NCBI GenBank assembly: GCA_021325135.1
Contig: JAJPHT010000006.1
Location: forward strand, 1,034-65,033
Origin: Pseudomonadota bacterium
Lineage (GTDB): Archaea; Thermoplasmatota; SW-10-69-26; JACQPN01; JAJPHT01
Length of the DNA stretch: 64,000 nt
Direction of reading: 5' to 3'
The notes beneath the pieces were generated by a model. It saw only the letters and a program-made list of their open reading frames with translations, did not search any database and had not been told where the DNA came from. Numbering within the stretch: position 1 is the stretch's first letter; each line of letters begins with the position of its first letter. This document shows positions 1 to 64,000 of this stretch, one piece after another. Made by a program: the position numbers and the translations under genes.

Positions 1-532
1 ACACCTGGCGGCCCTCGGTCTGCGCCTGGAGCACCTTGCCCCAGGGGGTCCCGGAGAGCGCCTCCACGACGGCCTCGATGGAGTCCAGGCGGCAAAGCTC
101 CTCGAGGCGGGGCGCCAGCGAGCCCGTGGGGATCGTCTCGGCGAGGATCTCCTCGGGGCGCGCGCCGGCGAACTTGCCGCGCAGGATCGTCTTGACGTTG
201 TACGCGTCGTAGCGGGCGAGGTACTGCGCGATCATGAGCTGGAGCTCGCCCGTGGCGAAGCCCAGGATCTGCGAGTACGCGCGGCCCAGCTTGAGGCGGG
301 TCGCGCGCTCGACGAGCTCCGCGCCGCGGTAGCGGGCGGCAAGCTCGTCGATCTCGGCCTTGTACGTGCCCTCCTGGAGGTGGCGGGCGATCTCGCTGGC
401 GTCGCGGGCCAGGAGCTTGGGGTACTCCTCGGGGGGCAGCAGCGCGGCCTTCTTCGCGCGGACGCGCGCGTTGACGTAGGCGTAGTTCCCGCCGCCGCCC
501 ATGCCAAGCTTGCCGAAGAGACGCGACGCCAT
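1..532 (-). CDS. atpC: A-type ATP synthase subunit C (5' part only; runs off window start)
   Basis: The minus-strand ATG at 532 gives MASRLFGKLGMGGGGNYAYVNARVRAKKAALLPPEEY..., a typical archaeal subunit C N-terminus. It lies directly downstream of atpE in the canonical H-I-K-E-C order. It is absent from the ORF track because it is open-ended. Confidence 0.8.
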   Translation of the reverse strand, partial: MASRLFGKLGMGGGGNYAYVNARVRAKKAALLPPEEYPKLLARDASEIARHLQEGTYKAEIDELAARYRGAELVERATRLKLGRAYSQILGFATGELQLMIAQYLARYDAYNVKTILRGKFAGARPEEILAETIPTGSLAPRLEELCRLDSIEAVVEALSGTPWGKVLQAQTEGRQV

Positions 533-539
533 GGTGATC

Positions 540-1088
540 TCACGCCTTCAGGAGCTTCGCGATCTCGTTGGTGGAGCCGTTCCAGATCTCGTCGAGGAGC
601 GTCTCGTAGCGCAGGTTCTCGCGCGTGGCGCCGTCGGCGGCCTCCACCACGACGCCGCCCAGCCCTTCGAACGTGCCGGCGACCTTGAGGCCGAGCTTCT
701 GCGCGAGCTTCTCGTCCTGCTTCGCGACCCAGATCTTCCCGTTGGGCTGGTTCGCGCGCGCCACGAGGGCCTTGATGTGGGCCTCGCGCTTGGGCTCGGG
801 CAGCGCCATGAGGCGCTGCTCAAGCTCCGTGCGCAGCGACGAGACGAGCTCGCGCTCCGCGGCGAGGCGGAGGCGGCGGGCCTCGAGGTCGGCGTTCGCG
901 GACTCGCGCTTGACGAGGGAGTCCGCGGCGGCCTGCGCCTCGGCGGCGCGCTTCGCGCGGATCTCGTCGGCCTGGCGCTTCGCGTCGGCGAGGATGGCGT
1001 CCGCCTCCTTGCGGGCGGTGGCCACCGTGGACTGCGAGGCGTTGCGGCCCTCGGAGCGGATGTTGTCAACGACCTTGTCGAGGCCCAT
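540..1088 (-). CDS. atpE: A-type ATP synthase subunit E
   Basis: 182 aa. The N-terminal half is a charged coiled coil (MGLDKVVDNIRSEG...KRQADEIRAKR) and the C-terminal part is globular. It sits between atpK and atpC. Confidence 0.8.
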   Translation of the reverse strand: MGLDKVVDNIRSEGRNASQSTVATARKEADAILADAKRQADEIRAKRAAEAQAAADSLVKRESANADLEARRLRLAAERELVSSLRTELEQRLMALPEPKREAHIKALVARANQPNGKIWVAKQDEKLAQKLGLKVAGTFEGLGGVVVEAADGATRENLRYETLLDEIWNGSTNEIAKLLKA

Positions 1089-1126
1089 GGGGAATCTCTC
1101 CTCGTTCGGTTCTCTCGCTTCCTTCC

Positions 1127-1459
1127 TCAGGCGATCTTGCCCAGGAGCAGGAAGGCGATCAGGAGACCGAAGATGACCACGGTCTCGGGGATGGCGATGA
1201 AGAGCAGCGCGCGGCCGAGGAAGCCGGCGTCCTCGGCGGTGGCGCCCACGGCGGCGGCGCCGATCTGGGACTGCGCGATGCCGGTGCCGAGGCCGGCGAG
1301 ACCGACCGCGAGGCCGGCGCCGATGGCGATCCAGCCGCCCTGGGTGTAGGTGTTGTCGGGAGCGCCGGCGGCCTGGGCGCCGACGGTGGGAGCAAGGCCG
1401 AGGACGACGAGGGCGAGGCCGACGATGACGAGCGTCTTGTTCATTCCAAATCTCTCCAT
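1127..1459 (-). CDS. atpK: A-type ATP synthase proteolipid subunit K (c subunit)
   Basis: Gly/Ala-rich hairpin GAGLAVGLAGLGTGIAQSQIGAAAVG...LLFIAIPETVVIFGLLIAFLL with the conserved carboxylate (IPET). The alternative start at MNKTL is 5 codons downstream. Confidence 0.85.
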   Translation of the reverse strand: MERFGMNKTLVIVGLALVVLGLAPTVGAQAAGAPDNTYTQGGWIAIGAGLAVGLAGLGTGIAQSQIGAAAVGATAEDAGFLGRALLFIAIPETVVIFGLLIAFLLLGKIA

Positions 1460-1471
1460 GATGCTACGGGA

Positions 1472-3586
1472 CTAGGGGGACGAAGGGGAGTTCGCGGGGG
1501 TGGTGACCTGCCGCTCGCGGCCGAAGGGCTTGAACGGCTGGCCGCCGCCCTTGAAGAACTTCGTGAAGAACTCCACGAAGTTGAGACGGATGGCCTGGAT
1601 GCCCGCGCTGAGCACGCCCAGCACGAACAGGAGCGCCTGGATCACGAGGAAGAGCAGGAAGGCCACGATGAGCAGCGGGATGCCCGCGCCCGCGGAGAGG
1701 CCGATGCTCACCAGCGTGAGGTTGTTGAACGCGACGGCCATGGCGCCCTTGGCGATGGCGACCGCGCCCAGACGCAGGTAGGACAGGATGTTGCTGAGCA
1801 TCGAGGGGATCTCGAGGACCCCCGCGGCGCCTTCGGCCCAGCCCAGGATGATGGCGCCCACGACGAAGCCGACGCCCGCGATCGTGTACGCCTGGCCCGC
1901 GGTGAGGAAGGGGGGCAGGGCGGAGAGGAGCGCCAGCACGGCGGGGTAGAACGCGATCAGCAGGACGAGGAAGCCGATCTTGGCGGCCAGGTGCTTGGCG
2001 CCGTGGCCCATCTCGTTGCGGATGCCGATGAGCAGGCCGATGAGGAGGTGGATGCCCGCGGCGACGAGCGAGATGACGAGCATCGTGTGCACGTCGTTGA
2101 CCTTGTGGATGATGGGCTCCAGGTGCGGCAGCGAGGCGAGGCTCGTCTGGCGGCTGGCCGACATGAGGCAGGTCCACGTCGCCTCGTGGACCTTGTCGTA
2201 CACGTCGCCGCAGGTGGCGGTGGCGACGTCGATCTTGGCCTCCTCCAGCATGCGGTCGTTGTGCGTGAGCGGGATGCCGAAGGCGTCCTGGAACACGACG
2301 CCGCCGAACACCATGGCGATGACGCCGGCGACGATGAACGCGACGCCAAGCTCCTTCATGAGCTCGACGCGCTTGAGCTTCGTGACCATGAGCCAGCCCA
2401 GGAGGGCCATGACGATGCCCAGGCCCAGGTCGCCGATCATGAAGCCGAAGAAGAGCGGGAAGAAGAGCGCCAGGATGGCGGTGGGGTCCGCCTCGTCATA
2501 GCGGGGCGTGGAGAAGAGGTTGGTGAAGCCCTCGAAGGGGCGGAACGCACGGGCGTTCTTGTACTTCGTCGGGGGCACGCTCTTGGGGGGCGCCGCGGGG
2601 GCGTCCGTCATGGCGTCCGCGCCGGCGTCGTGGTGGCCGTGCCCGTGGTGGTCGTCCTCCACGGGGAGGTCAGCGAAGTAGACGTTGCCGCCCGTGGCCT
2701 GCATGACGGCCTGCTCCACCTTCGCGCGGGCGGAGGCGGGGACCCAGGCGTCGACGACGAAGGCGTTCTCGGTGGAGCCGAAGGAGAGGGGCGCCTCGGC
2801 CTTCTCCACGAGGATGGCGAGGTGCTCCTCGGCGGCAAGGAGGAAGTCCTTGTGCTCGGCCGCGAGGCGGGCCAATTCGGCGTCGGCCTGGGCGAGGCGC
2901 TGCGCGAGGGCGGCGCGCTCGGACTCCAGCGAGGCGAGGCGCTCGGCGGGGGCGCCCGTGCCGGCGGGGACCTCGACCTCGGCGAAGCCGTGGCGGTAGA
3001 GGATCTCCTGCACGGCGGAGGCCTGCGCGGAGGGGACGAAGAGGGCGAAGACGGAGCCCTCGCCGCGGACGACCTGCGAGTCGGGCGCCGCGCGGACGAC
3101 CTCCATCTCGAAGCCCTCCTCGGCGCGGCCGACGAAGACCGTGAGCGTGTCGTAGCCGCGGTAGTCCTCCAGGCGCAGCGGGAGCGACGCGAGGGGCTGA
3201 AGCTTGGTCTCCAGCTCGCGGCTCTCCTGGAGCGCGGTGCGGAGGGACTCGCGCCCCTCGTGGGCGCGGCTCACGGCGGCCTCGATCTGGTCAAGCTGCG
3301 AGTCGAGGCGGGCCTCCACGTCGCGCACGGGGAGCGCGCGGTCGGGGAGCTTGCCCTCCAGCGAGAGGTGGCGCAGGAGCGCGCGGACGCGCACGAGGCG
3401 CTCGGAGGCCGGGCCGGCCTCGGGGAGGGGGCGGCCCAGGCGGAACTCGGCGAGGTCCGCGGACTTGGACTCGGTGAAGTCGACGAAGTGCGCCGCGCGG
3501 AGCCCGTGGAGCGTCTCGATGACGCGGGGCTGCTGCGCCTTCGCGGCGACGATGAGCACGCGCTCCATGGCTTCGGGCTTGAGCAT
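1472..3586 (-). CDS. atpI: A-type ATP synthase subunit I (a subunit)
   Basis: 704 aa with an N-terminal cytoplasmic coiled-coil domain and a C-terminal multi-TM domain (LSNILSYLRLGAVAIAKGAMA). Operon position fits. Confidence 0.9.
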   Translation of the reverse strand: MLKPEAMERVLIVAAKAQQPRVIETLHGLRAAHFVDFTESKSADLAEFRLGRPLPEAGPASERLVRVRALLRHLSLEGKLPDRALPVRDVEARLDSQLDQIEAAVSRAHEGRESLRTALQESRELETKLQPLASLPLRLEDYRGYDTLTVFVGRAEEGFEMEVVRAAPDSQVVRGEGSVFALFVPSAQASAVQEILYRHGFAEVEVPAGTGAPAERLASLESERAALAQRLAQADAELARLAAEHKDFLLAAEEHLAILVEKAEAPLSFGSTENAFVVDAWVPASARAKVEQAVMQATGGNVYFADLPVEDDHHGHGHHDAGADAMTDAPAAPPKSVPPTKYKNARAFRPFEGFTNLFSTPRYDEADPTAILALFFPLFFGFMIGDLGLGIVMALLGWLMVTKLKRVELMKELGVAFIVAGVIAMVFGGVVFQDAFGIPLTHNDRMLEEAKIDVATATCGDVYDKVHEATWTCLMSASRQTSLASLPHLEPIIHKVNDVHTMLVISLVAAGIHLLIGLLIGIRNEMGHGAKHLAAKIGFLVLLIAFYPAVLALLSALPPFLTAGQAYTIAGVGFVVGAIILGWAEGAAGVLEIPSMLSNILSYLRLGAVAIAKGAMAVAFNNLTLVSIGLSAGAGIPLLIVAFLLFLVIQALLFVLGVLSAGIQAIRLNFVEFFTKFFKGGGQPFKPFGRERQVTTPANSPSSP

Positions 3587-3592
3587 GGGGCC

Positions 3593-3925
3593 TCACTTCC
3601 CAGCGACGTGCCTCTCGACGTTGGCCAGGAGCGCATCCAGCGCCGCCTTGAAGTCGGGCCCCTGGGCGCGGGCGCGCACGGCGGCCGCGTCCTTCTCGCC
3701 GGCGGCGAGGCGCTGGACGCGCGCCTTCTCGGCGGAAACCCTGGCGACCTCGACCGCGTTGGAGTACGCCTCGTCGGCCTGCTTGCGGGCCTGCTCAAGA
3801 AGCTGGTTGGCCTGGCGCTCCGCGTCGCGGAGGATCTGCACGGCCTGCTTCTGGGCATCGGCCTTGAGGTCGCGCACCTCGGCTTCGGCCTTCTTGACCT
3901 CGCGAAGCGCCTCGGCGTACTGCAT
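3593..3925 (-). CDS. atpH: A-type ATP synthase subunit H
   Basis: 110-aa coiled-coil protein MQYAEALREVKKAEAEVRDLK..., the first gene of the atp cluster. The 413-aa ORF in the track is an upstream in-frame extension without coding character. Confidence 0.7.
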   Translation of the reverse strand: MQYAEALREVKKAEAEVRDLKADAQKQAVQILRDAERQANQLLEQARKQADEAYSNAVEVARVSAEKARVQRLAAGEKDAAAVRARAQGPDFKAALDALLANVERHVAGK

Positions 3926-3953
3926 GGGGCTCGCGCCGCACAAGGAGGAGGGG

Positions 3954-3967
3954 GTATATGTAGCTAT
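3954..3967 (-). promoter_or_regulatory. putative TATA-like box for the atp operon
   Basis: An isolated AT-rich patch (minus strand ATAGCTACATATAC) sits about 30 nt upstream of the atpH ATG in otherwise GC-rich DNA. Confidence 0.3.
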
Positions 3968-4059
3968 GCCGGGACCCGCGTGAGGCGAAAATCTCTCGGG
4001 GAAAACGGGGGGCCGCGTCGCGCGGAAAAACGTCCACGCGCGACGCGGCGGAGACGCGC

Positions 4060-5274
4060 TCAGGAGAGCACGTCGAGGGGCACGGGGGAGCCCACGTCGA
4101 TCTGCTGGAGGGCGCCCACGGGGCTCGCGGCCCAGGTCCAGGCGACGCCCTGGTTGCTGTAGCCGTAGCAGGAGGGGGCGCCGCCCTGCGCGCTGCAGGA
4201 CTGCTGCGTCTCGTTGCCCACGCTCAGGCGCGTCCCGTTGGGGCCTTCCACCACGTAGCCGTGGAAGCAGTGGGAGGAGTCGAACGAGGACGAGGAGCCT
4301 GACGTGGTCTCGTTGCCCGAGCCGGTCGTGGAGGACTGCGAGCTGCTCTGGGAGCGGCACGCGTCCTCGCGGCCGGCGAAGACGCCCTCGCCCTCGGCGG
4401 TCGCGTCGGCGCCGGAGCGGCAGTCGCTGCTCCTCGTGCCGTCGTTGGACCCGTACGACCAGGAGTCGGTGCCCGAGTAGGTGTCGTACGTCGTCTCGTT
4501 GGAGAAGGAGGCCGTGCAGCTGTTGATCTCGCCCGCGCGGACGCCGTGGCCGTCGAGGCCGGCGAAGACGTGGTTGCCGCACTCGTCGGAGGAGGAGCCC
4601 TGCCAGGCGGACCGGCCGTCCTGCCAGGAGCTGGACGTGCCGTTGCCGTCGTTGTAGCTGCTCCAGGAGCTCTGGCTGTGGCCCTGGCCGGAGAAGGTGT
4701 CGGAGCACCCTTCGACCTGGCCGGCGCTGGCGCCCAGCGCGTCGACCTCGGCGCCCTGGCTGCTGGCGCGGTTGTACTGGTACGCGCCCTGGTAGGTGTC
4801 GGACCCCGAGTTGAAGTACGAGTCGTGGTACCACGAGGAGTCGTAGCTGGAGCCGGAGGAGTCGTTGGTCGAGTTGCGCTGGTAGACGGTCGCGGACGCC
4901 AGGGAGCCGGCGCCGTCGCTGGCCTGCGCGTCGAGGGTGTCGGCCTCAGCGCGGCAGGACTGCGAATGCTGGTAGGCGTAGCCGTACCCGCCGTAGGAGT
5001 AGTCCGAGGGGGACGGGGGCGGGGGCGGCGGCGTGGTCCCGTTGGTGTCGTTGGTGCCGTTCGTCGGCACGGGGACGGGCGGGGGGACGCTGGGGCCCCA
5101 GTAGGAGTAGGAGGTGTACCAGGACGAGCCGTTGCAGGACGAGTCCTGGGTGAAGGTCTGGACATCGGCGCCGGGCCCATTGGCGGCGGCCAGGGGGACG
5201 GCGAGCAGGATCAGGGTGGCAAGGATGGTGCGCACGGGGGCGAAGCCTCCAGCCGCTGGGAAGCGCTGACCCAT
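4060..5274 (-). CDS. secreted Ser/Gly/Tyr/Trp/Cys-rich protein of unknown function
   Basis: N-terminal signal/TM segment (TILATLILLAVPLAAANG). It has a PPPPPPP linker, many N-x-S/T sequons, about 12 Cys and repeated S-rich/aromatic blocks. Confidence 0.6.
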   Translation of the reverse strand: MGQRFPAAGGFAPVRTILATLILLAVPLAAANGPGADVQTFTQDSSCNGSSWYTSYSYWGPSVPPPVPVPTNGTNDTNGTTPPPPPPSPSDYSYGGYGYAYQHSQSCRAEADTLDAQASDGAGSLASATVYQRNSTNDSSGSSYDSSWYHDSYFNSGSDTYQGAYQYNRASSQGAEVDALGASAGQVEGCSDTFSGQGHSQSSWSSYNDGNGTSSSWQDGRSAWQGSSSDECGNHVFAGLDGHGVRAGEINSCTASFSNETTYDTYSGTDSWSYGSNDGTRSSDCRSGADATAEGEGVFAGREDACRSQSSSQSSTTGSGNETTSGSSSSFDSSHCFHGYVVEGPNGTRLSVGNETQQSCSAQGGAPSCYGYSNQGVAWTWAASPVGALQQIDVGSPVPLDVLS

Positions 5275-5373
5275 CCTGAACTCATTGGTGACGTTTTGTC
5301 AGCGTCCGGGATTCCCCCTTTCCCGCTGCCGATTCTGGTCGGCCGTTCCCGTGCGGAATCCCGCTCCCGGGGG

Positions 5374-6171
5374 TTACACCACGAAGCCCGCGCCGCCCTT
5401 GCGCGGGGCCTGGACGAGCCAGTCGAAGGTGGCGTCGGCCGTGGAGCCGCCCGTCGCGCGGACGGTGACGTGGTCGCGCGCCTTCTCGGCGACGTAGAGC
5501 GCGGGCCCGTCGCTGGTGAGCGTCACCTGGACAGTCATGTTGCCCACGTCCTCCAGGGCCTGGAAGGGCTGCGGGAGGTCGACCCGGGCCGTGCCGTTCT
5601 GGAGGGAGGCGCTGCCGCGGGCGAAGACGGTGACCTCGGCGCCCTCGGTGGGCGCGGTGCTCACGGTGAACGGGACGCCAGTGGAGGTCACGAGGAGCGT
5701 GCGCGTGCCCAGGAAGCGCGTCGCGGTGACGTTGCCGCCCGCGAGGAGGTCTCCCTCCACCTCGAAGGCGCGGGCCACCTGGCTCCAGCGCAGCGCGTGG
5801 ACGGCGGCGAGGCCGGGCTCGTAGAAGTTGAGCGCGGGATCGACGGCGGCGCTGGACGCGATGAGGGAGAGGTTGCCCAGCCCCACGAAGTCGCCATCCG
5901 CGATGACGGCGCCCGGGTTCACGGTGAGGTTGCGGCACGCGCCCGCGCAGGCCTGGAGCACTTGCGTCTGCGCGACGGGCGCCAGGGCGATGGCCAGCGT
6001 GTGGTTCTCCGGCGAGGGCGTGACCACGAGCCCCTGCCCCGCCTCCAGGTGGATCGCGCCGTCGCCCGCGGGCGCGACGCCGGAGAGGGACACCGGGCGC
6101 GCGCCCAGGGTGCATCCAGAAAGGAGGGCCGCCACGAGGAGAAGGAGGATCGCGCCGCCGCGTTGCGTCAT
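5374..6171 (-). CDS. lipobox-containing secreted protein, unknown function
   Basis: Starts MTQRGGAILLLLVAALLSGC (lipobox-like LSGC). The rest has beta-rich composition. The upstream part of the 404-aa track ORF lacks coding character. Confidence 0.6.
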   Translation of the reverse strand: MTQRGGAILLLLVAALLSGCTLGARPVSLSGVAPAGDGAIHLEAGQGLVVTPSPENHTLAIALAPVAQTQVLQACAGACRNLTVNPGAVIADGDFVGLGNLSLIASSAAVDPALNFYEPGLAAVHALRWSQVARAFEVEGDLLAGGNVTATRFLGTRTLLVTSTGVPFTVSTAPTEGAEVTVFARGSASLQNGTARVDLPQPFQALEDVGNMTVQVTLTSDGPALYVAEKARDHVTVRATGGSTADATFDWLVQAPRKGGAGFVV

Positions 6172-6212
6172 GGGCTCGCGAGGGCGGGGCGCGTGGGATA
6201 AGGTTTGGGAAC

Positions 6213-6581
6213 TCACGCCGCGATGGGCTGCCTCGCCTCGCGGCGCCCGAGGCGCGCGATCCGCAGGACGACCTCGTAGGCGTGCGACACCTTGCCCCCT
6301 TCCAGGTGCGTCTCGACGCCGTCGAGCGCGTCGGCGGGGACGACGTAGTACGACGTGAGGCAGGTGAGGCCGCCGCGAAGGACCGCGGGCGGCTCGGTGG
6401 CGACGAGGCGGGCGCGCGGGTCCTTGGGCGTCGTGCGCATCTCGCGGTGGACGCCCACGATGTCCTTCACGACGACGAGCGCCTCGCTGGAGGAGAGCGC
6501 GCGGCCCGCCCAGGCGTAGAGGCCGTCGCGGCCCTTGTCGCTGGTGACGAGGAGGCGGGGCTCGAGAGCCGGGGTCTGCAT
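6213..6581 (-). CDS. hypothetical protein (122 aa)
   Basis: ORF read from MQTPALEPRLLVTSDKGRDGLYAWAG.... It is divergent from the flavoprotein gene. An alternative start lies at 6647. I recognise no family. Confidence 0.45.
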   Translation of the reverse strand: MQTPALEPRLLVTSDKGRDGLYAWAGRALSSSEALVVVKDIVGVHREMRTTPKDPRARLVATEPPAVLRGGLTCLTSYYVVPADALDGVETHLEGGKVSHAYEVVLRIARLGRREARQPIAA

Positions 6582-6671
6582 GCAGCACGCCTTGGGTGGG
6601 CGCTCTAAAGCACGCACGGACTTACCCGGGGGAGTTGTAGCCTTCATGCGGCAGGCCGACGTGGACCGCGC

Positions 6672-7790
6672 GTGGAACGGACGCCAGACGTGGCGGTCGT
6701 GGGCGCCAGCGCCGCGGGGCTCGCGGCCTCGTGGGCGGCTGCCGGCGAAGGGGCAGACGTGCTGCTCCTGGAGGGGCGCGCCCGCATCGGCGAGCCGCCC
6801 GCGCCCGCCAGCCTGGCGTTCGACCTCCTCTGGGAGGCGCCCATCCGCCCATCGCCCGATGCGGTGCGGCGCCGGCACCGCGGCCTCGCCGTGCGCTCGC
6901 CCTCGGGCGCCTGCCTGGAGGTGGAGGCGCCCCTCTCGATCCTGGATCGCGGCCGCTTCGACGAGGAGCTTGCCGCCGAGGCGCAGCGCCGCGGCGCGCG
7001 CGTGGAGACGGGCGTCGCGGGCCTCGCGCTGGGGCCGGAGCGCACGCTCATCGCGCAAGGCCTCGTCGTGCGGCCGAAGGTCATCGTCTTCGCGGACGGC
7101 GCGCGCACGCTGGCCGCGGGCCTGCTCGCGACGCAGCGCAGCCCGGGAGACCTGGCGTGGGGCGCGCAGCTTGCGTTCGAGCGCGAGGGCGCCGCGCGGG
7201 AGGAGCGCGTCACGCTGACGCTGGGCTCGCACGCCCTGGGCGGCCGCTCGCAGCTGAATCCCCTGGAGGGCGACCGCTGGACGCACTGGACCTTCTACCG
7301 CGGCTCGCCGGCCGACGCCGAGGCGCGCGCCCGCGCCGCGCTGGCCCTGGACGCGCGCCTGCGCGGCTGGCCCGCGTCGGTGGCGGACGAGGCGCGCTTC
7401 GCGGGCGTCGCGCCCGATCCCGTCTACACGCTCCCCGGCCGGCTCTCGGCGCCCGGCGTCCTCGTGGCCGGCGGCGCGGGCGGGCAGGGCGGCCTGGAGA
7501 TCGGCCTGGGCGCGGGCGTCCTGGCGGGGCGCGTCGCGGCGGCGGTGGCGCGGGGGCGGGCGCAGCCGCGGGACTACGAGCGCGCCTGGAAGCGCCGCCA
7601 CCTGGCGGGCTATCTCCTCCTGCGCTGGGCCACGGACCGCCTCGCGCGGCTGCCCGACGCCGAGGTGGACCGCCTCCTCACGCCGTGGGACCGGCGCCGC
7701 ATCGCGCTGGAGGCGCCCGCGCGCGGGCTCGCGCGCAACCCGAAGGCGCTGCCCTCCCTCGCGCGCGCCGCGCTGCGCTCCCTATTCTAG
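6672..7790 (+). CDS. FAD-dependent oxidoreductase, geranylgeranyl-reductase-like
   Basis: N-terminal Rossmann motif DVAVVGASAAGLAASWAAAGEGADVLLLE. Length (372 aa) and layout resemble archaeal geranylgeranyl reductase family proteins. GTG start. Confidence 0.6.
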   Translation: MERTPDVAVVGASAAGLAASWAAAGEGADVLLLEGRARIGEPPAPASLAFDLLWEAPIRPSPDAVRRRHRGLAVRSPSGACLEVEAPLSILDRGRFDEELAAEAQRRGARVETGVAGLALGPERTLIAQGLVVRPKVIVFADGARTLAAGLLATQRSPGDLAWGAQLAFEREGAAREERVTLTLGSHALGGRSQLNPLEGDRWTHWTFYRGSPADAEARARAALALDARLRGWPASVADEARFAGVAPDPVYTLPGRLSAPGVLVAGGAGGQGGLEIGLGAGVLAGRVAAAVARGRAQPRDYERAWKRRHLAGYLLLRWATDRLARLPDAEVDRLLTPWDRRRIALEAPARGLARNPKALPSLARAALRSLF

Positions 7791-8060
7791 CGAGAGGTCG
7801 GCCGCCAGCGCGCGCACGGCGGCGTCGAGGGCGCCCACCGCGCACGGGTTCCCGCAGATGTCCGCGTGCAGGTGGTCGAGCCACGCGCGCCACTCCCCAG
7901 GGGGCGTGTCCGCCAGCTCGCCCGCCGCCCAGCGCAGCAGCGCCTCCGCGCTCACGGGCGTCTCGGGGGGCTGAAGGGCCGCGCGCGCCTCGCCCACGGC
8001 CCCGCCCTCGCGCAGCGCGACCTCGATGCCCTGCGCGTCGACGCGCCACGCGAGGCGCAT
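7782..8060 (-). CDS. hypothetical small protein (92 aa)
   Basis: ORF immediately downstream of, and co-oriented with, the S8 protease gene (4-nt gap). No recognisable motif. Confidence 0.35.
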   Translation of the reverse strand: MRLAWRVDAQGIEVALREGGAVGEARAALQPPETPVSAEALLRWAAGELADTPPGEWRAWLDHLHADICGNPCAVGALDAAVRALAADLSLE

Positions 8061-8064
8061 GATA

Positions 8065-9159
8065 TCACGAGAGGGCCCGCAGGAGCGCGTCCCCCTGCAC
8101 GAGGCCGTAGCCGTAGAAGTCGTCGTGGGAAGGGCCCGCCTGGCCGGAGAGCGCGCCGATCTTCTTGGAGGAGGTCGTGAGCGCGGTCTTCACCATCTCC
8201 ACCGTGGCCGAGTCGCGGTTCTTCAGGTCGGGGCGCTTCTGGAGCACGTCCGCCAGGATGCCGCCCAACATGGGCGCGGCCTGCGAGGTGCCCTGCGCGA
8301 TGGCGTAGCCGCCGTCCTTCCACGCGCTGGTGATGTCGACGCCGGGCGCCACGACCTCGGGCTTCTTGTCGGGGTCCTGCGAGGGCGTGCCCGGCTGCGG
8401 GTTGCGCACGCCGCCGGGGAGCGTGCCCCCTCCGCCGCTGGTGCCGGTGCCGTGGCACGAGAAGGGCGCGATGGTCTCGTTGCGCGCGACGGCGCCCACG
8501 GCGATGACGCCCGGCACGTTGGCGGGGCTCGTGACGGTGCAGGAGGTCTCGCCGGAGTCCTTGTCCACGTTGCCCGCGGCCGCGACGACGAAGACGCCCT
8601 GCGAGATGGCCTGCCGCACCGCGTTCTCGGTGTAGGTGCCGAAGATGGGCCGCGTGTCGCCGCCCAGGGAGAGGATGATGACGTTGGCGCCCGCGGAGAC
8701 GGCGGTGGTCACGCCCTGCGCGACGCGGCTCTCGTCGCCGTGGCCCGACGCGTCGATGGCCTTGATGACGATGAGCGACACGTCGGGCGCCACGCCCTTG
8801 AGGCGGTAGCCGTTGAAGATGGTCTTCCACGTGCCCTGCGCGGCGACGATGCCCGCGACGTGGCTGCCGTGGCCGTTGTCGTCGTAGGCCTTGGTGCGGC
8901 CGTTCACGAGGTCGGCCCACTGGATCTGCACGCCGCGGAACTCGTCGTGGGAGAGGTCGATGCCCGTGTCGATGATGGCGACGTTGACGCCCTTGCCCGT
9001 GAGGCCCGCGTTGTGGAGCGCGTCGGCCTGGATCATGTGCAGCGTCCAGGCGCCCTCGCCGTACCCGTTGGTGGATGCGGTCGTGATGCCGGTGCATCCC
9101 GAGAGCGGCACGGCGAGCAGCAGGACGACGGCGACGAGCGCCGGGCCGCGAGGGGCCAT
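8065..9159 (-). CDS. subtilisin-like serine protease (peptidase S8), lipobox/secreted
   Basis: Catalytic triad motifs IIDTGID (Asp), GHGSHVAGIVAA (His) and GTSQAAPMLGG (Ser). The N-terminus VVLLLAVPLSGCTG is a signal/lipobox. Confidence 0.85.
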   Translation of the reverse strand: MAPRGPALVAVVLLLAVPLSGCTGITTASTNGYGEGAWTLHMIQADALHNAGLTGKGVNVAIIDTGIDLSHDEFRGVQIQWADLVNGRTKAYDDNGHGSHVAGIVAAQGTWKTIFNGYRLKGVAPDVSLIVIKAIDASGHGDESRVAQGVTTAVSAGANVIILSLGGDTRPIFGTYTENAVRQAISQGVFVVAAAGNVDKDSGETSCTVTSPANVPGVIAVGAVARNETIAPFSCHGTGTSGGGGTLPGGVRNPQPGTPSQDPDKKPEVVAPGVDITSAWKDGGYAIAQGTSQAAPMLGGILADVLQKRPDLKNRDSATVEMVKTALTTSSKKIGALSGQAGPSHDDFYGYGLVQGDALLRALS

Positions 9160-9216
9160 CGGGCGCGGAGCCGGCAGCCGGGTGATGAGGATTGTGGATA
9201 CGGAGCCGCGCCGCCT

Positions 9217-11640
9217 TCACGGCCGGACGCGCTCGAACGACGCGCCTCCGGGGGAGACGACGTAATAGCGCGGGACCCGGCCCTCCCTGCGGGACCGGAG
9301 GTGGCCGGAGCGCTCCAGCCCCAGGAGGTGGTAGCGCGCGAGCTGGCGGCTCATGCGGAGCCCCCGCGCGACGTCCGCGGCCGTGGCGCCAGGGGAGCGC
9401 CGCAGGAAGGCGAGCGCGTCGTCGGGCACGGCCCGCGCGGGCGGGGGCGCGGGCGAGCCGCTGGCGCGGTAGCGCCGGGCCCCCCACGACGTCTGCGCGA
9501 CGACGTACCCTTCCCGCTCCAGCACGCGGAGGTGGTGCGCGAGGGCCCCGTTGGAGAGGCCCAGCGCGCGGCGGATCTCCTCGTAGCGCTGGCCCGGGTG
9601 CTCCGTGACGTAGGCGTGGATGCCCGCGCGCAGGTCGCTGCGCAGGACGTCAGGCCGGGTGAGGCGCGAGGAGAGCGCGGCGGTCGCGAGGCCAAGCCCG
9701 TAGCGGCCGAAGCCCGCGGCCGCGGCGGCGCCCAGGAGGATCGCCAGGCCCAGCGCGGGGGCCGCGACGGCGAGCGCGGGGGCGCGGACGCCCTGCGCGG
9801 CGCCCCCTTCTGGCGTGGCGGCTGGCGCCGGGGTCCTCGGGGCCGGCGCCCCCGGGAGGGAGAGGGTGGGCAGGGAGGGGACGACGGGCGCGCTTCCCGG
9901 CAGGTCGGGGGTCCCCGGCGGCGCGGGGAGAGGAGCGAGCACGGCGCCGGGGGCGACCTCTCCGGGGGCGGCGCCCGTCGCGAGGGTCACGAGGCCCGAG
10001 GCCTGGTCGCCCCAGGGGTCGAAGAGCGGGACGGTGGAGAGCGCGTCCCCTCCGTCCGAGCCGGAGGCGTGCGCCAGCGCAAGGGGGCGGCCGCCAGGGA
10101 GCATGCCCATCTCCATGAGGAAGCCGATCATGGAGCCGCGCGCGTCCCAGGCGGAGTATGGCGCCCCGAACGTCCTGCCGCCGTCCAGCGACTCCACGAC
10201 GAAGGTGGCGGCGGGCCGGTCCGCGTCCCAGAAGGGGCGCACGTCGTCCCACATGAGCGCGACGCGCGGCCCGCTCACGGCCATGATGACGCTGCCCGAC
10301 CGGCGGGACTGGGGCACGAGGGCCGCCGCGTCGTAGAGCCCGTTGAGGGGCGTCACCTCGGTCGCGCCGGAGGGGAGCACGCGCGCGTAGTACGACGTGT
10401 CGTTCTCGAACTCCCCGATGCGGGGGTCCTCCGAGGGCCTGTCCACGTGGTGGAGGTCGTAGGCGAGGTGGACGACGCCCAGCGCGTCCAGCGCCATGGC
10501 GCCGAAGACCGCGCGCTCGGGGCCCCCCAGCCCGGCGACGGCGCGCGCCGCGCCGAAGCTGCGCCCGCCGTCCTGCGAGCGCGCCATGCGCCACTCCTCC
10601 GTGCCGTTGGCGTCCGCGTCGACCCACGCCAGGGCCACCTCCCCCGTGGGCGAGGCCGCCAGGCGCGCGCCCTCCAGCGCGTCGCCCCGCTGGGCGCGCG
10701 GCACGTCCACCGCGGGGCCCACCGATCCGTTGGGGAGGATGGCGCGCACGCGCAGGGGGAGCGGCTGGTCGAAGCCGGGGCCGGTGGCGTCGCGCGGGTA
10801 GGGGAGGCCCGCCAGCACCACGACGCCGTCCGGAAGCGCGACGGAGGACCCGCCGTAGAGGTCCTCCGGCAGCGCGCCCGAGCGCAGCGCCTTGCCGGTG
10901 AGGGCGTCGATGGTGACGAAACGGGTGGGCTCCGCGCCGTACTCCACGCCAGGGGGCGCCACCTTGTGGAATGATATCGTGGCGTCGCCGGCTCCCGTGG
11001 CGACCGAGACCGAGTTGTGGTCGACGCCGTGGGCGACCAGCGCGGGCTCGCCGAACGAGCGGCCCCCGTCGAGGGAGGCGCGGTAGAGCAGGTCGTAGCT
11101 CGTGCCTTCGATGAGCCGCTCGTAGACGACGCCCACGAGGCCCCCGGGCTGCACGACGAGGCGCCCCAGCGTGGGGGAGCCGAAGACCGGGTGCGTCGCG
11201 AAGCGGTGGGGCGCTCCGTCCTGCCGCGGCGCGACGAGGGCGGTGACGTTCTCGAAGAGCGAGGCGTTGAGCGCGTCGGTGAGGACGGGGAGCCGCACGA
11301 CGTCCGACAGGGGCGGCACCGGCGCGTCGGCGCGGGCGACGGAGACGTTGAGCGCGACGCCGGGGCGCACGTCGTCGAGGACCAGCCGCGCCGTCGTGTT
11401 CGCATCCACGTCCACCGGCACGACGCGGTCGACGACGGGCCCCGCCAGCGGATCGACGTGGCTCACGACGACCTGGACGTCCGCGGGGCCCGCCCGCGCC
11501 GTGACGTCCACCGCGAGCGCGCCCTCCGAGGACGCGGCCGAAAGCTCCACGGTCGCGGCGGGCGCGGGGCCCAGCGCGCCGGCGGGGAGGGCGGGCAGCG
11601 CCGCGACGAGGAGGAGGGCGAAGGCGAGACGGGCGCGCAT
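9217..11640 (-). CDS. membrane-tethered regulator: extracellular BNR/sialidase-like propeller, TM segment, two cytoplasmic winged-helix (ArsR-like) domains
   Basis: Contains a signal peptide MRARLAFALLLVAALPALPAGA. BNR-type repeats are SLDGGRSFG, SQDGGRSFG and SLDGGRTFG. A Pro-rich linker is followed by the TM segment APALAVAAPALGLAILLGAAAAAGFG. Two wHTH units follow (HPGQRYEEIRRALGLSNGALAHHLRVLEREGYV and SPGATAADVARGLRMSRQLARYHLLGLERSGHL). Confidence 0.75.
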   Translation of the reverse strand: MRARLAFALLLVAALPALPAGALGPAPAATVELSAASSEGALAVDVTARAGPADVQVVVSHVDPLAGPVVDRVVPVDVDANTTARLVLDDVRPGVALNVSVARADAPVPPLSDVVRLPVLTDALNASLFENVTALVAPRQDGAPHRFATHPVFGSPTLGRLVVQPGGLVGVVYERLIEGTSYDLLYRASLDGGRSFGEPALVAHGVDHNSVSVATGAGDATISFHKVAPPGVEYGAEPTRFVTIDALTGKALRSGALPEDLYGGSSVALPDGVVVLAGLPYPRDATGPGFDQPLPLRVRAILPNGSVGPAVDVPRAQRGDALEGARLAASPTGEVALAWVDADANGTEEWRMARSQDGGRSFGAARAVAGLGGPERAVFGAMALDALGVVHLAYDLHHVDRPSEDPRIGEFENDTSYYARVLPSGATEVTPLNGLYDAAALVPQSRRSGSVIMAVSGPRVALMWDDVRPFWDADRPAATFVVESLDGGRTFGAPYSAWDARGSMIGFLMEMGMLPGGRPLALAHASGSDGGDALSTVPLFDPWGDQASGLVTLATGAAPGEVAPGAVLAPLPAPPGTPDLPGSAPVVPSLPTLSLPGAPAPRTPAPAATPEGGAAQGVRAPALAVAAPALGLAILLGAAAAAGFGRYGLGLATAALSSRLTRPDVLRSDLRAGIHAYVTEHPGQRYEEIRRALGLSNGALAHHLRVLEREGYVVAQTSWGARRYRASGSPAPPPARAVPDDALAFLRRSPGATAADVARGLRMSRQLARYHLLGLERSGHLRSRREGRVPRYYVVSPGGASFERVRP

Positions 11641-11694
11641 GGGAGCACGTCGAAGCCCCCAGGCGGGATCATAAAGAGTCCGGAGGGGCGTTTG

Positions 11695-12666
11695 TCAGCC
11701 CGAGAAGTGCCGCACGACGCGCCCCTCGCGCTGCTTGCGGACGACGCCCGATCTCACCAGGCGCACCAGGTGCCAGTGGAGCGCCTGGGGCGTGAGGCCG
11801 GTGGCCTGGGCGAGGTCCTTCTGCGTGAGGCCCGGGGTCGCCTTCACGCGCTGGGCCACCTGGGCCGTGACGGGGTTGCAGAGGATGGCGACGGTCTCCT
11901 TGGTGGCGGCAAGCTGCGCGCCGTTCTCGAAGTAGCGGCGGTGGCGCCCCTCGCGCAGCGAGGTGACCATGCGCGTCTGCTCCAGCACGTCCAGGTGGTA
12001 GATGGTGGTGCCCCAGGCGACGCCCGCGGCGTGGGCGAGGTCGCTGGCGGAGGCGCCGGGGTTCGCGCGGATGGCCTGGAAGATGCGCTCGCGCACCTCG
12101 TTCTGGAACACCTCGGCGCGGCTGACCTTGGCGTACAGGGTCACCACCGGGAGCCAGAGGACCTTCTTGATCCCGGCTCCGAAGTAGGCGAGGAGCCCGG
12201 CGCCGGCGAAGGCGGCCGCGGCCAGCGCGGCGGTGGCGCCTTGGAGGAGCACGGGGGACTCCGCGACGGAGGAGGTGGCGACCGCGCCCGCGGGGGCCGC
12301 CTCCCGGGAGGCCTCGCGGCCGGTGCCCAGCGCGAGGCTCGCGTCGAGGCCCACGGGGAGGCCCGTGGAGGGGAGGTTGACGCGCCGGTCGGCCGAGGCG
12401 CCGGGGAGCGCCACGCCGTGGGCCTGCGCGGGGTCGAGGTGCAGCGTGGGCGCCTCGTGGAGGGTCGCGACCTTGAGGTCCAGGGTGGCGTCCGCGACGA
12501 TGCCGCCGGGGGAGACGGCCTGCTTCGCGTCCTGCTGCGCCGCGGGGACGGGGGTCGATTCCGGCGCGCGGAGGCCCAGCGAGGCGCCGACGCCCACCAT
12601 GGCCAGGACGAACCCTGTCGCCAGCAGCGTCAGGGCAAGGACGTTCTTCCGGGGGACCAGGCTCAT
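11695..12666 (-). CDS. membrane-tethered tandem winged-helix regulator (two TM segments)
   Basis: The N-terminal TM (VLALTLLATGFVLAMVGVGA) is followed by an extracytoplasmic segment of about 130 aa and a second TM. Two wHTH units follow (NPGASASDLAHAAGVAWGTTIYHLDVLEQTRMV and TPGLTQKDLAQATGLTPQALHWHLVRLVRSGVV). Confidence 0.7.
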   Translation of the reverse strand: MSLVPRKNVLALTLLATGFVLAMVGVGASLGLRAPESTPVPAAQQDAKQAVSPGGIVADATLDLKVATLHEAPTLHLDPAQAHGVALPGASADRRVNLPSTGLPVGLDASLALGTGREASREAAPAGAVATSSVAESPVLLQGATAALAAAAFAGAGLLAYFGAGIKKVLWLPVVTLYAKVSRAEVFQNEVRERIFQAIRANPGASASDLAHAAGVAWGTTIYHLDVLEQTRMVTSLREGRHRRYFENGAQLAATKETVAILCNPVTAQVAQRVKATPGLTQKDLAQATGLTPQALHWHLVRLVRSGVVRKQREGRVVRHFSG

Positions 12667-12704
12667 CTCGCACTCCCTCGGCCCGAACAGCCCGCGCGGA
12701 GGTT

Positions 12705-13277
12705 ATGAAGCATCTCGATACGGCACTGAATCCTGCCAAGGCTCAAGCGGCGGCCGGGCGTCGCCCGCGCGTGGTGGAGCGCCCCCTGGCCGTGGCCGGC
12801 CTCGCGATGGTCGCGGCCATGGCGCTCCTCTTCACGGCGACGGGCGGCGACCGCGGCGGCCTGTACGTGCTCGTGAACTCCTTCAGCGTCGCGGCCGCGA
12901 TCGTCGCCACGGCGGGGGCGGCGCGCTTCCCCTCCCCCCGCGGCCTCGCGCTCCTGGGCGGCGGCCTCCTGGCCCAGGGCGCGCTGCGCGGGCTCAACGT
13001 CCTCCTGGACCTCACGCGCCTGCCGCTGTGGCAGTCGCTCCTCATCCTGGCGGGGTGGGTCCTGGCGGGCTCGTCCGCCGTCGCATGGGCCGCGCGGCCG
13101 GAGCGCCCCCGCGCCGCGGGGCTGCGCCTGGGGCTCCAGGTGGCGGGCGCCACGTACTTCCTGGCCCTCGTCGCGACGCTCTCGGCGGACCGGCTCTCCG
13201 CGCTCCTCGCGCTCCTCGTGGGGACCGTGGGGCTGCTGCTGGCCGCGCCGCAGTTCAGCGACGGGCCAGATGGCTGA
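12705..13277 (+). CDS. polytopic membrane protein, unknown function
   Basis: The ATG is preceded by GGAGGT. It has 4-5 hydrophobic helices. Its 3' end overlaps the convergent CBS gene by 23 nt. Confidence 0.5.
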   Translation: MKHLDTALNPAKAQAAAGRRPRVVERPLAVAGLAMVAAMALLFTATGGDRGGLYVLVNSFSVAAAIVATAGAARFPSPRGLALLGGGLLAQGALRGLNVLLDLTRLPLWQSLLILAGWVLAGSSAVAWAARPERPRAAGLRLGLQVAGATYFLALVATLSADRLSALLALLVGTVGLLLAAPQFSDGPDG

Positions 13278-14628
13278 GCACGTCGTAGCGCGACAGGATG
13301 CCCACGACGCGCCCGTCGCGGCGCACGAGCACCGCGGCGTGGTCCTTGAGGTGGGACACCGCGCCGCTCACGGGCGCCGTGGACTCGACCACGGGGAAGC
13401 CCGCCTCCATGAGGCCGCTCACGGGCTCGTTGAGACACTCCGGGCGCGAGAGCGCGCGGGCCGTGGCGACCTCCTCGCGGAGGCTCCCGATGGGCTGGCC
13501 GTTCTCGTCGAGGACGGGAAGCTGCGAGAGGCCCTCGTGCGCCATGGTGTCCAGCGCGCGGCGCAGCGTCTCGGCGCGGCTCACGGACACGAGGCGGTCG
13601 GGCCCCTTCTTGGCGTCCAGCAGGCGGCCCACGCTGTCGGCGGCCTCCAGGAAGCCGTTCTCCTCCATCCACTCGTCGCTGAAGAGCTTGGTCACGTAGC
13701 GCGAGCCCGAGTCCGCCAGGATGATGACGCAGACCGCCTCGGGGCCGAGGTCCTTCGCGCGGATGTACTTCAGCGCGCCCGCGACGGCGCTGCCCGCGCT
13801 GCCGCCCGCGAAGATGCCCTCGCGGCGCGCCAGCGCGCGGGCGGTGTCGAAGCTCTCCTTGTCGGTGACCTTCACGAACTCGTCGATGTAGTCGAACCAC
13901 GTCGCCTTGGGAATGATATCTTCGCCGAACCCTTCGACCTTGTAGGAGTGCGCGTGCTCGGGGTGGTACTCGCCCGTCTCCTTGTACTCCTTGAGGATGG
14001 AGCCCTCGGGGTCGATGGCAATGACCTTCACCTTGGGGTTCTTCTCCTTGAGGAACTTCGCCGTGCCCGAGATGGTGCCGCCCGTGCCGGTGGCGACGAA
14101 GTAGTGCGTGACCTTGCCGTCGGTGTCGCGCCAGATCTCGGGACCCGTCGTGCGGTAGTGGACCTCGGGGTTCGCCTGGTTGTCGTACTGGTTGGGATAC
14201 ACCGCGTTGGGCGTCTCCCGCGTGATGCGCCGCGCGACGCTGTAGTACGACTGCGGGTCGTCGGGCGCCACCGCGGTGGGGCAGACCACGACGCGGGCTC
14301 CGAAGGCCTTCAGCACGAGCTGCTTCTCGCGGCTCTGCTTGTCGCCCATGGTGAAGACCGTGCGATAGCCTTTGATCGCGGCCGCCATGGCGAGGCCGAC
14401 GCCCGTGTTGCCCGAGGTGCCCTCCACGATGGTGCCTCCGGGCTTGAGCTGGCCGCTCCTCTCCGCGGCCTCGATCATCGCGGGCCCGATGCGGTCCTTC
14501 ACGCTGCCCCCCGGGTTCATGAACTCGCACTTCACGAGCACGAGCGGCCTGAGCCCCTCGTTGAGCCGGTTGAGCCGCACGAGGGGCGTGTTGCCGATGG
14601 CGCCCAGGATGGTCTCGTGGTACTTCAT
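13255..14628 (-). CDS. cystathionine beta-synthase (PLP Cys-synthase fold plus tandem CBS domains)
   Basis: MKYHETILGAIGNTPLVRLNRL...MNPGGSVKDRIG (PLP lysine motif) and GTSGNTG. The C-terminal ~130 aa form a CBS-pair region. Confidence 0.9.
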   Translation of the reverse strand: MKYHETILGAIGNTPLVRLNRLNEGLRPLVLVKCEFMNPGGSVKDRIGPAMIEAAERSGQLKPGGTIVEGTSGNTGVGLAMAAAIKGYRTVFTMGDKQSREKQLVLKAFGARVVVCPTAVAPDDPQSYYSVARRITRETPNAVYPNQYDNQANPEVHYRTTGPEIWRDTDGKVTHYFVATGTGGTISGTAKFLKEKNPKVKVIAIDPEGSILKEYKETGEYHPEHAHSYKVEGFGEDIIPKATWFDYIDEFVKVTDKESFDTARALARREGIFAGGSAGSAVAGALKYIRAKDLGPEAVCVIILADSGSRYVTKLFSDEWMEENGFLEAADSVGRLLDAKKGPDRLVSVSRAETLRRALDTMAHEGLSQLPVLDENGQPIGSLREEVATARALSRPECLNEPVSGLMEAGFPVVESTAPVSGAVSHLKDHAAVLVRRDGRVVGILSRYDVLSHLARR

Positions 14629-14733
14629 GGGCGCGCAGCGGGGCGGCGCCGCAAAATGCTTTGGCCCGCGGCCGCTCGCGGGCGCAGGTATTCAGGCGCG
14701 GAGCGCGTTGAGGCGCCCCGGAGGCTTCAGACC

Positions 14734-15360
14734 GTGCGAACCCCCGCCATCCCCCTAGCGATCGCGCTGCTCCTGCTCACGCCAGGCGCTGCCGCCATCC
14801 ACGTCACCGCGCGCCACGCCGAGCCCATCCCGCTGGCCGCGGACGACGTTCCCCCCGTGGAGCTGCCGCTCCCGCTGCCCGACTCCCTGCCCACGGTGAA
14901 CGACCCGGTCCCCGTCCTCGTCGCGTGCCCGCCCGCGGAGCCTGACACCGTGGACGTCGTCGTCTGCCTCGTCTACTCGCCCCTGCCCCCCGCGCTGGAT
15001 GGCGAGGTGGCGGGCGCGAACGGCGCCGCCGCCCTCGCCTACGCGGAGGCGCGGCACGACGCGGCGACCGCGATCGCGCTGGCCAACGGCGGCGTCGCGG
15101 CGACGAACTCCGTGAAGGACGCCGCCCTCTCCACCGCGAACGCCGCGCAGGTCCCCGCCGACGCCCTCGTCAACGTCGGCCTCGACGTGGCCTTCAGCAT
15201 CGTCGTGCAAGGCGTCCTCGTCGCCACGGCGGTCCATGATTTCGCCGCCACGACCGCGGGCGCGGCGCAGGACGGCGCCCACCAGGCGTGCGTGGACAGC
15301 GGCGGCGGCTCGACCTGCGACCTCATTCCCCGCTACGACGTCCCCCCGATGCCCGATTGA
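14734..15360 (+). CDS. secreted protein, paralogue A of a tandem pair
   Basis: The GTG start gives the signal peptide VRTPAIPLAIALLLLTPGAAA. An alternative ATG lies at 14656. It shares CPP...C and ANxVK..A..TANAxQV blocks with the next gene. Confidence 0.5.
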   Translation: MRTPAIPLAIALLLLTPGAAAIHVTARHAEPIPLAADDVPPVELPLPLPDSLPTVNDPVPVLVACPPAEPDTVDVVVCLVYSPLPPALDGEVAGANGAAALAYAEARHDAATAIALANGGVAATNSVKDAALSTANAAQVPADALVNVGLDVAFSIVVQGVLVATAVHDFAATTAGAAQDGAHQACVDSGGGSTCDLIPRYDVPPMPD

Positions 15361-15415
15361 GCCGGGCGCGCCTTTTTGCTCGCGCAGGGCGCTCCGGCCT
15401 TGAGGAGGCTTCACC

Positions 15416-16018
15416 ATGAGCCGTTGTGCCCTCGTCCTAGCGTTCAGCCTGACCCTGCTCCTGCCCAGCTCCGTCGCCGCGAGCGACGGCCCCCTTCAGC
15501 CCGAGCCGCTCTCGACCCCCGACGTGCCCCCGGCGCAGGACCCGCTCCCCCGGGAGAACCCCGTCTACAGCCTGCCCCCGGTCATCGTGTCGTGCCCGCC
15601 CGTGGACCTGGGCCCGCTGGACGAGCCGGCGTGCGCCGTCCAGGAGTCCGTGGAGAGCGCGGCCAACGTGCCCACGATCCTCGTCCTTGAGATCGAGAAC
15701 GCCGCATGGGCGACCAGCCTGGAGGCCCGCGACGCAGGCTTCGCCGCCGCGAACCAGGGCATCTCCACCGCCAACGCCGTCAAAAACCAGGCCACGGGGA
15801 CGGCCAACGCGGAGCAGGTGGTCGTCGTCGACACCGCGAACGCGATCATCCGGGTCCTCCAGCCCCTTCCCCCGGACCTGCCCATCGGGCAGCTCATCCA
15901 GGACCTCTACGCGGTCGTCCTCGCGGCGCAGGGCGTCGTCCACGCCGACTGCGACGTCCTCGCGGGCCCCGTGATCTGCTCCATGGTCCCCATCGTGCCC
16001 CTGCCCGTGCTGCCCTGA
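15416..16018 (+). CDS. secreted protein, paralogue B of a tandem pair
   Basis: Signal peptide MSRCALVLAFSLTLLLPSSVAA. Matching blocks include VSCPPVDLGPLDEPAC vs VACPPAEPDTVDVVVC, and TANAVKNQATGTANAEQV vs ATNSVKDAALSTANAAQV. Confidence 0.55.
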   Translation: MSRCALVLAFSLTLLLPSSVAASDGPLQPEPLSTPDVPPAQDPLPRENPVYSLPPVIVSCPPVDLGPLDEPACAVQESVESAANVPTILVLEIENAAWATSLEARDAGFAAANQGISTANAVKNQATGTANAEQVVVVDTANAIIRVLQPLPPDLPIGQLIQDLYAVVLAAQGVVHADCDVLAGPVICSMVPIVPLPVLP

Positions 16019-16059
16019 GGCCCCCAGGCTTCAAGCCCCGGCCCGGCGTCGCGCCCCGC

Positions 16060-16371
16060 GTGGGCGCCCCCGCGAAGACCAAGACCCCCGCCGACGACGG
16101 CCTGCTGCGCACGCTCTTCGTGGGCATGGTGGCGGGCTTCGTGCTCTACGCCTTGGGCCTCGCCGCGCTCTACGTCGTCCAGGGCCCGGTGGGCGTCTGG
16201 CTCAACGTGGGCTTCACCGTCGTGGGGCTGGGGTTCGTCATCGTCTGGTGGTACCTCACCATGCGCCGCGGCTTCCGCCTCTCCGGGGGGCCCACCAAGC
16301 GCGAGGTCCGCGCCAAGGAGAAGAAGCGCGCGGAGCGCGAGAAGATGCGGAACCTGAGGATGCGGCGCTGA
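16060..16371 (+). CDS. small two-TM membrane protein with basic C-terminal tail
   Basis: LLRTLFVGMVAGFVLYALGLAALYVV and VGFTVVGLGFVIVWWYL, followed by a KREVRAKEKKRAEREKMRNLRMRR tail. The start is uncertain (GTG 16060 or ATG 16126). Confidence 0.4.
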   Translation: MGAPAKTKTPADDGLLRTLFVGMVAGFVLYALGLAALYVVQGPVGVWLNVGFTVVGLGFVIVWWYLTMRRGFRLSGGPTKREVRAKEKKRAEREKMRNLRMRR

Positions 16372-16553
16372 CCCGCGGGCGCGTCCCCCGCTCGGGCCTC
16401 GACGACAAGCCGCGGATGCGCGCGACGAGCGAGGGAAAGCGCCATGCGGTGGAGCACGACGCGGCGGCGCGCTTGCTTGGGCGTCGTCCGCGCGCAGCGC
16501 GTCGATGACGCCCCGGGATTGACAGGCGCAAAGGGCTCGCCGGCGACGGCCCC

Positions 16554-16892
16554 TCACGATTTCGGTTTGCTTACCCTTGCTGCGATGAAGGCAAGGGGGA
16601 CTGCGAGGCAGAGGGTGATGCCGCCGGCGCCTGCGGCAAGGGCCAAGGGTCCTCCGGGGCCCGGCTGGAAGACGCAGGATGGAGTCGCCGTGGTCGTGTT
16701 GGTGGTCTCGGTGACCGTCTCGGTGGCGTTCGTGGTCGTGTTGGTCGTCGTAGTCGTGGTCGTGGCGTCTCCGTCCCTGCACGCGGGAAGGGCCAGGCCA
16801 GGGTGGAAGGATTCGAGGGTGCCCCAGACCAGGGAGAAGACCGAGAGGGGCGCAAGGATGGCCAGGCTGACCAGGAGGATCCTGGGTGCCAT
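16554..16892 (-). CDS. small secreted Thr-rich protein with C-terminal TM anchor and basic tail
   Basis: Has a signal peptide MAPRILLVSLAILAPLSVFSLVWG, a poly-Thr/Asn tract and a C-terminal PGPGGPLALAAGAGGITLCLAVPLAFIAARVSKPKS. Its start abuts the upstream gene's stop. Confidence 0.5.
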   Translation of the reverse strand: MAPRILLVSLAILAPLSVFSLVWGTLESFHPGLALPACRDGDATTTTTTTNTTTNATETVTETTNTTTATPSCVFQPGPGGPLALAAGAGGITLCLAVPLAFIAARVSKPKS

Positions 16893-17558
16893 CTAGTCGC
16901 CTCCCAGGCGTTGGAGGGCCTCTTGGGCTCGCTGGGCGGCCTCCAGGTATTCGGCCGCCTGGGTGGGGGTTGGCGCGAGCTCGCCCTTCTCGACCGCTTC
17001 GTGGATGATCTCCAGAAGCCGGAGGTGCACGAGGAGCTCGGCCGGCATGGCCTTGGCCCCGTGCGACGCCTCCACCATGTCCTTCGGCTTGGCGCGGGCC
17101 TTCGGGGTCCTCTTCGCCAGGCCCTGCGAGACCTGCGTCCAGCCGGATTGGATGGCGAGCGTGGGGTTGAGGGCGGCGAGGTGCAAGTCGGCCGTGGGGA
17201 CCGTCTTGGGTTCCTTGAGCGCCAAGATCGTCTGGCGGGTGGACCCTGGCGCGGGGGGCGGGGATGGACCGCCGCCATCGCCGGCATCTGGACTGGCGGA
17301 CTTGAGGGCGGCGAAGACGGCCTCCCACCCGTTGGGGCCCTTGACGCTCTGCAGGCGGGGAATGAGCGCGCGGAGGGGCTCGTGGAAGGCCAAGAGCACC
17401 AGGAGGGCAAAGGCGGGCCATGCCAGCGTCGCCAGAATCGTTGACAGGAATTCCAGCCAGTCCACGGACGCCACGACCTTCCGTGCGAGCTTACAAGTTT
17501 CTGTTTCAGAAGGCGCAGCGATCGCGTTGCATGGATGGGAACGGGGTGGAAGCGGCAA
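16893..17558 (-). CDS. membrane protein, unknown function
   Basis: The single TM WLEFLSTILATLAWPAFALLVLLAF is followed by a Gly/Pro linker and an alpha-helical C-terminal domain. The TTG at 17558 is the longest start; GTG at 17474 or 17465 is more plausible. Confidence 0.5.
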   Translation of the reverse strand: MPLPPRSHPCNAIAAPSETETCKLARKVVASVDWLEFLSTILATLAWPAFALLVLLAFHEPLRALIPRLQSVKGPNGWEAVFAALKSASPDAGDGGGPSPPPAPGSTRQTILALKEPKTVPTADLHLAALNPTLAIQSGWTQVSQGLAKRTPKARAKPKDMVEASHGAKAMPAELLVHLRLLEIIHEAVEKGELAPTPTQAAEYLEAAQRAQEALQRLGGD

Positions 17559-17616
17559 GGTGGAAAAAGCGAGAACAAGAAGGGAACACGATTCAACGCG
17601 TCTCTGGGCTCGGGAG

Positions 17617-18534
17617 ATGGCTCAACGCTGGGTCGTGGGTGAGTATAATCTGGTTTGGGCGCTTCTTCGCGCCGCCGGCCGTTGCCTTGCGGGCGACGCC
17701 GGGGAGTTGTGGAACGTGCGCGAGCCAGAGGCAGGGCGGGTAGGATTGGGCGAGATCGACGTCGTGGCGCCGGCGGCTTTGGAGGTGGAGGCGCGCGCGA
17801 TCAGGTTTCGCAAGATCCCCGTGGTGGAGTACGACTGGGAGGGCGACCACGAAGGCCCCCTGGCCGTGCCCGGAAGCGCCATGGTGTTCATCGCCAAGAA
17901 GGGCTCCCCCGTCCTCAAGGAGATCCGGGCCGCGGCGAAGGCCCGTAACGGGAGCGACGCCGGCGTGGCGCGAAAGGTCTTCTCGCCCTTCCGCGAGCGG
18001 CGCCCCATGGCGCTCGCCGATGCCGTGGAGCTCCTGAAGCGCCAGCCCGTCTTCGCCTCGATCCAGTACGGCGGCCTCACGCTGGCGACGTCGCTCTTCG
18101 TGGACGAGGGTCTCCACGCCTGCGTGGTTCCCCTTCCCTACAATGGAGGACGCCTGGCGAAGGAGGGGTTCACCCTCGTCGAGCACGTGAAGGACGGGGC
18201 CAAGGACGCGTTGGACGCGATCGTCCTGGCGCGAGCGCCTCCCCTGACGCCGGCCGAGAAGGCGGCCTTGCGCCGCGTCCCGGCAAGCCAGCTTGGCCTC
18301 AACGTGGGGAAGGCCGCGGACTGCTGGGGCGTCACCGCCATCGCCGTCGTCGCGGTCGTCGTCCTGGGCGTGGTCGCCGTCACCACCACCGGCTGCCATC
18401 CGGGCATGCGCGGCGGGCCCCTGGTGCGCCCACCCGCCATCGCGGCCGATCGCATCAAGAAGCTGGGCCCCGCCGCGACGGCTCGCGAGCTGCTCCGGCT
18501 GCGCCGGGAAGCCTTCTCCCAGGTCCAGAGGTGA
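17617..18534 (+). CDS. hypothetical protein with C-terminal Cys-bracketed hydrophobic segment
   Basis: The ATG at 17617 follows an AT-richer divergent intergenic region. There is no signal peptide. The C-terminal segment reads ...KAADCWGVTAIAVVAVVVLGVVAVTTTGCHPG.... The stop overlaps the next gene's start (GTGA). Confidence 0.5.
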   Translation: MAQRWVVGEYNLVWALLRAAGRCLAGDAGELWNVREPEAGRVGLGEIDVVAPAALEVEARAIRFRKIPVVEYDWEGDHEGPLAVPGSAMVFIAKKGSPVLKEIRAAAKARNGSDAGVARKVFSPFRERRPMALADAVELLKRQPVFASIQYGGLTLATSLFVDEGLHACVVPLPYNGGRLAKEGFTLVEHVKDGAKDALDAIVLARAPPLTPAEKAALRRVPASQLGLNVGKAADCWGVTAIAVVAVVVLGVVAVTTTGCHPGMRGGPLVRPPAIAADRIKKLGPAATARELLRLRREAFSQVQR

Positions 18535-19052
18535 AGTCCACGCCTGGCGCTCTCTTGGACGCCATGGTCGTGGCCCTCTTCGGCTCCTGGCTTCTCCTCA
18601 CCATCCTCTGCCAGGTCCCGGGCAGGGCATCGTCCTACCTGCGCACGTGGGACTTCCTTGGCCTGATCCCCGAGTGGAACTTCTTCGCGCCCCACCCCAA
18701 CACCGGGGATTACCACCTCCTCTACCGCGATCGGCTCCTTGATGGCAGCTTCACGGAGTGGACGGAGCTGCGCCAGAGCGAGTCGTACCGCTGGTGGCAT
18801 GCCGTGTGGAACCCGGCCCGGAGGCGCAAGAAGGCGCTCTTCGACCTGACCGCCGCCTTGGCCCGGGAGATCCGCGAGGCGCCCGACACCCTCCAGGTCT
18901 CCATGGCCTACCTCTCTCTTCTGCAGCACGTCTCCAGCCTGGGTCGCCCAGAAGCGGTGGTGGGAACGCAGTTCATGATCATGCGCTCCCACGGGATGAT
19001 CTCCACCCAAGAGCCGGACGTCATGATGGTCTCCGAGGTGCATGGGCTCTGA
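18531..19052 (+). CDS. small membrane protein, possibly SdpA-like
   Basis: N-terminal TM (MVVALFGSWLLLTILCQVPG) and motif LIPEWNFFAPHPNTGDY. It is translationally coupled upstream and lies just before an HTTM-like gene. The family assignment is from memory of SdpA/SdpB pairs and is not verified. Confidence 0.45.
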   Translation: MKSTPGALLDAMVVALFGSWLLLTILCQVPGRASSYLRTWDFLGLIPEWNFFAPHPNTGDYHLLYRDRLLDGSFTEWTELRQSESYRWWHAVWNPARRRKKALFDLTAALAREIREAPDTLQVSMAYLSLLQHVSSLGRPEAVVGTQFMIMRSHGMISTQEPDVMMVSEVHGL

Positions 19053-19072
19053 ACCCCTTCTCGGACCCCCAG

Positions 19073-19870
19073 GTGGCGGTCGGCGCCGTGGAACGCCTCA
19101 TCGCCGTCGCGGTGATCGTTTGCACCGCGGAGCTCCTGGCCCAGCCTCGCGTCCTGAGCGACGAAGGCCTCCTGGGGTGGGAGGTGGCGCGCCTTCGCCA
19201 CGCATGGTTTGTCCACGGCCCCCTCTCCTGGATCATGGACGCCTGCTGCAGCTATCCGCGCGTGCTCGTCCTCCTCGGCGTCCGCCTCCTGCTCGCCCTT
19301 GCGCTCCTCGTGGGCGTGCCCCCGGGCTGGCCGCACGTCCTCCTGCTGGGCGCCCTGGCCTTGGTCTGGATGATCTCCTTTCTCCGCGTGCCCCAGGGGG
19401 CCGACGGGGCTGACCAGATGATCACCCTCGTGCTCGTCTCCCTCGCCATCGCCGGCCTCGCCGCCATGATGGGCGCTCGCTTCGCCTGGAGCGTTGCCCT
19501 CGCCTTCGTCGCGCTCCAGGCCGTCGTCTCCTACGCCACGGCGGGCATCGCGAAGGCGACCTCCTCGTCCTGGAGGAGCGGCGCGGCGCTCCCGGGCATC
19601 GCCGGCACCGACATGTACGGCAACAGGTCCGTGGCGCGTTTTCTCCAAGCCCGACCCAGGACGAGCCGATTCCTCGCGCGGGGCATCATCGTGTGGGAAT
19701 GCTCCTTCGTCCTGGTCCTGCTCCTCCCCCTGCCGTGGGCGGTCCTCGTAGTGGCCAGCGGCGTCGCGTTCCACCTCCTGAGCGCCTTCGGGATGGGCCT
19801 CAACACCTTCCTGTGGGCATTCCTCGCCACCTACCCCGCCCTCTTCCACGCCCTTGGCTTCCTTGGGTGA
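19073..19870 (+). CDS. polytopic membrane protein, HTTM/SdpB-like
   Basis: Six or more hydrophobic helices and the motif PQGADGADQMITLVLVSLAI, resembling the G-x-DG-x-DQM signature I associate with SdpB/HTTM proteins. The start is uncertain; GTG 19073 is the first canonical start after the upstream stop. Confidence 0.5.
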   Translation: MAVGAVERLIAVAVIVCTAELLAQPRVLSDEGLLGWEVARLRHAWFVHGPLSWIMDACCSYPRVLVLLGVRLLLALALLVGVPPGWPHVLLLGALALVWMISFLRVPQGADGADQMITLVLVSLAIAGLAAMMGARFAWSVALAFVALQAVVSYATAGIAKATSSSWRSGAALPGIAGTDMYGNRSVARFLQARPRTSRFLARGIIVWECSFVLVLLLPLPWAVLVVASGVAFHLLSAFGMGLNTFLWAFLATYPALFHALGFLG

Positions 19871-19970
19871 CGCGAGCGCAAGCCGGCGCAGGTGGAGCCT
19901 GTCGACGTCGAACGCACGATGGTGCTCCGCGTTTTGTCGCGAGGCGGCGCCGTTTCACGGCGTTCCTAGC

Positions 19971-20780
19971 CTAGCTGGCCATCCACATCAGCGCCCCGCA
20001 CCGCTCCTCGTGGCGCAGCTTCCCCTCCGTCTCCAGGGATAGCAATTTCTCGGTGGCCACGTCCTCCAGCCAGTCGCACGCCTCGGCGATCTCCGCCGTG
20101 GCGAGGCGGCCGTGGCGGCGCACGAGGTCCACGGGGTCGGGCGCGGGGGCGTCGACCCAGCGCGCGCCGCTGATGCGCGTGAGCGCGGCCTCGAACGCCT
20201 CGGTGGGCTGGAAGCCGGAGAGCGCGACCTCGACGCCGCGCGCGTTGCGGAAGACGACGGTGGGGAAGCCGGTGACGCCCTTGAGGCGCCCCTCGGCCTG
20301 GTCGCCGTAGAATTCCCGGGTGGCCTCGTCGGTCTCCATCGCCTCGCGGAAGCCCTGCGCGTCGACGCCGCAGGCCTTGGCGATCTCCTCCTGCACCTCC
20401 AGGGCCTCGATGTTGCGGCCGTCCATGAGGGAGGCCTCGCGCAGCGCGCGCAGGTAGCGCGGGAACGCCTCGGGCGAGACGAGGGCGGCGGCCTTGGCGG
20501 CGATGCCCGCGCGCACGGTGGTGCCGGGCCACGGCTTCAGCACGATGTCGGGGTCCAGGGGCATGCCGCTGGCGCGCCGCGCGGCGCTGAACATGCGGCG
20601 GATCTCCTCGCGGGGGAACTCGGGGCCCACGGGCGACTCGACGATGGCGCCCAGCTTCACGCGGAAGTCGATCCCCTCGCCGTGGCGCTCCTTGAGGCGC
20701 AGCAGCTGGGGCTCCAAAGCCCAGCACCACACGCTCCACGGGTCCGTGTAGTGCGTGACGACGACGGGATCGTGGCGCAT
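19971..20780 (-). CDS. DsbA/FrnE-like thioredoxin-fold protein with C-terminal winged-helix-like domain
   Basis: MRHDPVVVTHYTDPWSVWCWALEPQL (the active-site position reads SVWC, so one Cys only) and GFPTVVF (cis-Pro region). No signal peptide. The ~60-aa C-terminal extension reads LATAEIAEACDWLEDVATEKLLSLETEGKL. Confidence 0.65.
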   Translation of the reverse strand: MRHDPVVVTHYTDPWSVWCWALEPQLLRLKERHGEGIDFRVKLGAIVESPVGPEFPREEIRRMFSAARRASGMPLDPDIVLKPWPGTTVRAGIAAKAAALVSPEAFPRYLRALREASLMDGRNIEALEVQEEIAKACGVDAQGFREAMETDEATREFYGDQAEGRLKGVTGFPTVVFRNARGVEVALSGFQPTEAFEAALTRISGARWVDAPAPDPVDLVRRHGRLATAEIAEACDWLEDVATEKLLSLETEGKLRHEERCGALMWMAS

Positions 20781-20880
20781 CGGCCTGGCCAGCGGGCTTG
20801 GGCGCATCAGGGTTGCGGGAGACGAATCGTCGCCGGCCGCAGCGCAAACGCTCATGCGCCCCCGCCCTCCTGGCGCCTCC

Positions 20881-22080
20881 ATGCCCGCCAAGAAGGCCCC
20901 CGCGAAGCGAGCCGCCCGCAAGTCCGCCGAGCCCCAGGAGGGCTTCGAGACGCGGGCCATCCACGCGGGGCAGGCGCCCGACGCCGCCACCAACGCGGTC
21001 GTCACGCCCATCCACCTCACCACCACCTACGCGCAGGACGGCCTGGGCGGGCACAAGGGGTTCGAGTACTCGCGCAGCGGCAACCCCACGCGGCAGGCGC
21101 TGGAGACGTGCATCGCGAGCCTGGAGGAGGGCGCGCGCGGGCTCGCCTTCGCCAGCGGCCTCGCCACGCTCACCACCATCGGCATGCTGCTGGAGAAGGG
21201 CGACCACGTCGTGCTGGAGGAGAACGCCTACGGCGGCACGGTGCGCTACTTCAACCAGATCGCGCAGCGCTTCGGCGTGGAGGCGACCTACGTCGACGCG
21301 TCCGACCCGGCCAACGTCGAGAAGGCGTGGCGCAGGAACACGAAGATGCTCCTGGCCGAGACGCCCACCAACCCCAACCTCAAGCTCCTGGACCTGGAGC
21401 GCCTCGCGAAGATCACCGGCGCGCACGACGCGCTCCTCGTCGTGGACAACACGTTCGCGACGCCCTACCTCCAGCAGCCCCTCAAGCTGGGCGCTGACGT
21501 CGTCTGGCACTCGGCGACGAAGTATCTTGGTGGCCACAGCGACGTGATCGCGGGCGTCGCCGTCGCCAAGGACCCCGAGGTGGGCGACCGGCTCAAGTTC
21601 CTCCAGAACGCGGCCGGCGGCGTGCTCGGCCCCTTCGACAGCTACCTCGTGCTGCGCGGCATCAAGACGCTGGCCGTGCGCATGGAGCGCCACAGCGAGA
21701 GCGCGCTGGAGATCGCGAGCTTCCTCGCCTCGCACCCCAAGGTCACGCTGGTCAACTACCCGTGGCTCGAGGAGCACCCGCAGGCGAAGCTCGCGCAGCG
21801 CCAGATGCGCCTGGGCGGCGGCATGCTCAGCTTCGAGGTCAAGGGGGGCAAGGCCGGCGCGGTGCGCTTCCTCAAGGGCCCCAAGATCTGGACGCTGGCC
21901 GAGAGCCTCGGCGCGGTGGAGAGCCTCATCTGCCACCCCGTGAGCATGACCCACGGCTCCATCCCCAAGGAGCAGCGCGAGAGGAGCGGCGTCACCGACG
22001 GGCTGCTGCGCCTCTCTGTCGGCTTGGAGGACGTCGACGACCTCAAGCGCGACCTGGAGCGCGGGCTCGCGCTGGTGTGA
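20881..22080 (+). CDS. cystathionine gamma-lyase/gamma-synthase family PLP enzyme
   Basis: Motifs FETRAIHAGQ, TPIHLTTTYAQ, VVDNTFATPYLQQPL and SATKYLGGHSD (PLP lysine). It has a Lys/Ala-rich N-terminal tail. An alternative start lies at 20854. Confidence 0.9.
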   Translation: MPAKKAPAKRAARKSAEPQEGFETRAIHAGQAPDAATNAVVTPIHLTTTYAQDGLGGHKGFEYSRSGNPTRQALETCIASLEEGARGLAFASGLATLTTIGMLLEKGDHVVLEENAYGGTVRYFNQIAQRFGVEATYVDASDPANVEKAWRRNTKMLLAETPTNPNLKLLDLERLAKITGAHDALLVVDNTFATPYLQQPLKLGADVVWHSATKYLGGHSDVIAGVAVAKDPEVGDRLKFLQNAAGGVLGPFDSYLVLRGIKTLAVRMERHSESALEIASFLASHPKVTLVNYPWLEEHPQAKLAQRQMRLGGGMLSFEVKGGKAGAVRFLKGPKIWTLAESLGAVESLICHPVSMTHGSIPKEQRERSGVTDGLLRLSVGLEDVDDLKRDLERGLALV

Positions 22081-22200
22081 CCCGGGGCCGAGGGCCCATC
22101 ACCTCCCTGGTGGAAGGGTGTTGATATCAGCGCCAGCCTTCACAGCTTCCCTCCACAAGGGACAAGCCCCGTCGCCGGGCTGCGACGTGCGGGTGTTATT

Positions 22201-22818
22201 TTGCTCCCCCGAACGTGGACGCGCTCCATCCTCTCCTGCCTCCTCCTTGCGACCCTCCTCGCGGCCCTCACGCCGGCGCACGGCGCGCAGGCGACCGTCC
22301 CCTCCGCCGCTCACGTGACGATCCACCACTGGCCCCCGGGCCTCCCGACGATCTTGGACTCGGACCACTATGATATCTACGTCGCGGGAGGGTCCGGCTG
22401 GACCTGCACGCCCGCCCAGGGCACCATCATCTCTGGCTCCCAGCCCGTGGTGACCGTGACGTGCGATCCCTCCGCGACCAAGACCCTCTGCACGTCCGTC
22501 CAGGCTGGCGGCTACCACGTCCACCTGGACGTGGGCGGGCTCCAGACGCAGCTGGCCGACGGCTCGCTGACCGTCACGGCCGCGTGCACGGACCTGTCGG
22601 TGAGCAAGGAGCTGACCTTCCCCACCAACGACCCCGGCACGAGCAGCGTCGTGCGCGGCGCGGGCAGCCCGTCGTTCACGTGCACCTCCGACGCCAGCCG
22701 CGTCGTGCCCAGCCGCATCCTGGCCGACTTCTGGGTCTTCTGCGACGTCACGGCCGAGGCGTCCGTCGATCCCACCTGCTCCAGCGGGCCGGCCTGCGCG
22801 GTCCCCGACCGCCCCTGA
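22201..22818 (+). CDS. secreted Cys-rich protein, unknown function
   Basis: TTG start, signal peptide ILSCLLLATLLAALTPAHGA and 10 Cys in the mature part. Convergent with a tandem-wHTH gene. Confidence 0.5.
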   Translation: MLPRTWTRSILSCLLLATLLAALTPAHGAQATVPSAAHVTIHHWPPGLPTILDSDHYDIYVAGGSGWTCTPAQGTIISGSQPVVTVTCDPSATKTLCTSVQAGGYHVHLDVGGLQTQLADGSLTVTAACTDLSVSKELTFPTNDPGTSSVVRGAGSPSFTCTSDASRVVPSRILADFWVFCDVTAEASVDPTCSSGPACAVPDRP

Positions 22819-22825
22819 AAGGGGG

Positions 22826-23395
22826 CTACCCTTCGGCCGCCACCAGCGCCTGGAGGTGCGCGATGGGGCGCGCGTCGGCGGGGAGCTTCGCCAGGAGGCC
22901 CGAGGCGCGGCGGCGGAAGGAGGGCGCGAGCCACAGGCGGCGGCGGAAGCTGCCCTCCTCCTCGGTGAGCACGTAGAGCCGGAGAAGCTCGGGCACGTAG
23001 CGCTTCACCGTCGTCTCGGAGATGCCCAATTCGCGGGCGATCTCGCGGGGGAAGGTGCCCGGGTGCGTGGCGACGTGCTCCAGGATGGAGCGCGCCTCCT
23101 GCAGGGCGAGGATGGCGAGGATCTCGCGCTCCCAGAGGGTGAAGTGCCCCTGCGTGTCGAAGTGGACGCGGCGTTTGCCCCACAGCGTCGAGAGCACGTA
23201 CCCCTCGTCCTCCAGGAGGCTGAGGTGGTACATGACCGTGGGGTGGGTGAGCTGGAACCGCTCCGCCATCTCCAGGATGTGGGCCGCCGGGTTGCGCTGC
23301 ACGTAGTCGTACATCTGCATGCGCAGGGGGACCTTGGCCTGGCTCGTCGCGTCGAGCCCCAACTCCATGGGCGTCGCACGCGCGACCCGGGTCAA
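22826..23395 (-). CDS. tandem winged-helix (ArsR-like) transcriptional regulator
   Basis: Two wHTH units: YDYVQRNPAAHILEMAERFQLTHPTVMYHLSLLEDEGYV and HPGTFPREIARELGISETTVKRYVPELLRLYVL. Confidence 0.7.
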   Translation of the reverse strand: MTRVARATPMELGLDATSQAKVPLRMQMYDYVQRNPAAHILEMAERFQLTHPTVMYHLSLLEDEGYVLSTLWGKRRVHFDTQGHFTLWEREILAILALQEARSILEHVATHPGTFPREIARELGISETTVKRYVPELLRLYVLTEEEGSFRRRLWLAPSFRRRASGLLAKLPADARPIAHLQALVAAEG

Positions 23396-23423
23396 AAGTG
23401 TTGCCGGTCTGCAACCAAGGCAG

Positions 23424-23840
23424 TTACAGCCCGCGGACGAGGGTCAGGCAGTTGGAGGCCGTGACCGAGACGGCGAGGTTCCCCGCGACGGAGACGCAGT
23501 CCCCCTCGGATCGGGTGTCGACGTGGGTGGCCTGGACGTGCCCCGACGCGTCCACCGCGCTGATGGTGTAATAGACCGTCACGCCGGCGGGGACGTCAGC
23601 GGGGTCGTAGTACGCGGGCTCGGGACCCTCCTGGACGCGCACCATCCTGTCGGGGTCCGTGCCGCGGTCCACGGTGTAGTGCGTGGCGCCGGGGCTGGGC
23701 AGCCAGGCGAGCAGCGCGTGGCCGTCCCCGGCGCGGTAGATCATGACGCCCGTGGGGCCCTGCACCTCGACGCGGCCCCCCGAGGCGAGGGGCGCGCTGA
23801 GGAGCGCGAGCGCGACGGCCAGGCCGAGAACGGTCCTCAT
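23424..23840 (-). CDS. secreted fibronectin-III-like protein
   Basis: Signal peptide MRTVLGLAVALALLSAPLASG and an FN3-like pattern (W...P..GATHYTVDRG...YYTISAVDASG). It lies upstream of, and is co-oriented with, the wHTH gene. Confidence 0.55.
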   Translation of the reverse strand: MRTVLGLAVALALLSAPLASGGRVEVQGPTGVMIYRAGDGHALLAWLPSPGATHYTVDRGTDPDRMVRVQEGPEPAYYDPADVPAGVTVYYTISAVDASGHVQATHVDTRSEGDCVSVAGNLAVSVTASNCLTLVRGL

Positions 23841-23976
23841 GGGCCCCCCTTCGGGACGCGCAACGCCTGGAGGCCAGGATAAACGTTCCCTCTGACAGGG
23901 AGGGACGACGCTAGGATTAAGACGGGGCCCTCCGGTGGTGAAGCCTTCTCCGCCGAGGCTGGGAAGGGAGGTGCTG

Positions 23977-25359
23977 ATGAGCCGCGCTTGGGCTTGGCTG
24001 GGCTTCGCCGTCGCCCTCATCCTGCTCGCTCCCTCCGCGTCGGCCGCCAAGGCGGCCTCGCTCCAGATCGTGGGCTCCTCGCGCGCCACGGGCGCGGCGG
24101 ACGCGCTCTTCGCCATCGCCGACGGGCGGGGCCTCTCGTGGAGCGCCACCGCCAAGGAGATCGTCGTCGAGCGCGACGGCGCGAACTTCACCCGCATCGA
24201 CGCGATCAAGTCCACGAGCTACGGCCGCGTCGAGCAGGCCTCCCAGGCCTACGGTCCCGGGGAGCTCCACGGCCTGGAGGCGCGCGACGGGGGCGCCATG
24301 CTGGCGCGCTCGCTGGGCGCGCCCTTCTCGGGCGTCACCTCCACCGGGTCGCGCCTCGTCGCGGTGGGCATCCAGGACCCCTCCTTCGCCGAGTTCGGCG
24401 CCTCCGACGTGCGCACCTCGCAGACGACGCACCTCTACGTCGACGAGTCCATGCCCGGTCGCTTCGTGAACCTCACCTCCTCGGGCGGCGACTTCGAGCT
24501 GCGGGGCACGCTCCTCCTGGTCCTCTACGACGTGGACTACGCCGTCACGACCGCGCAGGGCTCGGCCGTCGAGCGCACGGGCCGCTTCGAGAGCGCCAGC
24601 GTCGCGGGCGTGACGCAGGGGCGCGACGAGCAGCAGCGCGTGACCCTGGTGGACGCCGTTCTCACGCTCCACGCCCCAGGCGAGGCCGCGCTCTTCGCCT
24701 CGCAGGGGCACGTCGACTTCAACGGCATCCTCTCGCTGCAAGGGGGCGACGCGCCCCTCGCAGCGCCGGGGCTCGCGCCGCTGGCGGCCGCGGAGGGCGA
24801 AGGGCGCTACCAGGGAAGCTCCTCCCTGGACCTGGCGCCGGCGGGCGGGTCGGCCCTGCGGCTGGAGTCCGCCCGCGCGCCCTCCCCGCTGGCGCCCGTG
24901 GCCGAGGGCGCCTCCGCCCCGCTCCTCGCCTTGGCCGCCCTCGTGCTCGTCGCCATCGCGGGCGTGACCTTCGGGCTCTCGCGCCGCGCCCGCCGCGCCG
25001 CGGACGACACCGCCGCCGCGCTCCTCGCCATGGAGGAGCGCCGCTTCGCGGACGCGCTGGCTCCGCTGGCCCGCGCCCTCGCGCGCCGCCCGCAGGACGC
25101 GCTCCTCCACCTGGACCTGGCGCTCTGCTTGGAGGAGACGGGCCGCGGGGAGGAGGCGCGGAGGCAGTACGAGACGACGCTGGGCCTCGCCCCCGCCAAC
25201 GCGGAGGCGCTCTACTACTACGCGCGCCTGCTGGCCCGCCAGCGCCGCCCCGCCGAGAGCGCCGCGCACCTGGCCGAGGCCCTCGTGCTGGACCCGCGCC
25301 TCACGGACATGGCGCGCGCCGAGCAGGCGTTCCGCGGGATGACCGGCATCTCCGTCTGA
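23977..25359 (+). CDS. single-pass membrane protein: extracellular domain plus cytoplasmic TPR repeats
   Basis: GGGAGGTG lies upstream of the ATG at 23977. It has a signal peptide, the TM LLALAALVLVAIAGVTFGL and C-terminal TPR-like repeats (ALCLEETGRGEEARRQYETTLGLAPANAEALYYYARLL). Confidence 0.65.
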   Translation: MSRAWAWLGFAVALILLAPSASAAKAASLQIVGSSRATGAADALFAIADGRGLSWSATAKEIVVERDGANFTRIDAIKSTSYGRVEQASQAYGPGELHGLEARDGGAMLARSLGAPFSGVTSTGSRLVAVGIQDPSFAEFGASDVRTSQTTHLYVDESMPGRFVNLTSSGGDFELRGTLLLVLYDVDYAVTTAQGSAVERTGRFESASVAGVTQGRDEQQRVTLVDAVLTLHAPGEAALFASQGHVDFNGILSLQGGDAPLAAPGLAPLAAAEGEGRYQGSSSLDLAPAGGSALRLESARAPSPLAPVAEGASAPLLALAALVLVAIAGVTFGLSRRARRAADDTAAALLAMEERRFADALAPLARALARRPQDALLHLDLALCLEETGRGEEARRQYETTLGLAPANAEALYYYARLLARQRRPAESAAHLAEALVLDPRLTDMARAEQAFRGMTGISV

Positions 25360-25386
25360 TCCGCCCTCGCTTCTGGGTCCGGCGGC

Positions 25387-25520
25387 GTTCTCTTCCTGGT
25401 CACCACGCAACGCCACGACGCCACGGCGCCACGACGCGACGAACGAGGAACCTTTGTTTCCCAATCGTCGCGTCGTGGCGTCGTGGCGTCGTCGCGTCCA
25501 GACGTGACAAGAAGGAGAAC
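25387..25520. repeat. long imperfect inverted repeat (about 60-nt arms, about 12-nt loop)
   Basis: The left arm is gttctcttcctggtcaccacgcaacgccacgacgccacggcgccacgacgcgacga. It pairs with the right arm tcgtcgcgtcgtggcgtcgtggcgtcgtcgcgtccagacgtgacaagaaggagaac. Located in the intergenic region upstream of nuoA. Confidence 0.7.
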
Positions 25521-25631
25521 ACCAGCGACCCCACCAAGGACGGAGAGCCAACCTCACGGCCGGACCGGCAACCCAGGAAAACGCGGGCGAAACGCGGCGT
25601 CCCGAGAGGATCACGTACCAACGGAATGGTC

Positions 25632-25637
25632 TTATAC
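25632..25637 (+). promoter_or_regulatory. putative TATA-like box for the nuo operon
   Basis: TTATAC sits in an AT-richer patch about 50 nt upstream of the GTG at 25689. Confidence 0.25.
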
Positions 25638-25688
25638 CGCTTGTCGCATCGGCGCCGCGAGGGCCCTACCCTCTGGAGCGCGCCTGTC

Positions 25689-26060
25689 GTGGCGGAAGCG
25701 ACACTCGGGAAGTACGTTCCCATCCTCATGTTGGCCGCGCTGGGCTTCGTCATCATCTTCGTGACGCTCATGCTCACGAAGCTGGTCGCCCCGCGCCGTC
25801 CCACCGCAGGCTTCCTCTCCACCTACGAGTCGGGCGAGGTGCCGGTGGGCAACGCCCGCGGGCCCATCGACGTGCAGTACTACCTGTACGTCATCGTGTT
25901 CCTCGTCATCGACATCGAGGCCGTCTTCCTGATCCCGTGGGCGCTGCGCTTCGCGAAGCTGGGCGCCGCGGGCCTCGTGGAGATGGCCATCTTCGTCGGC
26001 CTCGTCCTCCTGGGCTGGGCCTACGCCTGGAAGAAGGGGGCGCTGGAGTGGCAAAGCTGA
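25689..26060 (+). CDS. nuoA: NADH-quinone oxidoreductase-like complex subunit A
   Basis: [26 protein letters not shown]...YESGE...[22 protein letters not shown]. The start is GTG 25689 (alternative ATG 25626). Confidence 0.8.
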
Positions 26061-26590
26061 TCACGCAGATCGGGGACACCGACGTGGCCCCGGACAAGGA
26101 CCCCAACATCATCCTCACCCAGGTGGACAAGCTCCTCAAGTGGGGGCGCTCCAACTCGCTCTGGCCCCTGGGCTTCGGCCTCGCGTGCTGCGCGATGGAG
26201 ATGTTCGCCACCATCGGCTCCCATTATGATATCGCGCGCTTCGGCAGCGAGGTGTTCCGCTCCTCGCCCCGCCAGGCGGACCTCATGATCGTGCCCGGCA
26301 CGCTCACGAAGAAGATGGCGCCCCGCGTGAAGAAGCTCTGGGACCAGATGCCCGAGCCCAAGTGGGCCATCGCCATGGGCGCGTGCGCCACCTGCGGCGG
26401 CCCCTACCAGAACTCCTACTCCACCGTGCTTGGCGTGGACAAGGTCATCCCCGTGGACGTGTACGTCCCGGGCTGCCCTCCGCGCCCCGAGATGCTGCTG
26501 GAGGGCCTCATCCGCCTCCAGGAGAAGATCCGCGCCGACCCGCGCATCAGCCCCGGCCTGGAGAAGTACCTCACGCGGAAGGTGGCCTGA
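26048..26590 (+). CDS. nuoB: complex I subunit B (N2 cluster subunit)
   Basis: [22 protein letters not shown] and VPGCPPRPE motifs. The GTG start overlaps the nuoA end. Confidence 0.9.
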
Positions 26591-27592
26591 GTGGCCCTTC
26601 CCGACAGCGGCAGCGTCGAGGACTACACCGAGGCCGAGATGGCCGAGCTGGTGAAGCTCAACGAGACGGACAAGTCGAAGCTCACCAAGAACCAGAAGGC
26701 CGCCATCGCCCGCTACAACTTCAAGAAGGGCAAGGGCGAGCCCATCCCGTTCAAGGGCAGCGGCGTCGCGGCCGCGCCCGCCCCCGCCGGTGCGGCCGCA
26801 CCTGCGGCCGCCGCCGGCATGGACGACATCATCAAGTCGCTCCCCCCGGAGATCCAGGCCCTCGCCGCGCGCGACCCGGCCTCGCTCTCCAAGGATGAGA
26901 AGATCGCGCTGGCCAAGGCCAAGAGCCAGGCCGTCCGCGCGCAGGCCGCCGCGGGCAAGCCCGCCGAGCCCGAGAAGCCCAAGGGACCCACCCCCGAGGA
27001 ATTGGCCGCGCAGAAGGCGCTCACCTTCGCCTGGGCCAAGGAGCTTGACGGCAAGTTCGGCAAGACCGAGCCGAAAGGCGAGGGGCCGACGAGCCGCAGC
27101 TCGTTGGGCCCAGCCATCGACGCGTGGGGCATGCAGACGCAGATCCCCTACGCGACGGTGAAGCCCGAGCGCATCCTGGACGTCGTGCGCTACCTCCAGA
27201 TGGAGATGGGCTTCGACCAGCTTCGCGACCTCGCGGGCACGGACTACCCGCCCACGCACCTCGAAGTGGTCTACAACCTGACCTCCCACGAGGGGCACCG
27301 CCACATCGCGCTCAAGGCCAAGGTCCCCCGCCAGCCCGCGGAGGGCATGGACCTGCCCGCGCTGCCCAGCGTCTCGTCGGTGTTCAAGGGCGCCGACTGG
27401 CTGGAGCGCGAGGTGTACGACCTCCTGGGCATCCGCTTCCTGGGCCACCCGTACATGGTGCGCCTGATGCTGCCCGAGGGCTGGGTCGGCCACCCCCTGC
27501 GCAAGGACTACGACCTCAAGACCGAGCAGTTCGTGGGCCTCGACGAGAAGGGCAACGACATCGTGAGCTTCAGGAGTGAGGACGGATGGTAA
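26591..27592 (+). CDS. nuoC: complex I subunit C with long N-terminal low-complexity extension
   Basis: The C-terminal ~165 aa are NuoC-like (LRDLAGTDYPPTHLEVVYNLTSHE..., ADWLEREVYDLLGIRFLGHP). The first ~185 aa are Lys/Ala/Pro-rich. Confidence 0.85.
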   Translation: MALPDSGSVEDYTEAEMAELVKLNETDKSKLTKNQKAAIARYNFKKGKGEPIPFKGSGVAAAPAPAGAAAPAAAAGMDDIIKSLPPEIQALAARDPASLSKDEKIALAKAKSQAVRAQAAAGKPAEPEKPKGPTPEELAAQKALTFAWAKELDGKFGKTEPKGEGPTSRSSLGPAIDAWGMQTQIPYATVKPERILDVVRYLQMEMGFDQLRDLAGTDYPPTHLEVVYNLTSHEGHRHIALKAKVPRQPAEGMDLPALPSVSSVFKGADWLEREVYDLLGIRFLGHPYMVRLMLPEGWVGHPLRKDYDLKTEQFVGLDEKGNDIVSFRSEDGW

Positions 27593-28764
27593 CGCCAGTC
27601 CCCCCCGTGCGCGCGCCGCACACGCCCACCCACGGGGCCCACGGCCAGCGCCTCGTCATGATCAACATCGGCCCCCAGCACCCGGCCACCCACGGCGTGC
27701 TGCGCCTGAAGGTCATGCTCGAAGGCGAGATCATCCGCGACGTGGAGCCCGTGCTGGGCTACCTCCACCGCGGCGTCGAGAAGCTCTTCGAGGACGGCAG
27801 CTACCTCCAGGCCATCCCCATGACGGACCGCCTGGACTACCTGGCGGCCATGCACAACAACTACGCGCTCTGCCACAGCGTCGAGACGCTCATGGGCGTC
27901 AGCGCGCAGATCCCCGAGCGCGCGCAGTACATCCGCGCCCTCACCACCGAGGTCCAGCGCATCGCGTCGCACCTGCTCTGGCTGGGCGCCTTCGCCCTGG
28001 ACATGGGCGCCATGACGGTCTTCTGGTGGGCCGTGCGCGACCGCGAGGGCGCCATCGCGCTCCTGGAGCGCCTCTCGGGCGCCCGCCTCACGTACAACTG
28101 GTTCCGCATCGGCGGCGTTAAGAACGACCTGCCCCCCGGCTGGCTCGAGGAGTGCAGCCGCTACATCCGCTACATGCGGACGCGCCTCCAGGAGTTCGAC
28201 AACCTCCTCCTGGACAACGACATCGTCAAGCTCCGCACCGTGGGCGTCGGCCCCCTCACCAAGGAGATGGCGAAGAACTACGGGTGCAGCGGCCCCATGG
28301 CGCGCGGCAGCGGCCTCGACTGGGACCTGCGCCGCGACGAGCCGTTCAACCCCGTCTACCAGAAGATCAAGTGGAACGTCATCACGCGCAAGGAGGGCGA
28401 CGCCTACGCGCGCTTCATGTGCCGCTTCGGCGAGATGACGGAATCGCTGAACATGCTGGAGCAGATGATCGCCCAGATCCCCTCGGAGGGCGACTACATC
28501 AGCCCGGAGATCGGCGAGGGCCCGCGCCAGCACCGCGTCAAGCCCCCCGCGGGCGAGGTGTACGCGGCCGTCGAGGGCGCGCGCGGCGAGTACGGCTGCT
28601 ACATCGTGAGCGACGGCACCAACCGCCCCTACCGCTTCAAGTGGCGGGCGCCCACGCTGCACAACCTCATGCCGCTGAACGAGATGGTGCGCGGCCAGAA
28701 GATCCCCGACCTCATCGTGGGCCTGGGGAGCATCGACATCGTGCTGGGCGACATGGACCGGTGA
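27586..28764 (+). CDS. nuoD: complex I subunit D
   Basis: INIGPQHPATHGVLRL, LGYLHRGVEKL and WRAPTLHNL...LGSIDIVLGDMDR. Confidence 0.95.
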   Translation: MVTPVPPVRAPHTPTHGAHGQRLVMINIGPQHPATHGVLRLKVMLEGEIIRDVEPVLGYLHRGVEKLFEDGSYLQAIPMTDRLDYLAAMHNNYALCHSVETLMGVSAQIPERAQYIRALTTEVQRIASHLLWLGAFALDMGAMTVFWWAVRDREGAIALLERLSGARLTYNWFRIGGVKNDLPPGWLEECSRYIRYMRTRLQEFDNLLLDNDIVKLRTVGVGPLTKEMAKNYGCSGPMARGSGLDWDLRRDEPFNPVYQKIKWNVITRKEGDAYARFMCRFGEMTESLNMLEQMIAQIPSEGDYISPEIGEGPRQHRVKPPAGEVYAAVEGARGEYGCYIVSDGTNRPYRFKWRAPTLHNLMPLNEMVRGQKIPDLIVGLGSIDIVLGDMDR

Positions 28765-28770
28765 GACGCC

Positions 28771-29829
28771 ATGGCTTTCCTCCTTCCCGACGCCATCACC
28801 AACCTCCTGGAGCCCTACACGGGCCACGTCGCGGCGCGGCTCATCGCGTGGTTCGTCATCGCGTTCCTCCTGCTCAACTTCGTCATGGCCGTGGGCGGCC
28901 TCATGAGCTACATCATGCGGAAGTTCATGGCCCGCGTGCAGACGCGCGTCGGCCCCAACCGCGTGGGCCCCTTCGGGCTGCTCCAGTTCCTCGCCGACGG
29001 CGTGAAGATGGTCGCCAAGGAGGAGGTGCGCCCCGCGCAGGCCGACAAGTGGGCCTACCGCATCGCGCCCTACCTCGTCCTCCTCCCCATCATGATCGCG
29101 ATGGCGCCCCTCCCCTTCGGCGAGGGCGTGCTCCTCAGCGACCTGCGCTTCGGCTTCCTCTTCATCATCGCCGTCTCCGCCATCTCGCCCATCGGCGAAT
29201 TGGTCGCGGGCTGGGGCAGCAACAACAAGTACGCGACCTACGGCGCCGTGCGCGCGGCCTCCCTGGACGTCTCCTACGAGATCCCCATGGTGCTCGCGGC
29301 CGTGAGCGTCGTCATCCTCGCGGGCTCTCTCTCCACGCAGGACATCGTGGGCCACCAGCAGCCCCTCTGGTTCGTCTTCCTCCAGCCCGTGGGCGCGTTC
29401 ATCTTCTTCGTGTGCGCGCTGGCCAAGGCCGGCGTCGTCCCCACGGACCTCGGCGAGTCCGAGTCCGAGCTGATCGCGGGCTGGTTCACCGAGTACGGCG
29501 GCATGAAGTTCGGCATGTTCCAGCTCAACGTCTTCTTCGGCGTCGTCTTCATCGCGATGCTGGAGGTCATCCTCTTCTTCGGAGGCTGGAGCGTGCCCTT
29601 CGTCACGAGCGCCGTCGCGTTCAACATCGACTGGCTGCCCCTCCTGGGCGTCGTCGTCTTCCTCGCGAAGACCGTGATCCTCACGAGCATGGTGCTCCTG
29701 ACCTGGTTCACGCTGCCCCGCCTGCGGCCCGACCAGTTCCTCACCCTGGGCTGGAAGGTCCTCTTCCCGCTGGCGCTCCTCAACCTCGTGGTCACCGCGG
29801 GCTTCGTCTACTACCTCGGAGGTGCTTGA
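28771..29829 (+). CDS. nuoH: complex I subunit H
   Basis: MRKFMARVQTRVGPNRVGPFGLLQFLADGVK and a multi-TM body. Confidence 0.95.
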   Translation: MAFLLPDAITNLLEPYTGHVAARLIAWFVIAFLLLNFVMAVGGLMSYIMRKFMARVQTRVGPNRVGPFGLLQFLADGVKMVAKEEVRPAQADKWAYRIAPYLVLLPIMIAMAPLPFGEGVLLSDLRFGFLFIIAVSAISPIGELVAGWGSNNKYATYGAVRAASLDVSYEIPMVLAAVSVVILAGSLSTQDIVGHQQPLWFVFLQPVGAFIFFVCALAKAGVVPTDLGESESELIAGWFTEYGGMKFGMFQLNVFFGVVFIAMLEVILFFGGWSVPFVTSAVAFNIDWLPLLGVVVFLAKTVILTSMVLLTWFTLPRLRPDQFLTLGWKVLFPLALLNLVVTAGFVYYLGGA

Positions 29830-30283
29830 TATCACCCGCATTCCGGTCGTCGGCATGGCGAAGGGATTCAAGGAGACGCTCAACGCGTTCTTCAAGAAGC
29901 CCGTGACCGTGGAGTACCCCGAGGAGTTCCGCGACGTCCCCGAGAACTACCGCGGCCGCATCAAGGTCTACATGGACCTGTGCGTCGGCTGCACCACCTG
30001 CTCGCTGGTGTGCCCCAACGCGACCTGCCAGATGGAGGCGGTGGACTACCACCACCCCAAGAACAAGCGCGCGATCTTCCCGCGCATCGACGTCATCAGC
30101 TGCATGTACTGCGGCCTCTGCGAGGAGGCGTGCCCCACGGACGCCATCCGCCTGGAGAAGGAGTTCCCCGTCAGCATGTACGACCGGAGCCTCTTCGACT
30201 ACGACTCGTACGAGATTTCCAAGGACCAGGGCCAGGTGGACCTGGAGCGCGCCCAGAAGGGCGGAGCGAGCAAGATCCCCTGA
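29822..30283 (+). CDS. nuoI: complex I subunit I (2x[4Fe-4S] ferredoxin)
   Basis: CVGCTTCSLVCP and CMYCGLCEEACP. GTG start (alternative ATG at MAKGF). Confidence 0.9.
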   Translation: MLDITRIPVVGMAKGFKETLNAFFKKPVTVEYPEEFRDVPENYRGRIKVYMDLCVGCTTCSLVCPNATCQMEAVDYHHPKNKRAIFPRIDVISCMYCGLCEEACPTDAIRLEKEFPVSMYDRSLFDYDSYEISKDQGQVDLERAQKGGASKIP

Positions 30284-30769
30284 GTGGAGACGAGACGCAT
30301 GCTCATCGAGATCGCGTTCCTGGCCATCGCCGCGTGGGTCCTCCTCAGCGCCGTCATGGTCCTCGTGGCGAAGGAGCTGGTCCACGCGGCCGTCTGGCTC
30401 GCCAGCATGATGGTGGGCGTCGCGGGCGTGTTCATCACGCTGGGCGCCGAGTTCCTGGCCACCATCCAGATCCTCGTGTACGTCGGCGCCGTCATCACGC
30501 TGATCCTCTTCACCGTGATGCTCACGGTCCCCGAGGAGAAGATCGACTTCCTCGACGAGGTCTACCTGCCCCCCGGCGTGCAGATCGAGTCCGTGCAGGA
30601 GATCCAGAAGGCGGTCCCCACCTTCGGCGGCGTCGGCCCCTACAAGGACCTTGACACCACCAACCCGCGCCGCCCCCTGCGCAAGCCCACGACGCTCTAC
30701 GGCGTGAGCCTCGCGGACAACGAGTACGGCACCGACCAGACCGACCGCAGCAAGGAGGCCAAGCCGTGA
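30284..30769 (+). CDS. nuoJ: complex I subunit J, N-terminal portion
   Basis: AEFLATIQILVYVGAVITLILFTVML. The alternative ATG at 30299 (MLIEIAFLAI) is perhaps more likely. Confidence 0.8.
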   Translation: METRRMLIEIAFLAIAAWVLLSAVMVLVAKELVHAAVWLASMMVGVAGVFITLGAEFLATIQILVYVGAVITLILFTVMLTVPEEKIDFLDEVYLPPGVQIESVQEIQKAVPTFGGVGPYKDLDTTNPRRPLRKPTTLYGVSLADNEYGTDQTDRSKEAKP

Positions 30770-31083
30770 GCGACCCCGAGACGCAGGCCGCGCCGACGCC
30801 CGACGACAAGGCCGCGAGGCGCGCGAAGTCCTGGAAGGAGACGAAGACGGACCTCAAGTGGGCCACCGCGCTCCTCTTCACCCTCATCCTCGCCATCAGC
30901 GGCTACCTGTGGTCCTTCTGGACCCCCGCGCCCGCCACCGAGGAGAACATCAACGCCATGACCGACGGCATCTTCGACCCCAACGGGCCGCTCCTCGTGC
31001 CCTTCGAGGTGCTCAGCGTCCTCCTCCTCGCGGCGCTGGTCGCCGGCGTCGTCATCGCCATGCGCGAGATGGAGGCGGACTGA
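30766..31083 (+). CDS. complex I subunit J, C-terminal portion (split nuoJ)
   Basis: Single TM plus the terminal helix PFEVLSVLLLAALVAGVVIA, typical of the NuoJ C-terminus. Translationally coupled (GTGA overlap). Confidence 0.6.
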   Translation: MSDPETQAAPTPDDKAARRAKSWKETKTDLKWATALLFTLILAISGYLWSFWTPAPATEENINAMTDGIFDPNGPLLVPFEVLSVLLLAALVAGVVIAMREMEAD

Positions 31084-31398
31084 ATGGTGGACCTCACGCT
31101 CCAGACCTCGTGGTACTTCATCCTCAGCACCGCCATGTTCGGCGTCGGCCTCTACGGCGTGCTCTCCCAGAAGAGCGGCATCCGCCTGCTCATGTCCATC
31201 GAGATCATGCTCAACGCGGCGAACATCAACTTCGTCGCCTTCGGCGCCATGTACGGCCAGGCGACGGGCTTCGTCTACGCGCTGTTCGTCATCGCCATCG
31301 CCGCCGCCGAGGCCACCGTGGGGCTCGCGATCTTCGTGAACCTCTTCCGCGTGCGCCGCACCATCGATCTCGACCAGATCAAGACGCTCCAGGGGTGA
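31084..31398 (+). CDS. nuoK: complex I subunit K
   Basis: 104 aa with 3 TM segments, LMSIEIMLNAANINFVAF...AAAEATVGLAI. Confidence 0.9.
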   Translation: MVDLTLQTSWYFILSTAMFGVGLYGVLSQKSGIRLLMSIEIMLNAANINFVAFGAMYGQATGFVYALFVIAIAAAEATVGLAIFVNLFRVRRTIDLDQIKTLQG

Positions 31399-31403
31399 CG
31401 TGA

Positions 31404-33731
31404 TTGGCCTTCCTCGACTACGCGTGGCTCATCCCCGCCCTTCCCGCCCTCGCCGCGGTCATCGTCGCCCTCTTCGGCCTCCGCATGCCCTCCTCCATGG
31501 AGAAGGGCGGCTGGGTCGCCGTCATCCTCGTCGCGCTCGCGGGCGCCATCTCGCTGGGCGTCTTCTACGAGGGCCTCAAGGTCAACCCCGTCGGCTGGGA
31601 CGCGCCCTACCTCAAGCAGTTCGAGTGGATGAAGGTCGGAAGCTATCACGTCGACATGGGCCTCTACGTCGACCCGCTCACCATCTTCATGCTCTTCACG
31701 GTGGGCATCCTCGTGACGCTCATCGCGCTCTACTCGACGGGCTACATGCACGACGAGGGCACGGGCCGCCGCCGCTACTTCGCGGAGCTGACGCTCTTCA
31801 TCACCGGCATGCTCGGCCTCGTGGTGTCGAGCAACTACCTCATGCTCTTCGTCTTCTGGGAGATCATGGGCCTCTGCTCGTACCTGCTCATCGGGTACTG
31901 GTACCACAAACCCAGCGCGGCGAGCGCCGCCAAGAAGGCGTTCCTCACGACGCGCGTCGGCGACGCGTTCTTCCTCGTGGGCCTGGGCATCCTGTTCGCC
32001 TCGTTCCACACGCTCAACTTCAACGAGCTCTTCGCGGCGGCCGCCCGCGGCGCGCCCGGCGTCGACCGCAACGTGCTGCTCCTCGCGAACTCCTGCGTCT
32101 TCGTGGGCGCGGTGGGCAAGTCGGCCCAGTTCCCCCTGCACACGTGGCTTCCCGACGCCATGGAGGGCCCCACCACCGTCTCCGCGCTCATCCACGCGGC
32201 CACCATGGTCAAGGCCGGCGTCTACCTCGTCGCGCGCAGCTACCCCCTCTTCGTCCTCACGCCGCAGCTCCTCATCGCGGTGGCGATCGTGGGCGGCTTC
32301 ACGGCGCTCTTCGCCGCGAGCCTCGCCATGACCAACTGGGACCTCAAGCGCGTGCTGGCGTACTCCACGCTCTCGCAGCTTGGCTACATGTTCCTGGGCC
32401 TGGGCGTCGCGGGCGCCCTCTTCTGGGCCAAGGGGAACGAGGCGGGCGCCATCGCGGCGGTGGCCCTCACCGGCCTCACGGTCGCGATCTTCCACCTCTT
32501 CAGCCACGCGTTCTTCAAGGCCGGCCTCTTCCTCAGCGCCGGCGCCGTGGGCCACGGGTTCCACGGGACGGAGAACCACTACGACATGCGCCAGATGGGC
32601 GGCCTTCGCAAGATGATGCCCATCACGTGGTTCGCCATGCTCATGGGCTGCATCAGCATCGCGGGCATCCCGCCCTTCTCGGGCTTCTACTCCAAGGATG
32701 CGCTCCTGGCCGCGGTCTACGAGGCGTGGAAGGCCTCGGGCGCGTGGATCTACCTCGTCCTCTTCGCCGCGGGCGTGCTCACGGCGATCATGACGGCCTA
32801 CTACATGTTCCGCCTCTACTTCCTCACCTTCGAGGGCGAGCACCGCGGCCCCCAGTGGTGGGCCGACTTCAAGCGCAGCCGCGGCGAGACGTGGAGCGTC
32901 CCGCCCGACTACGTGCCCCCCATCCCGGCGGGCTCCGCGCACGCCCACGCGCACGTGGAGCACGTCCACGAGGCGCCCCACGCTCACGGGCCCCACAGCG
33001 GCCCCGCGGGCCCCGCCTCCATGGCGCACGCGCACGACACCCACGAGGAGCACGGCGAGGACCACGGCCACCACGCCGGCCCCCACGACGGGAACTGGAC
33101 CATGAGCCTGCCCCTGATCATTCTGGGCGCCTTCGCCATCCTGGGCGGCTTCATCGCCGTCGCCTTCGCGGGCGGCGCGTTCGGCCACCTCATCCACGCC
33201 AGCGACGCCACCGTGCAGGCCTCCGGCGTCAACGCCGAGGTCGAGCAGGGCCCCGCGGGCTTCGCGTCGGCCCTCGTCGCGCCCTTCGGCGAGTGGACGA
33301 CCTACCTCTCCATCGCGGCGGCGGTCGCCGGCATCGGCATCGCGTGGGCCCTCTGGGGCCCGGGCCGCGCCGTGGCGAACATCAAGACCGACAGCGAGGC
33401 GCAGGGCATCGAGCGCGTCTGGCAGAAGCGCTACTACATCGACCAGCTCTACGACACCGTCTTCGGCAAGTGGGTCCTCCGCCAGGCGGAGTCGGAGAAC
33501 GACTTCGACCAGGAGGTCATCGACGGCGCGGTCAACGGCATCGCGACCGTGAACGACCGCGCCTCGGGCCGCATCCGGCGCTGGAACACCGGCAACGTGC
33601 AGGACTACGCCCTCACGATGCTCTTCGGCTTCATCCTCATCGTCCTCGTCGTGATCTACGTGCCGCAGCTTCCCGACCTCTGGGCCCGCATCCGCAGCCT
33701 CTTCGGCGTCATCTTCCCCGGAGGGATCTGA
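31404..33731 (+). CDS. nuoL: complex I subunit L (antiporter-like) with His-rich insertion
   Basis: TTG start and WLIPALP N-terminus. Also VGKSAQFPLHTWLPDAMEGPTTVSALIHAATMVKAGVY and the C-terminal lateral helix region. Confidence 0.9.
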   Translation: MAFLDYAWLIPALPALAAVIVALFGLRMPSSMEKGGWVAVILVALAGAISLGVFYEGLKVNPVGWDAPYLKQFEWMKVGSYHVDMGLYVDPLTIFMLFTVGILVTLIALYSTGYMHDEGTGRRRYFAELTLFITGMLGLVVSSNYLMLFVFWEIMGLCSYLLIGYWYHKPSAASAAKKAFLTTRVGDAFFLVGLGILFASFHTLNFNELFAAAARGAPGVDRNVLLLANSCVFVGAVGKSAQFPLHTWLPDAMEGPTTVSALIHAATMVKAGVYLVARSYPLFVLTPQLLIAVAIVGGFTALFAASLAMTNWDLKRVLAYSTLSQLGYMFLGLGVAGALFWAKGNEAGAIAAVALTGLTVAIFHLFSHAFFKAGLFLSAGAVGHGFHGTENHYDMRQMGGLRKMMPITWFAMLMGCISIAGIPPFSGFYSKDALLAAVYEAWKASGAWIYLVLFAAGVLTAIMTAYYMFRLYFLTFEGEHRGPQWWADFKRSRGETWSVPPDYVPPIPAGSAHAHAHVEHVHEAPHAHGPHSGPAGPASMAHAHDTHEEHGEDHGHHAGPHDGNWTMSLPLIILGAFAILGGFIAVAFAGGAFGHLIHASDATVQASGVNAEVEQGPAGFASALVAPFGEWTTYLSIAAAVAGIGIAWALWGPGRAVANIKTDSEAQGIERVWQKRYYIDQLYDTVFGKWVLRQAESENDFDQEVIDGAVNGIATVNDRASGRIRRWNTGNVQDYALTMLFGFILIVLVVIYVPQLPDLWARIRSLFGVIFPGGI

Positions 33732-35288
33732 GTGGCCTTCCCGCTCATCTCCGCGACGCTGGTCCTCAGCGCCCTGGGCGCGGGCCTCGTCGTCTTCGCC
33801 GGCCGCACGCAGAAGATCGCCAAGTGGATGGCGCTCGTCGCGAGCCTCGTCCCCCTCGTCCTCTCCGCCTACGCGCTCGCCGCCATCATGGGCGTCGGCG
33901 GCCTCACCGCGCCTGCGGGCACCGCCTGCGCGGACGGCTCGGCCAGCGGCGCCGGCTACTCGTTCCACGAGTGCCACGACTGGATCCCCAGCCTGGGCAT
34001 CCACGTCATCCTGGGCCTCGACGGCATCAGCGCGCCCATGTTCTTCCTCACGGCGCTCCTCGTCACGCTGGGCATCGTCTTCGCGTGGGACGAGAGCAAG
34101 GCGCCCAACCGCTTCTACGGCATGCTGCTGCTCATCAACGTCGCCGTGATGGGCGTCTTCGCCGCGCTGGACCTGTTCCTATTCTACGTCTTCTGGGAGC
34201 TGACGCTCATCCCGATGGCGTTCCTCATCGGCATCTGGGGCGGCCCCCGCCGGCGCTACGCCGCGATCAAGTTCTTCGCCTACACGTTCGTCGCCTCGCT
34301 GATCATGCTGCTGGGCTTCGCGGCGCTCTACTTCCAGACGCCGCTGGTCAACGGCCACCACAGCTTCGGCTTCGAGGCCATCCAGGCCGCGGGCGCCGGC
34401 ATGGGGCTCGCGCTCCAGCGCGTCGTCTTCCTGGCGCTCTTCATCGGCTTCGCGACGAAGTTCCCCGTGGTGCCCCTGCACACGTGGCTCCCCGACGCGC
34501 ACGTCGAGGCGCCCACCTCCGGCTCGGTCATCCTGGCCGGCGTGCTCCTGAAGCTGGGCGCCTATGGCCTCATCCGCATCGCGCTCCCCTTCACGCCCCT
34601 GGGCGCCAAGTGGGCCGTGCCGCTGATGTTCGTCATCGCGGTGCTCAGCATGGTCTACGCGGCCATCATCTGCCTCGCGCAGCGCGACTACAAGCGCCTC
34701 GTGGCGTACTCCTCCATCGGCACCATGGGCCTCGTGCTCCTGGGCATCGCGGCGTCGGTCTACACGGGCAACCCCCTGGGCCTCGTCGGAGCCAACTTCA
34801 TGATGCTCGCGCACGGCTTCATCAGCCCCGCGCTCTTCATGCTCTGCGGCATCCTCGCCCACAACCTGGGCACGCGCGACATCCCGCTCATGGGCGGCCT
34901 CGCGGACAAGCTGCCGCGCACCTCCTTCTGGATCGTCGTCTTCAGCATGGCGGGCCTGGGCCTCCCGGGCCTCGCGGCCTTCGTCGCGGAGTTCCTCGTC
35001 TACAGCGGCACGTGGGACGCCTTCGGCTGGCTCGTCTTCATCCCGCTGCTCTACCTCATCGTGAGCGCCGCGTACTACCTCTGGGCCGCGCAGCGCGCGC
35101 TCTTCGGGCCCTTCGTCGAGCGCCCCGAGGTGGACTACCACCACGCCTACGACACGCACTGGTTCGAGCTGACCTCGCTGGTCGTGCTCTTCCTCTTCAC
35201 GCTGGCCTACGGCGTGTGGCCCAAGTTCCTCACCGAGATCCTGGACGCGCCCGTGCGCTCCATCCTCGCCGCCGTGGGGGGTGCGTAA
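33732..35288 (+). CDS. nuoM: complex I subunit M
   Basis: ATKFPVVPLHTWLPDAHVEAPTSGSVILAGVLLKLGAYG. Confidence 0.9.
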   Translation: MAFPLISATLVLSALGAGLVVFAGRTQKIAKWMALVASLVPLVLSAYALAAIMGVGGLTAPAGTACADGSASGAGYSFHECHDWIPSLGIHVILGLDGISAPMFFLTALLVTLGIVFAWDESKAPNRFYGMLLLINVAVMGVFAALDLFLFYVFWELTLIPMAFLIGIWGGPRRRYAAIKFFAYTFVASLIMLLGFAALYFQTPLVNGHHSFGFEAIQAAGAGMGLALQRVVFLALFIGFATKFPVVPLHTWLPDAHVEAPTSGSVILAGVLLKLGAYGLIRIALPFTPLGAKWAVPLMFVIAVLSMVYAAIICLAQRDYKRLVAYSSIGTMGLVLLGIAASVYTGNPLGLVGANFMMLAHGFISPALFMLCGILAHNLGTRDIPLMGGLADKLPRTSFWIVVFSMAGLGLPGLAAFVAEFLVYSGTWDAFGWLVFIPLLYLIVSAAYYLWAAQRALFGPFVERPEVDYHHAYDTHWFELTSLVVLFLFTLAYGVWPKFLTEILDAPVRSILAAVGGA

Positions 35289-35289
35289 G

Positions 35290-36876
35290 ATGATCACCCC
35301 GGACTACGCCGCGATCCTGCCCCTCTTCGTGATGACGGGCGTCGGCGCCCTGCTGCCGCTCATCGGCGCCTTCCGCGCGCGCCCCGGCCTCCTCGCCGGC
35401 ATCGCCCTCGTGGGCGTCCTCGCCTCGGGCGTCCTCACCGTGGGCATGGTCACGGGCCTCCCCGGCCTCTCCTTCCTCCCCCGCGTCGGGCCCAGCCTGC
35501 CCGCCGTCCCGTCGTTCTCCGTCCTGGAGATGACGCCCTTCGTCGTCCTCTTCGACCTCGTCTTCCTCGCGGTCGCCGCGATGGTCGTCCTGGCGAGCCC
35601 GCGCTACATCAGCAGCCGCCACCAGGGCGAGTACTACAGCCTCGTGCTCCTCTCCACCGTGGGCATGATGGTCGTGGCCGCGAGCACCGACCTCATCACG
35701 CTCTTCGTGGGCCTGGAGCTGTCGAGCTTCTGCACCTACGCCCTCGCGGGCTTCTTCAAGCGCCGCCTCGACAGCAGCGAGGCCGCGATGAAGTACTTCC
35801 TCATCGGCTCCATCAGCAGCAGCCTCGCCATCTTCGGCATATCCATGGTGTATGCGCTGACGCACAGCACGAGCTTCAGCGCGCTGGCGAGCCTGTGGGG
35901 CAACCTCCTGAGCGTCCGCGACGCCTCCGGCGTCGCCCACACGACCACCATCGGCCAGCAGCTTCTCCAGGGCAAGTTCGTCCTGGGCGCCTTCGCGCGG
36001 GGCCTGCTCCTCGCGGGCTTCGGCTACAAGATCGCCCTCGTCCCCTTCCACAACTACGCGGTGGACGTCTACGAGGGCGCGCCCGACACCGTCTCCGGCT
36101 TCGTCGCCGCGGGCGGCAAGCAGATGGGCTTCGCCGCGCTCTTCAAGGTCTTCCTCCTGGGCCTCTTCGCCGTCAAGGCCAACTGGGACATCATGGTGGG
36201 CGTCATCGCCATCGCGACCATGATCGTGGGCAACGTCGCCGCCCTCCAGCAGACCAACATCAAGCGCATGCTCGCGTACAGCAGCATCGCGCAGGCGGGC
36301 TACATCCTCATGGCGCTCGCCATCGGCACGGAGTACGCGCTCTCCGGCGGCCTCTTCCACATCGTCACCTACGCGTTCATGAAGGCCGGCGCCTTCCTCG
36401 CGCTGGCCGCCGTGGCCACGTGGGGCGTCGGCGAGGAGCTGTCCGACTGGCGTGGCATGGGCCGCAAGGCGCCCTTCGTCGCCCTCTGCATGACGCTCTT
36501 CATGCTGAGCTTCGCCGGCATCCCGCCCCTCGCGGGCTTCGCCAGCAAGTTCGTCCTCTTCAGCAGCGCCATCAGCGCGGCCACGGCCACCGGCACCTCC
36601 GGCGTCTACGTCACGCTCTACCTCGCGCTGGCCATCGTGGGCATCCTCACCTCCGCCATCAGCCTCGTCTACTACTGGCGCGTCATCCGCGTCATGTACA
36701 TCGAGGAGGGCGAGGGCCGCCGCATGCAGGTCGCGCCCAGCGCGGCCATCGCGGTGTTCGTCGCCGCCGCCGGCACGGTGCTCCTGGGCCTCTTCCCCGC
36801 CGTGGCGTACAACCTCGCGGCGGACGCGGCGCACCACATCTTCGGAAGCCTCGGGCCGGCGCTGGCCTCCCCCTAG
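35290..36876 (+). CDS. nuoN: complex I subunit N
   Basis: GYKIALVPFHNYAVDVYEGAPDTVSGFVAAGGK. The track start, GTG 35281, is the alternative. Confidence 0.9.
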   Translation: MITPDYAAILPLFVMTGVGALLPLIGAFRARPGLLAGIALVGVLASGVLTVGMVTGLPGLSFLPRVGPSLPAVPSFSVLEMTPFVVLFDLVFLAVAAMVVLASPRYISSRHQGEYYSLVLLSTVGMMVVAASTDLITLFVGLELSSFCTYALAGFFKRRLDSSEAAMKYFLIGSISSSLAIFGISMVYALTHSTSFSALASLWGNLLSVRDASGVAHTTTIGQQLLQGKFVLGAFARGLLLAGFGYKIALVPFHNYAVDVYEGAPDTVSGFVAAGGKQMGFAALFKVFLLGLFAVKANWDIMVGVIAIATMIVGNVAALQQTNIKRMLAYSSIAQAGYILMALAIGTEYALSGGLFHIVTYAFMKAGAFLALAAVATWGVGEELSDWRGMGRKAPFVALCMTLFMLSFAGIPPLAGFASKFVLFSSAISAATATGTSGVYVTLYLALAIVGILTSAISLVYYWRVIRVMYIEEGEGRRMQVAPSAAIAVFVAAAGTVLLGLFPAVAYNLAADAAHHIFGSLGPALASP

Positions 36877-37760
36877 GCGCGGCCCGCGTCCGTCTCCCCC
36901 TTCAGCAGCCACCGGCTCATGAGCAGGTAGGTCGTGAAGCTCACCAGCATGAGCACCACGCTGTACGCGGCCGCAAGCTCGATGCTCCCCGACTCGGCCT
37001 CGCTGTAGATCTTCACGGGCGCCGTGCGCAGGACCGCGCTCACGACGATGATGGTGGCGCCGAACTCGGCGATGCTGCGCGAGAGGACCAGCACGCTGCC
37101 CGCCACGAGGCTCGGGCGAAGCTGGGGCAGCGTGATGGTGCGGAACACCTGCCACTTGCTGCCTCCCAGGCTGCGCGCCGCGCTCTCCAGCGTGGGGTCC
37201 ATGCGTTGGAGGCCCGCCGTCACGCTGCGCACCATGTAGGGGAACGTCTCCAGGACGTGCGCGAAGACGAGGATCCAGAGCGTCCACGTGAGCGTCAGGG
37301 GGTTCCCGAAGATCGCGCCCGCCACCGCGCTGATGGGGCCGAAGGGGCCGTAGAACGCCAGGAGGGCGAGGCCCACGACGACGCTGGGCAGCGCGATGGT
37401 GATGTTGCTCATGGCGTCCAGCGTGCGCGCGCCGAAGATCTTGCCGCGCACCGTGGAGTACGCGATGAGCGTGCCGAAGACGAGCTGGATCGCGACGACG
37501 ATGAGCGCGACCTCGAAGCTCCGCACGAGGGGCTGGTAGAGCTGCGCGTTGCTGAAGAGGTCCACGTAGTGCTGGAGCGTCGTGGGCCTGACGCCTTGGA
37601 AGACGTTGGACGTGAGGCTGAACGCCAGCACGGTGAGCAGGGGGCCCAGGATGAAGAGCGCGAAGAGGAGCCAGACCACCAGCGTCCACGCCGCGCGCTC
37701 CACCGTCTCGCCCGCGTGCCGCACGCGGATGGGCCTCTCGTCTCCGGTCGCGATGGTCAC
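36873..37760 (-). CDS. ABC transporter permease (CysTW/ModB-type fold)
   Basis: 6 TM segments and an EAA-like loop ESAARSLGGSKWQVFRTITLPQLRPSL. The GTG start overlaps the binding-protein stop (GTGA). Confidence 0.85.
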   Translation of the reverse strand: MTIATGDERPIRVRHAGETVERAAWTLVVWLLFALFILGPLLTVLAFSLTSNVFQGVRPTTLQHYVDLFSNAQLYQPLVRSFEVALIVVAIQLVFGTLIAYSTVRGKIFGARTLDAMSNITIALPSVVVGLALLAFYGPFGPISAVAGAIFGNPLTLTWTLWILVFAHVLETFPYMVRSVTAGLQRMDPTLESAARSLGGSKWQVFRTITLPQLRPSLVAGSVLVLSRSIAEFGATIIVVSAVLRTAPVKIYSEAESGSIELAAAYSVVLMLVSFTTYLLMSRWLLKGETDAGRA

Positions 37761-38734
37761 GTCTGCACCTCGTAGTCGGGGAGCTTCGCTTCGAGGTCCC
37801 GCCACTGGGACCAGTCGTAGGTCACGGGCGCGAGGCCCGTCAGGTTCGCTCCGCCCGCGGGGGCCGGGAAGCCGGGCTCCACGGAGCGGAAGTAGGACTT
37901 GCCGAGGCGCGACTGCGTCTCGTGGGTGAAGAGGAACGCGATGAAGCGCTCCGCGTCGCGGTTGTGGTGGTGCGCGACCAGCGCCGCGCTGAAGAGGACG
38001 GGCACGAGGCGCGGCTCGCCGTGGAGGATGGGCAGCGCAGTCGCGACCTTCGCGCCCTTGGCCTGGTAGAGGAGCGTCACGGCCTCGTAGCCCAGGGTCA
38101 GGTCGAAGCTCCCGTCCGCGATGCCGTTGATGGTGCTGCGCGAGTCCGTGGGCTGCACCGCCGTCCGCGCGAGGGCGAACCTCCCCGCGGCGGGGTCCAG
38201 CGTCTCGTAGAAGAGGACGTTGTAGACGCCGTTGTTGGAGAGGAGCGGGTGCGCGAGGCCGAACTTCACGTCGGCAGTCGCGAGGTCCGGCGCCTGCCCC
38301 AGGCGCGGCGAGTAGACCTCCAGGAGCGGGCTCCACGCGAAGGCGTACCAGGCGCGGCCCCCGTCCACGGGCGCGCCCTGGAACGTGGCGTCGATCCCCT
38401 GCGCGCCCGAGAGGTTCACGGGGAGGAAGTGCCCCTCGGAGTACCCCTTCTCCAGGTAGAGCGGGCTGGCGTGGAGGAACACGTCGGCTTCGGGCGAGGC
38501 GCCGCTGAGGCGCAGGCGGTTGTACTCCTCGCCCGCCGCGACGTAGACGGGCTCCACGCGCTCGCCGGTCGCGTTCTGATATCTCGGGATGACGTCCTTC
38601 TCCAGGAGGTCCTTGAGGGCGGGCGTCGTGTAGACGACGATGGTCACCTGCTCGGCGCGGCGCAGGTCGGCCGTGGCGAGCGCGGCGCCCGCGAAGAGGA
38701 TGACGAGCAGGACGACGGGGAGGCTAGTCCGCAT
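37757..38734 (-). CDS. ABC transporter substrate-binding protein (family 1; substrate not assignable)
   Basis: Signal/anchor MRTSLPVVLLVILFAGAALA with periplasmic-binding-protein-like length and composition. It lies between the ATPase and permease genes. Confidence 0.8.
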   Translation of the reverse strand: MRTSLPVVLLVILFAGAALATADLRRAEQVTIVVYTTPALKDLLEKDVIPRYQNATGERVEPVYVAAGEEYNRLRLSGASPEADVFLHASPLYLEKGYSEGHFLPVNLSGAQGIDATFQGAPVDGGRAWYAFAWSPLLEVYSPRLGQAPDLATADVKFGLAHPLLSNNGVYNVLFYETLDPAAGRFALARTAVQPTDSRSTINGIADGSFDLTLGYEAVTLLYQAKGAKVATALPILHGEPRLVPVLFSAALVAHHHNRDAERFIAFLFTHETQSRLGKSYFRSVEPGFPAPAGGANLTGLAPVTYDWSQWRDLEAKLPDYEVQT

Positions 38735-39608
38735 CGGTGGGCCACACCTCGATGCTCTGGGTCGGGCCCTTCTTCACCATCACGTGCACCACGTCGCCGG
38801 GCGCCACGCCGGGGATCTGGATGGGGATCTGGGCGCCTCCCTCGGCGGTCACGAACATGGTGCCGGACGCGTACGTCTCGACCTTCGCCTCGTGGATCAG
38901 GCACATCTTCACGAAGTCCTGCACGAACGGGTGGCTGTGCCGCATCACGCGCTCGGGCTCGTCGAAGGTCACGACGCGCCCCTCGTTAAGCACCAGCACG
39001 CGCCGGCTGAAGAGGAACGCCTCCTCCTGGTCGTGGGTGATGAGGAGCGTCGTGACGCCCAGGCGCTTGATGATGGCGCGCACCTCCTGGACGACCTGCG
39101 AGCGCGTCGTGGCGTCGAGCGCGGTGAAGGCCTCGTCCAGGAGCAGCAGGCGCGGGTTCACGGCCAGCGCGCGGGCCAGCGCCACGCGCTGCTTCTCGCC
39201 GCCGCTGAGGGTCCCCGGGTACGCGTCGGCGCGGTGGCGCAGCTGCACGAGGTCGAGCATCTCGGAGACCTTCTCGTCCGCCTCGCGCCGCGGCGCGCGC
39301 CGCATGCGCAGGCCATAGGCGACGTTGTCGCGCACGCTCATGTGCGGAAAGAGCGCGTAGCCCTGGTACACGATGCCCACGCCGCGCTTCTCCTGCGGGA
39401 CGCGCGTGACGTCGAGGTCGTCCACGACGACGCTGCCCCCTTCGGGCCGAAGCTCGCCCAGGATGCACCGGAAGAGCGTCGTCTTGCCGCACCCGCTGGG
39501 GCCGATCACCGCGACGATCTCGCCGCTGGGGACGTCGATGGAGACGTCCTCGAGGACGACCTTCCCATCGAAGGCCTTCCGGATGCCGGCGAGCCGAAGC
39601 TTGGCCAC
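38724..39608 (-). CDS. ABC transporter ATP-binding protein with C-terminal TOBE-like domain
   Basis: Walker A GPSGCGKTT, signature LSGGEKQRVALARAL, Walker B LLLLDEAF and H-loop ITHD. GTG start at 39608. Confidence 0.9.
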   Translation of the reverse strand: MAKLRLAGIRKAFDGKVVLEDVSIDVPSGEIVAVIGPSGCGKTTLFRCILGELRPEGGSVVVDDLDVTRVPQEKRGVGIVYQGYALFPHMSVRDNVAYGLRMRRAPRREADEKVSEMLDLVQLRHRADAYPGTLSGGEKQRVALARALAVNPRLLLLDEAFTALDATTRSQVVQEVRAIIKRLGVTTLLITHDQEEAFLFSRRVLVLNEGRVVTFDEPERVMRHSHPFVQDFVKMCLIHEAKVETYASGTMFVTAEGGAQIPIQIPGVAPGDVVHVMVKKGPTQSIEVWPTDAD

Positions 39609-39685
39609 AATGGACCTGCGACGTGACCATGCATATACACGCGAGATGTCTCGCGGCCCCTCCGCCGCCCGCGCTTGGCTGCCTG

Positions 39686-40267
39686 TCAGCGGCGGTCGAG
39701 GTGGTTGTGGAGGACGGTGATGCACTGGTCGGCCTGGAGCGAGACGGGGCCGAGGCTCACGCGCGCGGCGGCCCGGGCGCGCAGCATCGCCTCCTCCTCG
39801 GGCGTGAAGCCCAGGTGGTCGCCCAGCACGTACGTCGCGCTGGCGGGGAGCGCGGCGCCCGCGACGTCCTCGCCCGACTCGTCCAGGAGGACCAGCGGCT
39901 CGCGCAGCCCGTCGAGCAGCTCCTCCAGGCCGATGGCCGCGACGCTGACGCCGGGCGTCGAGGGCTGCCAGACCGGCCCCGTGGTGCCGGTGCCCAGCGC
40001 CTTCTCCAGCAGCAGCGCGCTGGAGCGCTCGTCGGGGTTCGCGTGCTGAAGGCGCGACGAGTCGAAGCGCACCGCCTTGGGCGGCGAGGGGGGCCCCAGG
40101 TGCATCGTGACAAGCTCCACGTCGGGCCTCAGGCCGTGGCTCACGAGCATGGCGGCGCCGACGCAGCGCGCGAGGATGTCGAGGCGGCCCCCCGTGCCCG
40201 CGAGGTCCTTCAGCGAGAAGCCGGGGGCCGAGGCGGCCTTGTGGCCCACGACGACGAAGCGGCGCAT
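39686..40267 (-). CDS. trmY: tRNA (pseudouridine54-N1)-methyltransferase
   Basis: 193 aa, collinear with my recollection of the M. jannaschii TrmY. Matching blocks are F.LKDL.G..GRLD, NPDERS, STPG, GDHLGF..EE and ISLGP..L.A..CITV.HN.LD. Confidence 0.8.
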   Translation of the reverse strand: MRRFVVVGHKAASAPGFSLKDLAGTGGRLDILARCVGAAMLVSHGLRPDVELVTMHLGPPSPPKAVRFDSSRLQHANPDERSSALLLEKALGTGTTGPVWQPSTPGVSVAAIGLEELLDGLREPLVLLDESGEDVAGAALPASATYVLGDHLGFTPEEEAMLRARAAARVSLGPVSLQADQCITVLHNHLDRR

Positions 40268-40305
40268 CGCGCGGGCAAGCGGCCTTGCGGCCTTGAGCTT
40301 TCGGC

Positions 40306-40920
40306 TCACGCGCGCAGCGTCGGCAGCGGCTCCCGGAGCGGCGTGCGCTGCGCCTCGGCGAGGGCGCATTCCACGAGGGCCGCGCGGTCCGCGAGCCTCG
40401 CCCACGGCGCGCCAAGCTCCTCGCGAAGCTCCATGCGGCACGCGGGGTCGTAGCGGCCCGGCGCGCACGCGCCGCACGACCAGTTGCCGCGCAGCGGGTG
40501 GCGGCGGCGCCAGCGCTGGTCGCACTGGCGGCAGGCGTAGACGAAGCGGAACGCGGCGTTCTCGGGGCCCAGGTCGCGCTCGCCGTTGGCCTCGACGCCC
40601 AGGCGCGCGAGCCGGCGGTGGAACTCGGCCGAGTGGCCCGTCTCGCCGCGGCGCGCGTAGAGGTTCGCGTGGACCGCCTCGTGGCGCAGCGTCGCGTCAA
40701 GCTCGCGCCAGTGCGTGCCGCGCGGCAGGTCGGCGGGGTCCAGAAGGAACAGGTAGGGCGAGAGGCGCACCAGGTGGCGCCGGTAGTAGATGAGCGCCCA
40801 GCTCGTGGTGATGCGGCGCGAGAACTCGACGCGGTGCGGAGGCGCCCCGCCAGGCAGGAGGGCGAGATAGGCGTCGAAGCGCTCGTTCGCCAGGTCCTCA
40901 AGGGCTTGCAGCGCCCGCAT
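40306..40920 (-). CDS. SprT-like zinc metalloprotease-domain protein with Zn ribbon
   Basis: HEAVH motif plus CRQC...CGAC. The 406-aa track ORF is an upstream extension. Confidence 0.55.
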   Translation of the reverse strand: MRALQALEDLANERFDAYLALLPGGAPPHRVEFSRRITTSWALIYYRRHLVRLSPYLFLLDPADLPRGTHWRELDATLRHEAVHANLYARRGETGHSAEFHRRLARLGVEANGERDLGPENAAFRFVYACRQCDQRWRRRHPLRGNWSCGACAPGRYDPACRMELREELGAPWARLADRAALVECALAEAQRTPLREPLPTLRA

Positions 40921-41019
40921 CGGCCCCTGCTCGCGCCGCGGGGACTTTGAGCCCCACGGGCGCGCCGGAGCGACGCAGCGCGCCAAAGCGTCAAGAGGGG
41001 GCGCCGCCTTGGCCGCCGC

Positions 41020-41505
41020 ATGCGCGGGGCCCCTCTGCTCCTTGCATGCCTTCTCCTGGCCTCGGGGTGCCTGGGCCAGGGGGGCGGCAGCGCCCTCGTG
41101 GGCAAGCCCGTCCCCTCCTTCTCCCTGGTGACGAGCGAGGGGCAGCGCGTCAACGAGTCGACGTGGCTGGGCCGCTACGTCGTGCTGGACCTCATGGCGA
41201 CGTGGTGCGCGCCCTGCCGCGTCGAGGTGGGCCACCTCCAGGCGGTGCAGCGGACGTATGGCGACCGCGTCGCGATCCTCTCCATCGACGTGGACCCCAC
41301 GGAGTCCTCCGCGGAATTGGACCAGTTCGCCCAGGAGCACAACGCGACGTGGCCGCACGCCTTCGACTTCGACGGGCGCGTGGGCCGCAGCATCGGCCTG
41401 GGCATCCCCACGCTGGTCATCGTCGACCCCACGGGGAAGGTCGCCTACCAGCACGAGGGCGAGGTGACGCCCGAGGAGATCGGCCGCGTCGTGGGGCCCG
41501 CGTAG
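41020..41505 (+). CDS. TlpA/redoxin-like thiol:disulfide oxidoreductase, lipobox
   Basis: LLLACLLLASGC lipobox and active site ATWCAPC, with a thioredoxin-fold length. Confidence 0.8.
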   Translation: MRGAPLLLACLLLASGCLGQGGGSALVGKPVPSFSLVTSEGQRVNESTWLGRYVVLDLMATWCAPCRVEVGHLQAVQRTYGDRVAILSIDVDPTESSAELDQFAQEHNATWPHAFDFDGRVGRSIGLGIPTLVIVDPTGKVAYQHEGEVTPEEIGRVVGPA

Positions 41506-41544
41506 GAGGCGCCCGCGGGCGGGCAAGGGGCCGGACCCCTGCCC

Positions 41545-42123
41545 TCACACCGTGTAGCGCATCTCCATGTCGACGTACTTCACGTCGATGGGGGAGCCCG
41601 TGGCGGGGAGCGGCTGGAGCTCCAGCGCGTAGAGGACGTTCACCTGCGTGTCCGCGACGATGTTGGCCTGGGCGAGTGCCAGCACCCAGCACGACTGGCC
41701 CGACTTGAGGGTGACCCAGGGGCCAGCCGTGCCGGATGCGGGCGCGACGCCCGTCTCGGTGATCTCGGTGGTGGTCGCGGTGCCGTTCTTGATCTGGAGG
41801 TCGCAGCGCGCGCACTGGCTGGCGGCGCCGCCCGTCTGCGTGCGGTAGACGAGGCGGACCTGCACGTCGGTCGCGGCGTTGTTCCTCACCGCGGTGCTGT
41901 TGAGCGTCGTCGCCACGCCGACGCCGCCGCTCACGCTGTCCGTGCTGCTGGTCGCGTTGGCCCCGATGGTCGCCGTGCCGCCCGCCGCGCGGGAGAGCGC
42001 GAGGGGCGGGGCCGGCGCCGCGAGGGCGGCAAGGCTGTCGCTGCCGCTGAGGTGGAGGACCGTCGAGGCCAGCGCGGGCTGCGCGGCCAGGACGAGCGCC
42101 CCCAGGAGCGCCAGGCGTCGCAT
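41545..42123 (-). CDS. secreted beta-rich protein, unknown function
   Basis: Signal peptide MRRLALLGALVLAAQPALAS. Last gene of a three-gene co-oriented cluster. Confidence 0.5.
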   Translation of the reverse strand: MRRLALLGALVLAAQPALASTVLHLSGSDSLAALAAPAPPLALSRAAGGTATIGANATSSTDSVSGGVGVATTLNSTAVRNNAATDVQVRLVYRTQTGGAASQCARCDLQIKNGTATTTEITETGVAPASGTAGPWVTLKSGQSCWVLALAQANIVADTQVNVLYALELQPLPATGSPIDVKYVDMEMRYTV

Positions 42124-42132
42124 GGGCGGGCC

Positions 42133-42402
42133 TCAGGCGGCGCGCGCGGCGACGAGCGTGAACGTCGTCTCCCGGCGCGCGAGCGCGCGCCACGCGACGC
42201 GCGCGGCGAGGCCCAGGTAGGCGGCGTCCAGCAGCACGCCCCATGCGTTGAGCCGCGCGTTGAGGACCATGAGGACGACCCCTGCGGCGCCCACGAGGAG
42301 GGGCCGCTTGACGCGGTGCCCGCCCATGAGGACGACGGCGCTCACGACCACGCCCATGAACGTGGCGGACTTCATCGCGATCTCGACGAGATGCAGCGTC
42401 AT
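42133..42402 (-). CDS. small membrane protein (89 aa)
   Basis: Two to three hydrophobic helices, tightly spaced between the flanking cluster genes. Confidence 0.4.
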   Translation of the reverse strand: MTLHLVEIAMKSATFMGVVVSAVVLMGGHRVKRPLLVGAAGVVLMVLNARLNAWGVLLDAAYLGLAARVAWRALARRETTFTLVAARAA

Positions 42403-42412
42403 CGTGGCGCCC

Positions 42413-42988
42413 TCACGAGATCGACAGGCTCAGCCGCACGGGGCTGGGGAGGTCCTGCGTGCCGGCGTTGCTGGCGAGCTGCGCGATGACGCGCACCGAG
42501 AGCGAGGCGCCCGCGGCCATGCTGCCCAGGCTCGCGCTCGTCTGGCCCGCCGAGAGGTTCAGCGCGGCGACGGTGCCGCCCGGGTTGTAGAACTCCAGGC
42601 GGAACGTGACGACCTTCGTGTAGCTCGACAGATCGGGCCCGCCCACCGAGACGGTCCACGCCTGCGTGTCCGTGTTGGTGAGCGTCGTGAGGTTCTGCCA
42701 CGTGACGTTGGCCTCGGGGACCGAGTTGAGCGTCACGGTGAAGTAGGTGTGGTTCGACGAGAGGGACCACGACGGCACGAACCCCGTGCTGCTCGCGTCC
42801 GCGCCGGCGGCCCACTGGATGGGCGGCGCCTTGATGGCGAGGGACGAGGAGGAGGCCGTGTCGTACGTGACGAGGACGCCTGCCACCGCGGCGGAGGCCA
42901 CGAGGAGCAGGCCGGCCAGGATCGCGAGGACCTGGCGCGTCTGTCGAAAGAGCTGAGGCTGGCGGTGAGGCGGTGCGGTCGCGCTCAT
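42413..42988 (-). CDS. N-terminally anchored/secreted beta-rich protein (TasA/camelysin-like signal suspected)
   Basis: RQTRQVLAILAGLLLVASAAVAGVLVTYDTASSS resembles SipW-type signal regions. The rest is Ser/Thr/Asn-rich beta sequence. Confidence 0.5.
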   Translation of the reverse strand: MSATAPPHRQPQLFRQTRQVLAILAGLLLVASAAVAGVLVTYDTASSSSLAIKAPPIQWAAGADASSTGFVPSWSLSSNHTYFTVTLNSVPEANVTWQNLTTLTNTDTQAWTVSVGGPDLSSYTKVVTFRLEFYNPGGTVAALNLSAGQTSASLGSMAAGASLSVRVIAQLASNAGTQDLPSPVRLSLSIS

Positions 42989-43267
42989 GCAGCCTCCCGG
43001 TTGCGGGCGGACGCCATCAAGAGGCGTGGGCGGGCCCCTGGGGGACTGGGCCGTCCGGGAGCGCCGTTCGCCAACGCGCTCCTTTGGACCTCCTCCGCCT
43101 GCGCATTCCCGGTCACGGTCCGCGGCGCCTCCGCGCTGCCCGTGCGCGCCCCCGGACGGCCCCCTGCGACCTGCTTCTCACCCCGGAGAACCCCGGCGCC
43201 CGGGCGACGACGAGGGGGCGCGCCAACCTCAGAACCCTTAAGCGCCGGGCGCCGGCATTTTGGCGCG

Positions 43268-43462
43268 ATGCTCGACGCGATGCAGCGCCTCTCGAACCAG
43301 CTCCCCCCGCGGCTGAAGGCGCTGCTCAACCTCGCGATCACCCTCGTCCTCGTGGGGCTCTCGGTGCCCCTCCTGTGGGCGGGCGTCGCGTCCTCCTCGT
43401 GGAGCGACGCGGCCCTGGGGCTGGGCCTCCTGCTCCTGGGCGTGTTCAACCTCTTCACGTGA
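43268..43462 (+). CDS. small two-TM membrane protein (64 aa)
   Basis: ALLNLAITLVLVGLSVPLLWAGV and ALGLGLLLLGVFNLF. It ends 4 nt before the TPM gene. Confidence 0.35.
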   Translation: MLDAMQRLSNQLPPRLKALLNLAITLVLVGLSVPLLWAGVASSSWSDAALGLGLLLLGVFNLFT

Positions 43463-43466
43463 TCCC

Positions 43467-44345
43467 TTGCGCGCCGCCGCCCTCCTCGTCCTCGCGCTCC
43501 TCCTGGCGCCCCCCTTCGCGGCCGCCGCGTCGTACCCGGACCCGCAGAAGGCGCCGCGCTACTTCGACAGCCGCTGCATCGCGCAGTACGACCGGCGCTT
43601 CGTGTACGACTTCGTGGGCGTCATGGACGCGGAGCACGCCTCCGCCATCGAGGGCGCGGCGTGCGAGATCTACGCGAACACCAGCGCGCACTTCGTCCTG
43701 GCCGCCGTGCCGGACACGGGGGACGAGAGCCTGGAGTTCTACGCGCTCCACCTCTTCGAGACGTGGGGCATCGGCTCCAAGGAGACGAACGACGGCATCC
43801 TCCTGCTCTACGTCGACCACTACAACCTCTCGGGGAAGTCCAGCGCGCTCCGCGTCGAGGTGGGCTACGGGCTCGAAGGCACCATCAACGCCCACGTGGC
43901 CAACAACGCCATCCGCCTCATGCAGGACGCCAAGGCGCGCGCGCTGGACGCCGGCCAGGACGAGGCGTGGGCCAAGAGCTACGCGCTCCTGGACGGCGCC
44001 GCGTACCTCCTGGAGACGATGAACGACAGCTACGTGGACGGCCACTACCCCGCGCCCGCGCCGGACGCCTCGGAGTTCCAGCCCCCGTGGTGGTTCTGGG
44101 TCGTGGTGGTCTTCGTGGGGATCGGCCTCCTGCGCGCGCTGGCGGCGGGAGCGCACGGCGCGCGGGGCTGGGGCTACCAGACGGGCTCCTCCGCGGCCTG
44201 GCAGGGCGCCGTGGCGGGCATGTTCATCCGCGACCTCATGCGCCGCGGCGGCGGGGGCGGCGGCGGGTTCGGGGGAGGGGGGTTCGGCGGCGGAGGGTTC
44301 GGCGGAGGCCGCTCGGGCGGAGGGGGCGGATCGGGTGGGTTCTGA
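43467..44345 (+). CDS. TPM-domain protein with C-terminal TM and Gly-rich tail
   Basis: Signal peptide, FVYDFVGVM...E.WGIG...NDGILLLY...VEVGYGLEG pattern, TM WWFWVVVVFVGIGLL and a GGGGFGGGGFGGGGFGGG tail. TTG start. Confidence 0.75.
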   Translation: MRAAALLVLALLLAPPFAAAASYPDPQKAPRYFDSRCIAQYDRRFVYDFVGVMDAEHASAIEGAACEIYANTSAHFVLAAVPDTGDESLEFYALHLFETWGIGSKETNDGILLLYVDHYNLSGKSSALRVEVGYGLEGTINAHVANNAIRLMQDAKARALDAGQDEAWAKSYALLDGAAYLLETMNDSYVDGHYPAPAPDASEFQPPWWFWVVVVFVGIGLLRALAAGAHGARGWGYQTGSSAAWQGAVAGMFIRDLMRRGGGGGGGFGGGGFGGGGFGGGRSGGGGGSGGF

Positions 44346-44399
44346 GCGCGGAGTTCCGGAGGATTCTGATAGCCGGACGTGGAATGGGAGGGCGAGAGC

Positions 44400-44993
44400 A
44401 TGGTGAAGGGAACCTACGTCGCGCTGGGCGTGCTCGCGGCCATCGCGCTGCTTGCGCTGGGCACCGTCGGAGCCGGCGTCGCGGCCTACAACAACCTCAA
44501 CGCGCAGAGCGTGGCCGTCGACGCGCAGGCCAAGAACGTGGACGTCATCTACCAGCGCAACTTCGCGCTGATCCCCGTCCTGCAGAACCTCACGGAGAAG
44601 TACATGCAGAACGAGAAGGACATCCAGACGCAGGTCGCCGCGCTGCGCAGCGGCCTGCCCACGGCGACCACCGGGAACCTCAGCGTGCGCGACAACTACA
44701 CGCAGCAGTTCGCGAACCTCGTGGCCCTCGTGGGGAACCGCGCCGAAGCGTACCCCAACCTCAAGGCCGACCAGCTCTTCGTCAACCTCCAGGACGAGGT
44801 CACCAACTCGCAGAACAAGATCGCGGCCGAGAAGCTGCGCTACAACGACAAGGCGCAGGAGTACAACACGCTGCGGAACACCTGCTGCTTCCCGATCCTC
44901 GTGAGCCACATGGCTGGCTTCGGGCCCAAGGAGTACATCGGCTACTCCAACCGCCCCAACCAGGTGGACTTCCCCAGCGGGCAGACGATCTAG
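44400..44993 (+). CDS. LemA family protein
   Basis: N-terminal TM, then YNNLNAQSVAVDAQAKNVDVIYQRNFALIPVL...RYNDKAQEYNT. Pairing with a TPM gene is typical. The track start, GTG 44379, is the alternative. Confidence 0.85.
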   Translation: MVKGTYVALGVLAAIALLALGTVGAGVAAYNNLNAQSVAVDAQAKNVDVIYQRNFALIPVLQNLTEKYMQNEKDIQTQVAALRSGLPTATTGNLSVRDNYTQQFANLVALVGNRAEAYPNLKADQLFVNLQDEVTNSQNKIAAEKLRYNDKAQEYNTLRNTCCFPILVSHMAGFGPKEYIGYSNRPNQVDFPSGQTI

Positions 44994-45463
44994 GGCGCGC
45001 CGCGGGAGGGCACGCTGGCCTCGACGAGCGCCTTGATGCGCTGCTGCGCGGCGCGGATGTCCCGCGCGATCACGCGGCGGATGAACGGGCGGAACAGGCG
45101 GAAGGCGAGCATGCTCCATTCCAGCTCGAAGTGCTGCTCGACGCGCGTGCCCCCCTCCACGGGGAGGAAGCGCCAGCGGGAGAGGTAGTGGCGCTCCAGG
45201 GGCGTCGGCGCGGCGTTGCGCAGCGCGAAGAGCGCGGGCGGCTCCCACTCCTCGACGACGACCTCGCGCTCGCGGCGCTTGCCCTGGATGACCTGCGCCT
45301 CGCGGCCGCGCGCGCCCTTCTGCATCGGCCCCTCGGAGGTCTTCACGGCCTCGACGGCGGCCGGGTTGAACTCGCGCACGTGGTCGAAGAACCCCTCCGC
45401 CAGGAAGCGGAACACGTCCTCGGGGGCGCGCTCGATGACGACCTGCTCGTCGACGACGATCAC
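44990..45463 (-). CDS. SRPBCC (START/polyketide-cyclase-like) family protein
   Basis: GTG 45463 overlaps the SDR stop (GTGA). VIERAPEDVFRFLAEGFFDH...W...F..L has SRPBCC-like layout. Confidence 0.55.
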   Translation of the reverse strand: MIVVDEQVVIERAPEDVFRFLAEGFFDHVREFNPAAVEAVKTSEGPMQKGARGREAQVIQGKRREREVVVEEWEPPALFALRNAAPTPLERHYLSRWRFLPVEGGTRVEQHFELEWSMLAFRLFRPFIRRVIARDIRAAQQRIKALVEASVPSRGAP

Positions 45464-46290
45464 GGGGCTCGCGAGGACACCGGGGCCCCGCCGGATGAGC
45501 CTGCCGGGGCGCCGCCGCGCATCCGCGCCTCGAACGCCGCGACGTCGCCGAAGTAGCGCAGCGCGGTCTCGTGGGACGACGGGTTCGTGTACATCTCCGG
45601 CTGGGGGCGATCGATCAGGTCCGCCATCATGTGCGCGACCTCCTCGGCGCTCTGCACGACCTGGGGCCCGACGCGCTGGCCCGGCGTCCAGGGCTCGCCT
45701 CCTCCGCCGCGGACGCTCGTGGGGAAGTCCGTGGCGACGATGCCCGGCATGACCAGCGAGACGTGGATGCCCGGCCAGCCCTCGCGCAGGTCCATGCGCA
45801 GGTTGGCGGTGAGCGCGTTGAGGCCCGCCTTCGCCGCGTTGTACGCCGAGCGGTACGGCGCCAAGGGGACGCGCCCCAGGAAGCTGCTCACGTTCACCAG
45901 GTGCCCCGCCCCCCGCGCCTGGAAGTGCGGCACGATGGCCTGCATGCCGTAGAGCGCGCTGCGGAGGTTCGCGTCGATCATCGCGTCCAGGTCCTCGTCG
46001 GTGAGCGCGAGCACGGGCTTGTTGATGCCCTGCCCGGCGTTGTTCACCCAGGCGTCGACGCGCCCGAAGCGGCGGATGGCCTCGTCGCGGACGCGCTCCA
46101 CGTCCGCGCGCTTCGTCACGTCCGCCGCGACCGCCAGCGCCGAGGGCCCGCACTCGCGCACGACCGCGTCGAGCTTGTCCTTCGTGCGCGCCGCGAGGAC
46201 GAGCCTGTCCCCCTTCGCCGCAAGCTGGCGCGCAAGCTCCGCGCCGATGCCGCTGCTGGCGCCCGTGATGACGACGACCTTGCCGTCCAT
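45460..46290 (-). CDS. short-chain dehydrogenase/reductase
   Basis: VVVITGASSGIGAELA, NNAG and YNAAK catalytic motif. Confidence 0.9.
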   Translation of the reverse strand: MDGKVVVITGASSGIGAELARQLAAKGDRLVLAARTKDKLDAVVRECGPSALAVAADVTKRADVERVRDEAIRRFGRVDAWVNNAGQGINKPVLALTDEDLDAMIDANLRSALYGMQAIVPHFQARGAGHLVNVSSFLGRVPLAPYRSAYNAAKAGLNALTANLRMDLREGWPGIHVSLVMPGIVATDFPTSVRGGGGEPWTPGQRVGPQVVQSAEEVAHMMADLIDRPQPEMYTNPSSHETALRYFGDVAAFEARMRGGAPAGSSGGAPVSSRAP

Positions 46291-46397
46291 GGGCGCGCAT
46301 CGCCAGGTCCACCTTTCTCTCTTGCGTCAGCGGAATTCACAATCCACCTCGAATAGTGTCAAGCCGCCCGCGCCCGCTGGGGGCCGCGCGTGAGACC

Positions 46398-46814
46398 ATG
46401 ACGTACTCCAAGCCCCTCTTCGCCCCGGCGCACAGCGACCGCGAGTCCGCCGGCTGCTGCTTCTACTTCAACAACGCCGGCCAGGGCTTCTACTACTACC
46501 CGAACTCGGGAGGCAACGGGAACGGCAACGTCGCGACCGTGGGCAACAACAGCGCCTCCGTGACGCCCCTGTGCATCGCGTCGGGCACGCCCCTCACGGC
46601 GCCCCAGACGTTCGGCGTCCCCGCGGGCGTGACGGGCGTCAACGCCACCGTGGCGAACGACGGCAGCGCGACGCTCGCCGTGGACACCGCGAGCCTGGGC
46701 GGCTCCGTCGCGGGGCAGCCCATCCCGGGGACCCCCACCGGCGCCGGGCTGCCCACGGGCTGCATCGGCCTGGCGTCGCCCACGACGGGCGCGGGGCTCG
46801 CCACGGTGTGCTGA
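46398..46814 (+). CDS. hypothetical Gly/Asn/Thr-rich protein
   Basis: ORF from MTYSKPLFAP with no signal peptide and 5 Cys including a CC pair. No family recognised. Confidence 0.35.
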   Translation: MTYSKPLFAPAHSDRESAGCCFYFNNAGQGFYYYPNSGGNGNGNVATVGNNSASVTPLCIASGTPLTAPQTFGVPAGVTGVNATVANDGSATLAVDTASLGGSVAGQPIPGTPTGAGLPTGCIGLASPTTGAGLATVC

Positions 46815-46822
46815 GCGCCCCT

Positions 46823-48718
46823 TCACCCGTGGAAGATGGGCCGCAGGCTCAGCTTCGCGGGGATGGGGAGCTTCGCGTGGGGGCGGTGCCCCTGCATGTC
46901 GCGGGCGAGGTGGGCCAGCTCGTCGAAGCTGACCTCCTTGCTCTCTCCGGTGCGCATGCGCACGGGGAGCTTGCCCGCGGCGGCCTCCTTCTCGCCGTAC
47001 ACGATGGTGAGGGGGACCCAGTCCTTCTCGGCGTCGCGGATCTTGCGGCCCACACCCTGGTCGCGGTCGTCCACGTCGACGCGGAAGCCCAGGAAAGAGA
47101 GCTTCTGCGCCATCTCCAGGCAGGCGGGGACGTAGGCGTCGGAGACGGGCAGGAAGCGCACCTGCGTGGGGGAGAGCCAGAAGGGGAGCATGCCCTTCTG
47201 CCCCTGAGCGATGCGGCGCGCCTCGGTCTCCAGCAGTGCGTACACGTTGCGGTCGATGGAGCCCGAGAGGGAGGTGTGCAGGATGAGGGGGTGCTTGCGC
47301 TGCCCGGCCTCGTCCACGTACTGGATGCCGAAGCGCTCGCCGTTCTCGACGTCGATCTGCACCGTGCTGAGCGCGGCGGCCTTGCCCTGCGTATCGACGA
47401 CGTTGAACTCGAACTTCATGACGAAGTAGAAGAAGCGCTCGTCCCACATCTCGATGAGGATGGGGCGGCCGAGGAGCTTCGCGAGGTTCACGGCGAACTC
47501 GCGGTTCTCCTCGAAGAACGACCGGACGAAGCGCACGCCCGCGTTGTAGGGGACGTTGATGTCGTCCATCCACTGCATGCTGAGCTTGAAGTGGTTGAGG
47601 AACTCGGCCTTGGCCTGCTCCATGTCCGCCACGACGGTGTGCATGTCGGGCATGGTGAACGTGCGCAGGCGCCTCAGGCCGGAGAGCTCGCCGGTCTGCT
47701 CGCGGCGGAACGAGTAGTGCGTCAGCTCGTACACGCGCATGGGCAGGTGGCGGTAGCTCATCGTCGTGTCGTGCATGATGAGGTACTGGCCGAAGCAGGC
47801 CGCGAACCTCAGGAAGTACTCCTTGTCCTCGGACTTGAGCACGTACTGGCGCGCGGGGAAGCGGTTGAGGTACTTCGAGAGCGCCGGGTGCTCGTAGTCG
47901 TACATGATGGGCGTCTCGACGCGCATGCCGCCGGCGTCCGCGACGATGTCCGAGACGTGCGTCTCCAGCAGGCGCTTCACCAAGGAGCCCTTGGGGTACC
48001 AGCGGAAGTTGCCCGGGTCGGAGCCGGGCTCGTAGTCGACGAGCTCCATCTCCTTCATCATGCGGACGTGGGGGGGCTCCTGGCCTGCGGCGCGCGTGCC
48101 CTGCGTCTCGTGCTTGTGGAACGCCGCAAGCTCGGGGTAGGGAGAGAAGTCGAAGTCCTTCGCCAGCGTCAGCTCGCCCTGGGGCGTGAGGACGTACCAG
48201 TTGGAGACGAGCTTCTTCTCCTTCTTGAGCGCCTCGGACTCGCGGGCGTCCTCCTTGCCTTCGGCCTTGGCGGCCTCGACCGCCTTGACCTCCTCGGCGC
48301 CGATGCTGCGCGAAAGCTCCGAGAGGGGGTGCCCCTTGACCTTCACGTTGAACATCTTGTACCAGCCGAAGGGCGCGGACGTGACCTGGTAGCCCGCCTC
48401 CGTCGCGGCCTTCTTCAGCTTCTCGCCCGCAAGCTGCGCCTTGGCGGGCGCCGCGAGGCTGCTGCTGAGGTGCGCGTAGGGGTAGAGGACGACCCTCTCG
48501 GCCTTGACCTGGCCCGCGACGTCCTTGAGGTTGGCCAGCGCGGCGGCGACCGCGCCGTCGATCTTGTCCTCGTCGACCTTCTCGACGCTGTACATGACGA
48601 CGAGGGCGTCCTCGACGCGCGCCTGCTTCTCGGCGTCAGTGAGCGGAGGCGGGCTCCGGAGGGCCGGCTTCTTCGCCTCGAACTCAATGAAGTCGCTGTG
48701 CAGGAAGAGGAGCTTCAC
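46823..48718 (-). CDS. thrS: threonine--tRNA ligase, archaeal type with N-terminal editing domain
   Basis: The GTG start gives VKLLFLHSDFIEFEAKK...VVLYPYAHLSS...APFGWYK...KGHPLSELSR (archaeal editing domain). The class II core follows, with FRRE.TGELSGL.RLR.FTM.D.H. The 930-aa track ORF is an extension. Confidence 0.9.
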   Translation of the reverse strand: MKLLFLHSDFIEFEAKKPALRSPPPLTDAEKQARVEDALVVMYSVEKVDEDKIDGAVAAALANLKDVAGQVKAERVVLYPYAHLSSSLAAPAKAQLAGEKLKKAATEAGYQVTSAPFGWYKMFNVKVKGHPLSELSRSIGAEEVKAVEAAKAEGKEDARESEALKKEKKLVSNWYVLTPQGELTLAKDFDFSPYPELAAFHKHETQGTRAAGQEPPHVRMMKEMELVDYEPGSDPGNFRWYPKGSLVKRLLETHVSDIVADAGGMRVETPIMYDYEHPALSKYLNRFPARQYVLKSEDKEYFLRFAACFGQYLIMHDTTMSYRHLPMRVYELTHYSFRREQTGELSGLRRLRTFTMPDMHTVVADMEQAKAEFLNHFKLSMQWMDDINVPYNAGVRFVRSFFEENREFAVNLAKLLGRPILIEMWDERFFYFVMKFEFNVVDTQGKAAALSTVQIDVENGERFGIQYVDEAGQRKHPLILHTSLSGSIDRNVYALLETEARRIAQGQKGMLPFWLSPTQVRFLPVSDAYVPACLEMAQKLSFLGFRVDVDDRDQGVGRKIRDAEKDWVPLTIVYGEKEAAAGKLPVRMRTGESKEVSFDELAHLARDMQGHRPHAKLPIPAKLSLRPIFHG

Positions 48719-48756
48719 GGGGACGCACCAACGGCCGCCGCCAGCGGGGCGCGCCT

Positions 48757-49140
48757 CTATAAGATTGACGGGGGGCCAGACCGCAAGCGGCGCAGCGTCC
48801 ACGCGCCCGCGCCCGAGGCGAGCAGCCCGCCGGCGAGGGACGCCCACACCCAGCCGCCCTCGCCCTGCGCGAGCGCCCACGCCGAGGCCGCGAGCGCGAC
48901 GAGCCCGGCCACGAGGAGCCCCGCCCCCGCCGCGGCGCGCAGGCCGGCGCCCAGACGCGCGCCCGCGACCGCGAGCCCCAGGCCCGCGCCCACGAGGGCG
49001 TAGAGGGGCGCGCGCTCCCCCCTTTGGCCGCAGCCCGCGGAGCAGTCCGCGACGAGGAAGAGGAGCCCGAAGAAGAGGGCCACCAGGGCACCCGCCAGGA
49101 CGAGGAGGAGGGAGAGCGCGATCCGGGGCGCGTGGCGCAT
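48757..49140 (-). CDS. small polytopic membrane protein
   Basis: From MRHAPRIALSLLLVLAGALVALFFGLLFLV, four Gly/Ala/Leu-rich helices. Upstream of, and co-oriented with, thrS. Confidence 0.4.
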   Translation of the reverse strand: MRHAPRIALSLLLVLAGALVALFFGLLFLVADCSAGCGQRGERAPLYALVGAGLGLAVAGARLGAGLRAAAGAGLLVAGLVALAASAWALAQGEGGWVWASLAGGLLASGAGAWTLRRLRSGPPSIL

Positions 49141-49198
49141 GCCAACCCCATGACGTCGCCCCCACAAGGCTCATCTCCTCCCGGGCCGAGTCGCGGGC

Positions 49199-49597
49199 GT
49201 GCACCAGGGCGCCAAGGTGGGGCTCCTCCTCCTTCTCGTCGTGGCCGGCGGCGCGCTGGCCTACGCCGGGAGCCGCCCCGAGGGCTACCAGGGCGTGGGC
49301 GACGTGGTGGCGAACCCCGCGGCCTTCGCGGGGAAGGACCTCCAGCTCAAGGCCACCGTGGTCGAGGGGAGCGTCAACCGCACCGGGGCGCCCATCACGT
49401 TCGTCATCGAGGACGGCCACGCGCGCCTCCCCGTGCAGTGGGACCCGCAGAAGCCCCTCCCCGACCAGGAGGCGGGCGGCACCATCGAGGGGAAGAACGT
49501 CGTCGTCACCGGCTACGTCGTCTCGGACGCCGCCGGCGCGCACCTCGTCGCGCGAGACCTCAGCGTCGGCTGCGCGAGCAAGTACCGCCCCGCCTGA
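49199..49597 (+). CDS. ccmE: cytochrome c maturation heme chaperone CcmE, CxxxY variant
   Basis: N-terminal TM anchor and an OB-fold region collinear with E. coli CcmE (GSVNR...ITFVIED...NVVVTG). The C-terminal VGCASKYRP aligns with the canonical AKHDENYTP. Confidence 0.7.
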   Translation: MHQGAKVGLLLLLVVAGGALAYAGSRPEGYQGVGDVVANPAAFAGKDLQLKATVVEGSVNRTGAPITFVIEDGHARLPVQWDPQKPLPDQEAGGTIEGKNVVVTGYVVSDAAGAHLVARDLSVGCASKYRPA

Positions 49598-49677
49598 ACC
49601 CATCCACCTCCGCACCAGGTGCGCGGCCGAAGGCGCTATCCCCCGGCCCGCGCCTCCAGGGCCGGAGGCACCACCTC

Positions 49678-49863
49678 TTGCGCACCACGACCACCCTGCT
49701 CCTCGTCCTTGCCCTCGGCATCGCCCTCTCCGGCGTCGCCGCGGTGATCCCCGGCGCCGACGTCCTCGCCCCCGTGGGCTTCGCGGACGCCCGCGCCTGC
49801 CTCATCGGCTCCTCGGGCGACTGCATCATCCCCATCTACTGCTTCACGGACCCGTGCCCGTAG
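49678..49863 (+). CDS. possible small secreted Cys-rich peptide (61 aa)
   Basis: The TTG start gives RTTTTLLLVLALGIALSGVAA (signal-like), then ...ARACLIGSSGDCIIPIYCFTDPCP. It is weakly supported and could be a non-coding shadow ORF. Confidence 0.25.
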   Translation: MRTTTTLLLVLALGIALSGVAAVIPGADVLAPVGFADARACLIGSSGDCIIPIYCFTDPCP

Positions 49864-50049
49864 GGCCCCTCGCGGCGCGCGTCGGCGCGCCGCCCTTCCT
49901 CTTCATAGAAAACTCTTAAATCACCCTGCCCCGGTGGCCGCGCGTTCTCCGGAGGAGTCGCACTGGCCACTGCCACGTCCTCGCCCACGAGCGAGCCGCT
50001 GACCCATCGCCGCGACGCGTGGTGGGCGTTCCCCGCCTTCACGGTCGTC

Positions 50050-50823
50050 GTGTACCTTGGCTTCGTCGTGTACGCGACCTACCGCGTGCTGGAGCCCGCC
50101 CTCTTCCCGGGCCGCTTCGCGGACGCGCCCTCGTTCTACTTCGCCGACAGCGGCGTCCAGAACGGCTACTACTACCTCTCGCCCCTGGGCACGCCGAACC
50201 TCACGTTCCTCGTGCCGACGTTCCTCTACTCCATCCACCCCTTCGTGGCGTCGGTGCTCCGCAGCCCGGCGTTCATCATCCTCCCCTTCCCCGCCCTCTT
50301 CCGGTTCACCTGCTACTACTACCGCAAGAGCTACTACCGCGCCTTCACCGGGCGCCCCGCCGGCTGCGCCGTGCCCGCCACCAAGGGCTTCGGCTACAAG
50401 GGCGAGCGCGGCCTGCTCATTCTCCAGAACGTCCACCGCTGGTTCCTCTACGCGGCGATCCTCATCACGCTCTTCCTCGCCTACGACGCCATCCGCAGCG
50501 TCGTCACGCCCCACGGCCTCTACTTCGGCCTGGGCAGCGCGCTCATGCTCGTGAACGTCGCCTTCCTCATGGCGTACACGTTCGGCTGCCACAGCTTCCG
50601 CCACCTCGTGGGCGGCAAGCTGGACTGCTTCACCTGCGACCCCGTCGCGCAGACGCGCTACAAGCTCTGGACGCGCGTGACCATGCTCAACAACCGCCAC
50701 GCCCTGTGGGCCTGGCTCTCGCTCACCACCGTCTGGGGCGTGGACGTCTACATCCGCTACGTCGTGATGGAGGACAAGTTCGGCATCGCGGCGGCCCTCA
50801 AGTCCATGGGGGTGCCCCTGTAA
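50050..50823 (+). CDS. sdhC: succinate dehydrogenase/fumarate reductase membrane anchor (single large subunit)
   Basis: Polytopic protein immediately upstream of sdhA (TAATG overlap). Conserved-looking Cys/His blocks are CYYYRKSYY and FGCHSFRHLVGGKLDCFTC. The true start may lie upstream of the first canonical start codon. Confidence 0.7.
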   Translation: MYLGFVVYATYRVLEPALFPGRFADAPSFYFADSGVQNGYYYLSPLGTPNLTFLVPTFLYSIHPFVASVLRSPAFIILPFPALFRFTCYYYRKSYYRAFTGRPAGCAVPATKGFGYKGERGLLILQNVHRWFLYAAILITLFLAYDAIRSVVTPHGLYFGLGSALMLVNVAFLMAYTFGCHSFRHLVGGKLDCFTCDPVAQTRYKLWTRVTMLNNRHALWAWLSLTTVWGVDVYIRYVVMEDKFGIAAALKSMGVPL

Positions 50824-52688
50824 TGGCGAAGCCTCGCTACGCGGTCCACGAGTTCGACGTGGTCGTCGTCGGAGCCGGCGGCGCCGGCCTGCGCGCGGCC
50901 ATCGAGTCGGCGCGCGCCGGCCGCAAGACCGCGGTCCTCTGCAAGAGCCTCCTGGGCAAGGCCCACACCGTGATGGCCGAGGGCGGCGCCGCGGCGGCCA
51001 TGGGCAACGTCGACTCGCGCGACAACTGGAAGGTCCACTTCCGCGACACGATGAAGGGCGGTCGCTACGTGAACTCGTGGCGCATGGCCGAGCTTCACGC
51101 CAAGGAGGCGCCCGACCGCGTCCGCGAATTGGAGCAGTGGGGCGCCGTCTTCGACCGCACCCGGGACGGCTGGATCGGCCAGCGCGCCTTCGGCGGCCAC
51201 ACCTACCCCCGCCTCGCCCACGTGGGCGACCGCACGGGCCTGGAGATCATCCGCACCCTCCAGGACAAGGGCGTCCACTCCGGGCTCTCGGTGTTCATGG
51301 AGACCACCGTCGTCCGGCTGTTCAAGAGCGGCGACCGCGTCGTGGGCTGCCTCGCCTACGAGCGCGACACCGGCGCGTTCCACCTCTTCAAGGCCAAGGC
51401 CGTCGTGCTCGCCACGGGCGGCTTCGGCAAGGCGTTCCAGGTCACGAGCAACTCGTGGGAATACACCGGCGACGGCTACGCGCTGGCGTGGCAGGCCGGC
51501 GCGGACCTCCAGGACATGGAGTTCATCCAGTTCCACCCCACGGGCATGGTCTGGCCCCCCAGCGTGCGCGGCATCCTCGTCACCGAGGGCGTGCGCGGCG
51601 AGGGCGGCAAGCTCACCAACACCAACGGCGAGCGCTTCATGTTCCGCTACGTGCCCGACCTCTACAAGGGCGAGTACGCGGAGACCGAGGAGGAGGCTGA
51701 CCTCTGGGTCCAGCAGCAGGTCGACCTCAAGGCGGGGACCATCGCCGCGGCCCAGGCCAAGGCGCGCCGCCCCCCCGAGCTTCTCCCCCGCGACATCGTC
51801 GCGCGCGCCATCATGGCCGAGGTCAAGAGCGGACGCGGCACGCCCCGCGGCGGCGTCTATCTCGACATCTCCTGGCGCGACCCCGAGTACGTCAGGCGCA
51901 AGCTCCCCTCGATGTACCACCAGTTCAAGGAGCTGGCCAACGTCGACATCACCAAGGTGCCCATGGAGGTGGGCCCCACGATGCACTACACCATGGGCGG
52001 CATCCGCGTGGACCCCGAGACGCAGATGACCCCCAAGGTCAAGGGCCTCTTCGCGGCCGGCGAGGCCGCCGCGGGCCTGCACGGCGCCAACCGTCTCGGC
52101 GGCAACTCCCTCACCGACCTCCTCGTCTTCGGCCGCCGCGCCGGGCTGCACGCCGCGGAGTTCGCCGCGTCCGCCCCCGCCGCGCCCGTCAACGACGCAG
52201 AGGTCGACGCCGCGGTCGACCACTTCCTGTCGTTCGTCGATGGCACGCCCGGAGAGAACCCCTACAAGGTCTGGGAGGACCTCCAGGTCGTCATGCAGAA
52301 CAAGGCCGGCATGGTCCGCTTCAAGGGCGAGCTTGCCGAGGCCATCGAGGAGCTTCAGGCGATCAAGAAGCGCGCCGCGGCGTGCAAGGCTCCCGGAGGC
52401 ACCGCGTTCAACCCGGGCTGGCACGTCGCCATGGACCTCCAGTTCATGGTCATCGCCTGCGAGGCCTCGTGCCGCAGCGCGCTCCTGCGCGAGGAGAGCC
52501 GCGGCGGCCACACGCGCGGCGACTTCATCGAGACCAACGAGAAGGAGTGGAGCGGCCGCAACGTGGTCGCCCGCAACGTCAACGGCCGGATGGAGATGGC
52601 CGTCGAGATGATCCCGCCCATCCCCGCCGAGCTCCAGAAGATCGTCGATAGCAAGGCCGAGGAGATCAGCACGAAGGGGGTGGCCTGA
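50823..52688 (+). CDS. sdhA: succinate dehydrogenase/fumarate reductase flavoprotein subunit
   Basis: FDVVVVGAGGAGLRAA, KAHTVMAEGG, HPTG, ESRGGHTR. Confidence 0.95.
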   Translation: MAKPRYAVHEFDVVVVGAGGAGLRAAIESARAGRKTAVLCKSLLGKAHTVMAEGGAAAAMGNVDSRDNWKVHFRDTMKGGRYVNSWRMAELHAKEAPDRVRELEQWGAVFDRTRDGWIGQRAFGGHTYPRLAHVGDRTGLEIIRTLQDKGVHSGLSVFMETTVVRLFKSGDRVVGCLAYERDTGAFHLFKAKAVVLATGGFGKAFQVTSNSWEYTGDGYALAWQAGADLQDMEFIQFHPTGMVWPPSVRGILVTEGVRGEGGKLTNTNGERFMFRYVPDLYKGEYAETEEEADLWVQQQVDLKAGTIAAAQAKARRPPELLPRDIVARAIMAEVKSGRGTPRGGVYLDISWRDPEYVRRKLPSMYHQFKELANVDITKVPMEVGPTMHYTMGGIRVDPETQMTPKVKGLFAAGEAAAGLHGANRLGGNSLTDLLVFGRRAGLHAAEFAASAPAAPVNDAEVDAAVDHFLSFVDGTPGENPYKVWEDLQVVMQNKAGMVRFKGELAEAIEELQAIKKRAAACKAPGGTAFNPGWHVAMDLQFMVIACEASCRSALLREESRGGHTRGDFIETNEKEWSGRNVVARNVNGRMEMAVEMIPPIPAELQKIVDSKAEEISTKGVA

Positions 52689-53552
52689 ATGGCCGACGCG
52701 CCCAAGGTCGATATCACGGTCCAGCAGCTCACGAGCCAGAAGGGCCCCGTCGTCATCCAGGCGTCCAAGAAGAGCCTCGTCCACCTGCGCGTCCGGCGCG
52801 GCTTGGGGCCCGAGGGCGCCTCCACCATGGAGGACTTCCAGGTGGAGGTCGAGGAGGGCAACGTCGTCCTCGACGCCATCCACAAGGTCCAGGCCACCGA
52901 GGACCCCTCGCTGGCGTGCCGCTGGAACTGCAAGGCGGGCAAGTGCGGCTCGTGCAGCGCGGAGATCAACGGCGTGCCGCGCCTCATGTGCATGACGCGC
53001 ATCGAGGAGCTTCCCGAGGGCCCCATCGTCGTGGAGCCCGTGAAGACCTTCCCGCGCAAGAAGGACCTCGTCACCGACGTGTCGTGGAACTACCGCGTCA
53101 ACGAGGCGATCCAGCCCTTCACGCCCCGCGAGATGACGGCGGAGGAGAAGGCGAAGGGCGAGTTCAACATGAAGCAGGTCGACGTGGACCGCTCCCAGGA
53201 GTTCCGGAAGTGCATCGAGTGCTTCCTCTGCCAGGACGTGTGCCACGTGCTGCGCGACCAGGGCAAGGCGCTTGATCCCACGAAGGACGGCGGCTTCTAC
53301 GGCCCGCGCTTCACCATCCGCATCGCCTCCCTGGAGATGCACCCCGCGGACGCCGCGGACCGCGTGCCGCTCCTGCGTCGCGAGGCCGGCGTCGGGTATT
53401 GCAACATCACCAAGTGCTGCACCGAGGTGTGCCCCGAGCACATCCACATCACCGACAACGGCATCATCCCGATGAAGGAGCGCGTGGCGGACCGCTACTT
53501 CGATCCGCTGCAGCTGGTGATCCGGAAGGTCACCAACACGAGCCGGAAGTAA
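52689..53552 (+). CDS. sdhB: succinate dehydrogenase/fumarate reductase iron-sulfur subunit
   Basis: CRWNCKAGKCGSC (2Fe-2S), CIECFLCQDVC and CNITKCCTEVCP (4Fe-4S/3Fe-4S). Confidence 0.9.
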   Translation: MADAPKVDITVQQLTSQKGPVVIQASKKSLVHLRVRRGLGPEGASTMEDFQVEVEEGNVVLDAIHKVQATEDPSLACRWNCKAGKCGSCSAEINGVPRLMCMTRIEELPEGPIVVEPVKTFPRKKDLVTDVSWNYRVNEAIQPFTPREMTAEEKAKGEFNMKQVDVDRSQEFRKCIECFLCQDVCHVLRDQGKALDPTKDGGFYGPRFTIRIASLEMHPADAADRVPLLRREAGVGYCNITKCCTEVCPEHIHITDNGIIPMKERVADRYFDPLQLVIRKVTNTSRK

Positions 53553-53566
53553 CGGCGGCCATCGGC

Positions 53567-53651
53567 GGGGGGTTCAGGGGGCGAAGCCCCCTGACGTCCC
53601 GTCTTCTCCCCCCGCGATCAAAGCCTCAGGGGGCTTCGCCCCCTGAAACCC
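53567..53651. repeat. double-hairpin palindromic element, copy 1
   Basis: The left unit is ggggggttcagggggcgaagccccctgacgtc. The right unit, cctcagggggcttcgccccctgaaaccc, is its inverted copy 25 nt away. Located between convergent sdhB and a wHTH gene. A near-identical element lies at 62665-62756. Confidence 0.75.
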
Positions 53652-54154
53652 GCGGGAGGGCTCGCACTCCCCCACTCCGGGCACGTCGCGCCCGCGCGCG
53701 CCTTGGCGACGCACGTCGCGGCGCCCGGGGCGAGCATGGCGCGCCCCGTGGGCGAGCGCTGCGCGAGGCCGATGCGCCGGAGCACCTCGAAGGCCCAGCG
53801 CGCCTCGCCGCGGGGCAGCCGCGTCGCGTCGGCGAGCATGCCGATGGTGCTGGGCGTCTCCTGGAGCGCGGCCGCGACGGCGGCGACGCCGGGCCGGCGG
53901 AACGCGGGCGCGGCGCGCCGGAGCACGGGGCAGAGGTCGCAGCCGACGTTGAACCAGGCGCGCTCGCGCCCGGTCGCGTCCAGCGTCACGCGCGCCGCGC
54001 GGCGGAGCCGGCGCAGGTGGTAGTCCGCGGTCGACGGGTCGACGCCCAGGTGCTGGGCGACCATGCGCGTGCTGGCGCCGGGCGTCTTCGCGAGGTAACG
54101 GTGGATGCGCTGCCGGATGTCCATGGGGAGGCGCGTGGGCCTCGCGGGTCCCAA
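53618..54154 (-). CDS. tandem winged-helix (ArsR-like) transcriptional regulator
   Basis: IRQRIHRYLAKTPGASTRMVAQHLGVDPSTADYHLRRLRRAARV, plus a second wHTH-like unit LQETPSTIGMLADATRLPRGEARWAFEVLRRIGLA. The alternative start is MDIRQ at 54124. The 3' end runs into the palindromic element. Confidence 0.65.
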   Translation of the reverse strand: MGPARPTRLPMDIRQRIHRYLAKTPGASTRMVAQHLGVDPSTADYHLRRLRRAARVTLDATGRERAWFNVGCDLCPVLRRAAPAFRRPGVAAVAAALQETPSTIGMLADATRLPRGEARWAFEVLRRIGLAQRSPTGRAMLAPGAATCVAKARAGATCPEWGSASPPAGFRGRSPLRL

Positions 54155-54294
54155 GCTCTGCCCCGCTTGTCACGACGCTCCGCGACGCGTCCATCCCTGG
54201 GGGAAAACCGTTATCACCCGGGTGAGTTACAACGTGCTGCCCCGTCTGCGCGGGGCGACGCGGGCAAGCCGTCGGCTGAAGGAGGCAACGGCAG

Positions 54295-54771
54295 TTGATC
54301 TCGGCATTCCTCGTCCTGTACACCCGGCTTGACGACGCGCGCGTGCTCGATCACGGGCTGCGGCGCGCCATCGTGCGCTGCGTGCGCGAGCGCCCCGGCC
54401 TCACGGTCGCGGAGCTGGCGCGCGTGAACGGCGTCGACCCGAAGACGATGACGCACCACCTGCGCGTGCTCGCGCGGGCCGGCTGGCTCCAGCCGCTCCC
54501 CCAGGGGCGCGGGCGGCTCTGGTTCCTCCCCGGCGACACGCGCGAGCCCGCGCCGGCCCCGCGCGTCGTGCGCGCGCTCCATGCGCTGCGCGGGGGCGCG
54601 GCGACGCCCGCCGCGCTGGCGCGCGCCCTGGGCGTGCCCCGCGGCACGGCGGGGGGCCTGCTCGAAGGGCTCGCGCGCCTGGGGCTCGCGCGCCGCGGCG
54701 AGTCCGGATGGAGCGTCTCCGCCAAGGGGGACGAAGCCTTATGTCAAGAGGCCGGCCTCGGCGACACGTGA
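54295..54771 (+). CDS. tandem winged-helix (ArsR-like) transcriptional regulator
   Basis: RRAIVRCVRERPGLTVAELARVNGVDPKTMTHHLRVLARAGWL and a second unit GGAATPAALARALGVPRGTAGGLLEGLARLGLA. TTG start; divergent from the previous paralogue. Confidence 0.65.
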   Translation: MISAFLVLYTRLDDARVLDHGLRRAIVRCVRERPGLTVAELARVNGVDPKTMTHHLRVLARAGWLQPLPQGRGRLWFLPGDTREPAPAPRVVRALHALRGGAATPAALARALGVPRGTAGGLLEGLARLGLARRGESGWSVSAKGDEALCQEAGLGDT

Positions 54772-55637
54772 ACGCCGAGGACGCGCTGGAGCTTCGCCCC
54801 ATGGCGGAGGGGGACCTGGCCGACCTGCTCGCCTTCGCGCACGCGCAGGGGCGCAACGTCCACCGCGAGGAGTACGCGCGCTTCCTCGCCCTGGAAGGCG
54901 CGCGCGGCTTCGTGCTGCGCCAGCAGGGCTCGCTCGCGGGCGCCATCACGGCAATCCGCTACTTCGAGCACGGCTTCCTGGGCCCGGTGCTCGCGCCCGG
55001 CGGCGCGGACGGCCTCGCCATCGCGCTCCTGGCGCACGCCATCGAAGGCCTTCAGCGCGGCGGCGCGAGCCTCCTGGAGGCCGAGGCCACGGAGGAGGAG
55101 CGCGCGATCCTCGCCCGCATGGGGTTCCACGCCCTCCGCAGCACGCTGGTCCTGGAGCGGCCCGCGGGCGCGGGGAGCGGCGCGGCGACGCGCACGGAGC
55201 GGCTCGGCCCGGGCGACTTCCTGGACCTGGGCGCGCTGGACGCCGCGGCGGTGGGCTACGGGCGCAAGGAGTTCCTCTACGCGCTCATGCAGGACTACCC
55301 CGAGGGCGCGCGCGTCGTGCGCGGCGGGGGCGACGTCCACGGCTACGCCTTCCTGCGCCGCTCGCGCCGGGGCTATCACCTGGGGCCCCTGGTCACGCGC
55401 GAAGGCGACCTGGAGTCCGCCCGCGCGCTCCTCTCCGACGCGGCGGCGCTCGCTGCGGGGTGGCCCCTGGTGGCGCTGGCGCCGGAGGAGAGCCCCCTGG
55501 TGGGCGCGCTCTCGGAGGCCGGGTTCGCCCCCGTGGGGCGGCTCACGCGCATGCGCGCGGGCGCGCCGGGCCGCGAGGTCGCGGGCGACGCCACGCGGGC
55601 CACCGAGTGGCTCGTCGGGTCGCGCATCACCGGATAG
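54768..55637 (+). CDS. GNAT-family acetyltransferase-like protein (two-lobed)
   Basis: The GTG overlaps the upstream stop (GTGA). LELRPMAEGDLADLLAF...GAITAIRY...GLAIALLAHAI has GNAT-like layout, and a second lobe resembles a C-terminal GNAT-associated domain. Confidence 0.55.
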   Translation: MNAEDALELRPMAEGDLADLLAFAHAQGRNVHREEYARFLALEGARGFVLRQQGSLAGAITAIRYFEHGFLGPVLAPGGADGLAIALLAHAIEGLQRGGASLLEAEATEEERAILARMGFHALRSTLVLERPAGAGSGAATRTERLGPGDFLDLGALDAAAVGYGRKEFLYALMQDYPEGARVVRGGGDVHGYAFLRRSRRGYHLGPLVTREGDLESARALLSDAAALAAGWPLVALAPEESPLVGALSEAGFAPVGRLTRMRAGAPGREVAGDATRATEWLVGSRITG

Positions 55638-55668
55638 GCTCAAGCGGACCCCCCGCGCTGCGGACCGC

Positions 55669-56142
55669 ATGGAGGAGCCGGTGGCGCGCGGCGCGTTCGT
55701 CCTCGCCGGGCATCGCCACGCCGTGAGCATGGCCGCCCTCGCGAAGGAGTGCTCGGGCATGCTGCGCGCGCTGCGCGCCGAGACGGGCGCGCCCCCCGCG
55801 GAGGCGGACTTCCTCGTCCTCCTCGTGGAGGAGGGGAAGGACCCGCGCGACGCCGCTCTCCCCGATCTCAAGGACCGCGCCGCGGCCGCGCTGGGGTTCT
55901 CCCACGGAGAGTCCGACGCCGAGGCGCGCGCCGTGGTCGCGGCCGCCCGGAGGCATCTGCGCGCGCACGGCGCGAGCCTCGGAGCGCGAGAGCTGGTCTT
56001 CCGCCCCGGCGATTTCGGCCACCTGGGCCTGGAGAGCGACGGCCTCCGCGAGCGCCTGGAGGTGCTGCTGCGGGCCCTCGTGCTTGACGCCGAGCGCCTG
56101 CGCCTGAAGCGCGAAGGCTGGGAAGAGCCCGAGCCGCGCTGA
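55669..56142 (+). CDS. hypothetical protein (157 aa)
   Basis: ATG-initiated ORF filling the gap between the GNAT and BNR genes. Alpha-helical, Arg/Glu/Ala-rich. No family recognised. Confidence 0.4.
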   Translation: MEEPVARGAFVLAGHRHAVSMAALAKECSGMLRALRAETGAPPAEADFLVLLVEEGKDPRDAALPDLKDRAAAALGFSHGESDAEARAVVAAARRHLRAHGASLGARELVFRPGDFGHLGLESDGLRERLEVLLRALVLDAERLRLKREGWEEPEPR

Positions 56143-56203
56143 CAACGCCCGCACAGGAAACGCTTTAGGCCGCCCGCCGGGCTCGGACCCCTGAGGGAAG
56201 GCT

Positions 56204-57550
56204 TTGTCGCGCCACTCCATCCTCGCGGTCGCTCTCGTGCTCGTGGGCGCCGCCGTCGCGGGCTGCGTCTCGCAGACCCCCGCGGACGTCAAGCAGGCCT
56301 CGGCCTCGCTCCCGGACCTCACGAAGCCCGTCTTCGCCGCGACGAAGCTCCTGGACACCGTGCGCGCGGGCGGAGAGCCCGTCATCGCCATCACGCCCAA
56401 GGGGACCATCCTCGTGGGCGCGCACCCGGGCTGGACGCACACGCGCTACCCGCCCTCGCCCAACCTCGTCGAGCCCGCCACGGGGCAGAGCTACATGTGG
56501 CGCAGCACCGACAACGGCACCACCTTCGCCCCCGTGGGCCTCCCCGGCGCCAACGGCGTGGGCCCCCGCGGCATCGGCCAGGGCGTCAGCGACCCCGACT
56601 TCGCCATCGACAAGAACGGGCGCATCTACTTCACCGACCTCGAAGGGCTCGCCAGCGCGTCCGTCTCGTGGAGCGACGACGACGGCCAGACGTGGCTCAT
56701 GGGCAACGACGTGGCGGCGTCCTTCGGCGGCGGGCCCATCGACCGCAACTGGCTCGCGGCGCAGGGCACGGACGTCTACTTCGAGGGCAACTACTTCCAG
56801 AACGGCGAGCAGATCCTCAAGTCCACCGACGGCGGCATCACCTGGAGCGTCGTGGGCCAGCCCCCCTGCGAGCAGCAGTTCGTCGTGCCCCAGCCCAAGA
56901 CGATCCTCGTGGGCTGCCCCACCGGCATGGCGGTGAGCACGGACGACGGCGCGCACTTCGAGCCGCGCCTGGTCCCCGGCGCCAAGGCCGAGAGCCGCGG
57001 CATGTCGCTCCCCGCCCTGGACGCCGCGGGCAACGTCTACGTCACGTGGGCCGCGGCGGACGGCATCTACGTCGCGGGCACCCGCGACCTGGGCAAGACC
57101 TGGAGCCACCCCATCAACCTCGCCAAGGCCGGCGGCCTCACCGGCACCAACGTGTGGCCCTGGGTCGTGGCGGGCGACGCGGGCCGCGTCGCGGTGCTCT
57201 GGTACGGCACCAACGCCACGGGCGGCCCTGCCAACGCGACGGGCGACTGGTTCGTCTACGAGGCCACCGTCCTCGATGCCATGAACGACACGGCGCAGGT
57301 GTCGGCCACGCAGGTCACGCCCAAGCCCATCTTCCAGGGGCACATCTGCCAGAACGGCACGACGTGCCAGGCCGACCCCTCCCCCGCGGGCGACCGCCGC
57401 CTGGGCGACTTCTTCGAGGCCGCCGTGGACGCGCAGGGCTACGTGCACGTCGTCTACGCCGTGGCCCTGGGGGACAGCATCAGCCACCCCGGCTACAGCA
57501 AGCAGACGGGCGGCATCCCCCTGAAGGCGCCCTCGTCTGCCAACGGCTGA
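56204..57550 (+). CDS. BNR/sialidase-like beta-propeller lipobox protein
   Basis: TTG start and ILAVALVLVGAAVAGC lipobox. There are five S-x-D-x-G-x-T-W/F repeats: STDNGTTF, SDDDGQTW, STDGGITW, STDDGAHF, RDLGKTW. Confidence 0.8.
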   Translation: MSRHSILAVALVLVGAAVAGCVSQTPADVKQASASLPDLTKPVFAATKLLDTVRAGGEPVIAITPKGTILVGAHPGWTHTRYPPSPNLVEPATGQSYMWRSTDNGTTFAPVGLPGANGVGPRGIGQGVSDPDFAIDKNGRIYFTDLEGLASASVSWSDDDGQTWLMGNDVAASFGGGPIDRNWLAAQGTDVYFEGNYFQNGEQILKSTDGGITWSVVGQPPCEQQFVVPQPKTILVGCPTGMAVSTDDGAHFEPRLVPGAKAESRGMSLPALDAAGNVYVTWAAADGIYVAGTRDLGKTWSHPINLAKAGGLTGTNVWPWVVAGDAGRVAVLWYGTNATGGPANATGDWFVYEATVLDAMNDTAQVSATQVTPKPIFQGHICQNGTTCQADPSPAGDRRLGDFFEAAVDAQGYVHVVYAVALGDSISHPGYSKQTGGIPLKAPSSANG

Positions 57551-57593
57551 CAAACATCCCATCTTGGTGCGGGACGGAGACAGAGGGTTCGTT

Positions 57594-57680
57594 CCCGGCG
57601 GCTCCCGCAAGCCTCCAAGCCTCCCAACAGCCTCCGTTCTCTCACAGCCTCCTGTGGGTCGCCGGGATTCATTCTCCACC
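57594..57680 (+). repeat. CCTCC-rich structured repeat, copy 1
   Basis: cccggcggctcccgcaagcctccaagcctcccaacagcctccgttctctcacagcctcc...cgccggg. The 33-nt core at 57608-57640 is identical to 59008-59040. The flanks cccggcg/cgccggg can pair. Confidence 0.75.
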
Positions 57681-57701
57681 GCCAAGCTCTCCAGCGACCG
57701 C

Positions 57702-57707
57702 TTTAAG
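57702..57707 (+). promoter_or_regulatory. putative TATA-like box for the PAS-V4R gene (leaderless spacing)
   Basis: TTTAAG lies about 28 nt upstream of the ATG at 57732. Confidence 0.3.
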
Positions 57708-57731
57708 GCCCGTCCGGACAAAGCAGGGTGC

Positions 57732-58946
57732 ATGGTGGCGCCGCCGTCCTCGCCTCTCGACGAGCACGACCTCCATCGCATCGTCTTCGCGGCGCAGAGC
57801 GACCTGGGCGAAGGCATCCTCGTCGTCGACCGCACGCGCGTCGTGTACGCCAACGACGCGTACTGCCGCATCGTGGGCCGCACGCGCGAGGAGGTCCAGG
57901 GGTTGGCCAGCCTCCTCGACATCGTCGTCCCCGAGGATCGCCAGGCGATCTACGAGCGCGAGATGCGCCGCGGCCGGGGCGAGGACGTGCCCCTCTTCTA
58001 CGAGACGACCATCGTGCGCCCTGACGGCACGCGCGTCCCCATCGAGATCGGCCTGCGCCCCGCCGCGGGCGACGTGCCGGGGCGCTACGTGAGCGTCGTG
58101 CGCGACGTCACCTCGCGAAGGGCCAGCGAGGCCGCGCTGCGGGAGACCGAGGAGCGCTTCCGCCGCGCCTTCAGCGACGCCGCGACGGGCATGGCCATCT
58201 ACGACACCCAGGGGCGCTTCCAGCGCGTGAACCAGGCGCTCTGCGACCTCCTGGGTTACAACGAGGAGGAGATGCTCAAGCTCACCTACCGCGAGGTCAC
58301 GCACCCGGAGGACCTGGAGGCCCTCGTCGCGCTGGGCCGCCAGTTCATCAGCGCCAGCGCGACGGACTCCGTGCGCTTCGAGCGCCGCTACCGGCGCAAG
58401 GACGGCGCCACCGTGTGGGCGCACGTCAACAGCAGCCCCATCCTGGACGACCAGAAGAGGACCCTCTACTACGTGACGCACATCTTCGACATCTCCGCGC
58501 GCAAGGCCGCGGAGGACCTCACGCGCAAGGACCAGGTGAGCCGCCGCGTCGTGCGCCACATCCTGCGCGACATCTCGGACCGGCCCTCGACGAGCACCGC
58601 GATCCGCCGCGACCTGGGCCGCAGCCTCGCGGGCGAGACGTCCGAGGAGACGATCAAGGGGTGCCTGGACTTCTTCGGCTCCCTGGGGATCGGCGCCCTG
58701 GAGGTGGAGAGCGGCGAAGGGGACCGCTACTCCATCCGGGGGCGGGACCTCCTGGAGATGACGCCCGGGGCCGGGGTCCCCACGTGCCACATCGCCTTGG
58801 GCTTCCTGGAGGGGTGCGTCGCCCGGCTCCACGGCGGGAACGCCCTGGGCGCCGAGTTGTCCTGCCAGAGCACGGGGCAGGAGGCGTGCCGGTTCGTGGT
58901 CCACGCCCGGGCCGCCCCTGGGGAGAAGTTGTCTGGTCGATCCTGA
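57732..58946 (+). CDS. PAS-PAS-V4R sensor protein (no recognisable output domain)
   Basis: Two PAS-like units (ILVVDRTRVVYANDAYCRIVGRTREE and MAIYDTQGRFQRVNQALCDLLGYNEEE...HPEDLE...E.RYRRKDG...W). The C-terminal V4R-like segment reads TCHIALGFLEGCV...LSCQSTGQEACRFVV. Confidence 0.75.
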   Translation: MVAPPSSPLDEHDLHRIVFAAQSDLGEGILVVDRTRVVYANDAYCRIVGRTREEVQGLASLLDIVVPEDRQAIYEREMRRGRGEDVPLFYETTIVRPDGTRVPIEIGLRPAAGDVPGRYVSVVRDVTSRRASEAALRETEERFRRAFSDAATGMAIYDTQGRFQRVNQALCDLLGYNEEEMLKLTYREVTHPEDLEALVALGRQFISASATDSVRFERRYRRKDGATVWAHVNSSPILDDQKRTLYYVTHIFDISARKAAEDLTRKDQVSRRVVRHILRDISDRPSTSTAIRRDLGRSLAGETSEETIKGCLDFFGSLGIGALEVESGEGDRYSIRGRDLLEMTPGAGVPTCHIALGFLEGCVARLHGGNALGAELSCQSTGQEACRFVVHARAAPGEKLSGRS

Positions 58947-58992
58947 CAAGCATCGTACCATGCCCGCCGGCGCCCCCTGGAGGGATGGAGAA

Positions 58993-59082
58993 CCCGGCGG
59001 CTTCCGACAAGCCTCCAAGCCTCCCAACAGCCTCCGTTCTACAGCCTCCCAACAGACGGAGCCGCCGGGTTTGCTCTCCACC
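58993..59082 (+). repeat. CCTCC-rich structured repeat, copy 2
   Basis: aacccggcggcttccgacaagcctccaagcctcccaacagcctccgttctacagcctcccaacagacggagccgccgggtt. The terminal 12-nt arms are perfectly complementary. Confidence 0.75.
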
Positions 59083-59186
59083 AAGGTCTTCCGAACGCCC
59101 GCGGGCTTCCGCGGGACTCCTTCTCCATAGACCTACGGAGAATCCAACGCGATGCTCCATAGGCTCCGGACGACAAAGCTGGGGCG

Positions 59187-59843
59187 ATGATGAACCGAAC
59201 CATGGACCCGACCCTGGAGGTCGCGGTCAAGACGGCCGGACCTGCGGGCCGGCCCCCCCGCCCCAACCTGCGCATCGCGGTGGACTTCGACGGAGTCCTC
59301 TTCGACCACATCCCCTACCTCCTGCGCGGCTTCCGCGACGCGCACGGCATCGACCTGGCCGCGGAGGGGCTGCGCCACTGGGACTTCTTCCAGTACCGCG
59401 CCGTCCGCGAGCGCAACCTGAGCTGGAACGCCGTGAAGACGGTCCTGGAGCGCATCGACCAGGACCCCGTGCTGCACGACTGCGACGCGCGCGACCCCGA
59501 CGCGGCCGACGTGATCGCCTCCTGGCGCGCGCAGGGGCACCAGGTCAGCGTCGTCACGGCGCGCGAGCCCGGAGCCCGCGCCACCACCGAGGCGTTCCTC
59601 GCCCGCAACGGCATCCGCGTGGACGAGGTCGTCATGGGCGCGCGCCTCAAGACGGGCTACGACGTGCTCGTCGACGACGCGCCGCACAACGTCCTCATGG
59701 CGGCGGCCGACGGCGGCCTGGCCCTCCTCATGGACCACCCCTACAACCGCGACGTGCCCAGCAAGAGGAACCCGCTGCGCGTGCGCCGCTGGCGCGAGAT
59801 CGAGCCCATCGTCGCGGGCCTCGCCCTGGAGGCCGCCGCGTGA
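59187..59843 (+). CDS. HAD-superfamily 5'(3')-deoxyribonucleotidase-like phosphatase
   Basis: IAVDFDGVLFDH (DxDxV/T motif I), VVTAR and VLVDDAPHN. Several alternative ATG starts lie at 59190 and 59202. Confidence 0.65.
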   Translation: MMNRTMDPTLEVAVKTAGPAGRPPRPNLRIAVDFDGVLFDHIPYLLRGFRDAHGIDLAAEGLRHWDFFQYRAVRERNLSWNAVKTVLERIDQDPVLHDCDARDPDAADVIASWRAQGHQVSVVTAREPGARATTEAFLARNGIRVDEVVMGARLKTGYDVLVDDAPHNVLMAAADGGLALLMDHPYNRDVPSKRNPLRVRRWREIEPIVAGLALEAAA

Positions 59844-60121
59844 GCGCCTGGTGGGCCTACGCGGGCGCGGCGCTCCTTGTGGCCGCGACCCTCCCCCAGG
59901 CGGCCCGCCTCGTGCGGACGCGCCGCGCCGACGACCTCACGTGGGGGTTCGTGGCCTTGAACGCCGGGGGCATCGCGCTCCTGGGCCTGCGCAGCGCGGA
60001 GATCGGCGAGTGGGGGTTCGTCGCGGTGAACGCCAGCACGGCGGCCTTCTGGCTGCTGGTGGCAGGAATCAAGGCGTGGCCCCACGCCACAGAGAAGAGA
60101 AGTGCGGGTGTCGAGATTTGA
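59840..60121 (+). CDS. PQ-loop/SemiSWEET-like three-TM protein
   Basis: 93 aa with three helices and a TLPQAARLVRTRRADDL PQ-loop motif. The GTGA overlaps the upstream gene. The last 19 nt overlap tRNA-Gly on the other strand. Confidence 0.55.
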   Translation: MSAWWAYAGAALLVAATLPQAARLVRTRRADDLTWGFVALNAGGIALLGLRSAEIGEWGFVAVNASTAAFWLLVAGIKAWPHATEKRSAGVEI

Positions 60122-60176
60122 ACTCGAGCAGCAACGTTGGCAACGTTGTGTACTAGCCAGGCTATACTACACCCGC
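60103..60176 (-). tRNA. tRNA-Gly (anticodon GCC)
   Basis: The reverse complement folds by hand. The acceptor is GCGGGTG/CACCCGC and the D stem GTAT/GTAC. The anticodon stem CAACG/CGTTG carries loop TTGCCAA. The T arm is TCGAG-TTCAAAT-CTCGA and the discriminator is A. No CCA is encoded. Confidence 0.85.
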
Positions 60177-60309
60177 GGATGCGAGCCCCCCTCAGGAAGG
60201 GTGGCAACCCTCGAATGCAGAACCCCTATTTGACGATTTCTTGGGCCAGAACGAGGCCCCTCCCGCGCGCCACGCGGCTTCATGCCGGGCACCCTCCATC
60301 GTGCATCCC

Positions 60310-60394
60310 GCAGGAGTACTCAAGCCCGGCCAACGAGGCGCGACTTAAGATCGTGTCCTGAAGAGGTTCCCCGGTTCGAATCCGGGCTCCTGCA
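60310..60394 (+). tRNA. tRNA-Leu (anticodon TAA), long variable arm
   Basis: The acceptor is GCAGGAG/CTCCTGC. The anticodon stem CGCGA/TCGTG carries loop CTTAAGA. It has a long variable arm. The T arm is CCCGG-TTCGAAT-CCGGG and the discriminator is A. Confidence 0.85.
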
Positions 60395-60412
60395 CTCGCG
60401 CGCCAGCGCGAG

Positions 60413-62092
60413 TCAGGCGCCGGACAGGGCCGGCCCAGTAACACGGGCCCCGCCCGCGGGCAGCGCCATGCGGAACGTGGCGCCGCGCCCCTCCTGCGAG
60501 CGGAACGTGAGCGACCCGCCGTGGCTCTCCACGATGCCCAGGGAGACGGAGAGACCCAGCCCCGTGCCTTCGGGCTTGGTGGTGTGGAAGGGCGTGAAGA
60601 TCTTCGCCGCCTCCCCGGAGGGGATGCCGCGGCCCTCGTCCTCCACCTCGACGACGACCCAGGGGCCCTCCTCGAAGGTGCGGATGGCGAGGCGCCCCGC
60701 GGGGCTGCCCTCCATGGCGTCCACGGCGTTGAGCACGAGGTTGAGGAGCACCTGCGAGATCTCGTCGGCGTCGACCACCACGGGCGAGCGCGCGTGGAGG
60801 TCCACCATCACCTCGCGCTCGTCCTTCACGCGCGAGAGCGCCACGGTGACGACGCTCTCGACGATGGCGTTGATGCTCTCGCTCTGCCGCAGGGCGGAGG
60901 GGCGGCGGGCGACCTTGCGGAGGCTCTGCGCGACGTGCGCGACGCGGTCGGCGCCCCGCAGCACGGCCTCCTCCAGGCCCGCGGCCTCCTGGAGCGAGGC
61001 GCGCAGGCGAGGCGGGAGCGCGGGGTCGGCGAGCGCCTCCTGGAGCGACATGAGGACCAGCTCGCTGTTGCCGCGCATGTAGGTGAGGGGGTTGTTGATC
61101 TCGTGCGCGACGCCCGCGACCAGCGTGCCCAGCGTGCTGAGCTTCTCGCTGGCGATCACCTGGCGGCGCGTCTCCTCCAGGTCCTGCTGGGCGCGCTTCT
61201 GCTCGGTGATGTCCTCCACGACGCCGTCGTACCAGACGGTGCGGCCGTCGGACCCGCGCACGGCCCGCGCGCTGTCGCGCAGCCAGCGCACGCCGCCGTC
61301 GGTGCGAAGCCCCTCGATCTCCTCGCCGCGCACCTCGCCCTCGCGCTCCAGGCGCGCCATCCACTCGGCGCGGCGGCGCGGGTCGCGATAGAGCCGCTCC
61401 ACGGGCGTGCGCAGCAATTCCTCGCGCGTGCCGATGCCCATGAGGCGCGCCGCGGTGCCGTTGGCGTCGAGGACGCGCCCCTCGGGGCTCGTGCGGTAGA
61501 CGCCCACGGGGAGCCCTTCGACGAGCGCTCGATATCGTTCTTCGCTGGCGGAGGCCGCGCGGCGGAGCGCGTCGTGGCGCAGCGCGGAGCGGCTCCGCAC
61601 GAACGTGAGGCACCCGGCGACGACGACGGCCAGGACCATGATGAGCAGCGCGGTGGAGGGGATGGGCCCGTCGCGGAACGCGGCGGCGGAGCCGAGCCAC
61701 GCGAGGAGCGTCGCGGCGGAGAAGGCCATGACCCACGGCGGCGACACCAGGATGGCGGCCGTGCAGAGGATGACCAGCAGGAACGAGGTGAAGCCGATGC
61801 CCGCGGGCGCGTCGGGGTAGTCCAGCGTCGTCGCGGCGAGCCCGATGGCCATGACCGCGGCCGCGACGGGGTGGCTCCAGCGCGAGGGGAGACGGTCCGA
61901 GCGCACCGCGCGCAGCGCGGCGAAGGAGGCGAGCGCCCCAGCGGCCAGCGTGAGGATGACCGGAAGGGAGCCCGCGCGGGTCGCCGCCTGCTCCACCGCC
62001 GCGAGGAGGAAGCCGCCCCCGATCCAGGGGAGGAGGGTGCCCAAGGTGTCGCGCTCCTCCTGGTCGAGGACGGCACGAGCCTCCGGGCGCAT
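60413..62092 (-). CDS. membrane sensor histidine kinase (multi-TM, PAS, HisKA, HATPase)
   Basis: Six N-terminal TM helices and a PAS unit (RTSPEGRVLDANGTAARLMG). It has the H-box VAHEINNPLTY, N-box LLNLVLNAVDAM, and DEGRGI and GTGLGLS. Confidence 0.9.
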   Translation of the reverse strand: MRPEARAVLDQEERDTLGTLLPWIGGGFLLAAVEQAATRAGSLPVILTLAAGALASFAALRAVRSDRLPSRWSHPVAAAVMAIGLAATTLDYPDAPAGIGFTSFLLVILCTAAILVSPPWVMAFSAATLLAWLGSAAAFRDGPIPSTALLIMVLAVVVAGCLTFVRSRSALRHDALRRAASASEERYRALVEGLPVGVYRTSPEGRVLDANGTAARLMGIGTREELLRTPVERLYRDPRRRAEWMARLEREGEVRGEEIEGLRTDGGVRWLRDSARAVRGSDGRTVWYDGVVEDITEQKRAQQDLEETRRQVIASEKLSTLGTLVAGVAHEINNPLTYMRGNSELVLMSLQEALADPALPPRLRASLQEAAGLEEAVLRGADRVAHVAQSLRKVARRPSALRQSESINAIVESVVTVALSRVKDEREVMVDLHARSPVVVDADEISQVLLNLVLNAVDAMEGSPAGRLAIRTFEEGPWVVVEVEDEGRGIPSGEAAKIFTPFHTTKPEGTGLGLSVSLGIVESHGGSLTFRSQEGRGATFRMALPAGGARVTGPALSGA

Positions 62093-62114
62093 TCCTGCCG
62101 CCCTCTCCCCGGGG

Positions 62115-62125
62115 CATTATTTAAG
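62115..62125. promoter_or_regulatory. putative shared TATA-like element between divergent HK and HIT genes
   Basis: cattatttaag is the only AT-rich patch in the intergenic region. It lies about 28 nt from the HK ATG at 62092 (leaderless spacing). Confidence 0.3.
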
Positions 62126-62196
62126 CGCGCGTCCACCTCCAAAGGACGGGCCTGGGGGCCGATACGGCCAAACCGGGCGTGGCGCCTCGGCCCCCG

Positions 62197-62613
62197 ATGA
62201 GCTGCCTCTTCTGCCGCATCGCGGCCGGCGAGATCCCCTCGGAGAAGGTCCTGGAGAACGAGCGCGCCTTCGCGTTCCTGGACATCCGCCCCCTCCAGCG
62301 CGGGCACGTCCTCGTCGTGCCCAAGCGGCACCACGAGCGCTTCTCCGACATGACGCCCGAGGACGCGGCCGCCGTCATGGACCTCGCGCAGCACGTCGCG
62401 CGCCGCCAGTCGCGGGCCCTGGGCGCGGCGGGGATCACCATCGCGGTCAACGACGGCCGCGCCGCGGGCCAGGAGGTCATGCACGTGCACGTCCACCTCG
62501 TGCCCCGCGCGGAGACGGACGGCATCGGCCCCGTGCACGCGCTCTTCCGGGGGAAGACGCCCACGCTGCGCGACGGGGAGCTTCGGGAGATCGGGGCGGA
62601 GATGCGCGGGTAG
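62197..62613 (+). CDS. HIT-family nucleotide hydrolase/transferase
   Basis: MSCLFCRIAAGEIP and HVHVHLVPR histidine triad. The track start, GTG 62179, is the alternative. Confidence 0.85.
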   Translation: MSCLFCRIAAGEIPSEKVLENERAFAFLDIRPLQRGHVLVVPKRHHERFSDMTPEDAAAVMDLAQHVARRQSRALGAAGITIAVNDGRAAGQEVMHVHVHLVPRAETDGIGPVHALFRGKTPTLRDGELREIGAEMRG

Positions 62614-62664
62614 TGCTTTTTGTTAGAGAAGAGTCGTTCGGCCGCGCCGCAGCGCGGCCAAAAT

Positions 62665-62756
62665 GGGGGGTTTCAGGGGGGCTCGCCCCCCTGACGTCTT
62701 GATCGTCTGCTGGAACAGTTCTTTCACGTCAGGGGTCTTCGCCCCCTGAAACCCCC
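62665..62756. repeat. double-hairpin palindromic element, copy 2
   Basis: ggggggtttcaggggggctcgcccccctgacgtc, a 27-nt spacer, then acgtcaggggtcttcgccccctgaaaccccc. Located between convergent HIT and response-regulator genes. The right unit encodes the last residues of the regulator ORF. Confidence 0.75.
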
Positions 62757-63565
62757 GCCATGGCCTCCTCCACCGACGCGCGCAGCCGCTCTGCGTCGAG
62801 GCCCTCCTTGGAGAGCAGCGCGTCGGCGCCCGCGGCGACGAGCTCCAGCGCGACGGCGTCGCTGCCGTGCGCGGTGAGGGCCAGCACCGCGCCGCGCGCG
62901 CCCAGTGCGGTGGCCTCGTCCAGGAACGCGGCGCCGTCCAGGTCGGGGAGGAGGTAGTCCACGATGAGCAGGTCGAAGGAGGCGAGGTCCGTCTCCAGCG
63001 CGGCTTCGGCGCTGGGCGCCTCGACCACGGTCCACCCGTCGGCCTGGAGCGTGCGGCGCACGAACGCGCGCGCGACGTCGGTGTCGTCCACGACGAGCGC
63101 GCGCTGCCCGTCGTGCCGTCTGCGCTCGAAGGGGCCAGGCTCCGCGGGCGCGCGGGCGGGGACGGGCGGCAATTCCTCCTCGGGGTAGCCGGGGGGTCCG
63201 CCCGTCGCCTCGATGGCGGCGAGGAGCTTCGTCGCGTCGAGCCCCTCCTTGGCGATGACGTCGTGCGCGCCCGCGAGCACGAGCGCCTCGTACACCGCGT
63301 CCGTGCCCGCGCCGGTGAGCGCGAGGACGGGGGTGCCCACGCGGCTCTCGCGCCACCGCTCCAGGCACGCGACGCCGTCGCGGTCGGGCAGCGAGAAGTC
63401 CAGCACGATGACCTCGTAGCGGCGCTGCGCGAGCAGTTCGTCCGCATCGGCGGCCGTTGCAGCTTCGTCCACGCGCCACCCGCGCCGCGTCAGCGCGCTG
63501 TTCACGACGGCGCGGAACGTGCCGTCGTCGTCCACGAGGAGCGCGCGCCGCTCGGGGAGGGGCAT
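62729..63565 (-). CDS. response regulator with two receiver domains and no output domain
   Basis: ALLVDDD...VIVLDFSLPDRDG...LALTG, and ALVVDDT...LLIVDYLLPDLDG...LALTAH. Confidence 0.85.
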   Translation of the reverse strand: MPLPERRALLVDDDGTFRAVVNSALTRRGWRVDEAATAADADELLAQRRYEVIVLDFSLPDRDGVACLERWRESRVGTPVLALTGAGTDAVYEALVLAGAHDVIAKEGLDATKLLAAIEATGGPPGYPEEELPPVPARAPAEPGPFERRRHDGQRALVVDDTDVARAFVRRTLQADGWTVVEAPSAEAALETDLASFDLLIVDYLLPDLDGAAFLDEATALGARGAVLALTAHGSDAVALELVAAGADALLSKEGLDAERLRASVEEAMAGVSGGEDP

Positions 63566-63608
63566 CGGGGGCGCGAGCCCCCGGCGAGGGCATGAACCCC
63601 GCGGAGCC

Positions 63609-64000
63609 TCACCGGCGGCGCCGCGCCACGAGCGCGGCGCCCGCGCCCGCGAGGACCAGCGCGGCGACGCCCGGGAACGGCACGGGGCTCGCGGGCGAGG
63701 TCGCCTCGGAGGGCGTCTGCGTCCCGCGCGGCGTGGTCGTCGAGGGCGCGCGCGTCGTGGAGGGCGGGGTCGTCGTCGTGCCCGGCGTCGGCGGGGTCGT
63801 CGAGGAGGGCGGCGTGGTGGACGAGGGCGGCGTCGAGGGCTGCGGCACGTCCGCGCTGGCGGGATCGGAGGCGGGACCCTCGCCCGCGGAGTTGACCGCC
63901 GTCACGGTGTACGCGTGGACGCCGGGCGAGGGGCTCGCGTCGGTCCACACCGTCGCGGTGGCGTTGCCCGCCGGCTGCCCGTCGCGGTACACGCGGTAGG
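63609..64000 (-). CDS. FN3-domain surface protein with Pro/Thr/Ser linker and PGF-CTERM-like anchor (3' part only; 5' end beyond window)
   Basis: ...YRDGQPAGNATATVWTDASPSPGVHAYTVTAVNSAGEGP (FN3-like), a PSTPPSSTTPPSSTTPPTPGTTTTPPSTT linker and the C-terminal PVPFPGVAALVLAGAGAALVARRRR. Confidence 0.7.
   Translation of the reverse strand, partial: YRVYRDGQPAGNATATVWTDASPSPGVHAYTVTAVNSAGEGPASDPASADVPQPSTPPSSTTPPSSTTPPTPGTTTTPPSTTRAPSTTTPRGTQTPSEATSPASPVPFPGVAALVLAGAGAALVARRRR

Follow-up and report, generated by a model that had tools for sequence, protein, structure and literature searches.

On balance, we favour the reading that three adjacent genes, g3, g4 and g5 (~17716-19870), form a horizontally acquired, self-contained module in which g4 and g5 would make up a split, GGCX-like, quinol-dependent enzyme and g3 would be its client. 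The genes lie in a 64,000-nucleotide stretch of archaeal DNA that was analysed at its full length and is called the window below (features in Table 1).

Table 1. Features of the g1-g5 region, in window coordinates
Feature	Position	Strand	Description and basis
g1	16554-16892	-	Small Thr-rich surface-type protein; N-terminal signal-like segment and C-terminal anchor (translation)
g2	16893-17474	-	N-anchored orphan protein, 193 aa as in the public call; longest ORF reaches 17558
g2/g3 intergenic region	17475-17715	.	Divergent, AT-rich; presumed promoter region
g3	17716-18534	+	272 aa; candidate client, the third component of the module
g3 cassette N-motif PPLTPAEKAAL	18238-18270	+	Column statistics, 63 family members
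g3 uncharged hydrophobic segment CWGVTAIAVVAVVVLGVVAVTTTGC	18322-18396	+	Cys-flanked; family alignment columns
g3 C-terminal basic helix LGPAATARELLRLRREAF	18463-18516	+	Conserved; proposed docking element
g4	18531-19052	+	173 aa; single-pass membrane protein paired with the HTTM protein
g5	19073-19870	+	265 aa; minimal HTTM-fold polytopic membrane protein
g5 Lys161 codon	19553-19555	+	Family-invariant; aligned to GGCX K218
g5 Glu209 codon	19697-19699	+	At least 90% conserved; aligned to GGCX D263

Gene layout and extent of the module

All five ORFs that an earlier, sequence-only reading had marked in this region were found, and public gene callers place the same genes on this contig. On the minus strand, g1 meets the stop of g2 without a gap. 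The three plus-strand genes had been described as translationally coupled, which holds in the strict sense at g3/g4, where the g3 stop and the GTG start of g4 overlap by 4 nt (GTGA), and not at g4/g5, where the spacing is 20 nt. Translation of g3 could begin at GTG 17716 (272 aa) or at ATG 17617, the start of the longest ORF (305 aa); the GTG is probably the correct start, because the N-terminal 45 residues lack conservation and were modelled with low pLDDT and an 85%-identical homologue is 273 aa long. For g4, the 173-aa start appears to fit the family better than the 162-aa public call. Inspection of the g2/g3 intergenic region, which presumably holds a promoter, revealed a TATAAT/TATA-like element at ~17643-17648.

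Which of the five genes belong together? Homologues of g3, g4 and g5 co-occur across loci. Among the best 80 of 162 GTDB loci, 79 have a g4 homologue no more than ~1.1 kb upstream of that of g5 (directly adjacent in 77), in agreement with the earlier view of g4 as a small N-anchored protein paired with g5, and a full-length g3 homologue adjoins the two in 33, upstream in 32. In the g3-less loci, a short upstream protein has g3-like C-terminal motifs: an HMM of the C-terminal 'cassette' of g3 alone gave 32 matches in such loci, 31 of them in the ORF that directly precedes g4, and the matches upstream of g4 cover 28 of 49 g3-less loci. On the other side of the module, DCC1-like thiol-disulfide oxidoreductases are encoded downstream of g5 in 28 Bacteroidota loci, and in the window a DsbA-like gene converges on g5.

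In the 83 other loci examined, neither g1 nor g2 has a counterpart next to the module, and the similarity of the closest relative is limited to 17747-19870. Moreover, g2 matched no Pfam or NCBIfam family, had no relatives in a metagenome scan and did not resemble the gene lying upstream of g3 at another locus (L005), and a Pfam search with g1 returned only low-complexity, mucin-like noise. The conserved unit is g3-g4-g5 only, and g1 and g2 are its unrelated neighbours. It is thus highly improbable that, as the first reading had it, g1 and g2 function together with g3-g5 as a single five-gene island, even though GC3 is lowered in all five genes, the divergent promoter region would be common to both sides and all five lie past the synteny break at 16367 described below.

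Host, composition and origin of the module

The window encodes a threonyl-tRNA synthetase with an archaea-specific editing domain (46823-49615, E 6e-44) and also has V_ATPase_I and HTH_HVO_0163 matches, and a cystathionine beta-synthase encoded nearby falls into one cluster with a protein named 'Thermoplasmata archaeon', all of which confirms the archaeal host assumed before. The best 80 of the 162 GTDB loci are all bacterial, and the module occurs as one copy per locus in soil bacteria of many phyla. On the g5 tree, which is a rough neighbour-joining tree and carries no support values, g3-type and short-type loci split apart and the window copy is placed within the bacterial g3-type loci. The module is rare in archaea, and a single close relative was found (83% nt identity). 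In this closest copy all three ORFs (g3-g5) are open, and only 17747-19870 is in common with the window; its flanks, including the downstream gene, differ, which supports horizontal acquisition. In a related MAG, synteny with the window stops at 16367, with g1 just past the break and g1-g5 all beyond it.

The composition of the region is also distinct. GC3 is 0.81 in g1, 0.88 in g2, 0.90 in g3, 0.89 in g4 and 0.91 in g5, compared to a median of 0.966 for the 46 remaining ORFs of 150 aa or more in the window and to 0.94-0.99 in the immediate flanks, and in a frame-agnostic sliding analysis no other 3.3-kb stretch of the window has a GC3 as low as that of g1-g5. This bears out the A/T-richer codon usage noted earlier at 16.5-19.9 kb, and the AT-richness is indeed most marked in the divergent intergenic region (GC 0.60), which includes the window's 300-bp GC minimum. 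Bulk GC is slightly low (0.674-0.695 in 1-kb bins versus 0.715 overall) and is lower still at 29-32 kb. Bacterial distribution, GC3, nesting in the tree, the synteny break and the flanks of the closest copy thus lend good support to the proposed horizontal acquisition, and g3-g4-g5 was most likely gained as a bacterial-type module.

Could it be a recently transferred, non-functional passenger in the archaeon? The foreign phyletic pattern, the atypical GC3 and the rarity in archaea, with one close relative, would suit such a view. We nevertheless regard it as very unlikely, as none of the three ORFs is disrupted and the catalytic residues have been retained, the three open ORFs of the 83%-identical copy are consistent with purifying selection, and a GC3 raised to ~0.9 argues for long residence in the archaeon.

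The g4-g5 pair and its relatives

The sequence of g5 itself matched no Pfam or NCBIfam family, g4 likewise stayed below every curated family threshold, and profile searches with g4 and g5 against PDB sequences found nothing. Among g5 family members, PF05090 (HTTM) was matched by 18 of 43 and TIGR04033 (the SdpB family) weakly by 37 of 62, in line with the HTTM/SdpB-like character first suggested for g5, in which PQGADGADQMITL lies within a family-conserved R-x3-G-x-DG-x-DQ motif. The AF2 model of g5 (pLDDT 95.7) matched human GGCX only, which accounted for all of the top 9 Foldseek hits against the PDB (TMq 0.54-0.64, probability 0.98-1.0; remainder <0.3), at a sequence identity of ~14-16%. 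We therefore class g5 as remotely related to both SdpB and the epoxidase domain of GGCX.

By hmmsearch and hhalign, which agree, K161, E209 and H234 of g5 align to K218, D263 and H287 of GGCX, the GGCX sequence used for this register having been checked for total length and at H160 and K217/K218 only. The counterpart of K161 in this register is K218, the catalytic base of GGCX. In both the 43- and the 62-sequence alignment of the g5 family, K161, W167, H234 and F246 are invariant, and at least 90% conservation is seen for E209. In GGCX the epoxidase residues are K218 and D263, and its D263E variant keeps activity (PMC13486548). The truncated gamma-carboxylase-like epoxidases of giant viruses described in the same work are likewise minimal HTTM domains with a K218 equivalent and a Glu at the D263 position, as is E209 in g5; their fusion partners or neighbours are desaturases and VKOR, and a clamp-like partner is missing, whereas the module here has neither VKOR nor desaturase and has an obligate g4 partner.

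Like GGCX itself, g5 has the transmembrane HTTM fold and counterparts of both the catalytic Lys and D263. GGCX, however, consists of one chain of 758 aa that includes a large lumenal domain, whose function g4 presumably provides in trans here; its Gla-type substrates are absent here, and the loop charges of g5 point to a reversed orientation in the membrane. K and R are more numerous on the K161 side of g5 (9.3 versus 0.4, in 62 of 62 sequences), from which we infer that this side and the g4 domain face the cytoplasm, in agreement with a g3 that has no signal peptide.

The identification of g4 as SdpA was not upheld, as none of 16 g4 family members matched any SdpA model. The only recurrent match was DUF5819, reached weakly by 11 of 16 and 7 of 53 members (best E 1.3e-4, none above the gathering score), suggesting that g4, in which LIPEWNFFAPHP lies within a family-conserved P-x-W-x-FFAP-x-P motif, is distantly DUF5819-like; an hhalign comparison of the g4 family with the GGCX lumenal region was not significant. 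We propose that g4 may be functionally analogous to SdpA.

Pairs of DUF5819 and HTTM proteins have been predicted as a GGCX-like complex with DUF5819 at the clamp position (bioRxiv 10.64898/2026.08.19.745780, 2026 preprint). These bacterial DUF5819 + HTTM(-DCC1) pairs, for example in Melghirimyces thermohalophilus, resemble g4-g5 in that a small protein with an N-terminal TM and a ~140-160 aa domain adjoins an HTTM protein, and in a Lys/Trp/Phe triad near a predicted menaquinol pocket (K189, W195 and F273, with near-matching spacing to K161, W167 and F246 of g5). They differ in that the g4 family reaches DUF5819 below threshold only, that g5 has 265 rather than 447 aa and no fused DCC1-like domain, that the conserved third gene ahead of the pair (g3 or the short cassette protein) is absent from the preprint's description, and that the host here is an archaeon. 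MloH of malonomycin biosynthesis, with HTTM and a DUF5819-like region fused, is also a prokaryotic GGCX-like enzyme with a cytoplasmic substrate, and it is an earlier example of both non-Glu carboxylation chemistry and an active site on the cytoplasmic side, but it lies inside a PKS-NRPS cluster, whereas the module here is split, stand-alone and without nearby biosynthetic genes.

The third component and the possible role of the module

The g3 family comprises 523 clusters at 50% identity (E<=1e-3). Searches with g3 against Pfam, NCBIfam, PDB sequences and, by Foldseek, structures gave no match, and profile and Foldseek searches detected no similarity to known substrates or enzymes, which fits the earlier remark that the co-encoded proteins belong to no named family. 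An alpha/beta N-domain, also of no named family, is followed by the C-terminal cassette. The Glu of the cassette N-motif (E181, 272-aa numbering) is 97% conserved in 63 family members, and the short upstream proteins of g3-less loci carry a similar 'LTKAELAxLD' motif; since Q or D replaces the Glu in some short homologues, it is not an obligate carboxylation site. The columns of the hydrophobic segment are nearly charge-free across the family but differ in sequence between members, both ends often carry a Cys, and the middle region of many short homologues is charged and non-hydrophobic. In the C-terminal helix, A256, R263 and R264 are nearly invariant, and the position before it is acidic in most family members (AADRI here). 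We infer that g3 is most likely a client of g4-g5, either a substrate or a specificity subunit. Awkwardly for a cytoplasmic client, a single membrane pass of the segment would put the two conserved motifs on opposite sides.

Alternatively, g4-g5 might act on a small molecule such as a quinone or a lipid (e.g. in menaquinol epoxidation or lipid remodelling), with g3 as a structural or regulatory subunit. The retained epoxidase residues would suit this, as would MloH, whose substrate is a small-molecule intermediate, and the desaturase-fused, truncated GGCX-like epoxidases without protein substrates proposed in giant viruses (PMC13486548); the DCC1-like genes after g5 and the DsbA-like gene in the window hint at a quinone redox cycle. 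We see in this a minor possibility, as the third gene is client-like in every lineage, with conserved terminal motifs and a highly variable middle, and no lipid, quinone or other biosynthetic genes are conserved in the neighbourhood of the module in the GTDB loci examined.

The SdpABC and YitPOM systems of Bacillus subtilis follow the same three-part logic, with an HTTM-type SdpB, a small partner SdpA and a processed, co-encoded protein with a variable hydrophobic C-terminal domain. In SdpC the N-terminal three quarters are conserved and the C-terminal hydrophobic domain is variable, and processing of SDP (C141-S182) from it needs SdpA/SdpB (PMC6818787). By analogy, g3 could be a pro-toxin whose Cys-started segment is excised via g4-g5 and released as a membrane-active peptide, as suggested by the distant SdpB-likeness of the g5 family in its weak TIGR04033 matches, its obligate small partner, and an SdpC-like g3 architecture with a variable, Cys-flanked segment. 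We consider this quite unlikely. Unlike SdpC and YitM, g3 has no signal peptide, and a strongly conserved tail follows its hydrophobic segment, the charged middle of many short homologues does not suit such a peptide, and the gene order is client-partner-HTTM rather than A-B-C. In addition, SdpA and SdpC profile searches of the module were empty and PADLOC gave no match, no SdpI/SdpR-like immunity or regulator genes are conserved beside it in the best 80 of 162 GTDB loci, and its occurrence as one copy per locus across many phyla also speaks against a toxin. Of the toxin-like peptide or protein maturation-export module put forward by the sequence-only reading, maturation of a co-encoded protein therefore stands in modified form, with g3 the likely client, and export and toxicity find no support.

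In the split GGCX-like enzyme that we favour, g5 would be the counterpart of the quinol-epoxidase half of GGCX and would be capped by the ~140-aa domain of g4, like the lumenal 'clamp' domain in GGCX or DUF5819 or SdpA on other bacterial HTTM proteins, and g3 would dock via its conserved C-terminal basic helix. With the reduced respiratory quinone of the host bound by g5, Lys161 would deprotonate the quinol with help from Glu209, and oxygenation of the deprotonated quinol would generate a strong base. This base may then drive carboxylation, or another base-dependent modification or processing, of g3 beside its hydrophobic segment.

Composition, conservation and origin of the cluster

All five open reading frames proposed by the sequence-only reading (g1 and g2 on the minus strand; g3, g4 and g5 on the plus strand) were present, both in an ORF listing and by reading the sequence, and the same five genes are found in the public gene calls of an identical 7-kb contig. 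The start of g1 abuts the stop of g2, the GTG of g4 overlaps the TGA of g3, and 20 nt separate g4 from g5. For g3 the shorter form listed in the table is the likely one, because its homologues (∼260–280 aa) leave residues 1–45 of the longer, 305-aa ORF uncovered and these residues have a low pLDDT. The bulk GC content of the region was barely low (0.67–0.70 versus 0.715). GC3 was clearly atypical: 0.81, 0.88, 0.90, 0.89 and 0.91 from g1 to g5, compared to a background median of 0.966 (46 other long ORFs, i.e. called ORFs of at least 150 aa lying outside the region) and 0.94–0.99 in the immediate flanks. By a frame-agnostic sliding measure no other 3.3-kb stretch of the window was as low in GC3, confirming the lower-GC island that had been noticed by eye; the g2/g3 intergenic region (GC 0.60) contains the lowest-GC 300 bp in the window.

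Coordinates of the genes and neighbouring features (positions in the window, or in a database locus where an L-number precedes them)
Feature	Position	Strand	Description
g1	16554–16892	minus	112 aa; signal-like N-terminus, Thr-rich middle, hydrophobic C-terminus then basic residues
g2	16893–17474 (or to 17558)	minus	N-terminal TM helix
g3	ends 18534	plus	likely start GTG 17716, 272 aa
g4	18531–19052	plus	N-terminal TM helix and ∼140-aa domain
g5	19073–19870	plus	minimal membrane protein, HTTM fold in the model
DsbA-like (Thioredoxin_5) gene	19971–20855	minus	convergent on g5
Tandem paralogues	14734–15360 and 15416–16018	plus	secreted-type proteins, 208 and 200 aa
807-aa ORF	9217–11640	minus	C-terminal HVO_0163-type and MarR-type HTH domains
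Eleven-ORF run	25937–36876	plus	tightly packed, co-directional, 217 to 775 aa
ThrRS	46823–49615	minus	GC3 0.89
Succinate dehydrogenase/fumarate reductase flavoprotein	50019–52688	plus	GC3 0.81
tRNA-Gly(GCC)	60102–60176	minus	reached Rfam gathering score
tRNA-Leu(TAA)	60310–60395	plus	divergent from tRNA-Gly; below Rfam gathering score
Short upstream ORFs (examples)	L014:3018–3344, L067:3086–3322, L072:2995–3327, L064:3040–3384, L003:5471–5767		equivalents in ∼28 loci
DCC1-like gene (example)	L014:4756–5184		directly downstream of g5 homologue

The host is archaeal, as had been assumed: the window carries a ThrRS with an archaea-specific editing domain, V/A-ATPase subunit I and an HVO_0163-type HTH protein. 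Moreover, the cystathionine beta-synthase (CBS) adjoining the region clusters with a 'Thermoplasmata archaeon' protein from a contig that also bears TFIIB and Gar1. Elsewhere in the window, the longest ThrRS and flavoprotein ORFs have a lowered GC3 and ∼280–300 N-terminal residues before the first domain match; translation probably starts further into each ORF, with the long ORFs a high-GC artefact. The run of eleven ORFs (GC3 0.88–0.99, ten of them at least 0.95) suggests, by ORF sizes, a respiratory-complex or antiporter-type operon.

We then considered which of the five genes form a conserved unit. A GTDB scan with the g5 alignment (one genome per species) gave 162 loci, and the best 80 were examined by HMM. 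These best 80 of 162 were all bacterial (Actinomycetes, Bacteroidota, Acidobacteriota, Planctomycetota, Chloroflexota and others); a g4 homologue lay upstream of the g5 homologue on the same strand in 79 of them, directly adjacent in 77, and a full-length g3 homologue accompanied the two in 33. The g3–g4–g5 order recurs in metagenomic bacterial contigs, one of which adjoins dnaA, yidC and rnpA. No counterpart of g1 or g2 was found near any other copy examined, and no g2 relative was detectable in a metagenome scan. Thus the conserved unit consists of g3–g4–g5, and the five-gene island first described did not stand as such. The gene upstream of g3 in one database locus (L005) was compared to g2 and is unrelated.

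The origin of this unit was addressed by phylogeny and by comparison of flanks. In a rough NJ tree (no support values) the window g5 and its closest copy (locus L089) nest among bacterial g3-type loci, far from haloarchaeal HTTM. The L089 copy is 83% identical to the window at the nucleotide level over exactly 17747–19870, with unrelated sequence on both sides; the gene downstream encodes an AP-endonuclease-2-fold protein in L089 versus a DsbA-like protein in the window. Contig L086 of a related Thermoplasmata MAG is syntenic with the window through the CBS gene and a gene for a 103-aa protein, and the synteny breaks off at 16367, just before g1. The bacterial nesting in the tree, the flanks of L089, this synteny break and the GC3 anomaly support the acquisition of the three-gene unit from bacteria and its relocation as a unit; together with the bacterial origin of the best 80 of 162 loci, they uphold the horizontal transfer proposed earlier. 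The nearest tRNAs to the module lie at 60.1–60.4 kb.

Two other differences from L086 were observed in the window. The tandem paralogues sit between the CBS gene and the 103-aa gene, which are directly adjacent in L086, and the pair apparently arose by insertion or duplication at this place; the one paralogue tested had no family match. The 807-aa ORF is absent from L086, where the matches to window 11694 and 9208 are directly joined in an otherwise syntenic stretch.

The membrane protein g5 and its partner g4

The remark that the co-encoded proteins belong to no recognised family agreed with Pfam and NCBIfam scans of all five proteins, which gave nothing above threshold. g5 itself matched neither Pfam, including PF05090 (the HTTM family, E ≤ 1), nor NCBIfam, including TIGR04033 (the SdpB family). 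Among its 82 homologues, which are mostly bacterial (e.g. Ktedonobacteraceae, Streptomyces, Nocardia), several bear PF05090; when family members were scanned singly, 18 of 43 matched PF05090 (best E 2.2e-9), and 37 of 62 matched TIGR04033 at E ≤ 0.1 (best 5.5e-9). Because its relatives match PF05090 and g5 does not, the predicted membership of g5 in this family is transitive and remote. A metagenome scan for close relatives gave none that shares >41% identity with g5 across the bulk of its length, and a scan of viral contigs found no member of the HTTM family. A plasmid search gave distant actinobacterial matches and one Haloplanus match, nothing closer.

An AlphaFold2 model of g5 built from 62 sequences had a pLDDT of 95.7. 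In a Foldseek search of the PDB the best nine matches were all cryo-EM structures of human vitamin K-dependent carboxylase (GGCX; TMq 0.54–0.64, probability 0.98–1.0), and the remaining matches had TMq <0.3; as modelled, g5 has the HTTM transmembrane fold. The fold search alone succeeded in this respect, as sequence and profile searches of the g5 relatives against PDB sequences did not retrieve GGCX. Invariant in the family alignment are Y154, G158, K161, W167, H234 and F246, and near-invariant are E209 (at least 90%) and the motif R105-x3-G-x-DG-x-DQ. Both hmmsearch and hhalign gave the same register with GGCX, pairing K161 with K218, E209 with D263 and H234 with H287 (for a human GGCX sequence of which the numbering alone was verified: its length is 758 aa, and H160 and K217/K218 fall where they should). 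In GGCX, K218 and D263 deprotonate vitamin K hydroquinone, and the D263E variant is still active (PMC13486548). By this alignment g5 has the predicted catalytic lysine and acidic helper residue. The fold, the family matches and the alignment of K161 and E209 thus identify g5 as a putative HTTM protein, minimal and remote, in which the predicted epoxidase residues are retained. Thiol–disulfide proteins were seen next to the module: the DsbA-like gene of the window, not conserved beside the L089 copy, and, in 28 Bacteroidota loci, DCC1-like thiol–disulfide oxidoreductase genes that directly follow the g5 homologue. Such neighbours may be quinone-recycling partners.

The domain of g4 carries the motifs P-x-W-x-FFAP-x-P, DYHLLYRD and WNP-x-KR-x-KKALFD. 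g4 matched DUF5819 (PF19136) with 18.4 bits (E 0.0034), below the gathering score of 27.1 bits, and its relatives gave matches in 11 of 16 cases at E ≤ 1 and in 7 of 53 at E ≤ 0.01 (best E 1.3e-4). As DUF5819 was the sole recurrent Pfam family among these relatives, always weak and below the gathering score, g4 is by its profile matches a remote DUF5819 relative and not a member. It has the DUF5819-type layout, with an N-terminal TM helix, a ∼140-aa domain and an HTTM gene next door. The proposal of an SdpA/SdpB-like pair held in part: 37 of 62 relatives of g5 match the SdpB family at E ≤ 0.1, whereas neither g4 (E ≤ 1, Pfam and NCBIfam) nor any of 16 g4 relatives (0/16 in NCBIfam at E ≤ 0.1, 0/16 in Pfam at E ≤ 1) matched an SdpA-family model. 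We also considered g4 as a homologue of the lumenal region of GGCX, and hhalign of the g4 family was not significant. By eye, g4 (W49...Y65-R66-D67) and GGCX (SWDMM...TYRD) share the same W-x15-YRD spacing, which is only a lead because no tool confirmed it.

Characterised prokaryotic HTTM cases are few (SdpAB, MloH) and unlike one another. According to a 2026 preprint (bioRxiv 10.64898/2026.08.19.745780), DUF5819 proteins are predicted to assemble with the HTTM(-DCC1) proteins encoded next to them into a complex that resembles whole GGCX; DUF5819 would take the place of the clamp, and in MloH the two parts are fused. By architecture and genomic position g4 fits the DUF5819 role, and by sequence it is a distant relative only. 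The g4–g5 pair is a remote variation on the theme of DUF5819/HTTM and SdpA/SdpB pairs, with g4 neither SdpA nor DUF5819 by the thresholds of those families.

The third component as a candidate client

The g3 family comprises 523 clusters at 50% identity (exhaustive profile search, E ≤ 1e-3). No Pfam or NCBIfam family recurred among 63 members, the g3 profile matched neither these libraries nor any PDB sequence, and the g3 model (pLDDT 70, core ∼85) had no match in the PDB or BFVD. We found no support for g3 as the half of the GGCX clamp that is missing here, and g3 and g4 are not paralogues. The C-terminal 100 residues of g3 form a cassette of four parts: the motif P-x-L-T-x-A-E-x-A-A-L, with its Glu 97% conserved; a hydrophobic stretch of ∼25 residues, essentially uncharged and sequence-variable, often with Cys at its flanks; a short acidic patch; and a conserved basic helix, L-G-P-A-A-x-A-R-x-L-L-x-x-R-R.

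We asked what takes the place of g3 in loci that lack it. There, the position directly before g4 is occupied by a gene for a short protein of 75–220 aa. When an HMM of the cassette only was searched against 6,862 six-frame ORFs, it gave 32 matches in g3-less loci (E ≤ 1), 31 of them in the ORF directly upstream of g4, in 28 of 49 loci; a haloarchaeon, Halorubellus litoreus, is among the loci with such an ORF. These short proteins have the C-terminal helix '[ST][LA]xxL[LI]xxR' in common with g3, and often they also have an N-terminal 'LTKAELAxLD' motif; the part in between varies strongly and is hydrophobic, Ala/Val/Thr-rich or acidic-repeat. A two-motif pattern, defined post hoc, occurred in 25 of 48 upstream ORFs and in 0 of 3,527 other ORFs. 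The short proteins resemble a family, and we regard its members as candidate client peptides of HTTM systems. In some third-component proteins (the upstream ORFs of loci L012, L058 and L083, and P0113) the variable middle contains long repeat tracts, acidic or Gly-Asp/Glu-Pro, such as (EP)n, (GDA)n and (GIDGV)n, an intriguing feature should acidic residues be what the enzyme carboxylates.

In the SdpABC system SdpC is the client of SdpAB (PMC6818787). By analogy, the third protein would be a dedicated client of the g4–g5 pair, a reading suggested by its terminal motifs, which are conserved whereas the core varies, and by its strict linkage to g4–g5. Unlike SdpABC, the module lacks an SdpC-type secreted precursor and an SdpI/SdpR immunity locus: none of the five proteins matched an SdpC, SdpI or SdpR profile, no such gene family recurred in the 80 neighbourhoods of the best 80 of 162 loci, and no signal peptide was found in g3. 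As PADLOC also gave no defence-system match, the toxin-like role suggested earlier was not borne out.

A proposed modification system and its meaning

In the mechanism proposed by homology g5 would bind a reduced quinone, with Lys161 and Glu209 starting oxygenation, and g4 would cap g5 as DUF5819 is predicted to do. The reaction that follows may be a carboxylation, a different base-driven change or a processing step. K+R was 9.3 in the K161-side loops of g5 versus 0.4 on the other side (62/62 sequences), and 2.7 at the C-flank of the g4 TM helix versus 0.06 at its N-flank; the equivalent GGCX loop has a net charge of −4. These loop charge statistics favour a predicted active site that faces the cytoplasm. 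This orientation would be in keeping with clients that have no signal peptide, and it matches MloH, which acts on cytoplasmic intermediates. A possible, still rather doubtful, reading of the whole is an undescribed but widespread three-component prokaryotic system, in which a minimal HTTM quinol epoxidase and a DUF5819-like cap, with a cytoplasm-facing site (the opposite of GGCX), would recognise a co-encoded client via its conserved C-terminal basic helix '[ST][LA]xxL[LI]xxR' and modify it post-translationally in the manner of the vitamin K-dependent carboxylase.

Compared to the literature searched, both the third gene, which is conserved and whose product has a C-terminal helix of docking-like character, and the presence of the module in a Thermoplasmata genome appear to be new. 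The archaeal location is only mildly surprising, because HTTM stands for 'horizontally transferred transmembrane' domain and the name already anticipates such transfers. To our knowledge, prokaryotic HTTM proteins are common and their functions, for relatives of GGCX and SdpB alike, almost wholly unknown. The locus represents a compact subfamily missed by curated family models, in which the enzyme pair travels with a small recognisable partner gene that provides a concrete candidate substrate, and it documents a bacterial module transferred into a Thermoplasmata archaeon. If the proposed system is real, it would give bacterial and archaeal HTTM enzymes their first defined class of protein substrates, and it would have moved by horizontal transfer into Thermoplasmata and, separately, into haloarchaea.

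Follow-up and report, generated by a model that had tools for sequence, protein, structure and literature searches.

The window analysed here is a 64,000-nt stretch of a contig from an archaeal genome of the Thermoplasmatota (GenBank assembly GCA_021325135.1). In it a gene for a PAS-PAS-V4R protein (57732..58946, + strand; Pfam PAS_9 1.1e-30, V4R 1.3e-09) stands between two CCTCC-rich direct repeats, 1400 nt apart from start to start. What these repeats are, and how they came to bracket this gene, is the question raised by the locus. The initial annotation had offered three answers: a small structured RNA family, tandem operators co-controlling the sensor and nucleotidase genes, or direct repeats at the ends of a 1.4-kb cassette that had been mobilised. 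On comparative sequence evidence it is the first that is supported: the repeats belong to a family of small structured RNAs that has not been described before and is so far found only in one class of uncultured Thermoplasmatota. At least 42 members are spread over that class, their stems covary and their loop motif is conserved. The PAS-PAS-V4R gene lies outside this family, between both copies. Its neighbours, also assigned by Pfam, are a BNR-repeat protein gene, which ends at 57550, and an NT5C/HAD nucleotidase gene (59187-59843, + strand). The TATA-like patches described for the PAS-PAS-V4R and nucleotidase genes downstream of the repeats have been recovered as well, as boxes located 22-23 nt before both ATGs (TTTAAGG, 57702-57708, and CCATAGG, 59157-59163).

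The two copies share a 33-nt core, identical letter for letter (57608-57640 and 59008-59040), which matches twice in the window and not once in 100 dinucleotide-preserving shuffles. Each copy contains AGCCTCC four times, and a motif scan of the 3.77-Mb, 71.6% GC genome found four such motifs within 80 nt only at these two loci. The full covariance-model match of copy 1 (57578..57684, + strand; 70.0 bits, E=1.3e-14 with the model R2 described below; G000:C44:58611-58717 in the coordinates of the window genome, G000) includes a 5' arm, TCCCGGCGGCTC (57593..57604), and a 3' arm, GGGTCGCCGGGA (57656..57667), joined in a constrained fold and a hairpin scan by 12 pairs, two of them G.U. Between the arms lies a G-poor loop of 51 nt (57605..57655), holding the core and the four motifs, and behind them a pyrimidine-rich, terminator-like tail, TTCATTCTCCACCGCCA (57668..57684). 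Copy 2 (58978..59086, + strand; 69.5 bits, E=1.7e-14; G000:C44:60011-60119) has the same organization, with arms GAACCCGGCGGCTTC (58990..59004) and GGAGCCGCCGGGTTT (59058..59072), a 53-nt loop (59005..59057) that again includes the core and the four motifs, and a pyrimidine-rich tail, GCTCTCCACCAAGG (59073..59086), directly after the stem. Its segments aacccggcggct and agccgccgggtt pair 12/12 and, with the surrounding G.U pairs, give a stem of 15 bp. Thus the identical cores, the four motifs per copy and the complementary closing ends of the initial annotation have all held, while the extent of similarity, put there at about 90 nt, was generous. BLAST aligns some 57 nt at 92% identity; beyond this the likeness is one of structure and architecture, and as such it does extend over the model span of both copies. 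Taken singly, neither copy folds with more than ordinary stability against shuffles in this 72% GC genome (z +0.54 and -0.83); the claim of structure rests on covariation.

When one copy was compared with its own genome by BLAST, only the pair was recovered, and it took motif scans and covariance models to reveal the family. These did find the further copies for which a search had been recommended. A motif scan located a third look-alike in the window genome, on contig C48, where a perfect stem of 13-14 bp, quite different in sequence, closes a loop with three CAGCCTCC, and BLAST and pattern searches detected the same loop motif in relatives at the level of genus, order and class. When one genome for each of 185,579 species was scanned with the exact pattern, stem-closed hits came only from MAGs named Thermoplasmata or Thermoplasmatales archaeon, among them SW_10_69_26; hits in other phyla lack a stem and were discarded as chance. 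A comparable scan of metagenomes added little, namely one member (L134), and a further element met there (L129) proved to be an inverted array unrelated to the family. Since MAFFT did not place the divergent stems in register, a first covariance model was built from eight sequences of the distant family f6, its helix set by hand, and Infernal realigned the remainder. With this model the two window copies scored 39.7 and 31.8 bits. The second model, R2, built from 19 members, has matches in 19 of the 21 genomes that represent the Thermoplasmatota class of the window genome and of SW_10_69_26, with 1-8 copies each, and none at E<=1e-4, under stricter filters, in 280 other Thermoplasmatota genomes; these E-values are rough, and the 21 genomes are the sample of the class. 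Of the four R2 matches in the window genome, two are the window copies and the others lie at C48:6883-6994 and C24:101107-101203; three or more additional hairpins there show this design, and at least five different stems occur in this genome alone. No Rfam 15 family was found at E<=1 for the window copies or six relatives, if one disregards tRNA and some sub-threshold miRNA hits due to chance, and text searches returned no description of the family.

All members have a common architecture, in which a stem of 8-16 bp varies in sequence from copy to copy and keeps its pairing. Constrained folds of about 29 members gave in each case a stem of this length around the CCUCC region, with at least 13 unrelated stem sequences. 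In the model alignment of 42 sense-strand members, 91.5% of the stem cells pair, a figure inflated somewhat by the fitting of the alignment to the model, compared with 50.5% when partners are shuffled and 41-51% in a control where they are slid by 1-3 columns. The covariation analysis proposed as a check gave, in this same model-made alignment, compensatory changes in 14 of 14 pairs; double changes were counted in 226 cells, where 73.7 were expected. RNAalifold predicted the same helix of 14 pairs on its own, and the raw list of stems, which needs no alignment, points the same way: stems differ and yet they pair. Such a pattern shows a stem selected for pairing while its sequence drifts. In a duplex test, cognate flanks gave -42.5 kcal/mol and non-cognate ones -32.2, a difference blurred by sequence common to relatives.

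The strand of the putative RNA has been approached in two ways. Among the stem cells, G.U combinations outnumber A.C ones (45 vs 20, and 25 vs 12 in a smaller set), as would be the case for a folded RNA with the sequence of the CCUCC strand; the weight of this evidence is modest, given the relatedness of the sequences and the preference of the model for G.U. Furthermore, a promoter box and a T-tract would orient the unit on the CCUCC strand, which is the + strand in the window. The f6 members examined carry a CAAAG-CTTAAG-G box, read as BRE and TATA, 24-30 nt before the stem, and in a second f6 group the same box lies 48-59 nt before it, with an extra 5' hairpin filling the gap. The genus of the window (g1) has only a degenerate box, at a distance from the stem as in f6; its form ACAAnC-ATCnnA is conserved upstream of the copies of this genus. 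Copy 1 has as candidate weak promoter ACAAAC ATCCCATCTTGG (57550..57567, + strand), with 25 nt from the end of the box to the stem, and copy 2 has ACAAGC ATCGTACCATGCC (58946..58964, + strand), with the stem about 26 nt downstream; the latter box is also found in both orthologues of a sister species, G002. Part of it, TACCATGCC, resembles the TTCATGCC boxes of tRNA promoters in the same genome, which are comparably loose. Because neither window copy has a good TATA box, both could also be made by read-through from the co-oriented genes upstream. On the 3' side, a pyrimidine tract of the CCTTCCTTCTT type directly follows the stem in almost all members, and becomes a clear T-run (TTTTTT) in those of lower GC, so that transcription probably ends in this U/C-rich tail. 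With starts and ends as predicted from these signals, each copy would form a transcription unit by itself.

The loop measures 31-66 nt, has 15% G and contains one to five AGCCUCC(C)AA motifs, most often three, with the consensus A(82%) G(89%) CCUCC C(68%) A(72%) A(60%). It is unpaired in both constrained and free folds. The A-G before and the C-A-A after CCUCC are conserved beyond what the masking of Shine-Dalgarno sequences needs. Motif spacings from start to start are 8, 9, 11 and 14 nt, and together with non-triplet indels they break any reading frame, by which the possibility of a small ORF was rejected.

As regards function, we put at about even the chance that the repeats are paralogous, independent genes for trans-acting sRNAs that mask Shine-Dalgarno sites. 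In such a scheme, each gene would give a transcript of some 85-110 nt from the + (CCUCC) strand, folded as a single hairpin whose GC-rich stem of 8-16 bp keeps the G-poor loop open and largely unpaired. The three to five motifs presented in this loop would pair in trans with the GGAGG Shine-Dalgarno sequences of mRNAs and block binding of the 30S subunit, the U/C-rich tail being the likely end of transcription, and the redundancy of seeds within each RNA, added to the several genes per genome, would raise capacity. This reading is favoured by the open loop with multiple CCUCC, as in bacterial anti-Shine-Dalgarno sRNAs, and by an archaeal precedent, sRNA41 of Methanosarcina mazei, which has been proposed to mask ribosome binding sites (review, PMC5867862).

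The host offers suitable sites. In the window genome GGAGG peaks at -13 to -9 before start codons, and GGAGG(TG) stands at normal Shine-Dalgarno distance in a minority of the genes. Many others seem to lack a leader, their ATG being preceded by a TATA signal at -29, which would limit the reach of an anti-Shine-Dalgarno regulator. The 16S 3' end is missing from the window MAG, and the 16S of relatives was used instead; in G007 and G010 its tail ends GGAUCACCUCCUA. The loops do present accessible CCUCC complementary to the Shine-Dalgarno sequences of the host, and the anti-Shine-Dalgarno role is plausible on this analysis. The hits in a search for eleven-mer complementarity include several ribosome binding sites (GGAGGCTGTTGACATG, GGAGGCTTCCCCATG), and GGAGGCU occupies Shine-Dalgarno positions in 31 of 513 cases against a background of 3.2%, an enrichment of about two-fold that may be an effect of composition. 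Neither of these approaches nor a multi-site search yielded a convincing mRNA target in the window genome. The only loci of the genome with several GGGAGGC, as returned by the multi-site search, are antisense strands of additional members, e.g. C42(-)100817-100882.

Several bacterial systems resemble this design. RsaE/RoxS, LhrC1-5 and the csRNAs of Firmicutes pair with Shine-Dalgarno sequences through two or three C-rich loop seeds of the UCCC or CCUCC type, and have multiple sibling genes. They differ from the window family in being bacterial, some of them Hfq-dependent and others Hfq-independent, in having their motifs in separate small loops and in their unrelated sequence. Closer in design are the alphaproteobacterial sRNAs alpha-r14/NfeR1 and CcsR1-4 (the 'cuckoo' RNAs), which occlude ribosome binding sites and, like the family, repeat an identical, ultraconserved, anti-Shine-Dalgarno-like C-rich motif of their own in unpaired loops, with divergent stems, redundant motifs per RNA and frequent tandem genes (PMC10746234, PMC8034643). 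The bacterial RNAs carry one CCUCCUCCC per small hairpin loop, in two or three hairpins, whereas the archaeal family has AGCCUCC(C)AA three to five times in one loop of 31-66 nt, in a single hairpin; it is also without a DUF1127 neighbour or a match to the Rfam models, and CCUCCUCCC is absent from the window copies. A conserved loop motif, divergent stems and tandem siblings are all present, and the likeness to these RNAs is one of design only. The M. mazei sRNA41, set beside the family by its description, comes from a different phylum and, as far as the same review describes it, has no multi-repeat loop (PMC5867862).

The interest of the family stems in part from its host. Text searches returned no description of regulatory RNAs for the uncultured high-GC Thermoplasmatota, and to our knowledge very few are known in archaea as a whole. 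The comparative support is unusually clean, combining presence throughout a class, covarying stems and an invariant loop motif, which makes the family a ready candidate for a new Rfam entry. Its multivalent, anti-Shine-Dalgarno-like design, with several motifs in a giant loop, echoes that of the cuckoo and NfeR1 RNAs by separate evolution, and could give a handle on how translation is tuned in archaea that mix leaderless and Shine-Dalgarno-led mRNAs.

Other explanations have to be weighed against the masking of Shine-Dalgarno sites. The first is a sponge or decoy, in which the single-stranded AGCCUCCCAA units would titrate an RNA-binding protein, as in CsrB/RsmZ or CrcZ; those sponges likewise display many copies of a short motif in accessible RNA and have sibling genes. 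We regard this as rather unlikely, although it is favoured by the presence, within a single open loop, of three to five nearly identical units whose spacing is short and irregular. It is kept alive by the conservation which extends past the CCUCC core to A-2, G-1, C+1 and A+2, and could reflect a specific protein or RNA partner, and by the failure to find a clear mRNA target. The unit moreover resembles the tail of 16S rRNA (CACCUCCUA vs CAGCCUCCCA), and a candidate partner would be a KH-domain factor that normally reads this CCUCC 3' tail, e.g. aDim2/Pno1, or Nob1. Against the sponge, the resemblance to the tail spans only 5-7 nt, the candidate protein has been neither identified nor found to co-occur, and the motifs (GGA, A-rich) and partners (CsrA, Hfq/Crc) of the known sponges have no identified counterpart in the window family. 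Repeated C-rich seeds are also typical of base-pairing sRNAs (PMC10746234).

A bolder form of the decoy, to which we attach a low probability, would have several strongly expressed genes release a free-floating mimic of the 16S 3' tail, each RNA with 3-5 CCUCC units that soak up either Shine-Dalgarno sequences or a factor that reads the tail. If this were true, the whole cell would shift between Shine-Dalgarno-led and leaderless translation, and one archaeal class would have in this family a global switch of translation instead of a regulator with few targets.

Lower still stands a cis-acting 3'-end element, which would mainly terminate or stabilise the upstream transcript; in the window, the BNR and PAS genes would then have the copies as their 3' UTRs. 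Each window copy does begin about 28-32 nt past the stop codon of a co-oriented gene, consists of a hairpin followed by a pyrimidine tract, and is preceded by only a weak promoter-like box. Elsewhere in the family the surroundings are different, as there is no relation among the flanking genes (NosD-like, P-type ATPase, CAAX protease, LVIVD, CBS, FEN1, fumarase), often on the opposite strand, so that no single kind of gene has the element as its leader or 3' UTR; in many members, such as G015a, G015b and G017c, it is the upstream gene that lies on the other strand. Gene-free tandem arrays exist, f6 members have their own BRE and TATA, and a conserved loop motif of 50 nt would be superfluous for a terminator.

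It is highly improbable that the repeats act purely at the level of DNA, as a REP/MITE-like palindrome or as an operator or cruciform bound by a regulator. Like REP/BIME elements, they are GC-rich hairpins found between genes in several copies. REPs number tens to hundreds per genome and combine a conserved stem with a variable loop; neither this high copy number nor a conserved palindromic stem is found here, as members amount to 1-8 per genome, with at least five stems in the window genome, and it is the loop that is conserved. They also show more G.U than A.C pairs, and a promoter and T-tract in fixed orientation. Their neighbours recur across genera, FEN1 (XPG_N) and fumarase together in G016, G017 and G019, a CBS protein in both G015 and G018, which indicates stable orthologous loci and not mobile repeats. 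The tandem operators of the initial annotation are not supported, given that the element recurs beside unrelated genes, often on the opposite strand, and that a DNA site read by a protein does not need covarying stems.

Finally, the reading as a mobile 1.4-kb PAS-V4R cassette with terminal direct repeats, suggested by a single gene flanked by two such repeats and by its absence from the syntenic site of G002, is hardly credible, since that 'empty' site already holds both orthologous copies about 300 nt apart, the element elsewhere is single or in gene-free tandem arrays, and Pfam annotation of the cassette revealed no integrase or transposase. The check for an empty site in relatives, where a cassette would have left one repeat or none, in fact gave the key to the spacing. 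At G002:C61 the order is BNR, copy 1, copy 2 and NT5C, without the PAS gene, and each copy is orthologous to one of those in the window. Tandem arrangements are common in the family, and covariance-model matches form pairs at G017:C3 and G015:C43 as well, and four in a row at G006:C637. In G002 the closest homologue of the PAS-V4R gene, with 43% identity, is on a different contig. Because G002 retains both orthologues and tandems occur elsewhere in the family, the tandem pair is ancestral, and the 1400-nt spacing is accounted for either by an insertion of the PAS-PAS-V4R gene between the copies in the lineage of the window or by its loss from G002.

The predicted small RNA family, built on a closing stem of variable length, a G-poor loop and a U/C-rich tail, is larger than the covariance-model count, since the model missed three hairpins that share this design in the genome to which the window belongs (G000): those at C42 100817-100882 (minus strand, with a CTTCTTCTC tail), C11 12172-12232 (minus strand) and C39 39300-39368 (plus strand), each combining a stem of 10-14 bp, a G-poor loop and two (A/G)CCUCC motifs, are absent from the matches of the genome-wide search. 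Moreover, in G006, another genome of the same class, four family members stand in tandem over some 860 nt (C637:719-1578, minus strand), an arrangement resembling that of the alphaproteobacterial 'cuckoo' sRNAs CcsR1-4.

As regards possible targets, about 6% of the GGAGG sequences at Shine-Dalgarno positions throughout G000 are directly followed by CT (for example, at about 15404 of the window), often reading GGAGGCTTC(C/A)CCATG. Such sites share 8 nt of complementarity with the sRNA AAGCCUCC, but only 5 nt with the 16S tail. They may be sRNA targets, or the pattern may be an effect of composition.

The word GCCTCCC is also found in a different element, in which 10-nt repeats (GGGAGGCnnn / nnnGCCTCCC) form long inverted arrays in the sister species G002 (L036, C24:1134-1247) and in a metagenome locus (L129:1837-1986). 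These arrays give perfect hairpins of about 50 bp, with a folding energy of -109 kcal/mol for L129; the element is distinct from the sRNA family.

The promoters of the PAS-V4R and nucleotidase (NT5C) genes are alike, with a TATA-like box followed by TCCGGAC..AAAGC.GGG..ATG (window 57690-57735 and 59150-59192). The distance from TATA box to ATG is 22-23 nt in both, and both genes look leaderless. Near the NT5C promoter there is a second CTCCATAG box, at about 59125-59132. Furthermore, in several copies from the window's genus a short inverted repeat, TTGTC...GACAA, flanks the candidate sRNA promoter on both sides (window 58929-58951, for instance), reading TTGTCTGGTCGATCCTGACAAG in window copy 2 and GTTGTCTGG-N-GACAAC in G002 copy 1; this repeat may serve as a binding site for a regulator.

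Finally, at the corresponding G002 locus (L108, C61, about 530-690), a near-perfect palindrome of about 85 nt (CCGAGCCCGATTCCGATTCCTCTTCCGAGCCCGGC...) occupies the gap that separates the two sRNA copies; in the window's genome this position holds the PAS gene. Part of the BNR gene (residues 311-351, 88% identity) also stands in inverted orientation at the extreme start of the contig (L108 3-125), adjoining the forward copy, which points to an assembly artefact or else to a local inversion. The window also carries a tRNA gene (60103-60176, minus strand; Rfam tRNA, 61.4 bits) immediately downstream of the gene for the nucleotidase.
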